From the NCBI GenBank assembly GCA_002269645.1, contig NIVC01002689.1, positions 1-64,000 on the forward strand: DNA of 64,000 nt. The letters run 5' to 3'. This document shows positions 1 through 64,000 of this stretch, piece after piece. The translations under genes and the position numbers were made by a program. The notes beneath the pieces were generated by a model. That model ran no database searches. It had not been told where the DNA came from and saw nothing but the letters and a program-made list of their open reading frames with translations. Source of the DNA: Macrostomum lignano (taxonomy: Eukaryota). Position 1 is the first letter of the stretch; each line of letters opens with the position of its first letter.

Positions 1-356
1 TTAGAAAGCCGTGTCAGTTTTACACACTGTGTAAGGATATTTTGTAAGGATATCACATCCTAGTTATTGTTTATATCATACAGCATCGCTTAAAGGATCG
101 TTATTTTTTTAAAGCGTCACCAGATAAATACAATGATGATTGCATCTTCAGTAGAAAATCTAACAAGGTCAGTGCTTTGCATACAAATTCAATAATTCAG
201 ACTGAATCACGGAATAAAGTGACGAGACTATTTACTGTTCACAGTTTGCTTAGCCACGTTTGTGTTACTGATCGCTACCGTAATGTGTTTGACATGGATA
301 GACCAAGAGATCCAGGGTGCGGTCTCCCCCCATCACCGAACTCCGACTTTGCGTAC

Positions 357-2383
357 CATCTGAGAAATGCCGTTCATTCCATCCAGCATGAACACCAGAG
401 TCTGGTAGAGCGATTGCTCCTGCTGATTGAGAATGGACAGCAGGAAGTCTTCTCGCAGGCATTCCGGCACCTCCATGATTGAAAAGCCGCTCTGCAACAG
501 CGGGCAGTCAACGCCGATCTCGAGCCAGCAGTTCTCCTTCAGCGACGACCATTCCTGTCGTTCCTCTTCGTTCATGCGGTCGTGTATGAAGCCTCGGACA
601 AGATTGGCCAGCTCTGGACAGCCTCTCGCGTTGTTGTTGCCCGTTGTCGCTGCTCGAGTCCGAGTTCAAATTGAGTCCCCGTAGCTGACGTAAAACCTGC
701 GTGAAGTGTCACGTGGTTACGAATCTGACTAGAAGAGCAGACTCTTGATATTAATTAGGAACTCAACTCTACATGCTTAATTACTTTGCGATCATCTTTT
801 GTAATCATTTGTCTTTAAGATCAGTCAAAGTTTTCACAGTACTATTAACGAAAAATAGTTCACCTCTGAGAGTAGACAATCCTGATGACGCCCTTGTCCT
901 CCTGGCCGAAACGGACTGGCAAAACTCGTCGGCCCATTAGGCTGTTAATTAGAGTCGACTTGCCGCTCGTTGGAGCGCCGCAGACCATCAGCACCTGAGG
1001 AGTGGGGGTGTCAGATGAGCTAAAACATTTCGAGATTGGGGATTGCGAGTTGCCAGAGGTACCAGGCGCCAGCACAGAGGCGCCAGCACCAGAGGCGCCA
1101 GCACCAGAGGCGCCAGCACCAGAGGCGCCAGCACCAGAGCGCCAGCACCAGAGGCGCCAGCACCAGAGGCGCCAGCACCAGAGGCGCCAGCACCAGAGGC
1201 GCCAGCACCAGAGGCGCCAGCACCAGAGGCGCCAGCACCAGAGGCGCCAGCACCAGAGGCGCCAGCACCAGAGGCGCCAGCACCAGAGGCGCCAGCACCA
1301 GAGGCGCCAGCACCAGAGGCGCCAGCACCAGATGCGCCAGCACCAGAGGCGCCAGCACCAGAGGCGCCAGCACCAGAGGCGCCAGCACCAGAGGCGCCAG
1401 CACCAGAGGCGCCAGCACCAGAGGCGCCAGCACCAGAGGCGCCAGCACCAGAGGCGCCAGCACCAGAGGCGCCAGCACCAGAGGCGCCAGCACCAGAGGC
1501 GCCAGCACCAGAGGCGCCAGCACCAGAGGCGCCAGCACCAGAGGCACCAGCACCAGAAGCGCCAGCAGGCTAGAGGCTAGTTGATGTGCTGACGAAATGT
1601 AGCAAATAAAAAAGCCAACCTGCCAACCCACCGGTTTCGCGTGGCAGCCAAAGCTTGCCGTGATTCCCGCACTCTCCGGTTTCGTTATCCAGCCGTTGAA
1701 GCTCGCCGCCGCCCCGCTGGACGCCGCCGCCGAAGCGGCATCTCTGCCGCCACTGCCGCCGCTGGAGGCCGGACCGCCCACCAGGCGCTGCACACCGTCA
1801 GCGGTGCTCTGCAGCCGGCGATACGCCCGCATGGTCAGCAGGCGCCAGTTGTGCGCCTCGAATCGGTGCCGATCGAACTGGCGCAGATGGGGCGAGCAGC
1901 TGATTGGCCGCATCCGCTGGAGCCTGTCGCCAAGGCTCGAGCAGCTGCTGCCGCAGTCGAATTCATCTGCGAATTGTGGCGTTCGAAGTTTTTCATTAAC
2001 AGTGAAAAGTTAGTTAATCTCCATAAACGCTAACTGACGAGCTTAGAAACGAATTGCTTATCTATCCTTGTTTAAGTCAGGAAGTACATTGAATAGATAG
2101 ACAAAGGGATTGGTAATCTATCTAACACTGATTCAGGAAATAGTATAGATGGATTGCTAGAAATCTAGGAAGTCTAATACTTGAAGACAAATTGCCTGTT
2201 TTTACGTGTATCCTAAGTCATATACATATACTGTAACAACTCACCGTCATCTGAGTGCTCGGAGCCCTGCTCAAAGTCGCAATACGCCGGCTGATCCCTG
2301 TGCATGGTCTGCATCGGTCGGGACTCGAACCCTTCGTTAAGCTGACTGCGTCGATAGGAAACTTCCGCATCCTGTTGCATCAT
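357..2383 (-). CDS. Partial multi-exon gene for a dynamin/mitofusin-like P-loop GTPase-domain protein (3' end lies beyond the left edge or unresolved)
   Basis: Exons 2383-2245 (ATG..G|GTGAG), 1966-1632 (|GTGGGT), 994-864 (VLMVCGAPTSGKSTLINSLMGRRVLPV, Walker A/G1) and ~696-357 (LEIGVDCPLLQSGFSIMEVP). The first three join in frame. The last junction meets an in-frame TGA at 666-668 unless a micro-intron is used. Confidence 0.6.
1055..1572. repeat. 15-bp intronic minisatellite (GAGGCGCCAGCACCA)n, >30 copies
   Basis: Direct tandem repeat between the predicted donor at 1631 and acceptor at 995; explains the APEAP/STRGA/LVLAP ORFs. Confidence 0.97.
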
Positions 2384-3077
2384 GTGTTGTCGCGCAGTTT
2401 TGCAGTATTTAATAGCAGTACTTTATTGGTGCTTAGTGAAGTTTCAACTGCATGGCAAACTTCATTGTGGTCGACTAAGCTATGTAAAGCTGTCTATCTG
2501 CGGCTGTTATAAGCACTGTGAGTTCACATGTTAGCCATGTTAAGCAGCCATATACGCGGTATCAGAGTTAGCTATCAGGTTTAAAACGCAGAGTGGCAAG
2601 GGTTGGCATTATGGGCATCAAACTGATGAAGATTGTTTATTGTGCTAAATAGCTAACTACGAGCGTGTAAATTATTATGCGAAATGGTTCGATTTCAAAG
2701 GTTAGAAATCTGTATCTCTGCACCCCGTGCGGCACTGTGCATCCCTATCCCAGAGTACATTAAAGCTACATGTATGTGCGTGTCTGTACATGCAAATTCA
2801 ACTGCATGCTATAGCGTTCAAGCTAGCATTTTCATTGGTATAATTTAAGCCACACAGATTTGTATACAACTAATGCGGCTGCCTGCCTGCTGCACAAGTC
2901 TGAAATAACCTGAGAAACTGTGTCAGAATTAGCGTTTACCCACGTTATAGCTTCCATCTTCAAAACTGACTAATGTAAAATGAGAGAGAAGGCACGGTTT
3001 TGACAAGCGACAGTAGATCATTTAGAATGGGGATTAATTACGAGCTAATCCGAAAAGGAAAGGATAAATGTAGTAGA

Positions 3078-3480
3078 GCTTGACAACGCATTTGTGTCAA
3101 ACATTGGCAGCGCATTCGTGACAAACATTGACAACACATTTGTGTCAAACATTGACAGCACATTTGTGTTAAGCATTGACAACGCATTTATGTCAAACAT
3201 TGACAGCACATTTGTGTCAAGCATTGACAACGCATTTATGTCAAACATTGACAGCACATTTGTGTCAAGCATTGACAACGCATTTATGTCAAACATTGAC
3301 AGCACATTTGTGTCAAGCATTGACAACGCATTTATGTCAAACATTGACAGCACATTTGTGTCAAGCATTGACAACGCATTTATGTCACACATTGACAGCA
3401 AATATGTCAAACATTGACAGCAAATATTTCAAACATTGACAGCAAATATGTTAAACATTGACAGCATATTTGTGTCAAAG
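3078..3480. repeat. 24-bp minisatellite with 48-bp higher-order dimer
   Basis: Alternating GTCAAACATTGACAGCACATTTGT / GTCAAGCATTGACAACGCATTTAT monomers. Confidence 0.93.
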
Positions 3481-5169
3481 ACTGATTTCAAAAATTTAAT
3501 TAAAATAAAATTCAATAACAACAACGACTCTGTTTTTTTTTGAGCACATGATAACAAATTCAGCTATGAGTACATGAATACGACGTCCTTTTATAGCAGG
3601 TAGATTCAACTACCTGTTAACTTATATTTTTGTGCGTGTAATCATTGGTTTCCTATCCATGGCATAACGAGCTCCTGTCCATAGTAGTGGCTTTGACACA
3701 TGCGATATGAGACATGGGGCCAACTTAAAGAGGAAAATGCACAACATATCGAGTGATTCTGTTATGACAGCAATATTGACTGGGTTAGCTGGGACAGCAA
3801 GCGTGTGGCAACTAAATGTATAGTATAATAGGCCCTGCTCAATTTGATTTCAATTTCGCTTATCTGTAGTAGTACTAATAGTACTAAAATACCAATCCAA
3901 TTGTAATGCTATATTTATACAGAATTGATTTTGGCAATAAATTGACAAGCTGTAGGTTGCAACAGTGTATAGTTGAACATATTAAGTAATATAATAGACA
4001 GAGACACAGTTGTTAGACAATACACACCTTGGGCCGAAGATTCAAATTTAATTAAACAATATTGCAGATTGGATAGTCGCATGAATTTTTTCTCGTATTG
4101 CTAACAATAATAGATGCTTACATTAGGCAAATCCCATGCAAATGTAGGCCAAAAGAGATTGATATTATATGACAGCCTAAGAACCCAGGTGAATGAACAA
4201 GGAATCGAACCACTGACTAACAAGACATATAGGTAGAAAGTTTAGAAAAAACTTTTTTTGACTTATACTAACGCCAAAAGCAGTTTAGAAGAAAAATGGA
4301 AACCCAAGTTTTACCAAGAATTTGCGTATGCATCCTACTGTAAGTAGAATTGTGAGAAATCAACTTGAATAGCGTAGGAACAAAGCATAGGAGCGATCCG
4401 AAATAACCAAAAATCATGTTAAGAAAACAGCAGAAATTTGATAAGCAATCAAAAAGGCATGTATGTATCTCTGCGCGAGGTTCTACTTATAACAGTACAC
4501 ACATAGCAACATAGAGCTCAATTCTTACCACAGATACTAATTAACAACTAGATCAGATCAGATCGGAAGCAACATGTGCGTATTATTCAACTGTACTACT
4601 TTCTAATAAGTAGCATGATCTCTCACTCTCTTGATTTCCGACCCGAGGCTACACACCCTTTCTGTCGCCACTTTCCTGCCCCTATTTTTATCAGTTTATC
4701 AGTTCTAGGGGCTAAGCAATCTACATTGCCAACTGACGAGTGGGTGATAAAACCACTCCCCACCTAATTTTATTTTACTAGGTCTGGAATGTACATATCT
4801 ACATTATTTCCTTCGATAAACAAGTGTACATTTCCCTGGTAGCCTGATATCGACCCAAATATTTTCTCTAACCTTCTCTACCGTCCATTCTATTGCGCCA
4901 GTTTGACAGTCCTGGGGTTGACTATCTGCCCAGCCAAATAAATGTACATTTCTATTGCCCTGAGTTTAACGTCTTTAAATATCTAACAATTATCATAGAA
5001 AAATACTTACTAATTAAAAACTTGCTACTGAATAGTGAGTAGTAACAGTTGTTTTCTCGCAAAGGGAAAACAGCGTTCCAATCAAATCTAGTCATTATAA
5101 CTTAGTATCTGGTGCCTCTCACCAAACCGGACAAGAAGTGATTACGAGAATTAAATTTACTTAGAGTTA

Positions 5170-5309
5170 TTAATTAAAGTGAAACCGAAACTGGAAACCG
5201 CTGCCCTGGAAAAACTGATTAAAATGTTGAAAGCCCGGCCCGCCGCCGCCGCCCTGCTGTTGCTCCGGGTCCAGGGGATCGTGACCTGAGTCGTATTGCT
5301 TGCGCTTCT
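5170..5309 (-). CDS. DNAJC3: Alternative (distal) terminal coding exon of DNAJC3
   Basis: CCTGCAG|AG phase-1 acceptor; translates EKRKQYDSGHDPLDPEQQQGGGGGPGFQHFNQFFQGSGFQFRFHFN*. Paralogous to exon 6667-6830 and ends in the canonical DNAJC3-type FxFHFN. Too short for the ORF track. Confidence 0.85.
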
Positions 5310-6666
5310 CTGCAGGTGGAAGGATTCGAGATGTGCATGTCATTTATTTCATGGCATATATCAGATGTCGAATCTGACCTGACACAAATGACATCATATC
5401 TGACATGTTGGTTCACTATGCACATTTTAGTGAATACAGCTATCGTATTTCATTTCAAGAGCACACAGAGCAGAAATTCAGAAAACATTTCAATTGAATT
5501 CGTTTAAAAACCTCCGATAAAAAAGCTTCAACCGATCACAGAAAAAAATCCTGGTAGAAGAAAACAAATACCACGAAATATTCGCCAACTTCGTGCGGCA
5601 ATAAAAAAATGAAATCGCCATTCCGCTCAGCTCACCACTAAAGTAATGCAACAACTCAACAAGCAAATACTGCTTTCTATTAATGGAAATCCGTATTGAT
5701 AATGTCGTTAAACACGCAAAACATCCACAGACATCCAGAACATGCGCGGAAAGTTAAATCAACGCTTATGTGAAATCAAACGTTGAAAACCTAATCTAAG
5801 GTTAATTTAAATTCCCGCAAGCAACGTAAAATTTGAATTAGCGCTAAAAGTGCTTTTTTCGAACAAATATGTAGTTTTAAATTTCACAAGTATTTAGAGT
5901 AAACAAAACCGCTTAATCAGTTACTTGGCGTATCATTTTTCATTTATCCCAAATATTTTTTCAATAAATTAGACTTTCAAAGACATAATTTGAAATTTGG
6001 CGCCAATTCAAATTCTCCTAATAATCTTGCAAAGTTGCAAAACATCTGAGCAGCGTCTTATTATTTCCAAATGAAATGTTAGTACTTTTAGGTGTTTAGG
6101 CATAAGATATAATGACACAATAAGAAAATTAGCAACCAGTTTTTTTAATCTCCTGCAATCTTTGATTCGGGCAACTTTTTTCTTGTAAATTATCTTGCAT
6201 CGTATTATTAAATCCTTCAGATTTTTAATATAATAAACGATAAGCTGATTTATCTAATTTTTCTAGCCAATAACTAAAGCTGTAAAAAAGCTTCAATCAA
6301 TTCCTAAATTAATCATGCGGTTAAAAACACGGTTTTAGATAAAATTAATATAAAATAGCAATTTAGAAAATGCGGTTAGGGAAGCCAGAGAGGGTCTGTG
6401 TGATTATTATTAATTTGAATGAAGAACACATACGACTCGTACATGCAAGACAAACAAAGGCTGAGACGGTGGCGGCGGCAGCAGCAGTGGCGGCGGTGGC
6501 GGCGTGTCTTTGATGTTTTCATATTGATAATCCTTACAGCCTAATTAAATCAACTTATGGACGGTTCCAGCGCTCTTTGGAAATCTTAATAAACTAATTC
6601 TAAATCTTAATTATTTTTAAGTTAAAAATAACGGCACTATATATGAATATGAATAAGATTCTCTCT

Positions 6667-9600
6667 CTAGCCAAAGAAGAACTCAAAGTGGCCGCCATTG
6701 CCCTGCTGGTGGTGCTCAAACGGATCGAAATGATGAAAGGTGAAGCCGCCGCCGCCAAACGAATTGAAGCCCTCGTGCTGCTGCTCTGGGTCCAAGGGAT
6801 CTTGGCCGTTGTCAAACTTTGCTCGCTTCTCTGAACATGGCGGGTGGATGATTGGGTAGGGGAGGCAGTGAGCGGAGAGAGAGTTCGACAATGAGGAGAG
6901 CTCAACTTCTATTGACTGAACTATGAGGAATTTAGAGATTAACTAAAAATTTGATTGAAAATATTAACAAGTGAAACTTTTGTGAATTACTCTACTGACT
7001 AAGTAGTTTAATTGTAAATATTACCGTTTCCAAGAATTTTTTTAAATTTGATGGTAAACATTCCATATAATCTTTGCATTGTCAGTAATTTTACAGAAAT
7101 TTTAATTTAGACAACTTTATATAAACTATACTTATTTCAGAAGTTCAAGGAATATTTAGCAGCATTTTGAATTGTTATAAACATATATGGTAAACTCACT
7201 AATTATATTTTTAACGCATTTCAGATGGTCAGTGATGATGCAAAAGTGAAACTGAGAATTATACGAGACGAATTTCAAGCCGGGATCAAGAAGTACAAAA
7301 TCTACAAATTAGATAGCTTAGATGTACGTAACATAACACCTCAATGCCTAGAAGAAGCGATCCAGAATTCCAAGCAACTACTAAAAAAGCACAACATAAA
7401 AATAAATAAATTCAATTCTTATTATAGACAAACTAAATATGCAGCTGCGATATGTTTTTTTAAACCTTTTACCAAAATAGCGACGTAATATTATAGATCG
7501 ATCGCACAACAAAACCTTGCATACATGAAAAAACTAAGAAATTGTAAGTTGAAAGATATTTGGATTTAATTTATGTTGTCATTGTCACTACAATTTGAGC
7601 AAGCAAAATTGGTATAGCAAGTAGGGAAATGCAAACGCAAGTCACGTCAATTAATAACATCATCTACTAAAACTTAGCAGATACAAAGTATTGAATGCAT
7701 TTCTCAGTTGAGTTTCATGAAATATATGAATTTATCTTAGCTAACTGCACTCTGCATACTGTGTTTATCATCAATTAGTTAAAGGTTGAAAAAATTGTTG
7801 AAAGAGTACGAGATTTACGATTTTACAATAACTTTATAAAAATATAATTACGGCTAATGCGGATTGCTTTGAATAAGACAACATTGTCAATTTGAATTCA
7901 GACAACATTTTCGCTTTGGGTATAGATAAAATTGTCAATTCGAGTTATATAACATTGTAAATATCAGTTTGACACTATTGTCACCTTGAGCTAAACAACA
8001 TTTTAACCTTGAGCTGAAGTGACAACATTGTCACTTTGAGTTAGATAGCATTGTCACTCTGAGTTAGATAGCATTGTCACTTTGAGTTAGACAACATTGT
8101 CACTTTGAGTTAGATAGCATTGTCACTTTGAGTTAGACAACATTGTCACTTTGAGTTAGATAGCATTGTCACTTTGAGTTAGACAACATTGTCACTTTGA
8201 GTTAGACAACATTGTCACTCTGAGTTAGACAACATTGTCACTTTGAGTTAGACAACATTGTCACTTTGAGTTAGACAACATTGTCACTCTGAGTTAGACA
8301 ACATTGTCACTTTGAGTTAGACAACATTGTCACTTTGAGTTAGACAACATTGTCACTCTGAGTTAGACAACATTGTCACTCCGAGTTAGATAGCATTGTC
8401 ACTCTGAGTTAGACAACATTGTCCACTCCGAGTTAGATAGCATTGTCACTCTGAGTTAGACAACATTGTCCACTCCGAGTTAGACAACATTGTCCACTCC
8501 GAGTTAGATAGCATTGTCACTCTGAGTTAGACAACATTGTCCACTCCGAGTTAGATAGCATTGTCACTCTGAGTTAGACAACATTGTCCACTCCGAGTTA
8601 GACAACATTGTCCACTCCGAGTTAGATAGCATTGTCACTCTGAGTTAGACAACATTGTCACCTTGAGTTAGTTGACATTGCCACATTAACAAATGACTCA
8701 TGCAATTTTATTTTTAACAAAAAATCACGACAATGAACACAATTCAAAACCATCTAATAGTAGGATAAAACTGACATTTATATAACAAAAGCTACTCACC
8801 CTCATCGGTGAGCACCTCCTTGGCGTCTGAGATGTCAATAAACTTCCTCTGGGCACTTGCTTTATCGTTGCCCTTGTAGTGATCTGGGTGGTACTGAGCA
8901 GCCAGCTTCCGATATGCCTTGAGTATCTCTCGTTTCCTAGCCGATCTGGGCACGCCAAGAATCTGATAATAATTTCGTCTGCGCGACGATTTCAACTTTT
9001 TCTGCGCATCAGCAATGCCCTCCTTGGCGCGCTGATTGTTCTTGTCAGTCTCTAGCACCTTCTGGTAGTCGGCAATGGCCTCGTTGAACATGTCCTGATG
9101 CTTGTAGGCCTCGGCGCGATTGCACAGAGCATCGGCGTTGCCGGGCTCCGCTTCCAGGACTCGAGAGCAGACGTCCACAGCTGCCGAGTCGCCATTCTTT
9201 GCGCCGCACATGCACTGGTAGGAGTCCATCTGGCGAGTTAAGCCTGCCGATTTTTGCTTGATAGTTTTTGTCAATTTTTCCAACGATTGCAGGCAGACGT
9301 CCCATTGTTTTTCTTCTGATGATTTCACTACGGCATCGAACGCTTTGGCTACCTTTTTGACCTGTTTATAGTGCTTGAAGCAGTCTTTGTGATCGGGGTC
9401 GAGTTTGAGGCATTCGCGAACTTCGTTCAGAGATTGCTCGGGATCGCCCAGGCGATAGAACAGGTGGCTGACCCGCAGGTGACCGGCGGTGTTGTCAGTG
9501 GTTAAGCGGTTGATTGCTCGCAGATCTGAGGCCGCCTGTGTCATTGTTATTTATCAATGTATTGTTAAAAGTGTTGTTATCCGCAACCCAATTCCGTACT

Positions 9601-11283
9601 TTAAAGATGGCGCAATATCCCACGTACTTAAAAGATGCCGCAAACTCCTGTGTACTTTAAAGATGCCGCAACCCTCTTCCGTACTTTTAAAGATGCCGCA
9701 ACCCTCTTCCGTACTTTAAAGACACTGCAACCCTCTTCCGTACTTTAAAGACGCTGCAACCCTCTTCCGTACTTTAAAGACGCCTCAACACTTCTTACCT
9801 TAAAGCCTTCTCCAATAGCTTCGTAGGCATCGGCGCGCAGAGCTCTCAGATCGGCATCCATCGGACTAATCTCCAAAGCTCTAGTCAGGAAATCGATAGC
9901 ATCGGTGTATTGACCATTCTCAGCCAAGTTGCGAGCATTCTCAGCGAACTCAGCTAGCGGGGTCAACTGTTCGATCTGTTTGGCAGCCTCCGCATTGCTT
10001 GGATCCAATTCTAACACGCGCCTTAGATCGGCTTTCGCGTCGCTTAGTTGGCCAGTTTTTAAGTAAATGCCGCCACGCTGCAGATAGGCGGTGGCAAAGT
10101 CCGGTTTGAGCTCGATGACTTTGTCTAAGTCTGGCAGAGCTGGCTTGGACTTGCCGATAGCCATGTAGACTGTGGCTCGGCGGAAATAGCTCTGATAGTT
10201 AGTTGGGTCCAGCTCGATGGCGGCATGATAGTGAGACAAGGCGTCTGCTAGTTGGCCAGCTGCTAAAAGCTTCTTGCCCAGCTCCAGGTGTTTGTCAATT
10301 TCTGCTTGACTGCTGGCCAGAACAGAGTCTAAAATTGAAGGAGAAAATAAGGTTAAAACAATGAAATTAGCAACTGAAAATGAATCTACTGAATTGACAC
10401 TAAAATATCAAAAAAATTTTGTACTTAAAAAGTTGTTAATGAAAATTTTAAAATCTTGTTAAAGCCTAATAGAATATAAACCTATTTTACTAATTCTATT
10501 AAATGTTATATGCTAAACAAATAGAAAGCAAACTATTGATATTATTGCTAAATTATTCAATAGTATAATAATTTAAGCAAATATTTTGCTTATAAGAATA
10601 TACATTACTGGGCCCTAAATTGCATGCCTAGTATAGAATTTTATTTTAGACTACTAAACTAAATTAGCAATCAAATATTGAAAAGTTAAGCTTTACTAAT
10701 TGTCATTATTTATAGAATTGTATTGGAATGATTCAACTAATAAATAGAATTGTAAATTAAAAAACAATATGTAAATCAATGTACAATAAGGGCAAGGCAT
10801 TATGTATTTTTTATTTTATGTCACCATGATGTAGCAAATAAAGTTTAATAGATATTAGCTTTGGATTTGCCTACATTTAAATAAATTTATAGCTTTGTCA
10901 CTGAATGAAAAACAAACCTAAAGCACAAACAAGACAATTAAAACCAGGCAAGTGGTAGGGCAGGGGCCTTTGCTTTGGGCTTAATCGTTTGTTCTGACTA
11001 AAATGCCATATGCCTAGCAGTTATTAGTTATAGGTAACTAACTACTAAACAAAACAGATTTTAGCTTTCTATTTACTGAAGGAAAAATACTGAAAAGGAC
11101 ACTGAAAAAAGCAAAATTCAGCTAAGTGAATCTTAAAATTATGCTGACCGATTAAGTAGATAACAATAACATAAAGGCAAAAAGAAGAGTTAAAAAGCTC
11201 ATACCCGAAATCCATATGTCAAACAATGCGATAATAATGTAGATTTCGCGGTATATTCTTGTCGTTCTCGAAAGAAAGCGCAT
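6667..11283 (-). CDS. DNAJC3: DnaJ homolog subfamily C member 3 (P58IPK; ER TPR + J-domain co-chaperone)
   Basis: Exons 11283-11205 (signal-peptide-like), 10328-9799, 9535-8800 and 6830-6667, all GT-AG and in frame. Shows KHLELGKKLLAAGQLADALSHYHAA, TPR repeats, J domain with HPD (YHPDHY) and DPLDPE. Confidence 0.96.
7960..8680. repeat. 23-24-bp intronic minisatellite (TTAGACAACATTGTCACTTTGAG)n in DNAJC3 intron 3
   Basis: Direct tandem repeat with internal palindrome GACAA-CA-TTGTC. Confidence 0.95.
9595..9790. repeat. ~29-bp minisatellite in DNAJC3 intron 2
   Basis: About 6-7 copies of TACTTTAAAGAYGCYGCAACCCTCTTCCG. Confidence 0.9.
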
Positions 11284-11435
11284 GCTAATATGCGTAAAAG
11301 GGGCTAAGCATATATAGACAATGATTTAAAGCACAGAAAAATATTGTAATTAATGAATCAAAGTCAACGTTTCTCCACTTTATTCACTATTTCGCAGAAT
11401 TGGATTACGTATGCAAAGTTAAAAGCGTGCTTCGG

Positions 11436-11454
11436 TATGGTCAACGCTGATTGG
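11436..11454 (-). promoter_or_regulatory. ERSE-like element (CCAAT-N9-CCATA) upstream of DNAJC3
   Basis: Minus strand CCAAT CAGCGTTGA CCATA, ~155 bp upstream of the ATG. ERSE consensus is CCAAT-N9-CCACG: spacing is exact, second half-site matches 3/5. Confidence 0.35.
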
Positions 11455-11966
11455 TTGCTACAGATTTGTCAAAAGCGTAAATTACGGACTTTAAATACAT
11501 GTGCATAGCTTTTCAAATTAAAGGTTTTTTGCAAGATACGGAGTTTATTTCAAAATATAATGCATTGTGTACTCATGGACCACTAGAAGTTACCGTTGTA
11601 TTCGGACGTAGCTCGTTTAAGGATTGCAATGCTAGTCTTTCTCAAAATGACCTTCAAATTTAATTTGCGTAGAGCACTACTAATTTTTGGTTGATGATTA
11701 AGTTAGGATCGAAGCTATACAAATAAACCTGTGCGAATTTTACTGGAGTCTAGTTTTGCTGCAATCGATTAAAATTATTCATGTACACACTCTAGCTGTT
11801 GTAATCATGCATGATTTTTAATATGATTAACAAATGATTTACATTACTTTAGCTCTGAACTTCAATTAATTGATCGAAAGGATTTTATCTGTGCGATGTA
11901 CCTAGATTTATATAGTTTTAAACGTCAGTCCTTTAACTAATTCATTCTCCAGACTGCAGTTAACTG

Positions 11967-12743
11967 CAGGGGCGTCGCCTTGGATTTTATGGTGGGGAGG
12001 ACAAAGCCAAGAATTCAACATATACATGTACACGATTAAATTTTGGCACTCATTTTAGCACCGCAGGCACGATCATTTTAGCTCCACCAGGTATTCCTTA
12101 TAGCATCGCAGGCACTCATTTTAGTGCCGCAGGCACTCACTTTAGCGCCGCTGGCACTCATGTACTCATTTTAGAACCGCAGGCACTTACTTTAGCACCA
12201 CAGGCACTCATTTTAGCGCCGCAGGCACTCGTTTAAGGAGCCGCAGGCACTCATTTTAGCGCTGCAGGCACTTATTTTAGCACTGCAGGCACTCATTTTA
12301 GCGCTGCAGGCACTCATTTTAGAACCGCATGCAGGCACTTACTTTAGCACCACAGGCACTCATTTTAGCGCTGAAGGCACTCATTTTAGTTTTAGCGTCG
12401 GAGGCACTCATTTTAGCGCCGCAAGAACTCATTTTGGCGCCAAAGGCACTCATTTTAGCGCCGAAGGCACGATCATTTTTAGCGCCGTAGGGATTATAAA
12501 AGGCGCTATATATATTTGGCGCCCTGAAGAAAAATTATTGATCACCACAACGACTCACAAGGTGGGGTGGGGGGACAAAGCATTGACATGTCCCCCCAAA
12601 GCTTTCGCCAGGGGCTAGCGGAATGGGCGGTCTCCTCCGCCTCCTCGCTGCATCCGCCGGACGCCCCCTGCAGCTATGTCAAGCCCCCAAAAGCTTTTAC
12701 TGGGGGACATGTCCCCCCCTTCCCCCCGGTGGCGACGCGCCTG
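11967..12743. mobile_element. hAT-like MITE family A, copy 1, with internal ~21-bp minisatellite
   Basis: TIRs CAGGGGCGTCGCC / GGCGACGCGCCTG; flanks GTTAACTG / GTTAAACTG (degenerate 8-bp TSD); internal GCACTCATTTTAGCGCCGCAG repeats at ~12045-12490; second copy at 19661-20256. Confidence 0.85.
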
Positions 12744-13236
12744 GTTAAACTGTATAACTGCGAATCAACTACAGGTCCATGTTGTACGTGGTCAACAATT
12801 AAGATGCTCCGCGCCGTGTAAAATTGCTCGATTGTTTGTTCAAAAGCTAAAATTAAAGATCACCACGCAAAAAAGTAACAATTTACAAGTACATGTACAT
12901 TGCATGACTCCTGATTAGTTGACTAAATTTTATTGGTGCCGTAAAATTATTTACAATATATGTAGCTACATTGAATTAAAGATTACCACGCATATTTTAG
13001 ACACTGTAGCACGAATTTTAATGCAATCATTACAGAATTAATCAACTCTGCCTGTTAAAACAATTAATAGCGAATTTAGGATTGCCAATATATTTGTAAT
13101 GAGCAAATCGATTCAGTAAGCGGCATAGATTGTGCAGGTGTTATAAATGTATTAAGTCAATAATTTGTATTGCTCTAAAATCTGTCATTTGGTCAGTCGT
13201 ATGCATCCTGTTTGCTAAAGGCTTGCTAGATAGCTT

Positions 13237-16200
13237 TTAAAGCGTCACTCGGAAAATCTTGTTTTTAAACTTGCCCTTAATATGCGAGTGGCACAGCACA
13301 ACCAGGTGCTCCATGTCCGGGTCCCACATGATGCACTGCGGCCCGGAAGCTCGCAAAGTTGGCTGGCGATTGCCAACAAGAAAGTCGGCCAATTTAGTCA
13401 GCCTGGGCATTGGCGGCTCGATGTTGGCCTTCTCAACAGCGCCGAGCATCGCGGCGGCGACTAATCCGGGCGAGGACAGGCCGGTCAGAGTCGTCGTGCC
13501 GGACGCCGTCAAGGTGACACCCTGCGACTGGGTGCTCATCCTGTTGAGCTGGTGAGGCTCAAACTTGTAGCAGCGCAATATGGACTCGCTAGAGGCCGAG
13601 ACGAATAATATGCTGCGCTTAGAGTCGTAGGCGAGGTATTTTGCACCCGGAAGTAGGTCCTCACCTGGAAGTGGTTCAATGCGAGCTGCATGTCAACCTA
13701 CAAATCCTGCATGTAGCATTTTCCAACAGAAAACCTCCGTTGTAGAAACAAATATCGTTGTATTAACTCTCTGAAATGCCCCTGGTGCTGGCGCCCCTGG
13801 TGCTGGCGCCCCTGGTGCTGGCGCCCCTGGTGCTGACGCCCCTGGTGCTAAAATTGCCCCTGGTGCTAAAGCCCCTGGCGCTAAAGCTACCAGTCAGACC
13901 AAAGCAATTGTAAACCAAAGCAGACCAAAGCAACTCAGCAATATTTCATTAAATACAAACTTGCTTACAAACATGAAGGAACAAAAAGCGCCATCTCACC
14001 GCAATGCGCCACAATCTTCATCGAGTTGAGATTAAAAACGCAGATTCCAGCGTCCAGATTAGACACGAACAGATACTGGACAGTGGTATCCGACCCGGTC
14101 GTGTCCATCGAACGGTCGATGAGGTTTGTTTCGAATGAGTTCACGACATCGCCGTCGGCTGTCTCGGCGTTGGAGCTGGACACGGACGACTCCGTGCCGC
14201 CAAGCTCAATGGGGAAGGTCTGGCTCACGCAGCAGTCGAACGGTCGCCACAAACTGCCGAAACGCTCAGCGCTCGTCAAGCCGAGGTCGCTGGTCTTGCG
14301 TAGAAAATTTGCGTTTCAAAATTTTTGTTACACTCGTGAAAACTGATTTTAAGCAGAAATGATCCACCTGACGGACCTGAGACTTCAACGACCTGACTGG
14401 CTGACCCGAGACTTCGACCTGACTGGCTGACCCGAGACTTCGACCTGACTGGCTGACCCGAGACTTCGACCTGACTGGCTGACCCGAGACTTCGACCTGA
14501 CTGGCTGACCCGAGACTTCGACCTGACTGGCTGACCCGAAGACCCGAGACTTCACTGTAGACCTGACTGACTGACCCGAGACTTCACTGTAGACCTGACT
14601 GACTGACCCGAGACTTCACTGTAGACCTGACTGACTGACCCGAGACTTCACTGTAGACCTGACTGACTGACCCGAGACTTCACTGTAGACCTGACTGACT
14701 GACCCGAGGACCCGAGACTTCACTGTAGACCTGACTGACTGACCCGAGACTTCACTGTAGACCTGACTGACTGACCCGAGACTTCACTGTAGACCTGACT
14801 GACTGACCCGAGGACCCGAGACTTCACTGTAGACCTGACTGACTGACCCGAGACTTCACTGTAGACCTGACTGACTGACCCGAGACTTCGACCTGACTGG
14901 CTGACCCGAGACTTCGACCTGACTGGCTGACCCGAGGACCCGAGACTTCACTGTAGACCTGACTGACTGACCCGAGACTTCACTGTAGACCTGACTGACT
15001 GACCCGAGGACCCGAGACTTCACTGTAGACCTGACTGACTGACCCGAGACTTCACTGTAGACCTGACTGACTTACCCGAGACTTCACTGTAGACCTGACT
15101 GACTGACCCGAGGACCCGAGACTTCACTGTAGACCTGACTGACTGACCCGAGGACCCGAGACTTCACTGTAGACCTGACTGACTGACCCGAGACTTCGAC
15201 CTGACTGGCTGACCCGAGACTTCGACCTGACTGGCTGACCCGAGGACCCGAGACTTCACTGTAGACCTGACTGACTGACCCGAGACTTCACTGTAGACCT
15301 GACTGACCGACCCGAGACTTCACTGTAGACCTGACTGACTGACCCGAGACTTCACTGTAGACCTGACTGACTGACCCGAGACTTCGACCTGACTGGCTGA
15401 CCCGAGACTTCAATGACCTGACTGATTTGAATGATTAACTTAACAGGACCTATGAGCTAAGAATTCAATAAAGCTTACTTGAATTTTAATGAACCTAACG
15501 GCCTAATAACATAGTAGATTCCAACGACTCAATGTCATTATCAAACCCAGAGACTTAAAAAATGCAACAACTGTCCAGAACTGACCCGGTGCAGAAGGGT
15601 TACAGTATAGATAGATAGCCAAGCTTACTTTATTCGATCTTACCAACAATCACGAAATCAACCTGAATATCCGAATTTGATGAGCCCCACACAAAGAAGG
15701 AAACTCACAGGGAACCTTAACACGCAGTTCAACTCCAGGTTAGTGCCGTAGATGTAATAGCTGCTATCGTCAGCCGCAATCGAAGCCAGACAGCCAAGCG
15801 GATAGGGCACGCTGATGATGCTGTCTCGCATCATCTGCTCATTGTAGCTGGCTAGAATGGCCATCGCATGGAAACGGACGATCGTGTAAATTTGCTTGTC
15901 TTTCGTCTGAGTGCAATCTGACGCTTTAGCTCGACGCACGTTTCGCTGCGAAATGCGTGAAAATCTCCATTTTGGTAACAAAACCAGTGCACGAGTTATT
16001 AAAGCATAAGAGCAGCGCAGATATGATGAATGAACATTCTCAGGAGGCCTTCGGAGACTCGTCCCACAACCAGCGATTCGCTGCGAATACTGTACCGCAC
16101 AGGCACGCACTCATAGACACACTCACGCAGGGTGTACAGCGGCCCCTTGACTCTCTAATCGTCAGGCATGTGCACTCTGAGTCTCTGTGCCTTGGGGAAA

Positions 16201-17037
16201 TTGGCCCTCGTGGGCCAGTTGTGAATCGCGTTGTGAATTAGCATGTTCAGAGACAATTTACAATGAAGACAGACCAACCTGCAGCAGGTAATAGTCAGGC
16301 CCAGTACTAGGCATCATCTCCTGCAAACCGCGCCTGCCAAGCATCAGCAATCGCTGAGACGAATACTTCAGGTAACGCATCCTGGACGGATGATCTCGCA
16401 GTTCGCATTTGCCCAGGTAAATCAGGTGGCTACAAGCGATTCCTTCGTTAGAACCGTGCTCGTCTAAATCGGGATCGGCGTCCTCTTCGCTGCAGCAGCC
16501 GGGTTTCTTTGTGCCGCCCGAGCGTTGTACTCTACCACTGTCAGTAGTTGGTCTAGCAATGCCAGTCTTGGAGACCGGATGGCTGCTACGACAGGACGAA
16601 CGGAGACTCTCGTCTGCGGACTTCATATTAACTATTTAGATTTTTGGACGAAATAGATTTTATGAATTGCAACTAACCAACCAGGCATACAGTGTCGCTG
16701 AAGCGTTGTTGTTTGCGGGTTGAAACACACGGGAACTATGGAAAAAAGGTAGAAGAGTATTTGCTCAATCGCCTGCAGAGGGTCTATGGTTAAAACTTAG
16801 TAGACTGTCTTATGCAAGCTTTCTGGCTTGTACCCACGGGCTCGTATCCACAAGACAACTAACTACGGGCTTTGTGTAACTAATGGAAGCAATTGAGAAC
16901 TTAAGGGACAGCTGAGGGTTATATTTATACTGGTCATAGCAGTTTAATTTGAGCATAACTAGGACTAACTTGAGTATAGAAGAGAACTCACCGTGACTGT
17001 TTCTAGTTTGTTCGAGCAAGCTGTGAATCATCTTCAT
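13237..17037 (-). CDS. Uncharacterised protein (~440 aa) with NHL/beta-propeller-like repeats
   Basis: Exons 17037-16992, 16631-16279, 15906-15709, 14294-14000 and 13664-13237 join in one frame (one AAG acceptor). Motifs such as YLFVSNLDAGICVFNL and PGAKYLAYDSKRSILFVS resemble propeller blades. Family assignment is inference. Confidence 0.65.
13787..13885. repeat. 15-bp minisatellite (CCCTGGTGCTGGCGC)n, same family as 1055-1572
   Basis: Reverse complement of the 1055-1572 unit with one change; lies in intron 13665-13999. Confidence 0.88.
14365..15425. repeat. Composite intronic minisatellite of 26-bp and 32-bp variants plus 8-bp GACCCGAG inserts
   Basis: GACCCGAGACTTCGACCTGACTGGCT and GACCCGAGACTTCACTGTAGACCTGACTGACT interspersed. 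Confidence 0.95.
16097..16230. repeat. Dispersed ~130-bp intronic element, copy 1 (copy 2 at 45755-45874)
   Basis: Core GCACGCACTCATAGACACACTCACGCAGGGTGTACAGCGG...AATCGTCAGGCATGT, roughly 85% identical by eye over ~70 bp. Confidence 0.75.
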
Positions 17038-17410
17038 AAAACTGTTAAATCAAATTCATTCTACGTAGTTTAAATTTGCGCGAAACAAATTTCAAAGGAC
17101 ATTGTTAAAAAACTCTCCTATACTACTGAAAAAATATAAGTAAATATACGAATTCAGAATAAAGCCCCATGGGGCTAGCTCGCATCATGTTTTGATGAAT
17201 TTTGATTAGAATTTTAATCATGTCTCTATTTTTTTTGAGTCATTAACTAAAATACTTTGTCCTCGTCAGCGAGGCTTCATTAATTTGAAACTTTATCCAA
17301 GATTTCCTGTCGAGGTTTGTCACGAGGAGCACTAGAAAGTTCCAACTTTTATCCCCAACATGGCATTGGAGGCCCCTATATTCTCTTAAGGGATCTTTTT
17401 TGGTCTAGAC

Positions 17411-17581
17411 CATGGGTTGGGAAACTTTTTTACTCATACCTCAAGGGCCATATAGAGAACCCAGCGCGTGACTGCGGGGCAGAGGGAGAAAGAAAGAAGA
17501 GAGGAGGGAAGAGAGAAAAGGGAGAGGAGAGATTGTAGAGAGAGCTGAGAAGAGAAACCCAGATTGCCATTGTGACCCCTG
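17411..17581. mobile_element. Degenerate Charlie/hAT-like MITE family B with purine-rich core
   Basis: Ends CATGGGTTGGGAAAC...GACCCCTG; left flank GTCTAGAC matches the Charlie NTCTAGAN target, right flank GTTAAGAT; related copies at ~18907-19165 and 48209-48591. Confidence 0.6.
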
Positions 17582-19660
17582 GTTAAGATATAGATGGGAC
17601 ACAACACTCTGATTTAGTAATGATATACGGTAATTACATTACCAAAATTGAAATTCCAGAATTCCGGAATATAAAATGCAGAATTTCAGCAGTTGTGTAT
17701 CGCCAGGTACACGTAGCATGAATTAATTATTTCAGTTTAAAGTGAATCTAGATACATAAAAACATGACAGCAGGACAAACTACAGTTCAGTTTTAAAAAA
17801 TATATTTTGTTATGATGTCTAATGATACGAGTATATTTCTTCTCGTTTAAAATACAACAGGCTTGTCTAAAAAAGTTGATTTCACTTTATATTGTTTTAA
17901 TAGAAATAAAAAGTTCGCAAAAAGCTAGAAAACCCTCTGCATTCCCGCAGCAGGGGGTCGATCTGGATAAGCGTCTGGAAACTGGAAGCCGCTCTACACA
18001 TTTAGAGGTGTGAATGATGATAATAAATGGAGATTAATTAAAAAATAAACATTGAGACAAAACAGATCAAATTTTAATTGAAGATCACACTTGATTGAAT
18101 AATTACTTTTATGACGATGGCATTTAGGGATTTAGACGATGGGATGGGGAGCTGTGGGATGGGGACCTGTAGGATGGGGATCAGTGGGATGGGGAGCTGT
18201 GGGATGGGGATCAGTGGGATGGGGAGCTGTGGGATGGGGACCTGTGGGATGGGGATCAGTGGGATGGGGAGCTGTGGGATGGGGAGCTGTTGGATGGGGA
18301 GCTGTGGGATGGGGATCTGTAGGATGGGGATCAGTGGGATGGGGAGCTGTGGGATGGGGAGCTGTGGGATGGGGATCAGTGGGATGGGGAGCTGTGGGAT
18401 GGGGACCTGTGGGATGGGGATCAGTGGGATGGGGAGCTGTGGGATGGGGAGCTGTGGGATGGAGATCAGTGGGATGGGGAGCTGTGGGATGGGGAGCTGT
18501 GGGATTGGAGAGCTGTGGGATGGGGAGCTGTGGGATGGGGAGCTGTGGGATTGGAGAGCTGTGGGATGGGGAGCTGTGGGATGGGGAGCTGTGGGATGGG
18601 GAGCTGTGGGATGGGGAGCTGTGGGATTGGAGAGCTGTGGGATGGGGAGCTGTGGGATGGGGAGCTGTGGGATGGAGAGCTGTGGGATGGGGAGCTGTGG
18701 GATTGGAGAGCTGTGGGATGGGGAGCTGTGGGATGGGGAGCTGTGGGATGGGGAGCTGTGGGATGGGGAGCTGTGGGATGGGGAGCTGTGGGATGGGAAG
18801 CTGTGGGATGGGGATCAGTGGGATGGGGAGCTGTGGGATTGGAGAGCTGTGGGATGGGGAGCTGTGGGATGGGAATTACTAAAATAGGCCCATTGGGACT
18901 GCAATGCAAGAGAACTTAGCGCATGACTGCGGGCCAGAGGGAAAGAGAAGAAGCAAGGGAATAAAGGAGAAGAGAGGAGAAGAAGGACGAGAGAAGGAGA
19001 GAAGAGAAAAAATATTAAAAAGTGGAGAGGAAAGAAATGGGAGACGAGAGCAGAGATGAGAGATTATAGAGAAGAGAGCTGAGCGGACCGGATTGCCATT
19101 GTGAAGTTTGAAAGGAGCCGAGGGCCGGTTAGAGAGGCTCTGCAGGCCGGAGCGACCCCTCTGGTCAAAATACAGATGGGACATGACACTCTTGATTTAG
19201 AAGTGAAATACAGTAATTACCAACATTTAAAATACAGAATTGCATCAGTTGTGGGTCGCTAGGTTCAGCTTGTACTAATCTGGATAAATAAAAACATGCC
19301 AAGACAAGTCAAGCTACGATTCAGTTTTCAATAATATTTAGTCATAATGTTTGCTGATACGAGTATATTTCTCGTTTAAAATATAACAGGCTTCTCTAAA
19401 AAGTTGATTTCACTTTGTTTTGTTTTTAGTACAGAATGAATTAATTTTTTTTGCAAAAAAGCAAGAAAACCCTCTGCATCAGCACAGCAGGGGGTCGATC
19501 TGGATAAGCATTTGGAAACTCGAAACCGTTCTACACATTTACAGGTGTGATGATGATTATAAATAGGGATTAAGAAAAAAATAAACATCGAGACAAAACA
19601 GTTAAAACTTTCATTGAGGATCACATTCGATTGAATAATTTTTTTATTGATTGATGATGA
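17455..19660. repeat. Diverged local duplication: ~17455-18128 repeated at ~18907-19660 (resuming at 20257 after the MITE)
   Basis: Shared blocks: GATTGCCATTGTGA, CAGATGGGACA, AACAGGCTT.TCTAAAAAGTTGATTTCACTT, AGCAGGGGGTCGATCTGGATAAGC, GATTGAATAATT..GATGGCATT. Confidence 0.85.
18133..18872. repeat. 15-bp G-rich minisatellite (TGGGATGGGGAGCTG)n, copy 1
   Basis: Direct repeat with G3/G4 runs; same family at 46540-47225. Confidence 0.96.
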
Positions 19661-20256
19661 CGGAGGCGTCGCCATGGATTTTATGGTGGGGGGGACAAAG
19701 CCAAGAATTCTGCATGTACATGACTAAATACCTACATGTACATTATTTTGAGAATTGGTGTTGTCAGCGCTCATTTTGATGCCACAGTCACTCATTTTGG
19801 CGCCACAGTCACTTATTTTGGCGCCATAGTCGCTTATTTTGGCGCCAGTCACTCATTTTGGCGCCACAGACATTCATTTTGGCGCCACAGACATTCATTT
19901 TGGCGCCACAGACATTCATTTTGGCGCCAGACATTCATTTTGGCGCCACAGACATTCATTTTGACGCCGCAGTCACTCATTTTGGTGCCACAGTCACTCA
20001 TTTTGGTGCCACAGTCACTCATTTTGATGCCACAGTCACTTATTTTGGCACCACAGTCACTCATTTTGGCGCCACAGTCACTCATTTTGGCGCCACAGAC
20101 ATTCATTTTGGCGCCGAAGGCACTCATTTTGGTGCCGCAGGTGCTATGCTTTGGAGCTCGAAAGCAAAATTATTGATTTCCATAACGGGTCACAAGATGG
20201 GGTGGAGCATTGGCATGACAAAGCATTGACATGTCCCCCCGGTGGCGACGCCCCTG
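19661..20256. mobile_element. hAT-like MITE family A, copy 2
   Basis: TIRs CGGAGGCGTCGCC / GGCGACGCCCCTG; 8-bp TSD GATGATGA / GATGATGG; same subterminal sequence and ~21-bp internal repeat as 11967-12743. Confidence 0.88.
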
Positions 20257-20810
20257 GATGATGGCATTAAATCGTTTAATCACTGGGTGAGACGGCGTAG
20301 AAATATGCAATTACAGTGGAATAAATGGTACACATCAGATCACCAACCAGAAATATATGAAAAGAAAACTCATTTAATTAAAAATTAATCAATTTGGTCC
20401 AATACAAACGCTATATGTGTATACATTATACGCTTCCGGCGCTTAAGCTACCACCTATTTTACTACTGCAAGTAGTATATAAAAGTATTTTATGTAGATT
20501 TAGTGATATAAAAAATGTTTCTGGAGTAACAACAGACTTAAAATTATTGTTAAAGTTAAGTTCTATACAAGCGTCTGTCTTGTATTGTAGACTCTTATTT
20601 GTTTTGAAAGTTGAACCGTTATTCTCCGAGTTTAATCCTCCGTTATTGGTTTTAATAGCTTTCGCACTCCTCTTATTAAAAATATTTACAAATTATATTA
20701 TTTACTGGGAAAAGAGAGAATCGCAAATTTGGTAAATAAAATCGATGTTGAATATCAAAGAACACGCAAACGTTTAAAAAGTAGTATACACTCGTAGTGT
20801 CAATAGGTCT

Positions 20811-23800
20811 TCAGGAGCTGCTAGGGAAGGGCACAGATCTTGGATTGCCGTAGAAGCACAGGTAGCAATCCTCTAGCAGGCGGTTGCCCTGTTCTGGAGG
20901 CGGTGCGTTGCCTGTCTTGCCTTGAAGATCGCGAAGCCACTCTTCAAGGCCATCGACGCGGGTCACCTCCGGGATGTTGTAGTCATCGTTGCAGCCTGGA
21001 AATTCAATCATTTATGAACTGGTTAGAATAGGGGGTGGCATAGATATGGGGATGGGGATGAGTAGTAGGGGTTAGCAGAACACGGCCGACACGGCGGAGA
21101 TAGGAGGCGGAGTAGTGCATTGGGATAGGAGGAGGCGGCCTATCTCTCAACATAGAGACGGTTAACACTGCAGAGATAGGAGGAGAGGAGGCGGCCTATC
21201 TCTTTGTACTGGGGATGTTCAACACTGTAGAGATAGGGGAGGCGGCTAACTTTTGCACAAACAAAAACAATTTTACTACCTGGACAAATAAGAAGGGGTG
21301 GCTGCTGCAGAGTAACTGTCTGGGGGCCTGGATTGGCCTGGATTTAGCTGTTTTTTCTTGCATGCACTGTACAGTGTTTACTGGCTGGTCTTTGTTGCTT
21401 TACTAAGTGTACTTACTGATAATAGACGAGTCTATTGGGTCAATTACTGGACGCCATATATTGTACCTGGAAACATTTAGCATTCATTCAACTAACCCAC
21501 TCAATCTTATCTCTGCAGTGTTAACCATCCCAAGTACAAAGAGATAGGCCGCCTCTCCTCCTATCTCTGCAGTGTTAACCATCCCAAGTACAAAGAGATA
21601 GGCCGCCTCTCCTCCTATCTATGCAGTGTTAACCGTCCCAAGTACAAAGAGATAGGCAGCCTCTCCTCCTATCTCTACAGTGTTAACCGTCCCAAGTACA
21701 AAGAGATAGGCAGCCTCTCCTCCTATCTCTACAGTGTTAACCATCCCAAGTACAAAGAGATAGGCTGCCTCTCCTCCTATCTCTACAGTGTTAACCGTCC
21801 CAAGTACAAAGAGATAGGCAGCCTCTCCTCCTATCTCTACAGTGTTAACCATCCCAAGTACAAAGAGATAGGCTGCCTCTCCTCCTATCTCTACAGTGTT
21901 AACCGTCCCAAGTACAAAGAGATAGGCTGCCTCTCCTCCTATCTCTACAGTGTTAACCGTCCCAAGTACAAAGAGATAGGCTGCCTCTCCTCCTATCTCT
22001 ACAGTGTTAACCGTCCCAAGTACAAAGAGATAGGCTGCCTCTCCTCCTATCTCTACAGTGTTAACCGTCCCAAGTACAAAGAGATAGGCAGCCTCTCCTC
22101 CTATCTCTACAGTGTTAACCGTCCCAAGTACAAAGAGATAGGCAGCCTCTCCTCCTATCTCTACAGTGTTAACCGTCCCAAGTACAAAGAGATAGGCAGC
22201 CTCTCCTCCTATCTCTACAGTGTTAACCATCCCAAGTACAAAGAGATAGGCTGCCTCTCCTCCTATCTCTACAGTGTTAACCGTCCCAAGTACAAAGAGA
22301 TAGGCAGCCTCTCCTCCTATCTCTACAGTGTTAACCATCCCAAGTACAAAGAGATAGGCTGCCTCTCCTCCTATCTCTACAGTGTTAACCGTCCCAAGTA
22401 CAAAGAGATAGGCTGCCTCTCCTCCTATCTCTACAGTGTTAACCGTCCCAAGTACAAAGAGATAGGCTGCCTCTCCTCCTATCTCTACAGTGTTAACCGT
22501 CCCAAGTACAAAGAGATAGGCCGCCTCTCCTCCTATCTCTGCAGTGTTAACCGTCCCAAGTACAAAGAGATAGGCTGCCTCTCTGCCTATCTCTACAGTG
22601 TTAACCGTCCCAAGTACAAAGAGATAGGCAGCCTCTCCTCCTATCTCTACAGTGTTAACCGTCCCAAGTACAAAGAGATAGGCAGCCTCTCCTCCTATCT
22701 CTACAGTGTTAACCGTCCCAAGTACAAAGAGATAGGCAGCCTCTCCTCCTATCTCTACAGTGTTAACCGTCCCAAGTACAAAGAGATAGGCTGCCTCTCC
22801 TCCTATCTCTACAGTGTTAACCGTCCCAAGTACAAAGAGATAGGCTGCCTCTCCTCCTATCTCTGCAGTGTTAACCGTCCCAAGTACAAAGAGATAGGCT
22901 GCCTCTCCTCCTATCTCTGCAGTGTTAACCGTCCCAAGTACAAAGAGATAGGCTGCCTCTCTGCCTATCTCTACAGTGTTAACCATCCCAAGTACAAAGA
23001 GATAGGCTGCCTCTCCTCCTATCTCTACAGTGTTAACCGTCCCAAGTACAAAGAGATAGGCAGCCTCTCCTCCTATCTCTACAGTGTTAACCGTCCCAAG
23101 TACAAAGAGATAGGCAGCCTCTCCTCCTATCTCTACAGTGTTAACCATCCCAAGTACAAAGAGATAGGCTGCCTCTCCTCCTATCTCTACAGTGTTAACC
23201 GTCCTAAGTACAAAGAGATAGGCAGCCTCTCCTCCTATCTCTACAGTGTTAACCGTCCCAAGTACAAAGAGATAGGCAGCCTCTCCTCCTATCTCTACAG
23301 TGTTAACCGTCCCAAGTACAAAGAGATAGGCAGCCTCTCCGCCTATCTCTGCAGTGTTAACCATCCCAAGTACAAAGAGATAGGCAGCCTCTCCTCCTAT
23401 CTCTACAGTGTTAACCGTCCCAAGTACAAAGAGATAGGCTGCCTCTCCGCATATCTCTGCAGTTTTAACCATCCCAAGTACAAAGAGATAGGCTGCCTCT
23501 CCGCCTATCTCTGCAGTGTTAACCATCCCAAGTACAAAGAGATAGGCTGCCTCTCCGCCTATATCTGCAGTGTTAACCATCCCAAGTACAAAGAGATAGG
23601 CTGCCTCTCCTCCTATCTCTGCAGTGTTAACCATCCCAAGTACAAAGAGATAGGCAGCCTCTCCTCCTATCTCTGCAGTGTTAACCATCCCAAGTACAAA
23701 GAGATAGGCTGCCTCTCCTCCTATCTCTACAGTGTTAACCGTCCCAAGTACAAAGAGATAGGCAGCCTCTCCTCCTATCTCTACAGTGTTAACCGTCCCA

Positions 23801-26800
23801 AGTACAAAGAGATAGGCCGCCTCTCCGCCTATCTCTGCAGTGTTAACCATCTTTATGTTGAGAGATAGGCGGCCTCCTCCTATCCCAATGCACTACCCCG
23901 CCTCTTACTCGTATCTCCGCCCTGTCGCCCTGCTTACCCCTACTACTGGGATGGAATGGGGATGGCAAGGGGATGGGGATGAAATGGAAATTGGGGATGG
24001 AATGCAAGACGATGAGAGAGAGAGGATGCTGAGGCGAGTAGCTAGTCTGAACTCACCGCCCTCCCTATCGGCCATGCTATCGAAGAACAGCCAGTGGTTG
24101 GGCTCGGCCCTCAAGAAGCAGACGTAGTGGCTGGTGCAAATACAGACAACAGCCAGCAGATCCATGACAGTCTGACTTTCAACCACCTGTCCACGATTCT
24201 GATATTGCTCCAGGATATGCCTGGGATATTTAATCTTGATTGGCTCGTGCGTTTTCCCCTTTCTGTGATCCGCAAACATCTTATAGCACGGTTCGCAATA
24301 GGTGTAGTCTCGGCCGGAGTCGTGCTTGAGAAAGCACTGATGGCACTCGATGGTGGCAAAGTTGCCGCAGATGTTGCAGGCCCTGGCGGTGTCCGGCAGC
24401 AGGTTGGTGATGTTCAACTGCAGCACTGGCAGGATGCGGTGGAACATTTTATATGACTTCCCAGATCGAGGCATCTGCAGAATCAGGCACTGCGGCGGCT
24501 CGCTAAACTGGATGTTGCTCTGGATTAGCGACAGGTGCAGCAGGGTCTCAGTGTCAGCGATGTGCTCGCGTGCACCAGTGGACTGCGGCTGCTGCTGCTG
24601 CTGTGGGAACGCAAATGATACAAGCGTTGCTGTCATGTCATGGCTCAATGGGGAGTTGCTGAGATGCCAATTGGCTCAATGGGGAGTTGCTGAGATGCCA
24701 ATTGGCTCAATGGGGAGTTGCTGAGATGCCAATTGGCTCAATGGGGAGTTGCTGAGATGCCAATTGGCTCAATGGGGAGTCGCTGAGATGCCGATTGGCT
24801 CAATGGGGAGTTGCTGAGATGCCAATTGGCTCAATGGGGAGTTGCTGAGATGCCGATTGGCTCAATGGGGAGTTGCTGATGTGCCAATTGGCTCAATGGG
24901 GAGTTGCTGATGTGCCAATTGGCTCAATGGGGAGTTGCTGAGATGCCAATTGGCTCAATGGGGAGTCGCTGAGATGCCGATTGGCTCAATGGGGAGTTGC
25001 TGAGATGCCAATTGGCTCAATGGGGAGTTGCTGAGATGCCAATTGGCTCAATGGGGAGTTGCTGAGATGCCGATTGGCTCAATGGGGAGTTGCTGATGTG
25101 CCAATTGGCTCAATGGAGGAGTTGCTGAGATGCCATGGCTGATGAGGGAGTTGCTCAAAAGCCGGAAAGCTGATCCCTAGGCGATGATATCAGGGAATGC
25201 GACAGCTATTTTAGCTCCACAAATTTCTTATGTCAAAAAACAATTATATAGAAGGCTTATTTAATATCAGTGTGATTGCTAGTCCTTTAGCCAATAGATT
25301 ATTAATATAAACTTATATGAACGTTTTTTGCTGCATATCCGGTATACACATAAAATAATGAATTCGCTGAGATTTTTATAATCTTATCGTTCAAAGATCA
25401 CACACCTGCTGTTGCTGCTTCTGCTGTTCGAAAGGCAAATCGGCCCGATCAAGAAACAGCTGCAGCACATGGGAGCTCTGCCCAGTGCTCAGTTTGATGA
25501 ACGGCTCGTGACGGAGCGCGTGGTCCAGCAGCAGGTTGATGAACTCCTCGGGGTCTGCGGGTTGGGTTGAAAATGACATGAGAATAAAAAGGTATATCAT
25601 GTTTTCTGGGGATCTGGGAGAGTAGGGACTTAGTCTGGGGATCTGGGAGAGTAGGGACTTAGTTTGGGGATCTGGGAGAGTAGGGACTTAGTCTGGGGAT
25701 CTGGGAGAGTAGGGACTTAGTTTGGGGATCTGGGAGAGTAGGGACTTAGTCTGGGGATCTGGGAGAGTAGGGACTTAGTCTAGGGATCTGGGAGAGTAGG
25801 GACTCTGTAATAACTTTAAAGGCAAAGGCTGGCTTGTTGCACGAATTCAGTTTGCTCTGCTGAGCTAAGTGAGCTGAGAATCGCAGAGACACCGGAAAGG
25901 AAGTGCCGTTCCCAAGCAGAGTGGGAGGCACCTTTAAAGAGTATATTTGGGGTGGGTGCGCCCCGAGCTTCGTAGAGGGAAGGCAGTGGGACTCACATAG
26001 ACAGTGGAAAGATACAATGGGGTGAGTCACACGCAGACAGACAGACAGACAGACAGAGACGAGGAACCAGACACACGAAGTGATTCAGACAAGGGGGGTA
26101 CAAACATAACAGAAAACACAAGAGTACACAATGTCGGTTAATGTCCGTGGCACAAACACCACATCTCCCCCCTCAGTCAGCTTCCTCATCACGGCATCTG
26201 AAGTCTCTCCGGTGAACGTCGCGTGCGCGCCGGATAGCGCCGCGGAGCAGCAGGCCCGGGGCTCTCGTGCGCCGAATTGGCACCACCGCTGGGCACCGCC
26301 TGCACATCAGCCGCGGCAGTGGTGCTGTCGATGCCTTGTTGGTTGCGGGCGTCGCCAGGTGCCGTGTGGCCAGCGTCGGGTGACGGCTCGCTGACATCGG
26401 CGGGCTGAACGCTAGTGTCGGCGGCGGGTGCAGCCAGCAGCTGGTCGTTGTGCCGAACGTGTCGCCCCTGCTCCGAGTCGACGGTGCAATTGCGGCTGCC
26501 AGCACTCGCGATGACGCCCTCCGCCCAGCGCGGCGAATCGCCGGCCCTCGCGCCAACGCTGTAGTCGCGGAAGAGGACGCGGTCACCTGGCAGGAACTCG
26601 CGCGCGCGCCGCCGCTCCTGTAGCAGCTGCTCCTGTCGCTGCTGCACATCGCTGGCCAGCGAAGGCTTCAGGAGATCCAGGCGGCAGCGGAGACGCCGGC
26701 CTATGAGCAGCTGGCTCGGAGCGACACCGCTGACGCTGTGCGGGGTGTTGCGGTAGGAGAGCAGCAGCCGCTGCAGCTCAGCGTTGGAGTGGCCGCTCTT

Positions 26801-29800
26801 GAGAAGGTGCCGCTTGAGCACCTGGACAAAGCGCTCGGCCTGGCCGTTCGTGGCGGGATGAAACGGCGCCGAGAAGATGTGCCGAATGCCGTTGGCCTTG
26901 GTGAACTCGGCGAACTCGGCGGAGGCGAACTGAGCCCCGTTGTCGGACACCAACGTGCGAGGGATGCCTTGGCGAGCGAAGATCTCTCGCAGGCCCGCGA
27001 TGGTGGAGGTCGCCGCCGCGCTGCGCATCTGCTGCACCTCCGGCCACTTGCTGTGAGCGTCTACCACCACCAGGTACACGTAGCCGTTGACGGGCCCGGC
27101 GAAGTCGACATGCAGGCGCTCCCATGGCTCTGTCGGGAATGGCCATGACTGTACTGGTGCCTTAGGCGGGTCTGCCTGGTTGAGCTGGCAGGTGCGGCAG
27201 GCCTTGGCCGCAGCTTCCAGATCGCTGTCGATGCCTGGCCACCAGACATAGCTGCGGGCAAGAGCACGCATCCTGCTGATGCCGGGATGCGCTTGGTGCA
27301 GCTCCTGCATCACTTGCTGTCGGAGCGCTGTCGGTACTACGACCCTGGCGCCCCAGAGCACACAGCCCTGGTCAACCGATAGCTCGGACTGTCGGCGGGC
27401 GAAATCGATGAGATCGGCCTCGATGGACGCACCCGACTGCAGACAGCGCAGCACGCGGCCCAGCGTGGCGTCCGTCCTGGTGTGCCGCGAGACTGCTTGC
27501 GCTGTGATGGCGGACCCTACGCCCTCGTCGAGCAGCAGCGAATTGACAGCCGCCTCCTCCTCAAACAGCTGCGGTAGCGGCAGCCGCGAGAGTGAGTCGC
27601 AGTTGGCGTGCTTCTCCGTCGGCCGGAACTCCAGCGAGTAGTCATAGCTCGCCAGGCGGATGGCCCAGCGCTGCATGCGTGCGGCTGCGTGCGCGGGGAT
27701 GGCCTTGCGCTCGCCCAGCAGACCCAGCAGCGGCAAGTGGTCGGTGACGATGGTGAACCGGCGGCCGTAGAGAAACTGGTGGAAGCGCTGCAGGCCAAAC
27801 ATGATGGCCAGCGCCTCCTTGTCTAGCTGCGAGTAGCCACGTTGAGCTGCCGTTAGGCTGCGGCTGGCGAAGGCGACTGCGCAGTCCTTGTTGCCGATGC
27901 GATGAGTCAGCACGACGCCCAAGCCGTAGGGTGAGGCGTCACACTCCAGGCGTAGAGGCAGGTCCGGGCTGTAGTGCACGAGCACCGGTGACTGGAGTAG
28001 CAATCGCTTCGCCTCGTCAAACGCCCGCTGCTGCGGCTGCTCCCAGGTCCAGCGCGTGTTCTTGGCCAGTAGCTGGTGGAGTGGTGCCAGCACGGTGGAC
28101 AGGTTTGGCAGAAACTTGCAATACTGTGCCAACATGCCGAGAAACGAGCGCAGCTGGTTGACATCTTTTGGAGCCGGCGCATCCTGGACGGCGGAGACTC
28201 GATCAGGCAGCGGACTGAGGCCGTTGGCGTCGATGCGATGGCCCAGATACTCGACGGAGTCCTTAAAGAACTGGCACTTGTCTTTGTTCAGAAGAAGGCC
28301 AGCGCCCTGCAGGCGATGCAGGACTAGAGCCAGGTTCTTTTTGTGCTGCTGCAGCGTGCCGCCTGTGACGAGGATGTCGTCGACGAAGACCTGGACGGCG
28401 TTGAGGCCCCCCAGCAGGGTGTCCAGCGTCCGCTGAAAGATTGCGCTGGCGCTGGTGATGCCGAAAGGCATGCGGTTTAGCTGGAAAAGTCCTCTTGGCG
28501 TGTTGATAGTGAGGAAGGCCTTGCTGTCTTCGGACAGCGGCAGCTGCAGGAAGGCGTTGGACAGGTCCAGCTTGGACCACTTGCAGCCACCGCCGAGCTT
28601 GGCGAAGAGGTCCTCGATGCGTGGCAGCGGGTAGTGCTCCGGCTTGCTCGCCGCGTTGTAGGTGAGCTTGTAGTCACCGCAGATCCTAACGCTGCCGTCC
28701 TTCTTCACCACTGGCACAATGGGTGCCGCCCAGTCGCTGTGCTTGACCGCTTTGATGATTCCGCTGGCCTCCATGCGCTGCAGCTCGGCGTCCACACGTT
28801 CGCGCAGAGCGTAGGGGACGGGACGGGCCTTGAAAAACCGTGGCTGCGCGCCTTCGGTGACCTGCAACCGGACTTGGCCATGCTGAAATTCTCCCAGGCC
28901 GTCCTCGAAGACAGAGGAGAACTCCTTGATGAGGTCCCCGACGCCGTCGTCTGCAGAGACGGAGTGGACCTGCGCCATGATGCTCGGCCAGTTCAGCCGC
29001 AGTCTGGCCAGCCAGTCGCGCCCCAGCAACGGAGTGTCGCCCTGTGTGACGACAAGCAGAGGGAGCTGCAGATGTTGACCGTCGAGCTGGACGGTGACAG
29101 ATGCCTGGCCGATGGGGCGAAATCGCTCGTTGGTGAAGGTGCGCAGGATAGCTGCGGACGGTGACAGAGGCAGCTGCGGCAACAGCTTCTGCTGCAGGCT
29201 CTGCGGGATCAGAGTGACCGCAGATCCAGTGTCGATAACGAATCGGCACGGCTGTCCGTTAACCTGCAGCTGCACCGTTGGGCCTGCGTTGCTTCTAGAC
29301 GGCTGAACGGCGAAGATTGGCATTTGGGCGGTCGCCTCGGGTGGCGATTGCGGATCCTCATGCAGGAGTTGCAGCTTGGCCGAGCGGCAAACCTTACGGA
29401 TGTGGCCAGTCTTGCCACAGGCGTGGCACTTGGCGTCCCGCAGCTTGCACTGCTGGCGGCTGTGGGCGCCGCCGCAGCTTCCGCAGGCGCCGCTGTTGCT
29501 GTTGCTGCCAGCATTGCCGCCTTTTTTGCCGAAGCTGCTGGTACTGCCGCTTTTTCCGCCGCCTCGCTGCTGAAATACGCTCCCACCGCCGCCATGGGAA
29601 GACCCGGCACCGCGGCGCTTGTGCTGCTGGTTGCCGTGCGCATGCAGCTGAGCTACAGGGGCTGCCGCTCTGTGCGCCATCTCGTGCGATGACTTCTCTG
29701 CAGACTCCAAGGAGAGGATTTTCTGCTGCAGAGACTTAAAGGTGGGCTTCACCTCCTCCAGCAGCTTCACTCGGAAGGCGTCACTGAGCAGGCCGAAGAC

Positions 29801-32800
29801 GAGTTGGTCGCGGAGCCGCTCCTCCAGAGTGTTGCCGAAGTTGCAGTGGGCCGACAAGGCCTTCAGACCGGCGATGAACTCAGCGAAGGTCTCACCAGGC
29901 TGCTGCAGACGACGCTGGAAGCGAAAGCGGGCTGCCAGCTCGGATGGCTGTGGAGCGTAGTGATTTCGCAGGATCTCCGTTAGCTCATCGAATGACTTGT
30001 CTGCGATCTTTTTGGGAAGACAGAGGTTGCGCAGCACTGAATAAGCTTCCTCGCCAATTGCTGTGACGAGTGTAGCCACCTTGGCCTCTTCCTTCACCTC
30101 TTTGCAGATGAAGTAATGTTGCAGTCTCTCCAGATATACGTCAATATCTGTGTTCGCGGAGAGAATTGGGATGCCTCCCAGCGCGGAACTCGTCGCCATT
30201 GTAATAACTTTAAAGGCAAAGGCTGGCTTGTTGCACGAATTCAGTTTGCTCTGCTGAGCTAAGTGAGCTGAGAATCGCAGAGACACCGGAAAGGAAGTGC
30301 CGTTCCCAAGCAGAGTGGGAGGCACCTTTAAAGAGTATATTTGGGGTGGGTGCGCCCCGAGCTTCGTAGAGGGAAGGCAGTGGGACTCACATAGACAGTG
30401 GAAAGATACAATGGGGTGAGTCACACGCAGACAGACAGACAGACAGACAGAGACGAGGAACCAGACACACGAAGTGATTCAGACAAGGGGGGTACAAACA
30501 TAACAGAAAACACAAGAGTACACAATGTCGGTTAATGTCCGTGGCACAAACACCACATCTCCCCCCTCAGTCAGCTTCCTCATCACGGCATCTGAAGTCT
30601 CTCCGGTGAACGTCGCGTGCGCGCCGGATAGCGCCGCGGAGCAGCAGGCCCGGGGCTCTCGTGCGCCGAATTGGCACCACCGCTGGGCACCGCCTGCACA
30701 TCAGCCGCGGCAGTGGTGCTGTCGATGCCTTGTTGGTTGCGGGCGTCGCCAGGTGCCGTGTGGCCAGCGTCGGGTGACGGCTCGCTGACATCGGCGGGCT
30801 GAACGCTAGTGTCGGCGGCGGGTGCAGCCAGCAGCTGGTCGTTGTGCCGAACGTGTCGCCCCTGCTCCGAGTCGACGGTGCAATTGCGGCTGCCAGCACT
30901 CGCGATGACGCCCTCCGCCCAGCGCGGCGAATCGCCGGCCCTCGCGCCAACGCTGTAGTCGCGGAAGAGGACGCGGTCACCTGGCAGGAACTCGCGCGCG
31001 CGCCGCCGCTCCTGTAGCAGCTGCTCCTGTCGCTGCTGCACATCGCTGGCCAGCGAAGGCTTCAGGAGATCCAGGCGGCAGCGGAGACGCCGGCCTATGA
31101 GCAGCTGGCTCGGAGCGACACCGCTGACGCTGTGCGGGGTGTTGCGGTAGGAGAGCAGCAGCCGCTGCAGCTCAGCGTTGGAGTGGCCGCTCTTGAGAAG
31201 GTGCCGCTTGAGCACCTGGACAAAGCGCTCGGCCTGGCCGTTCGTGGCGGGATGAAACGGCGCCGAGAAGATGTGCCGAATGCCGTTGGCCTTGGTGAAC
31301 TCGGCGAACTCGGCGGAGGCGAACTGAGCCCCGTTGTCGGACACCAACGTGCGAGGGATGCCTTGGCGAGCGAAGATCTCTCGCAGGCCCGCGATGGTGG
31401 AGGTCGCCGCCGCGCTGCGCATCTGCTGCACCTCCGGCCACTTGCTGTGAGCGTCTACCACCACCAGGTACACGTAGCCGTTGACGGGCCCGGCGAAGTC
31501 GACATGCAGGCGCTCCCATGGCTCTGTCGGGAATGGCCATGACTGTACTGGTGCCTTAGGCGGGTCTGCCTGGTTGAGCTGGCAGGTGCGGCAGGCCTTG
31601 GCCGCAGCTTCCAGATCGCTGTCGATGCCTGGCCACCAGACATAGCTGCGGGCAAGAGCACGCATCCTGCTGATGCCGGGATGCGCTTGGTGCAGCTCCT
31701 GCATCACTTGCTGTCGGAGCGCTGTCGGTACTACGACCCTGGCGCCCCAGAGCACACAGCCCTGGTCAACCGATAGCTCGGACTGTCGGCGGGCGAAATC
31801 GATGAGATCGGCCTCGATGGACGCACCCGACTGCAGACAGCGCAGCACGCGGCCCAGCGTGGCGTCCGTCCTGGTGTGCCGCGAGACTGCTTGCGCTGTG
31901 ATGGCGGACCCTACGCCCTCGTCGAGCAGCAGCGAATTGACAGCCGCCTCCTCCTCAAACAGCTGCGGTAGCGGCAGCCGCGAGAGTGAGTCGCAGTTGG
32001 CGTGCTTCTCCGTCGGCCGGAACTCCAGCGAGTAGTCATAGCTCGCCAGGCGGATGGCCCAGCGCTGCATGCGTGCGGCTGCGTGCGCGGGGATGGCCTT
32101 GCGCTCGCCCAGCAGACCCAGCAGCGGCAAGTGGTCGGTGACGATGGTGAACCGGCGGCCGTAGAGAAACTGGTGGAAGCGCTGCAGGCCAAACATGATG
32201 GCCAGCGCCTCCTTGTCTAGCTGCGAGTAGCCACGTTGAGCTGCCGTTAGGCTGCGGCTGGCGAAGGCGACTGCGCAGTCCTTGTTGCCGATGCGATGAG
32301 TCAGCACGACGCCCAAGCCGTAGGGTGAGGCGTCACACTCCAGGCGTAGAGGCAGGTCCGGGCTGTAGTGCACGAGCACCGGTGACTGGAGTAGCAATCG
32401 CTTCGCCTCGTCAAACGCCCGCTGCTGCGGCTGCTCCCAGGTCCAGCGCGTGTTCTTGGCCAGTAGCTGGTGGAGTGGTGCCAGCACGGTGGACAGGTTT
32501 GGCAGAAACTTGCAATACTGTGCCAACATGCCGAGAAACGAGCGCAGCTGGTTGACATCTTTTGGAGCCGGCGCATCCTGGACGGCGGAGACTCGATCAG
32601 GCAGCGGACTGAGGCCGTTGGCGTCGATGCGATGGCCCAGATACTCGACGGAGTCCTTAAAGAACTGGCACTTGTCTTTGTTCAGAAGAAGGCCAGCGCC
32701 CTGCAGGCGATGCAGGACTAGAGCCAGGTTCTTTTTGTGCTGCTGCAGCGTGCCGCCTGTGACGAGGATGTCGTCGACGAAGACCTGGACGGCGTTGAGG

Positions 32801-35800
32801 CCCCCCAGCAGGGTGTCCAGCGTCCGCTGAAAGATTGCGCTGGCGCTGGTGATGCCGAAAGGCATGCGGTTTAGCTGGAAAAGTCCTCTTGGCGTGTTGA
32901 TAGTGAGGAAGGCCTTGCTGTCTTCGGACAGCGGCAGCTGCAGGAAGGCGTTGGACAGGTCCAGCTTGGACCACTTGCAGCCACCGCCGAGCTTGGCGAA
33001 GAGGTCCTCGATGCGTGGCAGCGGGTAGTGCTCCGGCTTGCTCGCCGCGTTGTAGGTGAGCTTGTAGTCACCGCAGATCCTAACGCTGCCGTCCTTCTTC
33101 ACCACTGGCACAATGGGTGCCGCCCAGTCGCTGTGCTTGACCGCTTTGATGATTCCGCTGGCCTCCATGCGCTGCAGCTCGGCGTCCACACGTTCGCGCA
33201 GAGCGTAGGGGACGGGACGGGCCTTGAAAAACCGTGGCTGCGCGCCTTCGGTGACCTGCAACCGGACTTGGCCATGCTGAAATTCTCCCAGGCCGTCCTC
33301 GAAGACAGAGGAGAACTCCTTGATGAGGTCCCCGACGCCGTCGTCTGCAGAGACGGAGTGGACCTGCGCCATGATGCTCGGCCAGTTCAGCCGCAGTCTG
33401 GCCAGCCAGTCGCGCCCCAGCAACGGAGTGTCGCCCTGTGTGACGACAAGCAGAGGGAGCTGCAGATGTTGACCGTCGAGCTGGACGGTGACAGATGCCT
33501 GGCCGATGGGGCGAAATCGCTCGTTGGTGAAGGTGCGCAGGATAGCTGCGGACGGTGACAGAGGCAGCTGCGGCAACAGCTTCTGCTGCAGGCTCTGCGG
33601 GATCAGAGTGACCGCAGATCCAGTGTCGATAACGAATCGGCACGGCTGTCCGTTAACCTGCAGCTGCACCGTTGGGCCTGCGTTGCTTCTAGACGGCTGA
33701 ACGGCGAAGATTGGCATTTGGGCGGTCGCCTCGGGTGGCGATTGCGGATCCTCATGCAGGAGTTGCAGCTTGGCCGAGCGGCAAACCTTACGGATGTGGC
33801 CAGTCTTGCCACAGGCGTGGCACTTGGCGTCCCGCAGCTTGCACTGCTGGCGGCTGTGGGCGCCGCCGCAGCTTCCGCAGGCGCCGCTGTTGCTGTTGCT
33901 GCCAGCATTGCCGCCTTTTTTGCCGAAGCTGCTGGTACTGCCGCTTTTTCCGCCGCCTCGCTGCTGAAATACGCTCCCACCGCCGCCATGGGAAGACCCG
34001 GCACCGCGGCGCTTGTGCTGCTGGTTGCCGTGCGCATGCAGCTGAGCTACAGGGGCTGCCGCTCTGTGCGCCATCTCGTGCGATGACTTCTCTGCAGACT
34101 CCAAGGAGAGGATTTTCTGCTGCAGAGACTTAAAGGTGGGCTTCACCTCCTCCAGCAGCTTCACTCGGAAGGCGTCACTGAGCAGGCCGAAGACGAGTTG
34201 GTCGCGGAGCCGCTCCTCCAGAGTGTTGCCGAAGTTGCAGTGGGCCGACAAGGCCTTCAGACCGGCGATGAACTCAGCGAAGGTCTCACCAGGCTGCTGC
34301 AGACGACGCTGGAAGCGAAAGCGGGCTGCCAGCTCGGATGGCTGTGGAGCGTAGTGATTTCGCAGGATCTCCGTTAGCTCATCGAATGACTTGTCTGCGA
34401 TCTTTTTGGGAAGACAGAGGTTGCGCAGCACTGAATAAGCTTCCTCGCCAATTGCTGTGACGAGTGTAGCCACCTTGGCCTCTTCCTTCACCTCTTTGCA
34501 GATGAAGTAATGTTGCAGTCTCTCCAGATATACGTCAATATCTGTGTTCGCGGAGAGAATTGGGATGCCTCCCAGCGCGGAACTCGTCGCCATTGTAATA
34601 ACTTTAAAGGCAAAGGCTGGCTTGTTGCACGAATTCAGTTTGCTCTGCTGAGCTAAGTGAGCTGAGAATCGCAGAGACACCGGAAAGGAAGTGCCGTTCC
34701 CAAGCAGAGTGGGAGGCACCTTTAAAGAGTATATTTGGGGTGGGTGCGCCCCGAGCTTCGTAGAGGGAAGGCAGTGGGACTCACATAGACAGTGGAAAGA
34801 TACAATGGGGTGAGTCACACGCAGACAGACAGACAGACAGACAGAGACGAGGAACCAGACACACGAAGTGATTCAGACAAGGGGGGTACAAACATAACAG
34901 AAAACACAAGAGTACACAATGTCGGTTAATGTCCGTGGCACAAACACCACATCTCCCCCCTCAGTCAGCTTCCTCATCACGGCATCTGAAGTCTCTCCGG
35001 TGAACGTCGCGTGCGCGCCGGATAGCGCCGCGGAGCAGCAGGCCCGGGGCTCTCGTGCGCCGAATTGGCACCACCGCTGGGCACCGCCTGCACATCAGCC
35101 GCGGCAGTGGTGCTGTCGATGCCTTGTTGGTTGCGGGCGTCGCCAGGTGCCGTGTGGCCAGCGTCGGGTGACGGCTCGCTGACATCGGCGGGCTGAACGC
35201 TAGTGTCGGCGGCGGGTGCAGCCAGCAGCTGGTCGTTGTGCCGAACGTGTCGCCCCTGCTCCGAGTCGACGGTGCAATTGCGGCTGCCAGCACTCGCGAT
35301 GACGCCCTCCGCCCAGCGCGGCGAATCGCCGGCCCTCGCGCCAACGCTGTAGTCGCGGAAGAGGACGCGGTCACCTGGCAGGAACTCGCGCGCGCGCCGC
35401 CGCTCCTGTAGCAGCTGCTCCTGTCGCTGCTGCACATCGCTGGCCAGCGAAGGCTTCAGGAGATCCAGGCGGCAGCGGAGACGCCGGCCTATGAGCAGCT
35501 GGCTCGGAGCGACACCGCTGACGCTGTGCGGGGTGTTGCGGTAGGAGAGCAGCAGCCGCTGCAGCTCAGCGTTGGAGTGGCCGCTCTTGAGAAGGTGCCG
35601 CTTGAGCACCTGGACAAAGCGCTCGGCCTGGCCGTTCGTGGCGGGATGAAACGGCGCCGAGAAGATGTGCCGAATGCCGTTGGCCTTGGTGAACTCGGCG
35701 AACTCGGCGGAGGCGAACTGAGCCCCGTTGTCGGACACCAACGTGCGAGGGATGCCTTGGCGAGCGAAGATCTCTCGCAGGCCCGCGATGGTGGAGGTCG

Positions 35801-38800
35801 CCGCCGCGCTGCGCATCTGCTGCACCTCCGGCCACTTGCTGTGAGCGTCTACCACCACCAGGTACACGTAGCCGTTGACGGGCCCGGCGAAGTCGACATG
35901 CAGGCGCTCCCATGGCTCTGTCGGGAATGGCCATGACTGTACTGGTGCCTTAGGCGGGTCTGCCTGGTTGAGCTGGCAGGTGCGGCAGGCCTTGGCCGCA
36001 GCTTCCAGATCGCTGTCGATGCCTGGCCACCAGACATAGCTGCGGGCAAGAGCACGCATCCTGCTGATGCCGGGATGCGCTTGGTGCAGCTCCTGCATCA
36101 CTTGCTGTCGGAGCGCTGTCGGTACTACGACCCTGGCGCCCCAGAGCACACAGCCCTGGTCAACCGATAGCTCGGACTGTCGGCGGGCGAAATCGATGAG
36201 ATCGGCCTCGATGGACGCACCCGACTGCAGACAGCGCAGCACGCGGCCCAGCGTGGCGTCCGTCCTGGTGTGCCGCGAGACTGCTTGCGCTGTGATGGCG
36301 GACCCTACGCCCTCGTCGAGCAGCAGCGAATTGACAGCCGCCTCCTCCTCAAACAGCTGCGGTAGCGGCAGCCGCGAGAGTGAGTCGCAGTTGGCGTGCT
36401 TCTCCGTCGGCCGGAACTCCAGCGAGTAGTCATAGCTCGCCAGGCGGATGGCCCAGCGCTGCATGCGTGCGGCTGCGTGCGCGGGGATGGCCTTGCGCTC
36501 GCCCAGCAGACCCAGCAGCGGCAAGTGGTCGGTGACGATGGTGAACCGGCGGCCGTAGAGAAACTGGTGGAAGCGCTGCAGGCCAAACATGATGGCCAGC
36601 GCCTCCTTGTCTAGCTGCGAGTAGCCACGTTGAGCTGCCGTTAGGCTGCGGCTGGCGAAGGCGACTGCGCAGTCCTTGTTGCCGATGCGATGAGTCAGCA
36701 CGACGCCCAAGCCGTAGGGTGAGGCGTCACACTCCAGGCGTAGAGGCAGGTCCGGGCTGTAGTGCACGAGCACCGGTGACTGGAGTAGCAATCGCTTCGC
36801 CTCGTCAAACGCCCGCTGCTGCGGCTGCTCCCAGGTCCAGCGCGTGTTCTTGACCAGTAGCTGGTGGAGTGGTGCCAGCACGGTGGACAGGTTTGGCAGA
36901 AACTTGCAATACTGTGCCAACATGCCGAGAAACGAGCGCAGCTGGTTGACATCTTTTGGAGCCGGCGCATCCTGGACGGCGGAGACTCGATCAGGCAGCG
37001 GACTGAGGCCGTTGGCGTCGATGCGATGGCCCAGATACTCGACGGAGTCCTTAAAGAACTGGCACTTGTCTTTGTTCAGAAGAAGGCCAGCGCCCTGCAG
37101 GCGATGCAGGACTAGAGCCAGGTTCTTTTTGTGCTGCTGCAGCGTGCCGCCTGTGACGAGGATGTCGTCGACGAAGACCTGGACGGCGTTGAGGCCCCCA
37201 GCAGGGTGTCCAGCGTCCGCTGAAAGATTGCGCTGGCGCTGGTGATGCCGAAAGGCATGCGGTTTAGCTGGAAAAGTCCTCTTGGCGTGTTGATAGTGAG
37301 GAAGGCCTTGCTGTCTTCGGACAGCGGCAGCTGCAGGAAGGCGTTGGACAGGTCCAGCTTGGACCACTTGCAGCCACCGCCGAGCTTGGCGAAGAGGTCC
37401 TCGATGCGTGGCAGCGGGTAGTGCTCCGGCTTGCTCGCCGCGTTGTAGGTGAGCTTGTAGTCACCGCAGATCCTAACGCTGCCGTCCTTCTTCACCACTG
37501 GCACAATGGGTGCCGCCCAGTCGCTGTGCTTGACCGCTTTGATGATTCCGCTGGCCTCCATGCGCTGCAGCTCGGCGTCCACACGTTCGCGCAGAGCGTA
37601 GGGGACGGGACGGGCCTTGAAAAACCGTGGCTGCGCGCCTTCGGTGACCTGCAACCGGACTTGGCCATGCTGAAATTCTCCCAGGCCGTCCTCGAAGACA
37701 GAGGAGAACTCCTTGATGAGGTCCCCGACGCCGTCGTCTGCAGAGACGGAGTGGACCTGCGCCATGATGCTCGGCCAGTTCAGCCGCAGTCTGGCCAGCC
37801 AGTCGCGCCCCAGCAACGGAGTGTCGCCCTGTGTGACGACAAGCAGAGGGAGCTGCAGATGTTGACCGTCGAGCTGGACGGTGACAGATGCCTGGCCGAT
37901 GGGGCGAAATCGCTCGTTGGTGAAGGTGCGCAGGATAGCTGCGGACGGTGACAGAGGCAGCTGCGGCAACAGCTTCTGCTGCAGGCTCTGCGGGATCAGA
38001 GTGACCGCAGATCCAGTGTCGATAACGAATCGGCACGGCTGTCCGTTAACCTGCAGCTGCACCGTTGGGCCTGCGTTGCTTCTAGACGGCTGAACGGCGA
38101 AGATTGGCATTTGGGCGGTCGCCTCGGGTGGCGATTGCGGATCCTCATGCAGGAGTTGCAGCTTGGCCGAGCGGCAAACCTTACGGATGTGGCCAGTCTT
38201 GCCACAGGCGTGGCACTTGGCGTCCCGCAGCTTGCACTGCTGGCGGCTGTGGGCGCCGCCGCAGCTTCCGCAGGCGCCGCTGTTGCTGTTGCTGCCAGCA
38301 TTGCCGCCTTTTTTGCCGAAGCTGCTGGTACTGCCGCTTTTTCCGCCGCCTCGCTGCTGAAATACGCTCCCACCGCCGCCATGGGAAGACCCGGCACCGC
38401 GGCGCTTGTGCTGCTGGTTGCCGTGCGCATGCAGCTGAGCTACAGGGGCTGCCGCTCTGTGCGCCATCTCGTGCGATGACTTCTCTGCAGACTCCAAGGA
38501 GAGGATTTTCTGCTGCAGAGACTTAAAGGTGGGCTTCACCTCCTCCAGCAGCTTCACTCGGAAGGCGTCACTGAGCAGGCCGAAGACGAGTTGGTCGCGG
38601 AGCCGCTCCTCCAGAGTGTTGCCGAAGTTGCAGTGGGCCGACAAGGCCTTCAGACCGGCGATGAACTCAGCGAAGGTCTCACCAGGCTGCTGCAGACGAC
38701 GCTGGAAGCGAAAGCGGGCTGCCAGCTCGGATGGCTGTGGAGCGTAGTGATTTCGCAGGATCTCCGTTAGCTCATCGAATGACTTGTCTGCGATCTTTTT

Positions 38801-41800
38801 GGGAAGACAGAGGTTGCGCAGCACTGAATAAGCTTCCTCGCCAATTGCTGTGACGAGTGTAGCCACCTTGGCCTCTTCCTTCACCTCTTTGCAGATGAAG
38901 TAATGTTGCAGTCTCTCCAGATATACGTCAATATCTGTGTTCGCGGAGAGAATTGGGATGCCTCCCAGCGCGGAACTCGTCGCCATTGTAATAACTTTAA
39001 AGGCAAAGGCTGGCTTGTTGCACGAATTCAGTTTGCTCTGCTGAGCTAAGTGAGCTGAGAATCGCAGAGACACCGGAAAGGAAGTGCCGTTCCCAAGCAG
39101 AGTGGGAGGCACCTTTAAAGAGTATATTTGGGGTGGGTGCGCCCCGAGCTTCGTAGAGGGAAGGCAGTGGGACTCACATAGACAGTGGAAAGATACAATG
39201 GGGTGAGTCACACGCAGACAGACAGACAGACAGACAGAGACGAGGAACCAGACACACGAAGTGATTCAGACAAGGGGGGTACAAACATAACAGAAAACAC
39301 AAGAGTACACAATGTCGGTTAATGTCCGTGGCACAAACACCACATCTCCCCCCTCAGTCAGCTTCCTCATCACGGCATCTGAAGTCTCTCCGGTGAACGT
39401 CGCGTGCGCGCCGGATAGCGCCGCGGAGCAGCAGGCCCGGGGCTCTCGTGCGCCGAATTGGCACCACCGCTGGGCACCGCCTGCACATCAGCCGCGGCAG
39501 TGGTGCTGTCGATGCCTTGTTGGTTGCGGGCGTCGCCAGGTGCCGTGTGGCCAGCGTCGGGTGACGGCTCGCTGACATCGGCGGGCTGAACGCTAGTGTC
39601 GGCGGCGGGTGCAGCCAGCAGCTGGTCGTTGTGCCGAACGTGTCGCCCCTGCTCCGAGTCGACGGTGCAATTGCGGCTGCCAGCACTCGCGATGACGCCC
39701 TCCGCCCAGCGCGGCGAATCGCCGGCCCTCGCGCCAACGCTGTAGTCGCGGAAGAGGACGCGGTCACCTGGCAGGAACTCGCGCGCGCGCCGCCGCTCCT
39801 GTAGCAGCTGCTCCTGTCGCTGCTGCACATCGCTGGCCAGCGAAGGCTTCAGGAGATCCAGGCGGCAGCGGAGACGCCGGCCTATGAGCAGCTGGCTCGG
39901 AGCGACACCGCTGACGCTGTGCGGGGTGTTGCGGTAGGAGAGCAGCAGCCGCTGCAGCTCAGCGTTGGAGTGGCCGCTCTTGAGAAGGTGCCGCTTGAGC
40001 ACCTGGACAAAGCGCTCGGCCTGGCCGTTCGTGGCGGGATGAAACGGCGCCGAGAAGATGTGCCGAATGCCGTTGGCCTTGGTGAACTCGGCGAACTCGG
40101 CGGAGGCGAACTGAGCCCCGTTGTCGGACACCAACGTGCGAGGGATGCCTTGGCGAGCGAAGATCTCTCGCAGGCCCGCGATGGTGGAGGTCGCCGCCGC
40201 GCTGCGCATCTGCTGCACCTCCGGCCACTTGCTGTGAGCGTCTACCACCACCAGGTACACGTAGCCGTTGACGGGCCCGGCGAAGTCGACATGCAGGCGC
40301 TCCCATGGCTCTGTCGGGAATGGCCATGACTGTACTGGTGCCTTAGGCGGGTCTGCCTGGTTGAGCTGGCAGGTGCGGCAGGCCTTGGCCGCAGCTTCCA
40401 GATCGCTGTCGATGCCTGGCCACCAGACATAGCTGCGGGCAAGAGCACGCATCCTGCTGATGCCGGGATGCGCTTGGTGCAGCTCCTGCATCACTTGCTG
40501 TCGGAGCGCTGTCGGTACTACGACCCTGGCGCCCCAGAGCACACAGCCCTGGTCAACCGATAGCTCGGACTGTCGGCGGGCGAAATCGATGAGATCGGCC
40601 TCGATGGACGCACCCGACTGCAGACAGCGCAGCACGCGGCCCAGCGTGGCGTCCGTCCTGGTGTGCCGCGAGACTGCTTGCGCTGTGATGGCGGACCCTA
40701 CGCCCTCGTCGAGCAGCAGCGAATTGACAGCCGCCTCCTCCTCAAACAGCTGCGGTAGCGGCAGCCGCGAGAGTGAGTCGCAGTTGGCGTGCTTCTCCGT
40801 CGGCCGGAACTCCAGCGAGTAGTCATAGCTCGCCAGGCGGATGGCCCAGCGCTGCATGCGTGCGGCTGCGTGCGCGGGGATGGCCTTGCGCTCGCCCAGC
40901 AGACCCAGCAGCGGCAAGTGGTCGGTGACGATGGTGAACCGGCGGCCGTAGAGAAACTGGTGGAAGCGCTGCAGGCCAAACATGATGGCCAGCGCCTCCT
41001 TGTCTAGCTGCGAGTAGCCACGTTGAGCTGCCGTTAGGCTGCGGCTGGCGAAGGCGACTGCGCAGTCCTTGTTGCCGATGCGATGAGTCAGCACGACGCC
41101 CAAGCCGTAGGGTGAGGCGTCACACTCCAGGCGTAGAGGCAGGTCCGGGCTGTAGTGCACGAGCACCGGTGACTGGAGTAGCAATCGCTTCGCCTCGTCA
41201 AACGCCCGCTGCTGCGGCTGCTCCCAGGTCCAGCGCGTGTTCTTGACCAGTAGCTGGTGGAGTGGTGCCAGCACGGTGGACAGGTTTGGCAGAAACTTGC
41301 AATACTGTGCCAACATGCCGAGAAACGAGCGCAGCTGGTTGACATCTTTTGGAGCCGGCGCATCCTGGACGGCGGAGACTCGATCAGGCAGCGGACTGAG
41401 GCCGTTGGCGTCGATGCGATGGCCCAGATACTCGACGGAGTCCTTAAAGAACTGGCACTTGTCTTTGTTCAGAAGAAGGCCAGCGCCCTGCAGGCGATGC
41501 AGGACTAGAGCCAGGTTCTTTTTGTGCTGCTGCAGCGTGCCGCCTGTGACGAGGATGTCGTCGACGAAGACCTGGACGGCGTTGAGGCCCCCCAGCAGGG
41601 TGTCCAGCGTCCGCTGAAAGATTGCGCTGGCGCTGGTGATGCCGAAAGGCATGCGGTTTAGCTGGAAAAGTCCTCTTGGCGTGTTGATAGTGAGGAAGGC
41701 CTTGCTGTCTTCGGACAGCGGCAGCTGCAGGAAGGCGTTGGACAGGTCCAGCTTGGACCACTTGCAGCCACCGCCGAGCTTGGCGAAGAGGTCCTCGATG

Positions 41801-44800
41801 CGTGGCAGCGGGTAGTGCTCCGGCTTGCTCGCCGCGTTGTAGGTGAGCTTGTAGTCACCGCAGATCCTAACGCTGCCGTCCTTCTTCACCACTGGCACAA
41901 TGGGTGCCGCCCAGTCGCTGTGCTTGACCGCTTTGATGATTCCGCTGGCCTCCATGCGCTGCAGCTCGGCGTCCACACGTTCGCGCAGAGCGTAGGGGAC
42001 GGGACGGGCCTTGAAAAACCGTGGCTGCGCGCCTTCGGTGACCTGCAACCGGACTTGGCCATGCTGAAATTCTCCCAGGCCGTCCTCGAAGACAGAGGAG
42101 AACTCCTTGATGAGGTCCCCGACGCCGTCGTCTGCAGAGACGGAGTGGACCTGCGCCATGATGCTCGGCCAGTTCAGCCGCAGTCTGGCCAGCCAGTCGC
42201 GCCCCAGCAACGGAGTGTCGCCCTGTGTGACGACAAGCAGAGGGAGCTGCAGATGTTGACCGTCGAGCTGGACGGTGACAGATGCCTGGCCGATGGGGCG
42301 AAATCGCTCGTTGGTGAAGGTGCGCAGGATAGCTGCGGACGGTGACAGAGGCAGCTGCGGCAACAGCTTCTGCTGCAGGCTCTGCGGGATCAGAGTGACC
42401 GCAGATCCAGTGTCGATAACGAATCGGCACGGCTGTCCGTTAACCTGCAGCTGCACCGTTGGGCCTGCGTTGCTTCTAGACGGCTGAACGGCGAAGATTG
42501 GCATTTGGGCGGTCGCCTCGGGTGGCGATTGCGGATCCTCATGCAGGAGTTGCAGCTTGGCCGAGCGGCAAACCTTACGGATGTGGCCAGTCTTGCCACA
42601 GGCGTGGCACTTGGCGTCCCGCAGCTTGCACTGCTGGCGGCTGTGGGCGCCGCCGCAGCTTCCGCAGGCGCCGCTGTTGCTGTTGCTGCCAGCATTGCCG
42701 CCTTTTTTGCCGAAGCTGCTGGTACTGCCGCTTTTTCCGCCGCCTCGCTGCTGAAATACGCTCCCACCGCCGCCATGGGAAGACCCGGCACCGCGGCGCT
42801 TGTGCTGCTGGTTGCCGTGCGCATGCAGCTGAGCTACAGGGGCTGCCGCTCTGTGCGCCATCTCGTGCGATGACTTCTCTGCAGACTCCAAGGAGAGGAT
42901 TTTCTGCTGCAGAGACTTAAAGGTGGGCTTCACCTCCTCCAGCAGCTTCACTCGGAAGGCGTCACTGAGCAGGCCGAAGACGAGTTGGTCGCGGAGCCGC
43001 TCCTCCAGAGTGTTGCCGAAGTTGCAGTGGGCCGACAAGGCCTTCAGACCGGCGATGAACTCAGCGAAGGTCTCACCAGGCTGCTGCAGACGACGCTGGA
43101 AGCGAAAGCGGGCTGCCAGCTCGGATGGCTGTGGAGCGTAGTGATTTCGCAGGATCTCCGTTAGCTCATCGAATGACTTGTCTGCGATCTTTTTGGGAAG
43201 ACAGAGGTTGCGCAGCACTGAATAAGCTTCCTCGCCAATTGCTGTGACGAGTGTAGCCACCTTGGCCTCTTCCTTCACCTCTTTGCAGATGAAGTAATGT
43301 TGCAGTCTCTCCAGATATACGTCAATATCTGTGTTCGCGGAGAGAATTGGGATGCCTCCCAGCGCGGAACTCGTCGCCATTGTAATAACTTTAAAGGCAA
43401 AGGCTGGCTTGTTGCACGAATTCAGTTTGCTCTGCTGAGCTAAGTGAGCTGAGAATCGCAGAGACACCGGAAAGGAAGTGCCGTTCCCAAGCAGAGTGGG
43501 AGGCACCTTTAAGGAGTATATTTGGGGTGGGTGCGCCCCGAGCTTCGTAGAGGGAAGGCAGTGGGACTCACATAGACAGTGGAAAGATACAATGGGGTGA
43601 GTCACACGCAGACAGACAGACAGACAGACAGAGACGAGGAACCAGACACACGAAGTGATTCAGACAAGGGGGGTACAAACATAACAGAAAACACAAGAGT
43701 ACACAATGTCGGTTAATGTCCGTGGCACAAACACCACAGACTCAGCCTGGAGATCGGGGAGAGTAGGGACTTAGTCTGGGGATATGGGAGAGTAGGGACT
43801 CAGCCTAGGGATCTGAGAAGGAGTAGGGACCCAGCCTATAGAGATCTGATAAACAGTAGGGACCCAGACTAGGGATCTGGGAGAGTAGAGACACAGTTTG
43901 AGGATTAAAGCAGACTAGTTTTACATTAAATCACCTTTTTCCTCGCCCATCATTCCTGGAATGATGTCGAGATCGTTAAGACATTTTCGCAGCTTCAGAA
44001 CTTGCCTAGCGCTGACAAACTTGTTTCTAAAAGCATTTGACAGTGGTAGAAATATATGAGAACACAAATACAATATAAAACTGTAGGTCAGGGTAGGAGT
44101 GTCGCTCACCTTCTCAAACAGTTTACAATACCTTCGCGCAAAGTATTCTTGATTTCCTCATAATTATCGATGTCTTTAGCCTGACCAGGCCGCTCTAGGA
44201 CGCCATCGAATGCGCCAACGGTGGCAAACATGGCGAACAGCGTTGAGTCCAGATAACAAGAGTTGTGATGTCCCTGGACACCGCGATTGCGACCGACCAA
44301 ATTGTCCAAACCGTCTAGGCGAATTCGAGGCTCAGTTGGACCCGCAATGGTTTCAAAGTCGCCACTGCCAAATTGGTGAGGCAGAGCCTCGGCTCCTCTG
44401 GGACGATCAGCCTGGTTATTGGCATTTTGCGCTGGCTCAATGGCATCCAGAAAGGTGAACCACAGATAAGGCTGAACATCTGGATGCACGGCTCGCACTT
44501 GGCTAGAAGGCACGAACCCGTGGCCTCCGCGTTCAACTCCTTCGTTGTCATCAAGAGCAACGCCAACAACCAGATCTGTTTGGTTTGGAATGAAACCGAA
44601 CCACATAACCATGCCGACCTTGTCCAGGAATGTTAAATTGACATGCGAGTCGATTCGAATGCCTCTACTCTCCATCAGTGCCTGCGCCTCGTCGCGACGT
44701 GGATCAGATGAGTTGGGAGGCTGAGCAGGCGGCTGATAAATTCGGCCAGCATTGGCGCGGCTCTCTACAAAATATGAGCAGTACAGCAGTTGTACAGCCT

Positions 44801-46401
44801 TGCATTATCAAGTACAGCATTTTTACAGCATTTCATTCTTAAGTAAAGCATTTGTACAGCTTTGTATTATCAAGTACAGCATTGTATTCTCAAATACAGC
44901 ATTTATACAGTTCTGTATTGTATAATCAAATACAGCAGTTGTACAGCTTTGGTCTGTCAAAAAAGCATTAACAAACCGCACTACTAATCCTACAAATACT
45001 AGCAGAAACTCAATTCTATAGATTTACGAAATACTAAATTCATCAAAGTCATTTAATCCTAAGCAAAATCGAGGGCAACTCAACCAACCTGCCAATTTAC
45101 GATCAAAGTCTTTCTCACGCTGCAAATGGGCCTCTTCAACAATGAGACAACACTCGGGTTTGCCTTCAAACAGAAGACGATTATCCAACCAACACGACGA
45201 ATTAGGAACTTGATGATCAAACTCCACGCCAGCCAGATGTTTTGGTCCGTTTGCATCCAGTCTACCCAGCCATTTGATCAGGCCGCGCCTGTACTCATTC
45301 TGTCTGGCGTCCAACTGCAGCACTACGCGATCGTTAATGTTAAACAGCTGGTCAGCTGGGCAATCTTGAACCGGATCCAACCAGCGAGCGTCCGCTAGAA
45401 TCAATCGGCGATCGCGAGCTTCTGCGCGCACATTCAACAGTTGTCGAGTGTTGTCATCAGGCAACACGGATATTATCAATGGCTGGCCATCTACTTTTGG
45501 ATCGCAGCTGACAAAACCAAAATAGAGACCGTCTGGGTCTTTCGGATTTGTCCAGCTAGGCAGAACACCTTTAAACCGAACTTCACACTTTAACGAGTTT
45601 GTCGCCTCTAAAAAAGCAAATTATGTGAGCCAGTTAAAAAAATCGGACTTTTCAAGGGCAACCAAAATGATTTCGAATAAAAAAGAACGCTATATTGTAG
45701 ACGAGCACTCTGCTGACTCCTGAGCAGACACAAACTAGCGTACCAATCCTTAACGCAAGCACGCACTCATACACACGCTCACACAGGCTGTACAGCGGTT
45801 CTGTGACTTTCTAAATCGTCAGGCATGTACAGTCTGTGGCTTGGAGGTCGGCCATAATGGCTGTGAATCACACGACAATCCCAAGGCCAATATTTCGTGC
45901 CTCGAAATGAATGACTCAAACTCTGAGCGAAAAATTACCCGGTTTTCCTATTGCAAAGGAAACCTTAAGCACTAGCAGAGACTCAAAAAGAGAGTACTAA
46001 CCTTGCTTCTCAACAAAACTGGGATCGAGAACAGACACGATGCTACCAACTTGAAAGCGTTGGGCCAATTGAAAACTATTCGAAAGACAAAAATCGTATC
46101 GCTTGTGTACTGGCACAGCTAGCAAAATCCGGGCTTCTTCAGCTGTTAAAGGCATTCCATCGCCAGGATGCATCTGGCAAAACAAGGATTCAAACTCCAA
46201 TGAGCGACACAATGGTCCGAGTTGATTTGCACCTCCACTGTCAGGTGCATTAACCCAAAATAAGCCAGAATCCAGCTGATCTTTGTTCCCATTTTTTACG
46301 GTGACAGCCATTTTGTACCGATTCATGAAACACTTGAAACTGCCGGGATTTTCTGTGTCGCTAGGCAGCTCTATCTGGCGCACTTTTACCAAACTTTCCA
46401 T
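20811..46401 (-). CDS. CYLD: CYLD ubiquitin carboxyl-terminal hydrolase (CAP-Gly domains + USP domain with B-box)
   Basis: Exons ~46401-46002, 45607-45089, 44764-44110, 44026-43935, 25554-25406, 24600-24057 and 20995-20811 in frame. Cys box GVQGHHNSCYLDSTLFAMF, EEKDPEEF across the junction, His box CTSHYVCF, WLFFDSMADREG, three CAP-Gly-like segments. Start uncertain; possible extra exon 47401-47354. Confidence 0.93.
21061..23947. mobile_element. Foldback-like inverted-repeat element in CYLD intron 6
   Basis: Left arm 21061-~21245 (AGTAGTAGGGG..GTGCATTGGGATAGGAGGAGGCGGCCTATCTCTCAACAT..) is the reverse complement of the right arm ending CCCCTACTACT at 23947. Possible GGGATG TSD in a low-complexity context. 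Confidence 0.7.
21505..23850. repeat. 54-bp minisatellite, ~43 copies
   Basis: Unit ATCTCTACAGTGTTAACCGTCCCAAGTACAAAGAGATAGGCAGCCTCTCCTCCT; produces the 18-aa periodic 743-aa ORF. Confidence 0.97.
24640..25155. repeat. 31-bp minisatellite in CYLD intron 5
   Basis: (TGGCTCAATGGGGAGTTGCTGAGATGCCAAT)n. Confidence 0.95.
25605..25805. repeat. 29-bp minisatellite (left part, split by the retrotransposon array)
   Basis: (GGGAGAGTAGGGACTTAGTCTGGGGATCT)n; continues at 43739-43905. Confidence 0.92.
25806..26163 (-). repeat. LTR 1 (outer 3' LTR), 358 bp
   Basis: Element strand TGTGGTG...TTATTACA; preceded by PPT GAGGGGGGAGA (26174-26164). Confidence 0.96.
26189..30199 (-). CDS. Gag-Pol polyprotein, unit 1 (1336 aa, intact)
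   Basis: MATSS start; CGSCGGAHSRQQC and CHACGKTGHIRKVC knuckles; protease IDTGS; RT FVDD; RNase H CDASPYG..EALA..TDH; integrase HHCC and DDE (VDFAG, SDNG, NGQAER). Confidence 0.95.
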   Translation of the reverse strand: MATSSALGGIPILSANTDIDVYLERLQHYFICKEVKEEAKVATLVTAIGEEAYSVLRNLCLPKKIADKSFDELTEILRNHYAPQPSELAARFRFQRRLQQPGETFAEFIAGLKALSAHCNFGNTLEERLRDQLVFGLLSDAFRVKLLEEVKPTFKSLQQKILSLESAEKSSHEMAHRAAAPVAQLHAHGNQQHKRRGAGSSHGGGGSVFQQRGGGKSGSTSSFGKKGGNAGSNSNSGACGSCGGAHSRQQCKLRDAKCHACGKTGHIRKVCRSAKLQLLHEDPQSPPEATAQMPIFAVQPSRSNAGPTVQLQVNGQPCRFVIDTGSAVTLIPQSLQQKLLPQLPLSPSAAILRTFTNERFRPIGQASVTVQLDGQHLQLPLLVVTQGDTPLLGRDWLARLRLNWPSIMAQVHSVSADDGVGDLIKEFSSVFEDGLGEFQHGQVRLQVTEGAQPRFFKARPVPYALRERVDAELQRMEASGIIKAVKHSDWAAPIVPVVKKDGSVRICGDYKLTYNAASKPEHYPLPRIEDLFAKLGGGCKWSKLDLSNAFLQLPLSEDSKAFLTINTPRGLFQLNRMPFGITSASAIFQRTLDTLLGGLNAVQVFVDDILVTGGTLQQHKKNLALVLHRLQGAGLLLNKDKCQFFKDSVEYLGHRIDANGLSPLPDRVSAVQDAPAPKDVNQLRSFLGMLAQYCKFLPNLSTVLAPLHQLLAKNTRWTWEQPQQRAFDEAKRLLLQSPVLVHYSPDLPLRLECDASPYGLGVVLTHRIGNKDCAVAFASRSLTAAQRGYSQLDKEALAIMFGLQRFHQFLYGRRFTIVTDHLPLLGLLGERKAIPAHAAARMQRWAIRLASYDYSLEFRPTEKHANCDSLSRLPLPQLFEEEAAVNSLLLDEGVGSAITAQAVSRHTRTDATLGRVLRCLQSGASIEADLIDFARRQSELSVDQGCVLWGARVVVPTALRQQVMQELHQAHPGISRMRALARSYVWWPGIDSDLEAAAKACRTCQLNQADPPKAPVQSWPFPTEPWERLHVDFAGPVNGYVYLVVVDAHSKWPEVQQMRSAAATSTIAGLREIFARQGIPRTLVSDNGAQFASAEFAEFTKANGIRHIFSAPFHPATNGQAERFVQVLKRHLLKSGHSNAELQRLLLSYRNTPHSVSGVAPSQLLIGRRLRCRLDLLKPSLASDVQQRQEQLLQERRRAREFLPGDRVLFRDYSVGARAGDSPRWAEGVIASAGSRNCTVDSEQGRHVRHNDQLLAAPAADTSVQPADVSEPSPDAGHTAPGDARNQQGIDSTTAAADVQAVPSGGANSAHESPGPAAPRRYPARTRRSPERLQMP
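30200..30557 (-). repeat. LTR 2 (shared internal LTR)
   Basis: No difference from LTR 1 seen; PBS on one side, PPT on the other, no TSD. Confidence 0.96.
30583..34593 (-). CDS. Gag-Pol polyprotein, unit 2 (intact)
   Basis: Translation identical to unit 1 in the ORF track. Confidence 0.95.
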   Translation of the reverse strand: MATSSALGGIPILSANTDIDVYLERLQHYFICKEVKEEAKVATLVTAIGEEAYSVLRNLCLPKKIADKSFDELTEILRNHYAPQPSELAARFRFQRRLQQPGETFAEFIAGLKALSAHCNFGNTLEERLRDQLVFGLLSDAFRVKLLEEVKPTFKSLQQKILSLESAEKSSHEMAHRAAAPVAQLHAHGNQQHKRRGAGSSHGGGGSVFQQRGGGKSGSTSSFGKKGGNAGSNSNSGACGSCGGAHSRQQCKLRDAKCHACGKTGHIRKVCRSAKLQLLHEDPQSPPEATAQMPIFAVQPSRSNAGPTVQLQVNGQPCRFVIDTGSAVTLIPQSLQQKLLPQLPLSPSAAILRTFTNERFRPIGQASVTVQLDGQHLQLPLLVVTQGDTPLLGRDWLARLRLNWPSIMAQVHSVSADDGVGDLIKEFSSVFEDGLGEFQHGQVRLQVTEGAQPRFFKARPVPYALRERVDAELQRMEASGIIKAVKHSDWAAPIVPVVKKDGSVRICGDYKLTYNAASKPEHYPLPRIEDLFAKLGGGCKWSKLDLSNAFLQLPLSEDSKAFLTINTPRGLFQLNRMPFGITSASAIFQRTLDTLLGGLNAVQVFVDDILVTGGTLQQHKKNLALVLHRLQGAGLLLNKDKCQFFKDSVEYLGHRIDANGLSPLPDRVSAVQDAPAPKDVNQLRSFLGMLAQYCKFLPNLSTVLAPLHQLLAKNTRWTWEQPQQRAFDEAKRLLLQSPVLVHYSPDLPLRLECDASPYGLGVVLTHRIGNKDCAVAFASRSLTAAQRGYSQLDKEALAIMFGLQRFHQFLYGRRFTIVTDHLPLLGLLGERKAIPAHAAARMQRWAIRLASYDYSLEFRPTEKHANCDSLSRLPLPQLFEEEAAVNSLLLDEGVGSAITAQAVSRHTRTDATLGRVLRCLQSGASIEADLIDFARRQSELSVDQGCVLWGARVVVPTALRQQVMQELHQAHPGISRMRALARSYVWWPGIDSDLEAAAKACRTCQLNQADPPKAPVQSWPFPTEPWERLHVDFAGPVNGYVYLVVVDAHSKWPEVQQMRSAAATSTIAGLREIFARQGIPRTLVSDNGAQFASAEFAEFTKANGIRHIFSAPFHPATNGQAERFVQVLKRHLLKSGHSNAELQRLLLSYRNTPHSVSGVAPSQLLIGRRLRCRLDLLKPSLASDVQQRQEQLLQERRRAREFLPGDRVLFRDYSVGARAGDSPRWAEGVIASAGSRNCTVDSEQGRHVRHNDQLLAAPAADTSVQPADVSEPSPDAGHTAPGDARNQQGIDSTTAAADVQAVPSGGANSAHESPGPAAPRRYPARTRRSPERLQMP
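34594..34951 (-). repeat. LTR 3 (shared internal LTR)
   Basis: No difference from LTR 1 seen. Confidence 0.96.
34977..38986 (-). pseudogene. Gag-Pol unit 3, frameshifted in RT by a 1-bp deletion in a C-run (may be a sequencing error)
   Basis: C5 at 37195-37199 versus C6 in the other units; splits the ORF into the 699-aa and 796-aa track entries. Confidence 0.8.
38987..39344 (-). repeat. LTR 4 (shared internal LTR)
   Basis: No difference from LTR 1 seen. Confidence 0.96.
39370..43380 (-). CDS. Gag-Pol polyprotein, unit 4 (intact; A>V variant LVKN)
   Basis: Full ORF; differs from units 1-2 at 41246. Confidence 0.95.
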   Translation of the reverse strand: MATSSALGGIPILSANTDIDVYLERLQHYFICKEVKEEAKVATLVTAIGEEAYSVLRNLCLPKKIADKSFDELTEILRNHYAPQPSELAARFRFQRRLQQPGETFAEFIAGLKALSAHCNFGNTLEERLRDQLVFGLLSDAFRVKLLEEVKPTFKSLQQKILSLESAEKSSHEMAHRAAAPVAQLHAHGNQQHKRRGAGSSHGGGGSVFQQRGGGKSGSTSSFGKKGGNAGSNSNSGACGSCGGAHSRQQCKLRDAKCHACGKTGHIRKVCRSAKLQLLHEDPQSPPEATAQMPIFAVQPSRSNAGPTVQLQVNGQPCRFVIDTGSAVTLIPQSLQQKLLPQLPLSPSAAILRTFTNERFRPIGQASVTVQLDGQHLQLPLLVVTQGDTPLLGRDWLARLRLNWPSIMAQVHSVSADDGVGDLIKEFSSVFEDGLGEFQHGQVRLQVTEGAQPRFFKARPVPYALRERVDAELQRMEASGIIKAVKHSDWAAPIVPVVKKDGSVRICGDYKLTYNAASKPEHYPLPRIEDLFAKLGGGCKWSKLDLSNAFLQLPLSEDSKAFLTINTPRGLFQLNRMPFGITSASAIFQRTLDTLLGGLNAVQVFVDDILVTGGTLQQHKKNLALVLHRLQGAGLLLNKDKCQFFKDSVEYLGHRIDANGLSPLPDRVSAVQDAPAPKDVNQLRSFLGMLAQYCKFLPNLSTVLAPLHQLLVKNTRWTWEQPQQRAFDEAKRLLLQSPVLVHYSPDLPLRLECDASPYGLGVVLTHRIGNKDCAVAFASRSLTAAQRGYSQLDKEALAIMFGLQRFHQFLYGRRFTIVTDHLPLLGLLGERKAIPAHAAARMQRWAIRLASYDYSLEFRPTEKHANCDSLSRLPLPQLFEEEAAVNSLLLDEGVGSAITAQAVSRHTRTDATLGRVLRCLQSGASIEADLIDFARRQSELSVDQGCVLWGARVVVPTALRQQVMQELHQAHPGISRMRALARSYVWWPGIDSDLEAAAKACRTCQLNQADPPKAPVQSWPFPTEPWERLHVDFAGPVNGYVYLVVVDAHSKWPEVQQMRSAAATSTIAGLREIFARQGIPRTLVSDNGAQFASAEFAEFTKANGIRHIFSAPFHPATNGQAERFVQVLKRHLLKSGHSNAELQRLLLSYRNTPHSVSGVAPSQLLIGRRLRCRLDLLKPSLASDVQQRQEQLLQERRRAREFLPGDRVLFRDYSVGARAGDSPRWAEGVIASAGSRNCTVDSEQGRHVRHNDQLLAAPAADTSVQPADVSEPSPDAGHTAPGDARNQQGIDSTTAAADVQAVPSGGANSAHESPGPAAPRRYPARTRRSPERLQMP
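43370..43379 (-). other. Primer-binding site TGGCGACGAG (probably tRNA-Ser(GCU)); same site in every unit
   Basis: Starts 1 nt after the LTR end; complementary to a tRNA 3' end CUCGUCG-CCA, as in animal tRNA-Ser(GCU). Confidence 0.85.
43381..43738 (-). repeat. LTR 5 (outer 5' LTR)
   Basis: One substitution versus LTR 1-4 (G at 43513); followed by TSD GACTC. Confidence 0.96.
43739..43905. repeat. 29-bp minisatellite (right part, more diverged)
   Basis: GGGAGAGTAGGGACTTAGTCTGGGGAT variants resume directly after the TSD. Confidence 0.88.
45755..45874. repeat. Dispersed ~130-bp intronic element, copy 2 (CYLD intron 45608-46001)
   Basis: Homologous to 16097-16230, same orientation. Confidence 0.75.
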
Positions 46402-46539
46402 CACCAATTGCTTGTTCAAATAGCAATCTTCGCATGCATTGGTTTACGCTTGAAATTTAAACTATAGGGTATTAAAATACTTAAAAAAATAAAAATACAT
46501 TCGTTGTTGAACAGGAATTTGTTTAGTTGCTGGTGTTGT

Positions 46540-47225
46540 GGAGCTGTGGGATGGGGAGCTGTGGGATGGGGAGCTGTGGGATGGGGAGCTGTGGGATGGG
46601 GATCTGTGGGATGGGGAGATGTGGGATGGGGAGCTGTGGCATGGGGAGCTGTGGGATGGGGAGCTGTGGGATGGGGATCTGTGGGATGGGGATCTGTGGG
46701 ATGGGGAGCTGTGGGATGGGGAGCTGTGGGATGGGGAGCTGTGGCATGGGGAGCTGTGGGATGGGGATCTGTGGGATGGGGAGATGTGGGATGGGGAGCT
46801 GTGGCATGGGGAGCTGTGGGATTGAAATCTGTGGGATGGGGAGCTGTGGGATGGGGATCTGTGGGATGGGGAGATGTGGGATAGGAATTTGGGATGGGGA
46901 GCTGTGGGATAGGGAGCTTTGAGGTGGGATCTGTGGGATGGGGATCTGTGAGATGGGGAGCTGTGGGATTGGAGAGCTGTGGGATGGGGATCTGTGGGAT
47001 TGAAATCTGTGGGATGGGGAGCTGTGGGATGGGGATCTGCATCTTTGGGATGGGGAGCTGTGGGATAGAAATCTGTGGGATTAAAATCTGTATGATGGGG
47101 AGCAGTGAGATCGGGAGCTGTGGGATGGGAATCTGTGTGATTGGGAGCTGTGGTATTGAAATCTGTGGGATGGAAATCTGTAGGATGGGAATCTGTGGGA
47201 TGCGAATCTGGGGAGCTGTGGGAAT
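46540..47225. repeat. 15-bp G-rich minisatellite (TGGGATGGGGAGCTG)n, copy 2
   Basis: Same unit as 18133-18872, degrading to the right. Confidence 0.95.
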
Positions 47226-48208
47226 GAGGGCTGCAGGAGGCACCGGGAGATGGGGGGATCATGTTTCCTATCTAAACCAAGAGTAAATAAATTAACAAGG
47301 CAAAAACGGTTCATAATTAGCATCAAGGGCATGAAATTCGGAGTTTAGCTAACAAGCAAGTGTGCCAGAGACCCACAGTCAGATCTCGCACCTCTCGCCA
47401 TTGTCAGCTTAAAATTAAATTGTGTTGGTAGTTGAACTGACAAATTCAAATACAAAAAGCAACAGAATAAATTCAATATTTCGTGTGTGTATAGCAGGCT
47501 TGCACATTTAGGACAGAAGTCAGCTCGGAGAAGACAGCATAGGCATTGGAGAAAAAAACAGGACAGGAAAATTTTGCTTAATAATGGTGCAGAGAGAAGG
47601 CCAAAAAAGAGAATTCTTCTGACAAAGACATCGATTAGCAAACACAAATGACTTGAGTCAGATATAAGCAGAAGAGGGAGGGGGCCAGAGGCTTTCGCAC
47701 CTTTGGAGAAAGCTAAATATTAAATATAATATAAACGGCAGGGCCTTCTTTGCCACAATTTTAACACAGTTTCCAATCATAAAATGAAGCAGATGAGCAG
47801 GCAAAACTAAAATATAACAAAAGTGGCATTTAGATGCCTACTTATCCTGTTCAAGCCACTGGATAAATCTAACAGATGGCTCATCATACATGTACCGCAT
47901 TTACCAATTAATTATCAGTTACAAATTTGTGTGCCTAAAGCTATATCCATTTAGTTAAAGACGGGAAACTAATAAATAAACAAACAAGTAGGAACGGGAG
48001 ATTTTTTCGACAATTAAATAACACAAATAAGTCTCCGAGGATACCAAAACAAATAAAATTATATTGTTCGAAATTAGTCCCCGATGAACGGACACTACAG
48101 TAGTAGAATTACTAAAATAGGCCCATTGTGCTGTTATGCTACTGCTCAAGTTAGTAGTATAATCTTTATAACTACAAACAGATTTTTTATTTATACAAGA
48201 TCTTATAG

Positions 48209-48591
48209 CAGGGGTCGGAAACCTTTATTACCTCAAGGGCCAGATGAGAGTGGAAATGAAAGGGAATGGAAGACGAAACATGAGAGAAGAGAGGAGAGGC
48301 GGGGAATGGGATTAGAGAAAAGATAAAAAAGAGAAGAGGGTAGACAGGGCAGAGGGAAGAGGAAAACAGATAGAGAAGAGAGGGAGAGAAGGAAGAGGGG
48401 AGAAGAGAGGAAAGAGAAAATAGGGTAGAGGGGACAGAGAGGAGAGAAGAAAGAGGGCACAGAGAGGAGAGAATAAGAGGGGAGAGGGGAGAGAAGAGGA
48501 GAGGGGAGAGGGGAAAGAAGAGAGAGAAGAGAAGATAGCTGAGAAGAGACACAAGCCCTGAGCGGGCCGGATAGCTTCACAATGACCCGGC
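48209..48591. mobile_element. Charlie/hAT-like MITE family B with GA-rich expansion
   Basis: Starts CAGGGGTCGGAAACCTTTATTACCTCAAGGGCCA (compare 17411); right end degenerate. Confidence 0.55.
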
Positions 48592-48755
48592 TAGGTACTA
48601 AAGCGGTTAAACTTAGTTACTAAATTTTTGTTTATTATTAAAATTTTAGAAAGCAAAACAAACAAAATTAGCGCATTTACATCAGTAAAATTCAAGCTAC
48701 AAGTCATTTAAGTCGAATATCTATTAATACACGAGGTTTTTATTTATTTATTTTT

Positions 48756-49775
48756 TCATTTACGATCTTCGCGTCTCTTCTGGCGTTTCTGTTGATCCGC
48801 AGTCGGCTGGTGGCTGTAGCGCTTGTTGACGCCGCCACCGCTGCCGCTGCTGCCAGGACGGCCGCCGCCGCCGCTCAGCGAATGAGCCGACGAAATCCTT
48901 GGCGCCGGGGCCGCGCCGCCAGCTCGAGAACCGTAGCCATGGTGACCGGCGCCGTAAGACGACGAAGACGATGCAGCGGCGTTGGCGCCAGACGGGCCTT
49001 CAATAGACTGAGCCTGACCGTTGACAGTCTTCGACACTACTCGACCATTCTCAGTCACTGTGACAGTTTCCACGCCATTCTCTACAACTTTCTTAGTGAC
49101 AATCTGCCGGCCATTAACTACCCTAGTAGATGTGGACGATGACCGAAACTGAGTGCTGGGCCCCAGGCCTGACGAGCTGAAACTCATGAACTGAGCGGCG
49201 CCGCCGCCGCCAACAGCCGCGTGGCTGCCCAAGCCGCCGAATTGGCCAAACGAAAAAAACGGATCGTGCATCTGCATTGTTGGGAATCCGATAAAATTGC
49301 TTTGAAATAGATTGCCAACTTGTTGCTGTTGCTGCTGCTGATGCTGTTGTTGGTAATGTTGCTGCCTACCAAAAGCGGCGAATGGATCGATAAACATGAA
49401 GTCGGAGAACGGATCCCTGTTGCCAAAGAATTCGCGAAACACTTCCTGAGGATCGCGGAATACAAAGCTATGAAAATCGTGATGAAAGTCGTGATGAAAG
49501 CCCGCGTGATGCCGACTGTGACTCCGGCCGCCGCCGCTACCATTGTCAGTCTCCAGACCGGCTTTGCCATAGACATCGTAGATTTGGCGCTTATTCGGAT
49601 CGGACAGGACTTCGTAGGCTTCGCTAATCTCTTTAAACTTGAGATGGGCCTCCTCTTTGTTGTCCTGATTCTTATCTGGATGCCAGCGCAAGGCCATGCG
49701 CCTGTAAGCCTTGCGAATATCGCCCTCGGTGGCTGAGCGAGTCAATTCCAATACTGCGTAGTAATCATCCGACAT
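48756..49775 (-). CDS. DNAJB6: DnaJ homolog subfamily B member 6-like (339 aa, single coding exon)
   Basis: N-terminal J domain (WHPDKN), FVFRDPQEVFREFFG G/F region, S/T-rich SSSTSTRVVNGRQIVTKKVVENGVETVTVTENG C-terminal domain, basic tail. Belongs to the DNAJB2/6/8 class. Confidence 0.88.
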   Translation of the reverse strand: MSDDYYAVLELTRSATEGDIRKAYRRMALRWHPDKNQDNKEEAHLKFKEISEAYEVLSDPNKRQIYDVYGKAGLETDNGSGGGRSHSRHHAGFHHDFHHDFHSFVFRDPQEVFREFFGNRDPFSDFMFIDPFAAFGRQQHYQQQHQQQQQQQVGNLFQSNFIGFPTMQMHDPFFSFGQFGGLGSHAAVGGGGAAQFMSFSSSGLGPSTQFRSSSTSTRVVNGRQIVTKKVVENGVETVTVTENGRVVSKTVNGQAQSIEGPSGANAAASSSSSYGAGHHGYGSRAGGAAPAPRISSAHSLSGGGGRPGSSGSGGGVNKRYSHQPTADQQKRQKRREDRK

Positions 49776-52700
49776 GGCTTACTGACAACTGAGTAGTGTG
49801 TATAGGGCGATATCACAGCTATGAAATTTTGATACAGATTACAGTAAGCAACTCAGACTGGTAACTAAAATACTATATAAAATCGACAGAACGTCAGTAA
49901 CCAAGACAAATATAGAAAGCAACAATGAGCTGAAAGTGTCAGGGAATCAATGCACAAGACTACACAGACAAAGGAAAGGGTGTTTGGGTGTTTTGAGCAA
50001 ACACCAGATTTTAGTAGTCCTTTTTTCAACTCGAATGCATAAAAGTTGTCAGGGTGGGTGCATGGGCACTAATAATCATATTGCCTGACCAGAAGCATAA
50101 GCAAATTGCTATTTTTAATTGAACAACACCATAAATTGTGCAACCATAAAATGAGTCTAGTATTTACACCAGCATTTATTACACCTACTCAAAAGCAAAG
50201 AAACAGCACAATGAAGAAGCACAAATATTTTTTGTATCGTAGGTTAACCATTGCTTAACAAAGTTTGTTGTCTAGCATGTTTTTTTCTAATTTCAATCAT
50301 CTCTATCTTATAAATGCTAATTATTGTCTTTGTTATACAATAACTAAAGAATAATGGTATAAAAAGTATACTAAAAAAGCAAATCAAGTAAATAAGCAGC
50401 TATGAGCTACAAAACTATTTTACATCCAAAAATTCATAAATATAAGAATCCAAACTAGCTAAGATTTTTTAGGCAAGATTCTCAGTTAAGGCTAGCTAGA
50501 AAAGCAGTTTGATCAGTTCTCAATATGAAATATAACCATATTAAAATAGAAATATAATAATATGTTTAAGCTATCTAAAGACTAGCACTAAATATTTGCT
50601 AGTTCATTGTTTAAGTGATTAAAGTCTTGGATTAAAAATATTTTAATATAAAAAACAATTTTAAAAAAGCAATTCTTTTTTGTCAAATGAACATTATGAA
50701 TTTTTAGAAAAAAGTGATATATTAATAAACAATTGTTGATATTTCACTATTAAAAAGTCATATTATTAAGTTAGAATATTATTTGTAATAATTAAACCCA
50801 TTTGCCTAAATAAGTATATTTATTATCTATATACATTATATAGAATAACAAGTCAAAATATATGCTTATTACAATATAAGCACATTGTAACACTATACTG
50901 ATTCAAATAATAAATGAAATATTCTAGCCATATCTTAGACTATTAGTAGCTTTTTAGCATTAGAATACATTATTATAACATGTTTAAAATATATAAATAG
51001 TACTTACTGATGACATAACCAAAGGGGATGTAAGGGGTAATTGCCTTATCCTCTTAGTAGACAACCTATTATAGCCAAGGTCTAAACTATATTAGATATC
51101 CTCCAGACTAGATCATAGACTAATATTAGATCACACCAATGTGCTAAACCCCACCTATACCACCAAATTAATCTACATTAGACACTATCTATAATAATGG
51201 CCATTGGCTACAATAAGGCTTCAGAGGACCAAAAAAAATATATATGCTAAAATATAGAACTACCCTTTTTATCCTTCTTGGATATTTAACTTCTAGAATC
51301 TGCCTTTTTAACTAATTTCTAGTTTTACTACTAATGTTTATTCATTCAGCCTGGGTATAGCCCATTATAGCAAAGGAATTTTTAACAAAAGAATGCTTTA
51401 ATAAAAGTGAATATGTAGTTTAAATAGATATAAATTTCAATGAAAACAGTGACTAGTTTGGCAGGATATAGGCAACTTATAATTGCAAACATAATGCTTT
51501 GGTCATTGTAGCTTTTAATAAATTATTCATTGACTACCTAAGCATATTTTGTAGTTTGTGAAAATAAAATAGGCCCCCTAATAAAATTGCTACAAAATAA
51601 AAATATATATGACAATAAAATAGTTTTCATAAAGCTTATCTGTTTTGACTTTGACTTTTTCTAAAATAAAAAAATTCAAAACTCTTTGCTAAAGCTTAGA
51701 TCAATCAATAAATTTTTATGCAAAAATGGCTACGTTTAGACAAAATGGTAATTAAGAAAGTATTTTTTGCCATTATTAACTTTGCCAAAAATTCTTTTGT
51801 CAAAGTAGGTTGAAACCTTTAGCCTACAGCCTTTAGGCTTTAGTCATTTTTTACTTGAAATAGCTTATAGTCTAACTTGCTAAAGTCAAAATAATTGACC
51901 CAAATAGACTCTAATTTCCTAATATAATATAATTAAAATAAAAACTATATTAATCCCTATCCAGGCCCCCTATACAACTAGGCCAATATTGTTAGATATT
52001 TATCTCAAATTAAAAATTGTTAGGCCTAGGTTCAAGGATAGGGGGCCTATACCCATTTGACCTAGGCAATAATTATATATAAATGTGAAATATAATAAAT
52101 TATTAATGATGTATCCAAACTTTTGATCAGATCATCTAATCTGATCTTATTTTAACAACTTAACTTAACCTTGGCTTGGCTAACCCTAGCCTAAGCTTTA
52201 TTAAATGGTTATCTATTCTAATTCTAGATCTAGAATTAAATAAATAGTCAGTAGAGACAGTAGGCAGTAGAAAAATAGATAAGACAATCTAGATGGGCTT
52301 ACATTTAAATTTGAGAAAATGAAGCAATATCTTTTTACTTATTTAGATGACAGTGACTATTTATCTAGGCCTAGTAGGCCTACCAGATAAATAAAAGTGA
52401 AGTTATTTGTCTAGTACCAGATAAATAAAAATGAAGTTATTTGTCTGGCATAGTATAGAAGTAGATAGGCCTATATAATAAAAACTTGTAAAATATAGGG
52501 AATACTAAAAAGTACTAGGGGCCTATATAGTCCACTTTTAGGCTAGAAGCAGAAAATATTTATTATGATTAGATAGTGCTGTTTCTCAGATCAGATCATA
52601 GTTGGTGAAACCCTTCTAAGGCCAAAGGCAAAATACCAAAAGTTTTAAATAATTTTTACCTTTATTTATTATTATATTTCTTTCTATACATATCAGTTTG

Positions 52701-54238
52701 TTTTGGTTTCACAGTAAACAGTAGACCTAGTCATGATACATGGTATAGTCAAAATAAATAATAGGAACAATTGCTGCTATATAAACAAATGCCAAAGTAA
52801 GGACTTAAGAGTTATTACAATAACACTTGGAGTTGTTACAATAAAAAAGTGGAGTCATAACTATACATTCGAACTCAGTACTGACTGAATTTCAGGAAGA
52901 CATTCTAAAATCAAACTAGTATACCTTGCTAGAAAAGATACGCAGAGTGGCATATAAATTCACGCAGCTCAGGCTGCTCAGCCAGTAGCAGACAAATAAC
53001 TTCAGTTTTATTTATCCAGTACCAGACGAATAATAGTTACATTATTCATCCAATACCAGACGAATAGTCACTGCCTATTTAGATCAACAAGACAAGATAG
53101 CTTCTAATCCCTAGGCCTAATTGAAATGTAAAGCTGCATCGTCAAATTACTTCTTTATGTAAGTCAACTAAACTATAAGGTTAGGGCCTACAAAGTAAGG
53201 CTGGCCCGGCTGTGTTTTTAATAAGGCTTAAACTGAAAGGCTAGGGCTAGCCTGGATAGGCTAGGCATACACTACACTACACCTTAGCCCTTAGGCGCGC
53301 TAGGCCTTAGTCCTACATTTATTATGTCCCAAAAAACACGTTAATTTAAGGAAACAAGACTGTCTAGGTTATTGTGCAGTTATATGACGAACAGTTAGCT
53401 TTGTATTTAATAGTTAGCTTTACATCATAAAAAAACGGTCTGAGCAACATCTAACTAAAGGACGTCATTTTGTTTCTACCTTTTTCTGAACTTTTCTTAA
53501 ATCGAAAAATTTAAATGTACGCTTTAAGTTCCTTGTAATATAAATATCAGGATATCTATGTGTTTCTAAGCTAAATATGTACACTTAGGAAGTTTTTATT
53601 AGTTTTTATTTATAAATTTACCTTTTAGTAAAGTTATTACAAATTAAGTTTGTTAAACTATACATTTAAAATTTTAAAGAATCTTAGAAAAAGAAATAGG
53701 CCAATTTTTATACAACAGGCAGGCGACGTTTAGGCCTACGTAAGAGCCTAATCAATGGCTGAGGCGCCGAATACTTATTACTGTTACTGTTTAGGCCTAC
53801 ACGTTTTTTATGTGCCACTGCCTGCTGCACCGCACTTTCGTCTGCTAATATTATGGGGAGCAGAGCCATCTCCGGTGGCGATTTCGTCTACCGTAACAAT
53901 TTAATCTAACATGTGTCATTTTGTCTTTATGAAAAATTACAGGGAAAAGCTTGTCAGGCAAATATTGACAGGAAAATTTCTTGTAAACAAATCTTAGTGA
54001 GCAATTTGTTGACAGAAATTCTCACATCACACATTGGTATTCATATATGTAAATTATCTATCAGCCTAAATTTTCTGAAATTGATTGTGTAGGCCCTACC
54101 TACTGGCATAGGTAAAATAAAGATTTTTTAGTTATAAATTAAAATTATTTAGAGATTTTTTTAGATTGGCCTATATGGAAATGTCAACCTATCTAAACTT
54201 CCTTGCTTATTCTGTCCTGCCCCTTAGTTGTATTGTAT

Positions 54239-55095
54239 GGTGCGCGGTCATTTCGTCTGCCGCCTTTTCGTCTGCCGGCAGACGAAACGACTTTTTAAAA
54301 TAAGCAGCAAAATAAGTTTTATAAATAGATGAAATTAATTTATAGTTTATTTTAATAGTTAGAATTTATAAGTTATTTTCAGATTTAGAATTAGATGTAG
54401 TCTTTGTATTTTTTATTTTGCTTATTGCAATTTTCCAAGAAATACAATTATCCGTATATAAGCTTTAATTGAATCTATGTAGTGAGCTGTGAATGGGATT
54501 TATAATTATTATAACCGGAAGTCAAATAATTCAAGCATTTACTTCGTATTTCAATCAAATTTTTATGGACAACTGCATCGTTTGCTATCATGTTGTTCAT
54601 ATTATTCATATTATTCTTTTATACAGTAACATGTATATATTCTTACTGCCGCTATACACTTTGTGCATTTAAATACACTGAATCTTCGGTATTGTCCAAT
54701 ACAAAGTAAACGAATTCTGATAAGTAAAATAATTCTAACTCGACTAATTGCTTTTGAGCTTTGAAGCTTTGAGACGGTTAAGATATAGTATGCATGGCGT
54801 CATGCCATATCATGACAAAAATGCATTGAATTCGTTCAATTGCGTAGTTTATTAAATATAAACAAAAATATTCAGAAATTACTCGTTTAAGTCATTACTA
54901 CTAAGAAATGTTCCCGATATCTTAATCACTGACACTGTTATCTCAAATATCTCAAATCTCACATTAATGACAATAACTGACATACTTACACTTATTAAAA
55001 CTTTACTATTCATTGGCAGACGAAACGACTGTATTGTATTCTTGCAGACGAAAGGGTGGCAGACGAACTGGCGGCAGACGAAACGACCGTCAACC
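54239..55095. mobile_element. MITE family C with ~40-bp TIRs built of TTCGTCTGCC subrepeats and an 8-9-bp TSD
   Basis: Left GGTGCGCGGTCATTTCGTCTGCCGCCTTTTCGTCTGCC; right GGCAGACGAACTGGCGGCAGACGAAACGACCGTCAACC; TATTGTAT(G) on both sides. Confidence 0.8.
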
Positions 55096-57392
55096 TATTG
55101 TATGATACATTGGTACCCTCTTGCTGTTGCAGCTTGCAGTGTTGCCTTAGGCTTAGGGGGCCTACCTAGTACTTGTGCTATGCTAGGGTTGATAGTGATT
55201 TTTGCCTGCTACATTTTGTTTGCCATATTATTGTCTACTAATATTAATATTTATAAAGAATCATTTTATCTGCTAGGCAATTTGGTCACTTTGTCTGCCA
55301 TAAAAATTTTCAGATTTTCAATTCAGGCTAAGCTAATGACAATGTCTACAGTATTGGAGTTAGCATATAGGGAATGTTAGGCATATAGCATTCCAAATCC
55401 AAGTATGGCCTAATGCAATTTTAATCTAGTACAATATTAATTTGTTATAAATAAAATCTGTGTTTTTTAAAGTTAGAAATCCAGTTGCCAATGGCTAGGC
55501 CTATTTTTGGTTGTAGGCTAGGCCTATTGGCAACTAGCCAAATTCTCAAGAATAGATATTTCCAAGGCTCATTGACATTAAACATGTATGCAATAAACTA
55601 AGCCCCTATATTATTGTGGGAATAAGACTGTCTAGGACTTATTATTAGGACCTAACATTGTCAATTTTTGCTATTTAATAGGGCCTAGGCCCTACTTAAG
55701 CCTTAAGCCTCTAATGCCAAAAATCTAAAAAATCCTACATGGCCCAAGAACCCAGACTATATAGCTACTTGCCTTGTCTCACCTTGCTCCTTATCCACAC
55801 CTTACCTTGCTCTAACCTGCCTTTGCCTTGCTTTAGGGCCTACCTTGCCTAGCCTTTGAATTCTGCCCTATTTTTTTCTATCTAATTCCAAAAACCAAGG
55901 CTAATTTTTTCTTACATTTTCTATTTAAAAGCCAGCTATCTTTCTAACTATGGATTAGAATAGATAATAACATAGTAAAATATTAAATATTATAGTCTAG
56001 ACTATAGCTTATATTTTTTGGAGAGATATTTATTTAAAAACATTGTATTTGTTTCCAATTTTATGATATATATTTTGTTAAACTATAAAGTCTACTCTTT
56101 CTATAAGTTTTAATTTTCTATTTTATGTCCTACTTTTTTTTCTTTAGTAAGTTGCATATTATTATCATTTAATTCTCCATTTATTTAAAAAAAGTTTTCT
56201 TTCATTTTTTATCAAAATGTAACTTTATTTTATAAATGCCAAACCTAAACTTGTGCTATTTTTTATATATCAACTTTGTCTATATATAAACAAATGCATG
56301 ATTTTAAATTTTTGCCAAGTATATGCCAAGAATATTATTAAAAAAATATATATAATTTTCTAATATAAAGGCCACTTTTTAGACTGTAGATTAGGTATAT
56401 ATAATACAAGTATTACTAATTGTGAAATAATAGGCTACTATATTATTAAATAGGCCCTATGTTATATTACATTGGCAATACTTGTATAGGCTTCTAGCAT
56501 ATGAATATACTATATAAATAAATAAGTAACTATTTGTCTCCATAGTAACAATAATATCTAGTTTATTATTAGTATTTAATATCAAACAAGCTATTGAAAT
56601 CCATAGATTATGAACCCAATTAATTCTAATCTCTGGACCTATTTTTGCAAAAAAATAAATTTAAAGTCATCCTTATACTGAAACAGAAATTGTTAGAATT
56701 AAAGTTTAAAAATGGAATAAATTTTTGTTAAATAAGATTTGATTCAAGTATTGATCTTGTTGGCTAAGGTGCTATATAGAATATCTATTTAAATATTTAA
56801 GTTTTAAAGGCCCTTGGCTATTTTGCAATAAATTTATATTAGCACTTAATGATAATTCCAATCCCAAATCCAACCTGGCTTTGCTAGAATTTCCTATTGT
56901 GTGACAATCTATAATTTGGTGCCAGTCATTAGTTAGAAAGATTGTTCTGCACACATTGGAATATATTTTCTTAAAACCCAAGTTACATTGATATACATGT
57001 GCAGTCTCTAAAATTACACTGGCCAAGTTTTGTGACCTACCAAAAAAAACAAATTTTGATACATATTTTACAACTTATTACACTAAAGCAATGCAGAGTT
57101 AAGTGTCTTGCTTAAGAACACAAATCATTCTAAGTGGGTTGAGAATTGAACCCCTGACTTTCCAGTCATGAGTCAGATACTCTAACTACTAATCTAAAAC
57201 TCCTGGCAGTTTATTTTGGTTCATTGTTTTCTTTTTAAGGTCACAAATGAAAAAAGAAAAACTTGAAAAATGAACCAATAAAAGTGCATTGAAAGTAATT
57301 AAGAAATCATTTAATTTCATGCTGACATCAGTCAGTGAGTAAAACAATCTTGCAAGCAATATAAGAAGACTGAAGTCCAACATCAAGCAAGC

Positions 57393-57608
57393 ATGGTGCA
57401 GTACGGTGGCAAGTACAGTCTGCCTAGGATGATTCTGCGTCGGATTCCTGGCATTTATAAGCCTTTGCTGCTATCTGTGGGAGTCTCAGTGCTTTACTAT
57501 TATGTAGTGCACAAGCCCTATAGGCAGCATTTCGCTTACATTAAAGGTCAAACGGCACTGTACAGGAATCGAAAGGTGCCAGAAGGAGAAGATCCCTGGC
57601 ACTATTGA
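57393..57608 (+). CDS. 71-aa single-TM protein, tentatively NDUFB1 (complex I MNLL)-like
   Basis: ATG start, GC-richer than its flanks, one hydrophobic stretch (LLLSVGVSVLYYYVV). C-terminal KGQTALYRNRKVPEGEDPW recalls NDUFB1 RNKSMLFKRELQPSEEVTW. ATTAAA ~25 nt after the stop. Confidence 0.55.
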   Translation: MVQYGGKYSLPRMILRRIPGIYKPLLLSVGVSVLYYYVVHKPYRQHFAYIKGQTALYRNRKVPEGEDPWHY

Positions 57609-58569
57609 TTTATTGACAACTTCGTAATCGATTAAATAGAATTACCCTTTAAACTGTGGACACCTTTGTTTTAGGATAGGAATCCTTTTAAAAAATTTAG
57701 CAACTAGAAATTGTAGAGTTTTTGTAGCTTTTCCGGGTGTTCTTTTTCCGGCGTCCTATCAATGGTAGAATTACTATTACAACTACATATTCTGTTTACT
57801 ATATTGCTTGTATTGCCTGCTTAAAACAGTAAATAAATGTTGGAAAAATTTCACCACCTTGAGTTAATTTCAAATCATTGTTTGTGTTTGTTTTGCCACA
57901 TTTTAGTTACATGTAGTTTTCGTAGTACTCTTGAGGTTACCCAGCTTAGTAGAATGATTATAGATGCGACATTTTATTACTTACTTACTAATGGGGGGCG
58001 CAGGCGTCGCGATTAGGCCTCGAGGTCCTTATTGCAGGATTTTAGTCGGGAGCTTTGCAGACGAGGCATCGGTGACCCTCATCTGGCCGTTATTTCGGAC
58101 GAAGGTCACGGATGTTGTCCGGGGTGGGGTAGTCAAGTCGTCCATCCTCTAAAGTACTGAAGGTGACGTCATGCTCTGCAGTCTCCTCTCTTCTATATGC
58201 CACAGAAAGGATCGGTGGGAGGGCAACCGGTTTGCGACGAGATATGTCTCTGGAAGAATCCATGGCCGGTTAGGACCATGCGCATCTCCCTGAGATTGGT
58301 TCTGTTAAGTGAGATCAGATATTCAGAGACTTCCCGGTTCAGGTCTGCCTATAGTCAGTGCAACTGCTCCAGTGGAGCTGGTGTTGCTGGTAGAGCCACC
58401 TGTTAAAATGGGTTGTGATTTGCGACCTAGGCGTGGGTAGCCTCATCAGACGGTGATTGCCGTCTTGGTTTGCCCTGCCCTCCTTGGCGAGTAAATCCAT
58501 TTATATTTATTGACATGTTATCAGCATGTATCTATCTATTTATTGCATGTGTTTATTGCAAGAGAAAAA

Positions 58570-61500
58570 ATGGCGCGAGCTCACCGAAGCGACGAAGGAG
58601 GCTTAGACGAGGACATGAAAAACATCGAATTTGAAACGTCCGAAGATGTCACCATTGCTGTTAGCTTCGAGGATATGAAGCTGAAACCGGAACTGTTGCG
58701 CGGTATTTACGCGTACGGCTTCGAACGGCCATCGGCTATACAGCAGAGAGCTATTAAACAGATTGTTAGCGGCCGTGATGTTATCGCTCAGGCTCAGAGT
58801 GGCACCGGTAAAACGGCTACTTTCTCCATTTCGGCTCTGCAGGTGATCGATACGCAGACTAGGGAGACTCAGGTGCTCATAATGGCGCCTACTAGAGAGC
58901 TGGCCTCGCAGATTCAGAAGGTAAATTGCAAATGCTGTTAGTTGCTGCTCATAGTACTGAATATGCAAGTCTGTTATTAAAATATATACGATTAGTCAGT
59001 GAATCTACAAGATGAGAATAGAGATAGGTACTATAGATTAAGGGAATAGGTCTTAGAGCGGATTATAGATTAAGAGAATGGGGGATTAGAGTGGATTATA
59101 TATTACCAGAATGAGGCTTGTAGATTAGGAGTGGATTGTAGATTAGGAGCATGAGGCTTAGAGTGGATTGTAGATTAGGAGCATGAGGCTTAGAGTGGAT
59201 TGTAGATTAGGAGCATGAGACTTAGAGTGGATTGTAGATTAGGAGCATGAGGCTTAGAGTGGATTGTAGATTAGGAGCATGAGGCTTAGAGTGGATTGTA
59301 GATTAGGAGCATGAGGCTTAGAGTGGATTGTAGACTAGGAGCACGAGGCTTAGAGTGGATTGTAGATTAGGAGAATGAGGCTTAGAGTGGATTGTAGATT
59401 AGGAGCATGAGGCTTAGAGTGATTGTAGATTAGGAGCATGAGGCTTAGAGTGGATTGTAGATTAGGAGCATGAGGCTTAGAATGGATTGTAGACTGGGAG
59501 CACGAGGCTTAGAGTGGATTGTAGATTAGGAGAATGAGGCTTAGAGTGGATTGTAGATTAGGAGCATGAGGCTTAGAGTGGATTGTAGATTAGGAGAATG
59601 ATGCTTAGTGGGATTACTGATCGAGATCTGTGGGGTTATAAAGCCGTATTATGGTTTTAGAAGATGCGTATCGGAGCGGAGCTCACAAAACTGCCTTTCA
59701 AAACAAATTCAAACCCTGTTAAGGTGGTGCTAGCCATCGGCGACTACATGAACGTTCAATGCCACGCCTCCTACGGCGGTACAAACGTTGGCGAGGATAT
59801 GCGCAAGTTGGACTACGGCCAGCACATTGTTGCCGGCACTCCCGGTCGCGTGTTGGACATGATTCGCCGGCGGAACCTCCGAACTCGGGCTATTCGAATG
59901 CTAATCTTGGACGAGGCCGACGAAATGCTTGATAAAGGATTTAAGGAGCAAATTTACGATGTATATCGCTATTTGCCACCTGGGACTCAGGTGAAAATTT
60001 TTGGTTAAATGTGCACAGAAATATGGCTAAAATATGTACACTTCTGCCTAGTCCCGATGTACACATACGAGTACACACGCCTCCCAACCCCATTCCGTCT
60101 ACCCCCAGTGTACACACGCCTCCCAACCCCATTCCGTCTACCCCCAGTGTACACACGCCTCCCAACCCCATTCCGTCTACCCCCAGTGTACACACGCCTC
60201 CCAACCCCATTCCGTCTACCCCCAGTGTACACTCGCCACTCAACCCCATTCTGTCTAGCCCCAATGTACACACGCCTCCCAACCCCATTCTGTCTAGCCC
60301 CAATGTCCACTCGCCTCCCAACCCCATTCCGTCTAGCCCCAGTGTACACACGCCTCCCAACCCCATTCCGTCTACCCCCAGTGTACACTCGCCACTCAAC
60401 CCCATTCTGTCTAGCCCCAATGTACACACGCCTCCCAACCCCATTCTGTCTAGCCCCAATGTCCACTCGCCTCCCAACCCCATTCCGTCTAGCCCCAATG
60501 TCCACTCGCCTCCCAACCCCATTCCGTCTAGCCCCAATGTACACTCGCCTCCCAACCCCATTCTGTCTAGCCCCAATGTCCACTCGCCTCCCAACCCCAT
60601 TCTGTCTAGCCCCAATGTCCACTCGCCTCCCAACCCCATTCCGTCTAGCCCCAATGTACACACGCCTCCCAACCCCATTCCGTCTAGCCCCAATGTATGC
60701 ACGCCTCCAACCCCCATATTCCGTCTAGCCCCAATGTACACACGCCTCCCAACCCCATTCCGTCTAGCCCCAATGTATGCACGCCTCCAACCCCCATATT
60801 CCGTCTAGCCTTAATGTACACTCGCCACTCAACCCCATTCTGTCTAGCCCCAATGTATGCACGCCTCCCAACCCCCATATTCCGTCTAGCCTTAATGTAC
60901 ACTCGCCACTCAACCCCATTCTGTCTAGCCCCAATGTATGCACGCCTCCCAACCCCCATATTCCGTCTAGCCTCAATGTACACTCGCCACTCAACCCCAT
61001 TCTGTCTAGCCCCAATGTACACTCGCCACTCAACCCCATTCTGTCTAGCCCCAATGTATGCACGCCTCCCAACCCCCAAATTCCGTCTAGCCTTAATGTA
61101 CACTCGCCACTCAAACCCATTCCGTCTGGCCCCAATGTACACACGCACCTCAAAATTCCATTTCAATCAGATAATAGTACATTCTTATTAACTTTACTCT
61201 AACCCCAATGCTTAGGTGGTCCTCGTAAGTGCCACTCTGCCGCACGAGATCCTTGAGATGACATCAAAATTCATGAGCAATCCAGTTCGCATCCTGGTGA
61301 AACGCGACGAGCTTACCCTGGAGGGTATTCGACAATTCTTTGTTGCCGTCGAACGCGAAGAGTGGAAATACGACACGCTTATTGACCTGTACGGCACCAT
61401 GACTATCTCGCAGGCCGTGATCTTTTGCAATACGAAGCGCAAGGTTGAATGGCTTGCCGAGAAGATGTTGGTAAGCTGTTAAAGTGAATGGCTGCTAATT

Positions 61501-62692
61501 TTGCTTTGCTCAGGTAGTTTGCAAAGGGCTTTGGGGCCTGCCGAAATTTCGTACGCTTTTTCCTTCAATTGTCTGTCTACCACATCTTCCTCCATCAGTT
61601 GCCTGTCACTTCCGTTTCTTTTTGTCCATCAGTTGCCTGTCACTTCCGTTTCTTTTTGTCCATCAGTTGCCTGTCACTTCCGTTTCTTTTTGTCCAGTTG
61701 TCTGTCACTTCCGTTTCTTTTTGTCCATCAGTTGCCTGTCACTTCCGTTTCTTTTTGTCCATCAGTTGCCTGTCACTTCCGTTTCTTTTTGTCCATCAGT
61801 TGTCTGTCACTTCCGTTTCTTTTTGTCCATCAGTTGCCTGTCACTTCCGTTTCTTTTTGTCCATCAGTTGCCTGTCACTTCCGTTTCTTTTTGTCCATCA
61901 GTTGCCTGTCACTTCCGTTTCTTTTTGTCCATCAGTTGCCTGTCACTTCCGTTTCTTTTTGTCCATCAGTTGTCTGTCACTTCCGTTTCTTTTTGTCCAT
62001 CAGTTGCCTGTCACTTCCGTTTCTTTTTGTCCATCAGTTGTCTGTCACTTCCGTTTCTTTTTGTCCATCAGTTGCCTGTCACTTCCGTTTCTTTTTGTCC
62101 ATCAGTTGCCTGTCACTTCCGTTTCTTTTTGTCCATCAGTTGCCTGTCACTTCCGTTTCTATTTGTCCATCAGTTGCCTGTCACTTCCGTTTCTATTTGT
62201 CCATCAGTTGCCTGTCACTTTCGTCTCTCTTTGTCCATCAGTTGCCTGTCACTTTCGTCTCTCTTTGTCCATCAGTCGTCTGTCACTCCATCTCTAGCCC
62301 ATCGGCGTGCTAATTCCTCTCAATCCGAACCGCAACGCACCAACCCGCAGGAGGCGAACTTCACAGTCTCCATGATGCACGGCGACATGCCGCAGAAGGA
62401 GCGCGAAGCAATTATGAAAGACTTTCGCGCCACAGTTACCCGCCTGCTAATTACCACCGACGTGTGGGCTCGCGGCATCGATGTCAAGCAGGTGTCTCTG
62501 GTCATTAATTACGATCTGCCTAATAATCGCGAGCTCTACATTCATCGAATTGGTCGATCTGGTCGATTCGGCCGCCGTGGAGTCGCTATTAGCTTTGTGA
62601 AAACTGACGACATCAAAATTCTGCGAGATATTGAGCAGTACTACTCAACCCAGATTGACGAGATGCCAATGAACGTTGCCGATCTTATCTGA
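58570..62692 (+). CDS. EIF4A3: Eukaryotic initiation factor 4A-III (DEAD-box helicase of the exon junction complex), 404 aa
   Basis: Exons 58570-58920, 59724-59990, 61216-61470 and 62351-62692, all phase 0. [26 protein letters not shown]; eIF4A3-type [16 protein letters not shown] and C-terminus [12 protein letters not shown]. Confidence 0.97.
59085..59605. repeat. 32-bp minisatellite in eIF4A3 intron 1
   Basis: (GAGGCTTAGAGTGGATTGTAGATTAGGAGCAT)n. Confidence 0.94.
60065..61140. repeat. 39-40-bp minisatellite in eIF4A3 intron 2
   Basis: (CCCCAGTGTACACACGCCTCCCAACCCCATTCCGTCTAC)n variants. Confidence 0.95.
61595..62285. repeat. 34-bp pyrimidine-rich minisatellite in eIF4A3 intron 3
   Basis: (CCATCAGTTGCCTGTCACTTCCGTTTCTTTTTGT)n. 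Confidence 0.95.
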
Positions 62693-63682
62693 ACGCACGA
62701 GCCCGTGTCTCTGTGCGTGAACTTTGACCAACCAGCTAATAAAATCTTTTTAAATCTCGTTTTTTAACAGAAATTAAAGTGGACAAATTTCATTGCCGCA
62801 ACGCACTACTTACACTGTTAGTAATAAAAGTAGTTTAATAAGTAGTAAAAGCATCTTTTTTGAGGCATTTTTAAAAAAAACGCGTGCGTTTTTACTAGGT
62901 AGTTGGTTTGCGATAACTTATAGGCCTGTCATCGCGTTTTATTAACATTTTAACAACTATTCGTGTTAGTAAAGTTTTTGTTGAAGCCCTGTTGTATGTA
63001 CTGCTAATTATTAATTAATGATAATTTGACAAGTCCTGTCCGGCATATAGGTAACTTTTTGCATTCAAATGAACCGGTTCAATCTGCAGCAAATTGTCCG
63101 ACAGGCAAAACAATAAAACATGCTTGTGTTTGTCTGTGCTTACTGTAATTAAGTTTCTTTATCACTGTTTTTATGGTGCAACAAGTGTCTGGTTAATTTT
63201 ATTTATTTTGAGCAGTTTAGTAAGGATAGTATTGGAAAACTCATTGTTCAGGCAATTGACCAAAAACATTCACCACCACCTTCTATCCTTAAGAAGTAGC
63301 TTCCCTTTCTATCCTTAGATTCTATGCTTTCAAGTTTAAATTAGGATAAAAATAGTAATTTAAATAAATATAGACCTGTACAAAAGAAACATCCATCTTT
63401 TCCTTTGGCCAGAAGAACATATTATTGATACATATCGGTCGGCTTCTTCCTAAAAAACTTAGACATATTTTCGACGCTTTTTCTTTAAGTAAGTAAAACG
63501 TAGTTTCGATACATATCGGCTTTTTCTTTAAGTAGGTGAAATGTAGTTTGAAACTTTGTGAAACTTTTTTAATGCAAATGTGCAATTTTTATTAAGGGTA
63601 GCTAAACACGTATTCAATAAGTATGTGCGATTTTTCCTTAGTCTAGTTAAACATTTTCGATACATATCGGCCCACTGGCTAC

Positions 63683-64000
63683 ATGCAGACATCGCGTCGA
63701 GAAGAATTGATGCCGTCTTCTCCAGTATCTCCGGCCGCTGCTGCAGCAGCTGCTGATTCTTCAAGCGCCTGCGCTAGCAACGATGACGATACGTTGCATT
63801 ACTTCAGAAAACTGCTCAAAGAATGTCGAGTAGACGAAGACTACGACGAATATTTGGCCGACACTGGCCTCGGACAACAATCGCCGCTTCGGCCAGTGGC
63901 TGACAGTCTGTCCGGCCAGTTGATGAACAAACTCTGGTTGAGCGTGTCGCCTCAATTAGTTCCGCCGGAGATTGAGGAGCACAGAGCTACCAGACTGCCA
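63683..64000 (+). CDS. Start of an unknown protein, open to the window edge
   Basis: ATG at 63683; 106 stop-free codons MQTSRREELMPSSPVSPAAAAAAADSS...RATRLP in a GC-rich island. Confidence 0.55.
   Translation, partial: MQTSRREELMPSSPVSPAAAAAAADSSSACASNDDDTLHYFRKLLKECRVDEDYDEYLADTGLGQQSPLRPVADSLSGQLMNKLWLSVSPQLVPPEIEEHRATRLP

Follow-up and report, generated by a model that had tools for sequence, protein, structure and literature searches.

Long terminal repeats (LTRs) that recombine with each other give rise to tandem arrays in which neighbouring retrotransposon units share an LTR. The arrangement is already known from yeast, plants, flies and humans, and what is new in the array described here is the animal group, not the phenomenon; the original prediction for this locus rightly named plants and Drosophila as precedent, but the precedent is wider and includes S. 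pombe and human elements. In S. pombe, intact Ty3/gypsy elements (Tf2/Tf1) likewise form head-to-tail arrays with single internal LTRs and up to four units (PMC11042837), the 'quadruple Tf2' of isolate JB22 (Fig. S9; positions 395,187-413,802) measuring about 18.6 kb as against 17.9 kb here. Those tandems were shown experimentally to arise by Rad52-dependent annealing of cDNA beside resident copies in a yeast, whereas here the mechanism is a proposal and the array lies in an intron of an animal gene. Tandem LTR retrotransposons of rice and other plants also alternate LTRs and internal regions within one 5-bp duplication, as a single insertion (PMC11899658). The rice pangenome yielded 266 tandem candidates, gypsy-enriched and mostly recent; 73% lie over 2 kb from genes, in contrast to the intronic array reported here, and the two dissected loci are dimers with 94% and 99% internal identity, compared with four units at >99.95%. 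At the rice loci, haplotypes with the tandem, with a single element and with a solo LTR all segregate, a polymorphism that is a feature of that study, whereas the present array is known from one assembly; recombination and tandem insertion were not separable there (PMC11899658). Drosophila melanogaster tandems are likewise head-to-tail with shared LTRs, were found in all families whose LTRs are short enough for detection and were mostly attributed to recombination between LTRs, although they were recorded as short-read junctions and not as resolved arrays (PMC5932611). The human HERV-K(HML-2) provirus at 7p22.1, likewise an LTR element of an animal, comprises two internal regions between three LTRs and is polymorphic among individuals; it is a retrovirus with env and has two units, whereas the array here is env-less and has four (PMC11807958). 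No report of shared-LTR or head-to-tail LTR-element arrays in a flatworm was found in the literature searched.

The window analysed is a stretch of 64,000 nucleotides of Macrostomum lignano (contig NIVC01002689.1). In the assembled sequence, positions 25,806-43,738 consist of five 358-bp LTRs with TG...CA ends alternating head-to-tail with four internal regions, the alternation originally predicted; all parts lie on the minus strand. The outer 3' LTR (LTR 1, 25,806-26,163) is followed by LTR 2 (30,200-30,557, common to copies 1 and 2 and identical to LTRs 1, 3 and 4), by LTR 3 (34,594-34,951, common to copies 2 and 3) and LTR 4 (38,987-39,344, common to copies 3 and 4), and by the outer 5' LTR (LTR 5, 43,381-43,738). 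The internal regions measure 4,036, 4,036, 4,035 and 4,036 nt in order, giving periods of 4,394, 4,394, 4,393 and 4,394, so that the period of 4,394 bp claimed beforehand applies to three of the four. In self-BLAST, the sequence shifted by one, two or three periods matches itself at 99.96-99.97% identity, the aligned lengths being 13,540, 9,146 and 4,752 nt, respectively. Polypurine tracts (26,164-26,174 in copy 1; 30,558-30,568, 34,952-34,962 and 39,345-39,355 in the others) and primer-binding sites (PBS; 30,189-30,198 in copy 1, where the gag start codon overlaps it; 34,583-34,592, 38,976-38,985 and 43,370-43,379 in the others) adjoin the LTRs at junctions that are identical in all units (LTR-PBS 4/4, PPT-LTR 4/4) and as clean as had been claimed. 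The locus thus has an LTR at both ends and a single LTR between units, and its one target-site duplication borders the array as a whole, target-site sequence being absent from the internal junctions; these are the features of a shared-LTR tandem array. A TRIM/Cassandra array was rejected, the unit encoding a full 1,336-aa polyprotein and not being short and non-coding. No further copy, solo LTR or fragment of the element was detected elsewhere in the window (BLAST word size 7, E 1e-3).

Both flanks belong to one 29-bp minisatellite of the host intron, with 6.9 units on the left (25,605-25,804) and 5.2 units on the right (43,739-43,896), and an identical 5-mer, GACTC, borders the outer ends of the array only (25,801-25,805 and 43,739-43,743). 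Since the flanks are repeats, a 5-bp match might be trivial; it is not, because the fifth base differs from the 5-mer in all six whole left units and the 5-mer adjoining the left LTR adds 5 nt that interrupt the 29-bp register and match how the first unit on the right begins. The 5-mer opens two of the six right-hand units. The phase of the minisatellite therefore independently supports the target-site duplication, which had been proposed as single and confined to the outer ends. TG...CA termini and a 5-bp duplication are marks of integrase action. The host intron is the fourth mapped in a CYLD-like gene on the minus strand (25,555-43,934, GT...AG), and the array is in sense orientation. It is bounded by an upstream exon carrying the donor site (43,935-44,028; tblastn of protein P0121, 100%) and a downstream exon (25,406-25,554, lower boundary approximate). 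With splice sites at 43,934 and 25,555, the intron measures 18,380 nt, or 442 nt without the insert and one duplication, in agreement with the anticipated growth from ~440 bp to 18.4 kb. Scanning the unit for splice sites with a crude pattern gave no match, a negative of no weight because the pattern would miss even the host's own acceptor.

Copies 1 (26,189-30,199), 2 (30,583-34,593) and 4 (39,370-43,380) each contain an intact open reading frame for a 1,336-aa gag-PR-RT-RNaseH-IN polyprotein, copies 1 and 2 being identical in DNA and copy 4 differing from them at residue 712. The coding region of copy 3 (34,977-38,986) carries a frameshift in RT, which is either a real mutation or a sequencing error; of the three intact, possibly four, copies previously claimed, three retain intact coding capacity and one is frameshifted. 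Pfam matches cover residues 309-399, 499-656, 719-852 and 955-1115, and a gag match at 52-132 falls below the curated cut-off. The domain order is that of Ty3/gypsy elements, as are the TG...CA LTRs, the PBS after the 5' LTR, the polypurine tract before the 3' LTR and a duplication in the 4-6 bp range. At each of the eight acidic catalytic positions checked, the element agrees with 119-120 of 120 relatives, and 15 of 217 near-invariant columns differ in the element, 14 of these also in its nearest relative, P0001. Decay of the polyprotein was rejected, as the catalytic positions and most near-invariant columns are kept, and copies 1, 2 and 4, with the catalytic residues of PR, RT, RNase H and IN in open frame, are predicted to be autonomous.

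The PBS, assigned by its position and TGG start, presumably matches tRNA-Ser(GCU). No tRNA gene was found in the window, which also lacks any Rfam match at the gathering score, and the literature search on the PBS motif returned nothing relevant. A PBS complementary to tRNA-Ser, -Leu or -Arg is typical of Mag elements, those of Culex having LTRs of 119-304 bp, shorter than the 358 bp here (PMC3286476). The nucleocapsid has zinc knuckles at 239 and 258, as in 119 of 120 relatives; two such knuckles are a Mag criterion that is true of Micropia/Mdg3 too (PMC2577118). The unit (4,752 nt, one open reading frame, no env, 25 nt from stop codon to LTR) agrees with the Mag pattern compared, in which an element of about 4.5-5 kb with short LTRs contains one or two open reading frames, lacks env and makes a 5-bp duplication. 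Judged by these predicted features the element is a young, env-less, Mag-like Ty3/gypsy retrotransposon, called 'Mag-like' rather than Mag because a clade-labelled reference is absent among the matches listed. An extension of the reading frame by 93 codons into the LTR was dismissed as chance, having no in-frame ATG and being equalled in 4% of 5,000 shuffles. The start codon on the PBS was likewise rejected as a clade-wide trait and is at most local, only 6 of 120 relatives beginning with compatible residues.

In the same species, Mag is the largest Ty3/Mdg4 group, with 78 of 137 families and a mean of 16.6 copies (PMC12801592); the main text of that study contains no occurrence of the words tandem, shared, array or intron. 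The published heat-shock element pattern has no match in the LTR or unit on either strand, and none of five terms matched in the five supplements of the study, so that, as far as tested, this is not the heat-induced Mag family. The nearest protein among the matches listed is M. lignano Mlig026022g1 at 81%; the top identities were 81% and 60% (best 120 of 983), and shorter proteins reached at most 73% (best 120 of 303), 8,000 candidates having been scored in each search of a collection in which transposons are often unannotated. Neither of the two variants of the intact polyprotein has an exact match in the protein collection.

Pairwise alignment of the LTRs (all 10 pairs) and of the internal regions (all 6 pairs) revealed exactly three variable sites across 17.9 kb, the number given by the original prediction. 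One substitution splits copies 1-2 (28,065/32,459) from copies 3-4 (36,853/41,246), the one-base frameshift of copy 3 lies near 37,195 within a homopolymer run, and only the rightmost LTR carries the third change, a substitution in a TATA-like stretch (43,513). The outer LTRs thus differ at 1 of 358 nt, or 0.28% (95% interval 0.007-1.6%), a value not converted to years for want of a rate for Macrostomum lignano. Near-identity of the units may reflect recent age, homogenisation by recombination or read correction, and the two contiguous blocks need two templates or at least two rounds of amplification.

The origin that we favour, to which we give slightly less than an even chance, is one insertion followed by stepwise growth in place through unequal recombination seeded at the LTRs. 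A single copy would have been put by its own integrase into the minisatellite of the CYLD-like intron; the 3' LTR of one chromatid would then have mispaired with the other chromatid's 5' LTR, an exchange there producing a dimer that shares one LTR, and later out-of-register exchanges, in at least two steps, would have led to four units within the original duplication. Further exchanges would be easier, since homology extends over 4.75 kb in a dimer, as against 358 bp before; the array would presumably be unstable and able to shrink to fewer units or to a solo LTR. The single LTR between units and the duplication at the outer ends only uphold the claim of one integration plus amplification and not four insertions, and the three candidate mechanisms originally listed are those discussed in the literature (PMC11899658, PMC5932611, PMC11042837). 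A toy simulation of unequal sister exchange, our own simplification that shows compatibility only, reached four units from a dimer with one difference in 77,043 of 200,000 runs; the block pattern of the locus appeared in 12.6% of these tetramers, or 52% of all 2:2 splits, and 87% had other patterns. Starting from a monomer with a 5' LTR variant, four units were reached in 38,460 of 200,000 runs, with the variant private to the outer LTR, as at the locus, in 30% and present in four LTRs in 55.5%. Three variable sites cannot identify the mechanism.

The main rival, unlikely if plausible, is that units were added after insertion, upstream of the PBS of the resident copy, through integrase-independent recombination between that copy and the element's own cDNA or one-LTR circles, the outer LTRs and duplication being kept. 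Tf1 cDNA inserts upstream of resident Tf2 to form single-LTR tandems, and the supplement of the same study records a quadruple Tf2 in wild S. pombe (PMC11042837); this support comes from yeast, and a literature search for one-LTR circles together with tandems found nothing relevant. At the locus, the enzymes are predicted to be intact, and it is the two upstream copies that carry the variant residue 712, P0001 agreeing with the two downstream copies; this polarity is weak, because 12 different residues occupy the position among 120 relatives. The private variant, at position 226 of 358, fits if it lies in U3, since reverse transcription would then never copy it into internal LTRs, but this presumes where the U3/R boundary lies, and unequal exchange gave the same LTR pattern in the 30% of simulated cases noted above. 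Nor was a donor locus found, no protein exceeding 81% identity among the 120 + 120 matches listed. Integration in a single step of a four-unit concatemer made in one round of retrotransposition, when a weak LTR terminator of a one-LTR circle is read through or by repeated strand transfer, seems quite improbable. It fits the single duplication and has been proposed for plant tandems (PMC11899658), but one template would give identical units with private errors only, the 2+2 split calling for a second template or later event, and packaging and reverse transcription would have to cope with about 17.9 kb, nearly four times the element length. AATAAA and ATTAAA are absent from the LTR and the whole unit on both strands, whereas one or the other occurs at four places in the 1 kb past the CYLD stop codon, which would suit read-through; composition predicts only about 0.05 in the LTR, and what makes their absence noteworthy is solely that a 3'-end signal is usually required in an LTR, where a non-canonical one may serve. 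Separate insertion events at one site or close to it, as a double insertion or as neighbours fused by LTR-LTR deletion, are very improbable: the 5-mer recurs in the minisatellite, where two same-phase insertions could mimic one duplication, yet it occurs in none of the six left units, and four insertions and three exact deletions would be required. Double insertion, a documented and indeed the main mechanism considered for Drosophila, gives junctions that contain two LTRs plus the target site (PMC5932611); none of the three internal junctions here has two LTRs or a target-site copy, which excludes it.

A minority possibility to be reckoned with is that assembly produced the count of four, the 2+2 split or the near-identity in an otherwise real tandem; the array could be a dimer, a trimer, a longer array, or joined haplotypes or paralogous copies, with read correction erasing differences. 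Homopolymer indels are the usual long-read error, and the frameshift of copy 3 lies in one of only four homopolymer runs of >=6 bases per unit. Spanning both flanks takes a read >17.9 kb, and the sole private substitution, 226 nt from the outer flank, is still placeable by short reads. One published M. lignano assembly combined noisy long reads with short-read polishing and had 63.95% error-free bases by REAPR, and chimeric scaffolds reportedly made up 36% of the length of one M. lignano assembly, with copies wrongly collapsed or expanded, although these figures may concern another assembly than that of the window. Against this, local base quality looks high, nearby 54-bp and 31-bp arrays having 42/42 and 15/15 periods of exact length and the CYLD alignment 7/7 ungapped blocks, and the common variant falls in clean blocks. 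Assemblers probably collapse tandem repeats more often than they expand them, and an internal-LTR-internal junction should be unreadable from a dispersed monomer; the extreme form, a wholly artefactual tandem assembled from dispersed monomers, is scarcely credible. The array is confirmed in assembled sequence only, and assembly could account in part for the number of units and for their close identity.

General knowledge of LTR elements is unchanged by the array, which extends shared-LTR tandem arrays to a flatworm. Rather improbably, arrays may be the family's routine means of multiplication, through read-through past an LTR that has no canonical poly(A) hexamer into the next unit, and recombination of the resulting cDNA or one-LTR circles into resident copies. 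If so, the intronic site would be a growing bank of active elements spliced out whole by the host and would show the yeast Tf1/Tf2 route under way in an animal for the first time, and growth and collapse of the array would be traceable across generations in a species having transgenesis. The locus is unusually clean, with four near-identical units, three with apparently intact enzymes, flanks that are unique and an insertion site pinned down by the minisatellite, and the question left by the rice study, recombination or an origin during transposition (PMC11899658), could be addressed here with long reads in a laboratory animal. LTR finders and copy counts in the M. lignano genome may score one such insertion as several.

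Self-comparison of the window revealed one large repeat, at 25,806-43,738, with 99.96-99.97% identity at shifts of one, two and three periods. It consists of five LTRs of 358 bp each, starting at 25,806, 30,200, 34,594, 38,987 and 43,381, which separate internal regions of 4,036, 4,036, 4,035 and 4,036 nt (copies 1-4 by rising coordinate), and the element is in minus-strand orientation throughout. The four LTR-PBS junctions are identical and free of host sequence, as are the four PPT-LTR junctions. The tetramer with shared LTRs in the original prediction was correctly described and is real as assembled. The G+C content of the array is 62%, versus approximately 50% in the flanking intron, and no further pieces of the element were found elsewhere in the window. 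Alignment of every pair of LTRs (10) and of internal regions (6) yielded exactly three variable sites, the same number as in the original prediction across 17.9 kb. One is a substitution common to copies 3 and 4; the second shifts the reading frame of copy 3 by one base near 37,195; and the third, again a substitution, occurs in the rightmost LTR (the outer 5' LTR) and in no other. The array is likely young, its age being bounded by the outer LTRs alone, which show 1 difference in 358 nt (95% interval 0.007-1.6%).

The insertion site of the array is a 29-bp minisatellite, and matching 5-mers on both sides could therefore have been trivial. Cut into units, the left flank contains six whole 29-bp units of one form, while the 5-mer adjoining the LTR (25,801-25,805) is an extra 5 nt, equal to the 5 nt with which the minisatellite begins on the right; the minisatellite register is resumed to the right of the array. 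This pattern is the footprint of a single staggered cut, and the claim of a single outer duplication stands.

In its intact form the internal region carries a single ORF of 1,336 aa with the Ty3/gypsy order of gag, protease, RT, RNase H and integrase, which ends 25 nt short of the LTR and thus leaves no room for env. The eight acidic catalytic positions checked are the same as in 119-120 of 120 relatives. The element departs from near-invariant columns at 15 of 217 positions, but decay of the polyprotein was rejected, because 14 of these 15 departures are shared with its nearest relative and are hence lineage traits; that relative, among the matches listed, is an M. lignano protein with 81% identity. 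The LTR is followed directly by the gag ATG, so that the first four gag codons overlap the PBS (30,189-30,199, 34,583-34,593, 38,976-38,986 and 43,370-43,380, minus strand); the two nearest relatives (81 and 60%) have the same first four residues, and a compatible start occurs in just 6 of 120 relatives. Judged from its sequence, the element fits the Mag clade in its size, its single ORF, its pair of zinc knuckles and its 5-bp duplication (clade traits as given in the available text of PMC2577118 and PMC3286476), and we call it Mag-like. Its PBS presumably corresponds to tRNA-Ser.

The LTR contains a TATA-like stretch at positions 217-231 and neither AATAAA nor ATTAAA; one or the other of these hexamers is found at four places in the 1 kb past the stop of the host gene. 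The private substitution, at 43,513, is position 226 of 358 in the outer 5' LTR, within the TATA-like stretch, and might affect promoter function in the first unit. No heat-shock element was found in the element. A tetranucleotide microsatellite of 5 units is present in each LTR (26,036-26,055 and equivalents), with the same length in all five.

A flanking exon has 100% identity to M. lignano Mlig027790g3, and its identity to CYLD of fish, sharks and amphibians reaches 47%. Mlig027790g3 was mapped on the minus strand from 46,416 to 20,814 in seven ungapped blocks, six of them at 100% and the seventh at 84%, since there the alignment runs past the splice site. The intron from 43,934 to 25,555 contains the array in sense orientation and measures 18,380 nt, or 442 nt without the array, in agreement with the predicted growth from ~440 bp to 18.4 kb. 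Approximately 70% of one published M. lignano assembly consists of three-copy paralogous blocks (PMC10733133, available text); the gene may thus be buffered by further CYLD copies free of the insertion. A 54-bp minisatellite of 43 units (21,505-23,884) takes up the greater part of the last mapped CYLD intron, with diverged, inverted copies at 21,061-21,246, and one 15-bp minisatellite flanks the gene on both sides, at 18,131-18,877 and 46,522-47,233 (85% identity). Two further related pairs, 11,971-12,597/19,665-20,240 (68%) and 17,576-18,112/19,158-19,647 (74%), hint at dispersed elements that carry minisatellites, or at old duplications within the region. A GC-rich 15-bp minisatellite of 34 units (1,064-1,567) recurs, inverted, 12 kb away at 13,778-13,882. 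Neighbouring genes encode a TPR and DnaJ protein, presumably DNAJC3-like (6,670-10,407, minus), a second DnaJ protein (48,759-49,778, minus), and a DEAD-box helicase, which we take to be eIF4A3-like (58,495-62,650, plus), whose introns also contain minisatellites. The exon-like ORFs at 13,240-16,635 (minus), 57,339-57,605 (plus) and 336-2,009 (minus) had no Pfam match at E 0.001.

The tandem is almost certainly real, because an internal-LTR-internal junction is unobtainable from reads of dispersed monomers. That assembly produced a wrong unit count or homogenised the units is unlikely, though a chance to be reckoned with: according to the available text, one published assembly, which may not be that of the window, combined noisy long reads with short-read polishing, had 63.95% error-free bases (PMC5730564) and had 36% of its length in chimeric scaffolds (PMC10733133). 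Against this, local accuracy looks good, the nearby 54-bp array being exact in 42 of 42 periods; a 34-bp array is less tidy (14 of 15). The copy-3 frameshift, which may be a sequencing error, coincides with one of the four long homopolymer runs.

For the origin of the array, one insertion followed by stepwise unequal exchange has in our estimate slightly less than an even chance, as it requires only the repeats themselves and the available homology rises 13-fold after the first step. In a toy simulation of this process (200,000 runs for each starting state), a dimer with one difference gave 77,043 tetramers, with the 2+2 block pattern in 12.6% and the alternating pattern in 11.7%, whereas a variant in the 5' LTR of a monomer gave 38,460 tetramers, in which it was private in 30% and present in four LTRs in 55.5%; unequal exchange is thus compatible with the data but not singled out. 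Recombination of cDNA or a circle with a resident copy, as shown for yeast Tf1/Tf2 (PMC11042837, available text), is unlikely, with weak hints in its favour from the shared variant in the upstream pair and, if the site is in U3, from the LTR variant staying private. One-step integration of a concatemer is very improbable, since from a single template the contiguous 2+2 split of the variant would require a further event. Independent insertions are scarcely credible: one LTR per junction and the single outer duplication exclude a double insertion as defined for Drosophila (PMC5932611, available text), and bear out the original prediction of one integration plus amplification in place of four insertions. 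It also seems quite improbable that such arrays are a routine multiplication mode of the family, via read-through and cDNA capture.

Tandems with shared LTRs and a single outer duplication are described as common and polymorphic for plants (266 candidates in rice; PMC11899658), as frequent for Drosophila (PMC5932611) and as present in humans (PMC11807958); in S. pombe they reach four units, as in the M. lignano array, with the 'Quadruple Tf2' (PMC11042837), as far as the available text of these sources goes. The available portions of two M. lignano works (PMC12801592 and PMC5730564) do not mention such arrays, and no flatworm report was found in the literature searched, whose scope left out most subscription journals. 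What is new is an intact Mag-like element arrayed in four units with shared LTRs in the intron of a flatworm gene; the kind is already known. To a specialist the array would be a neat example and a locus suited to tests, but no surprise.
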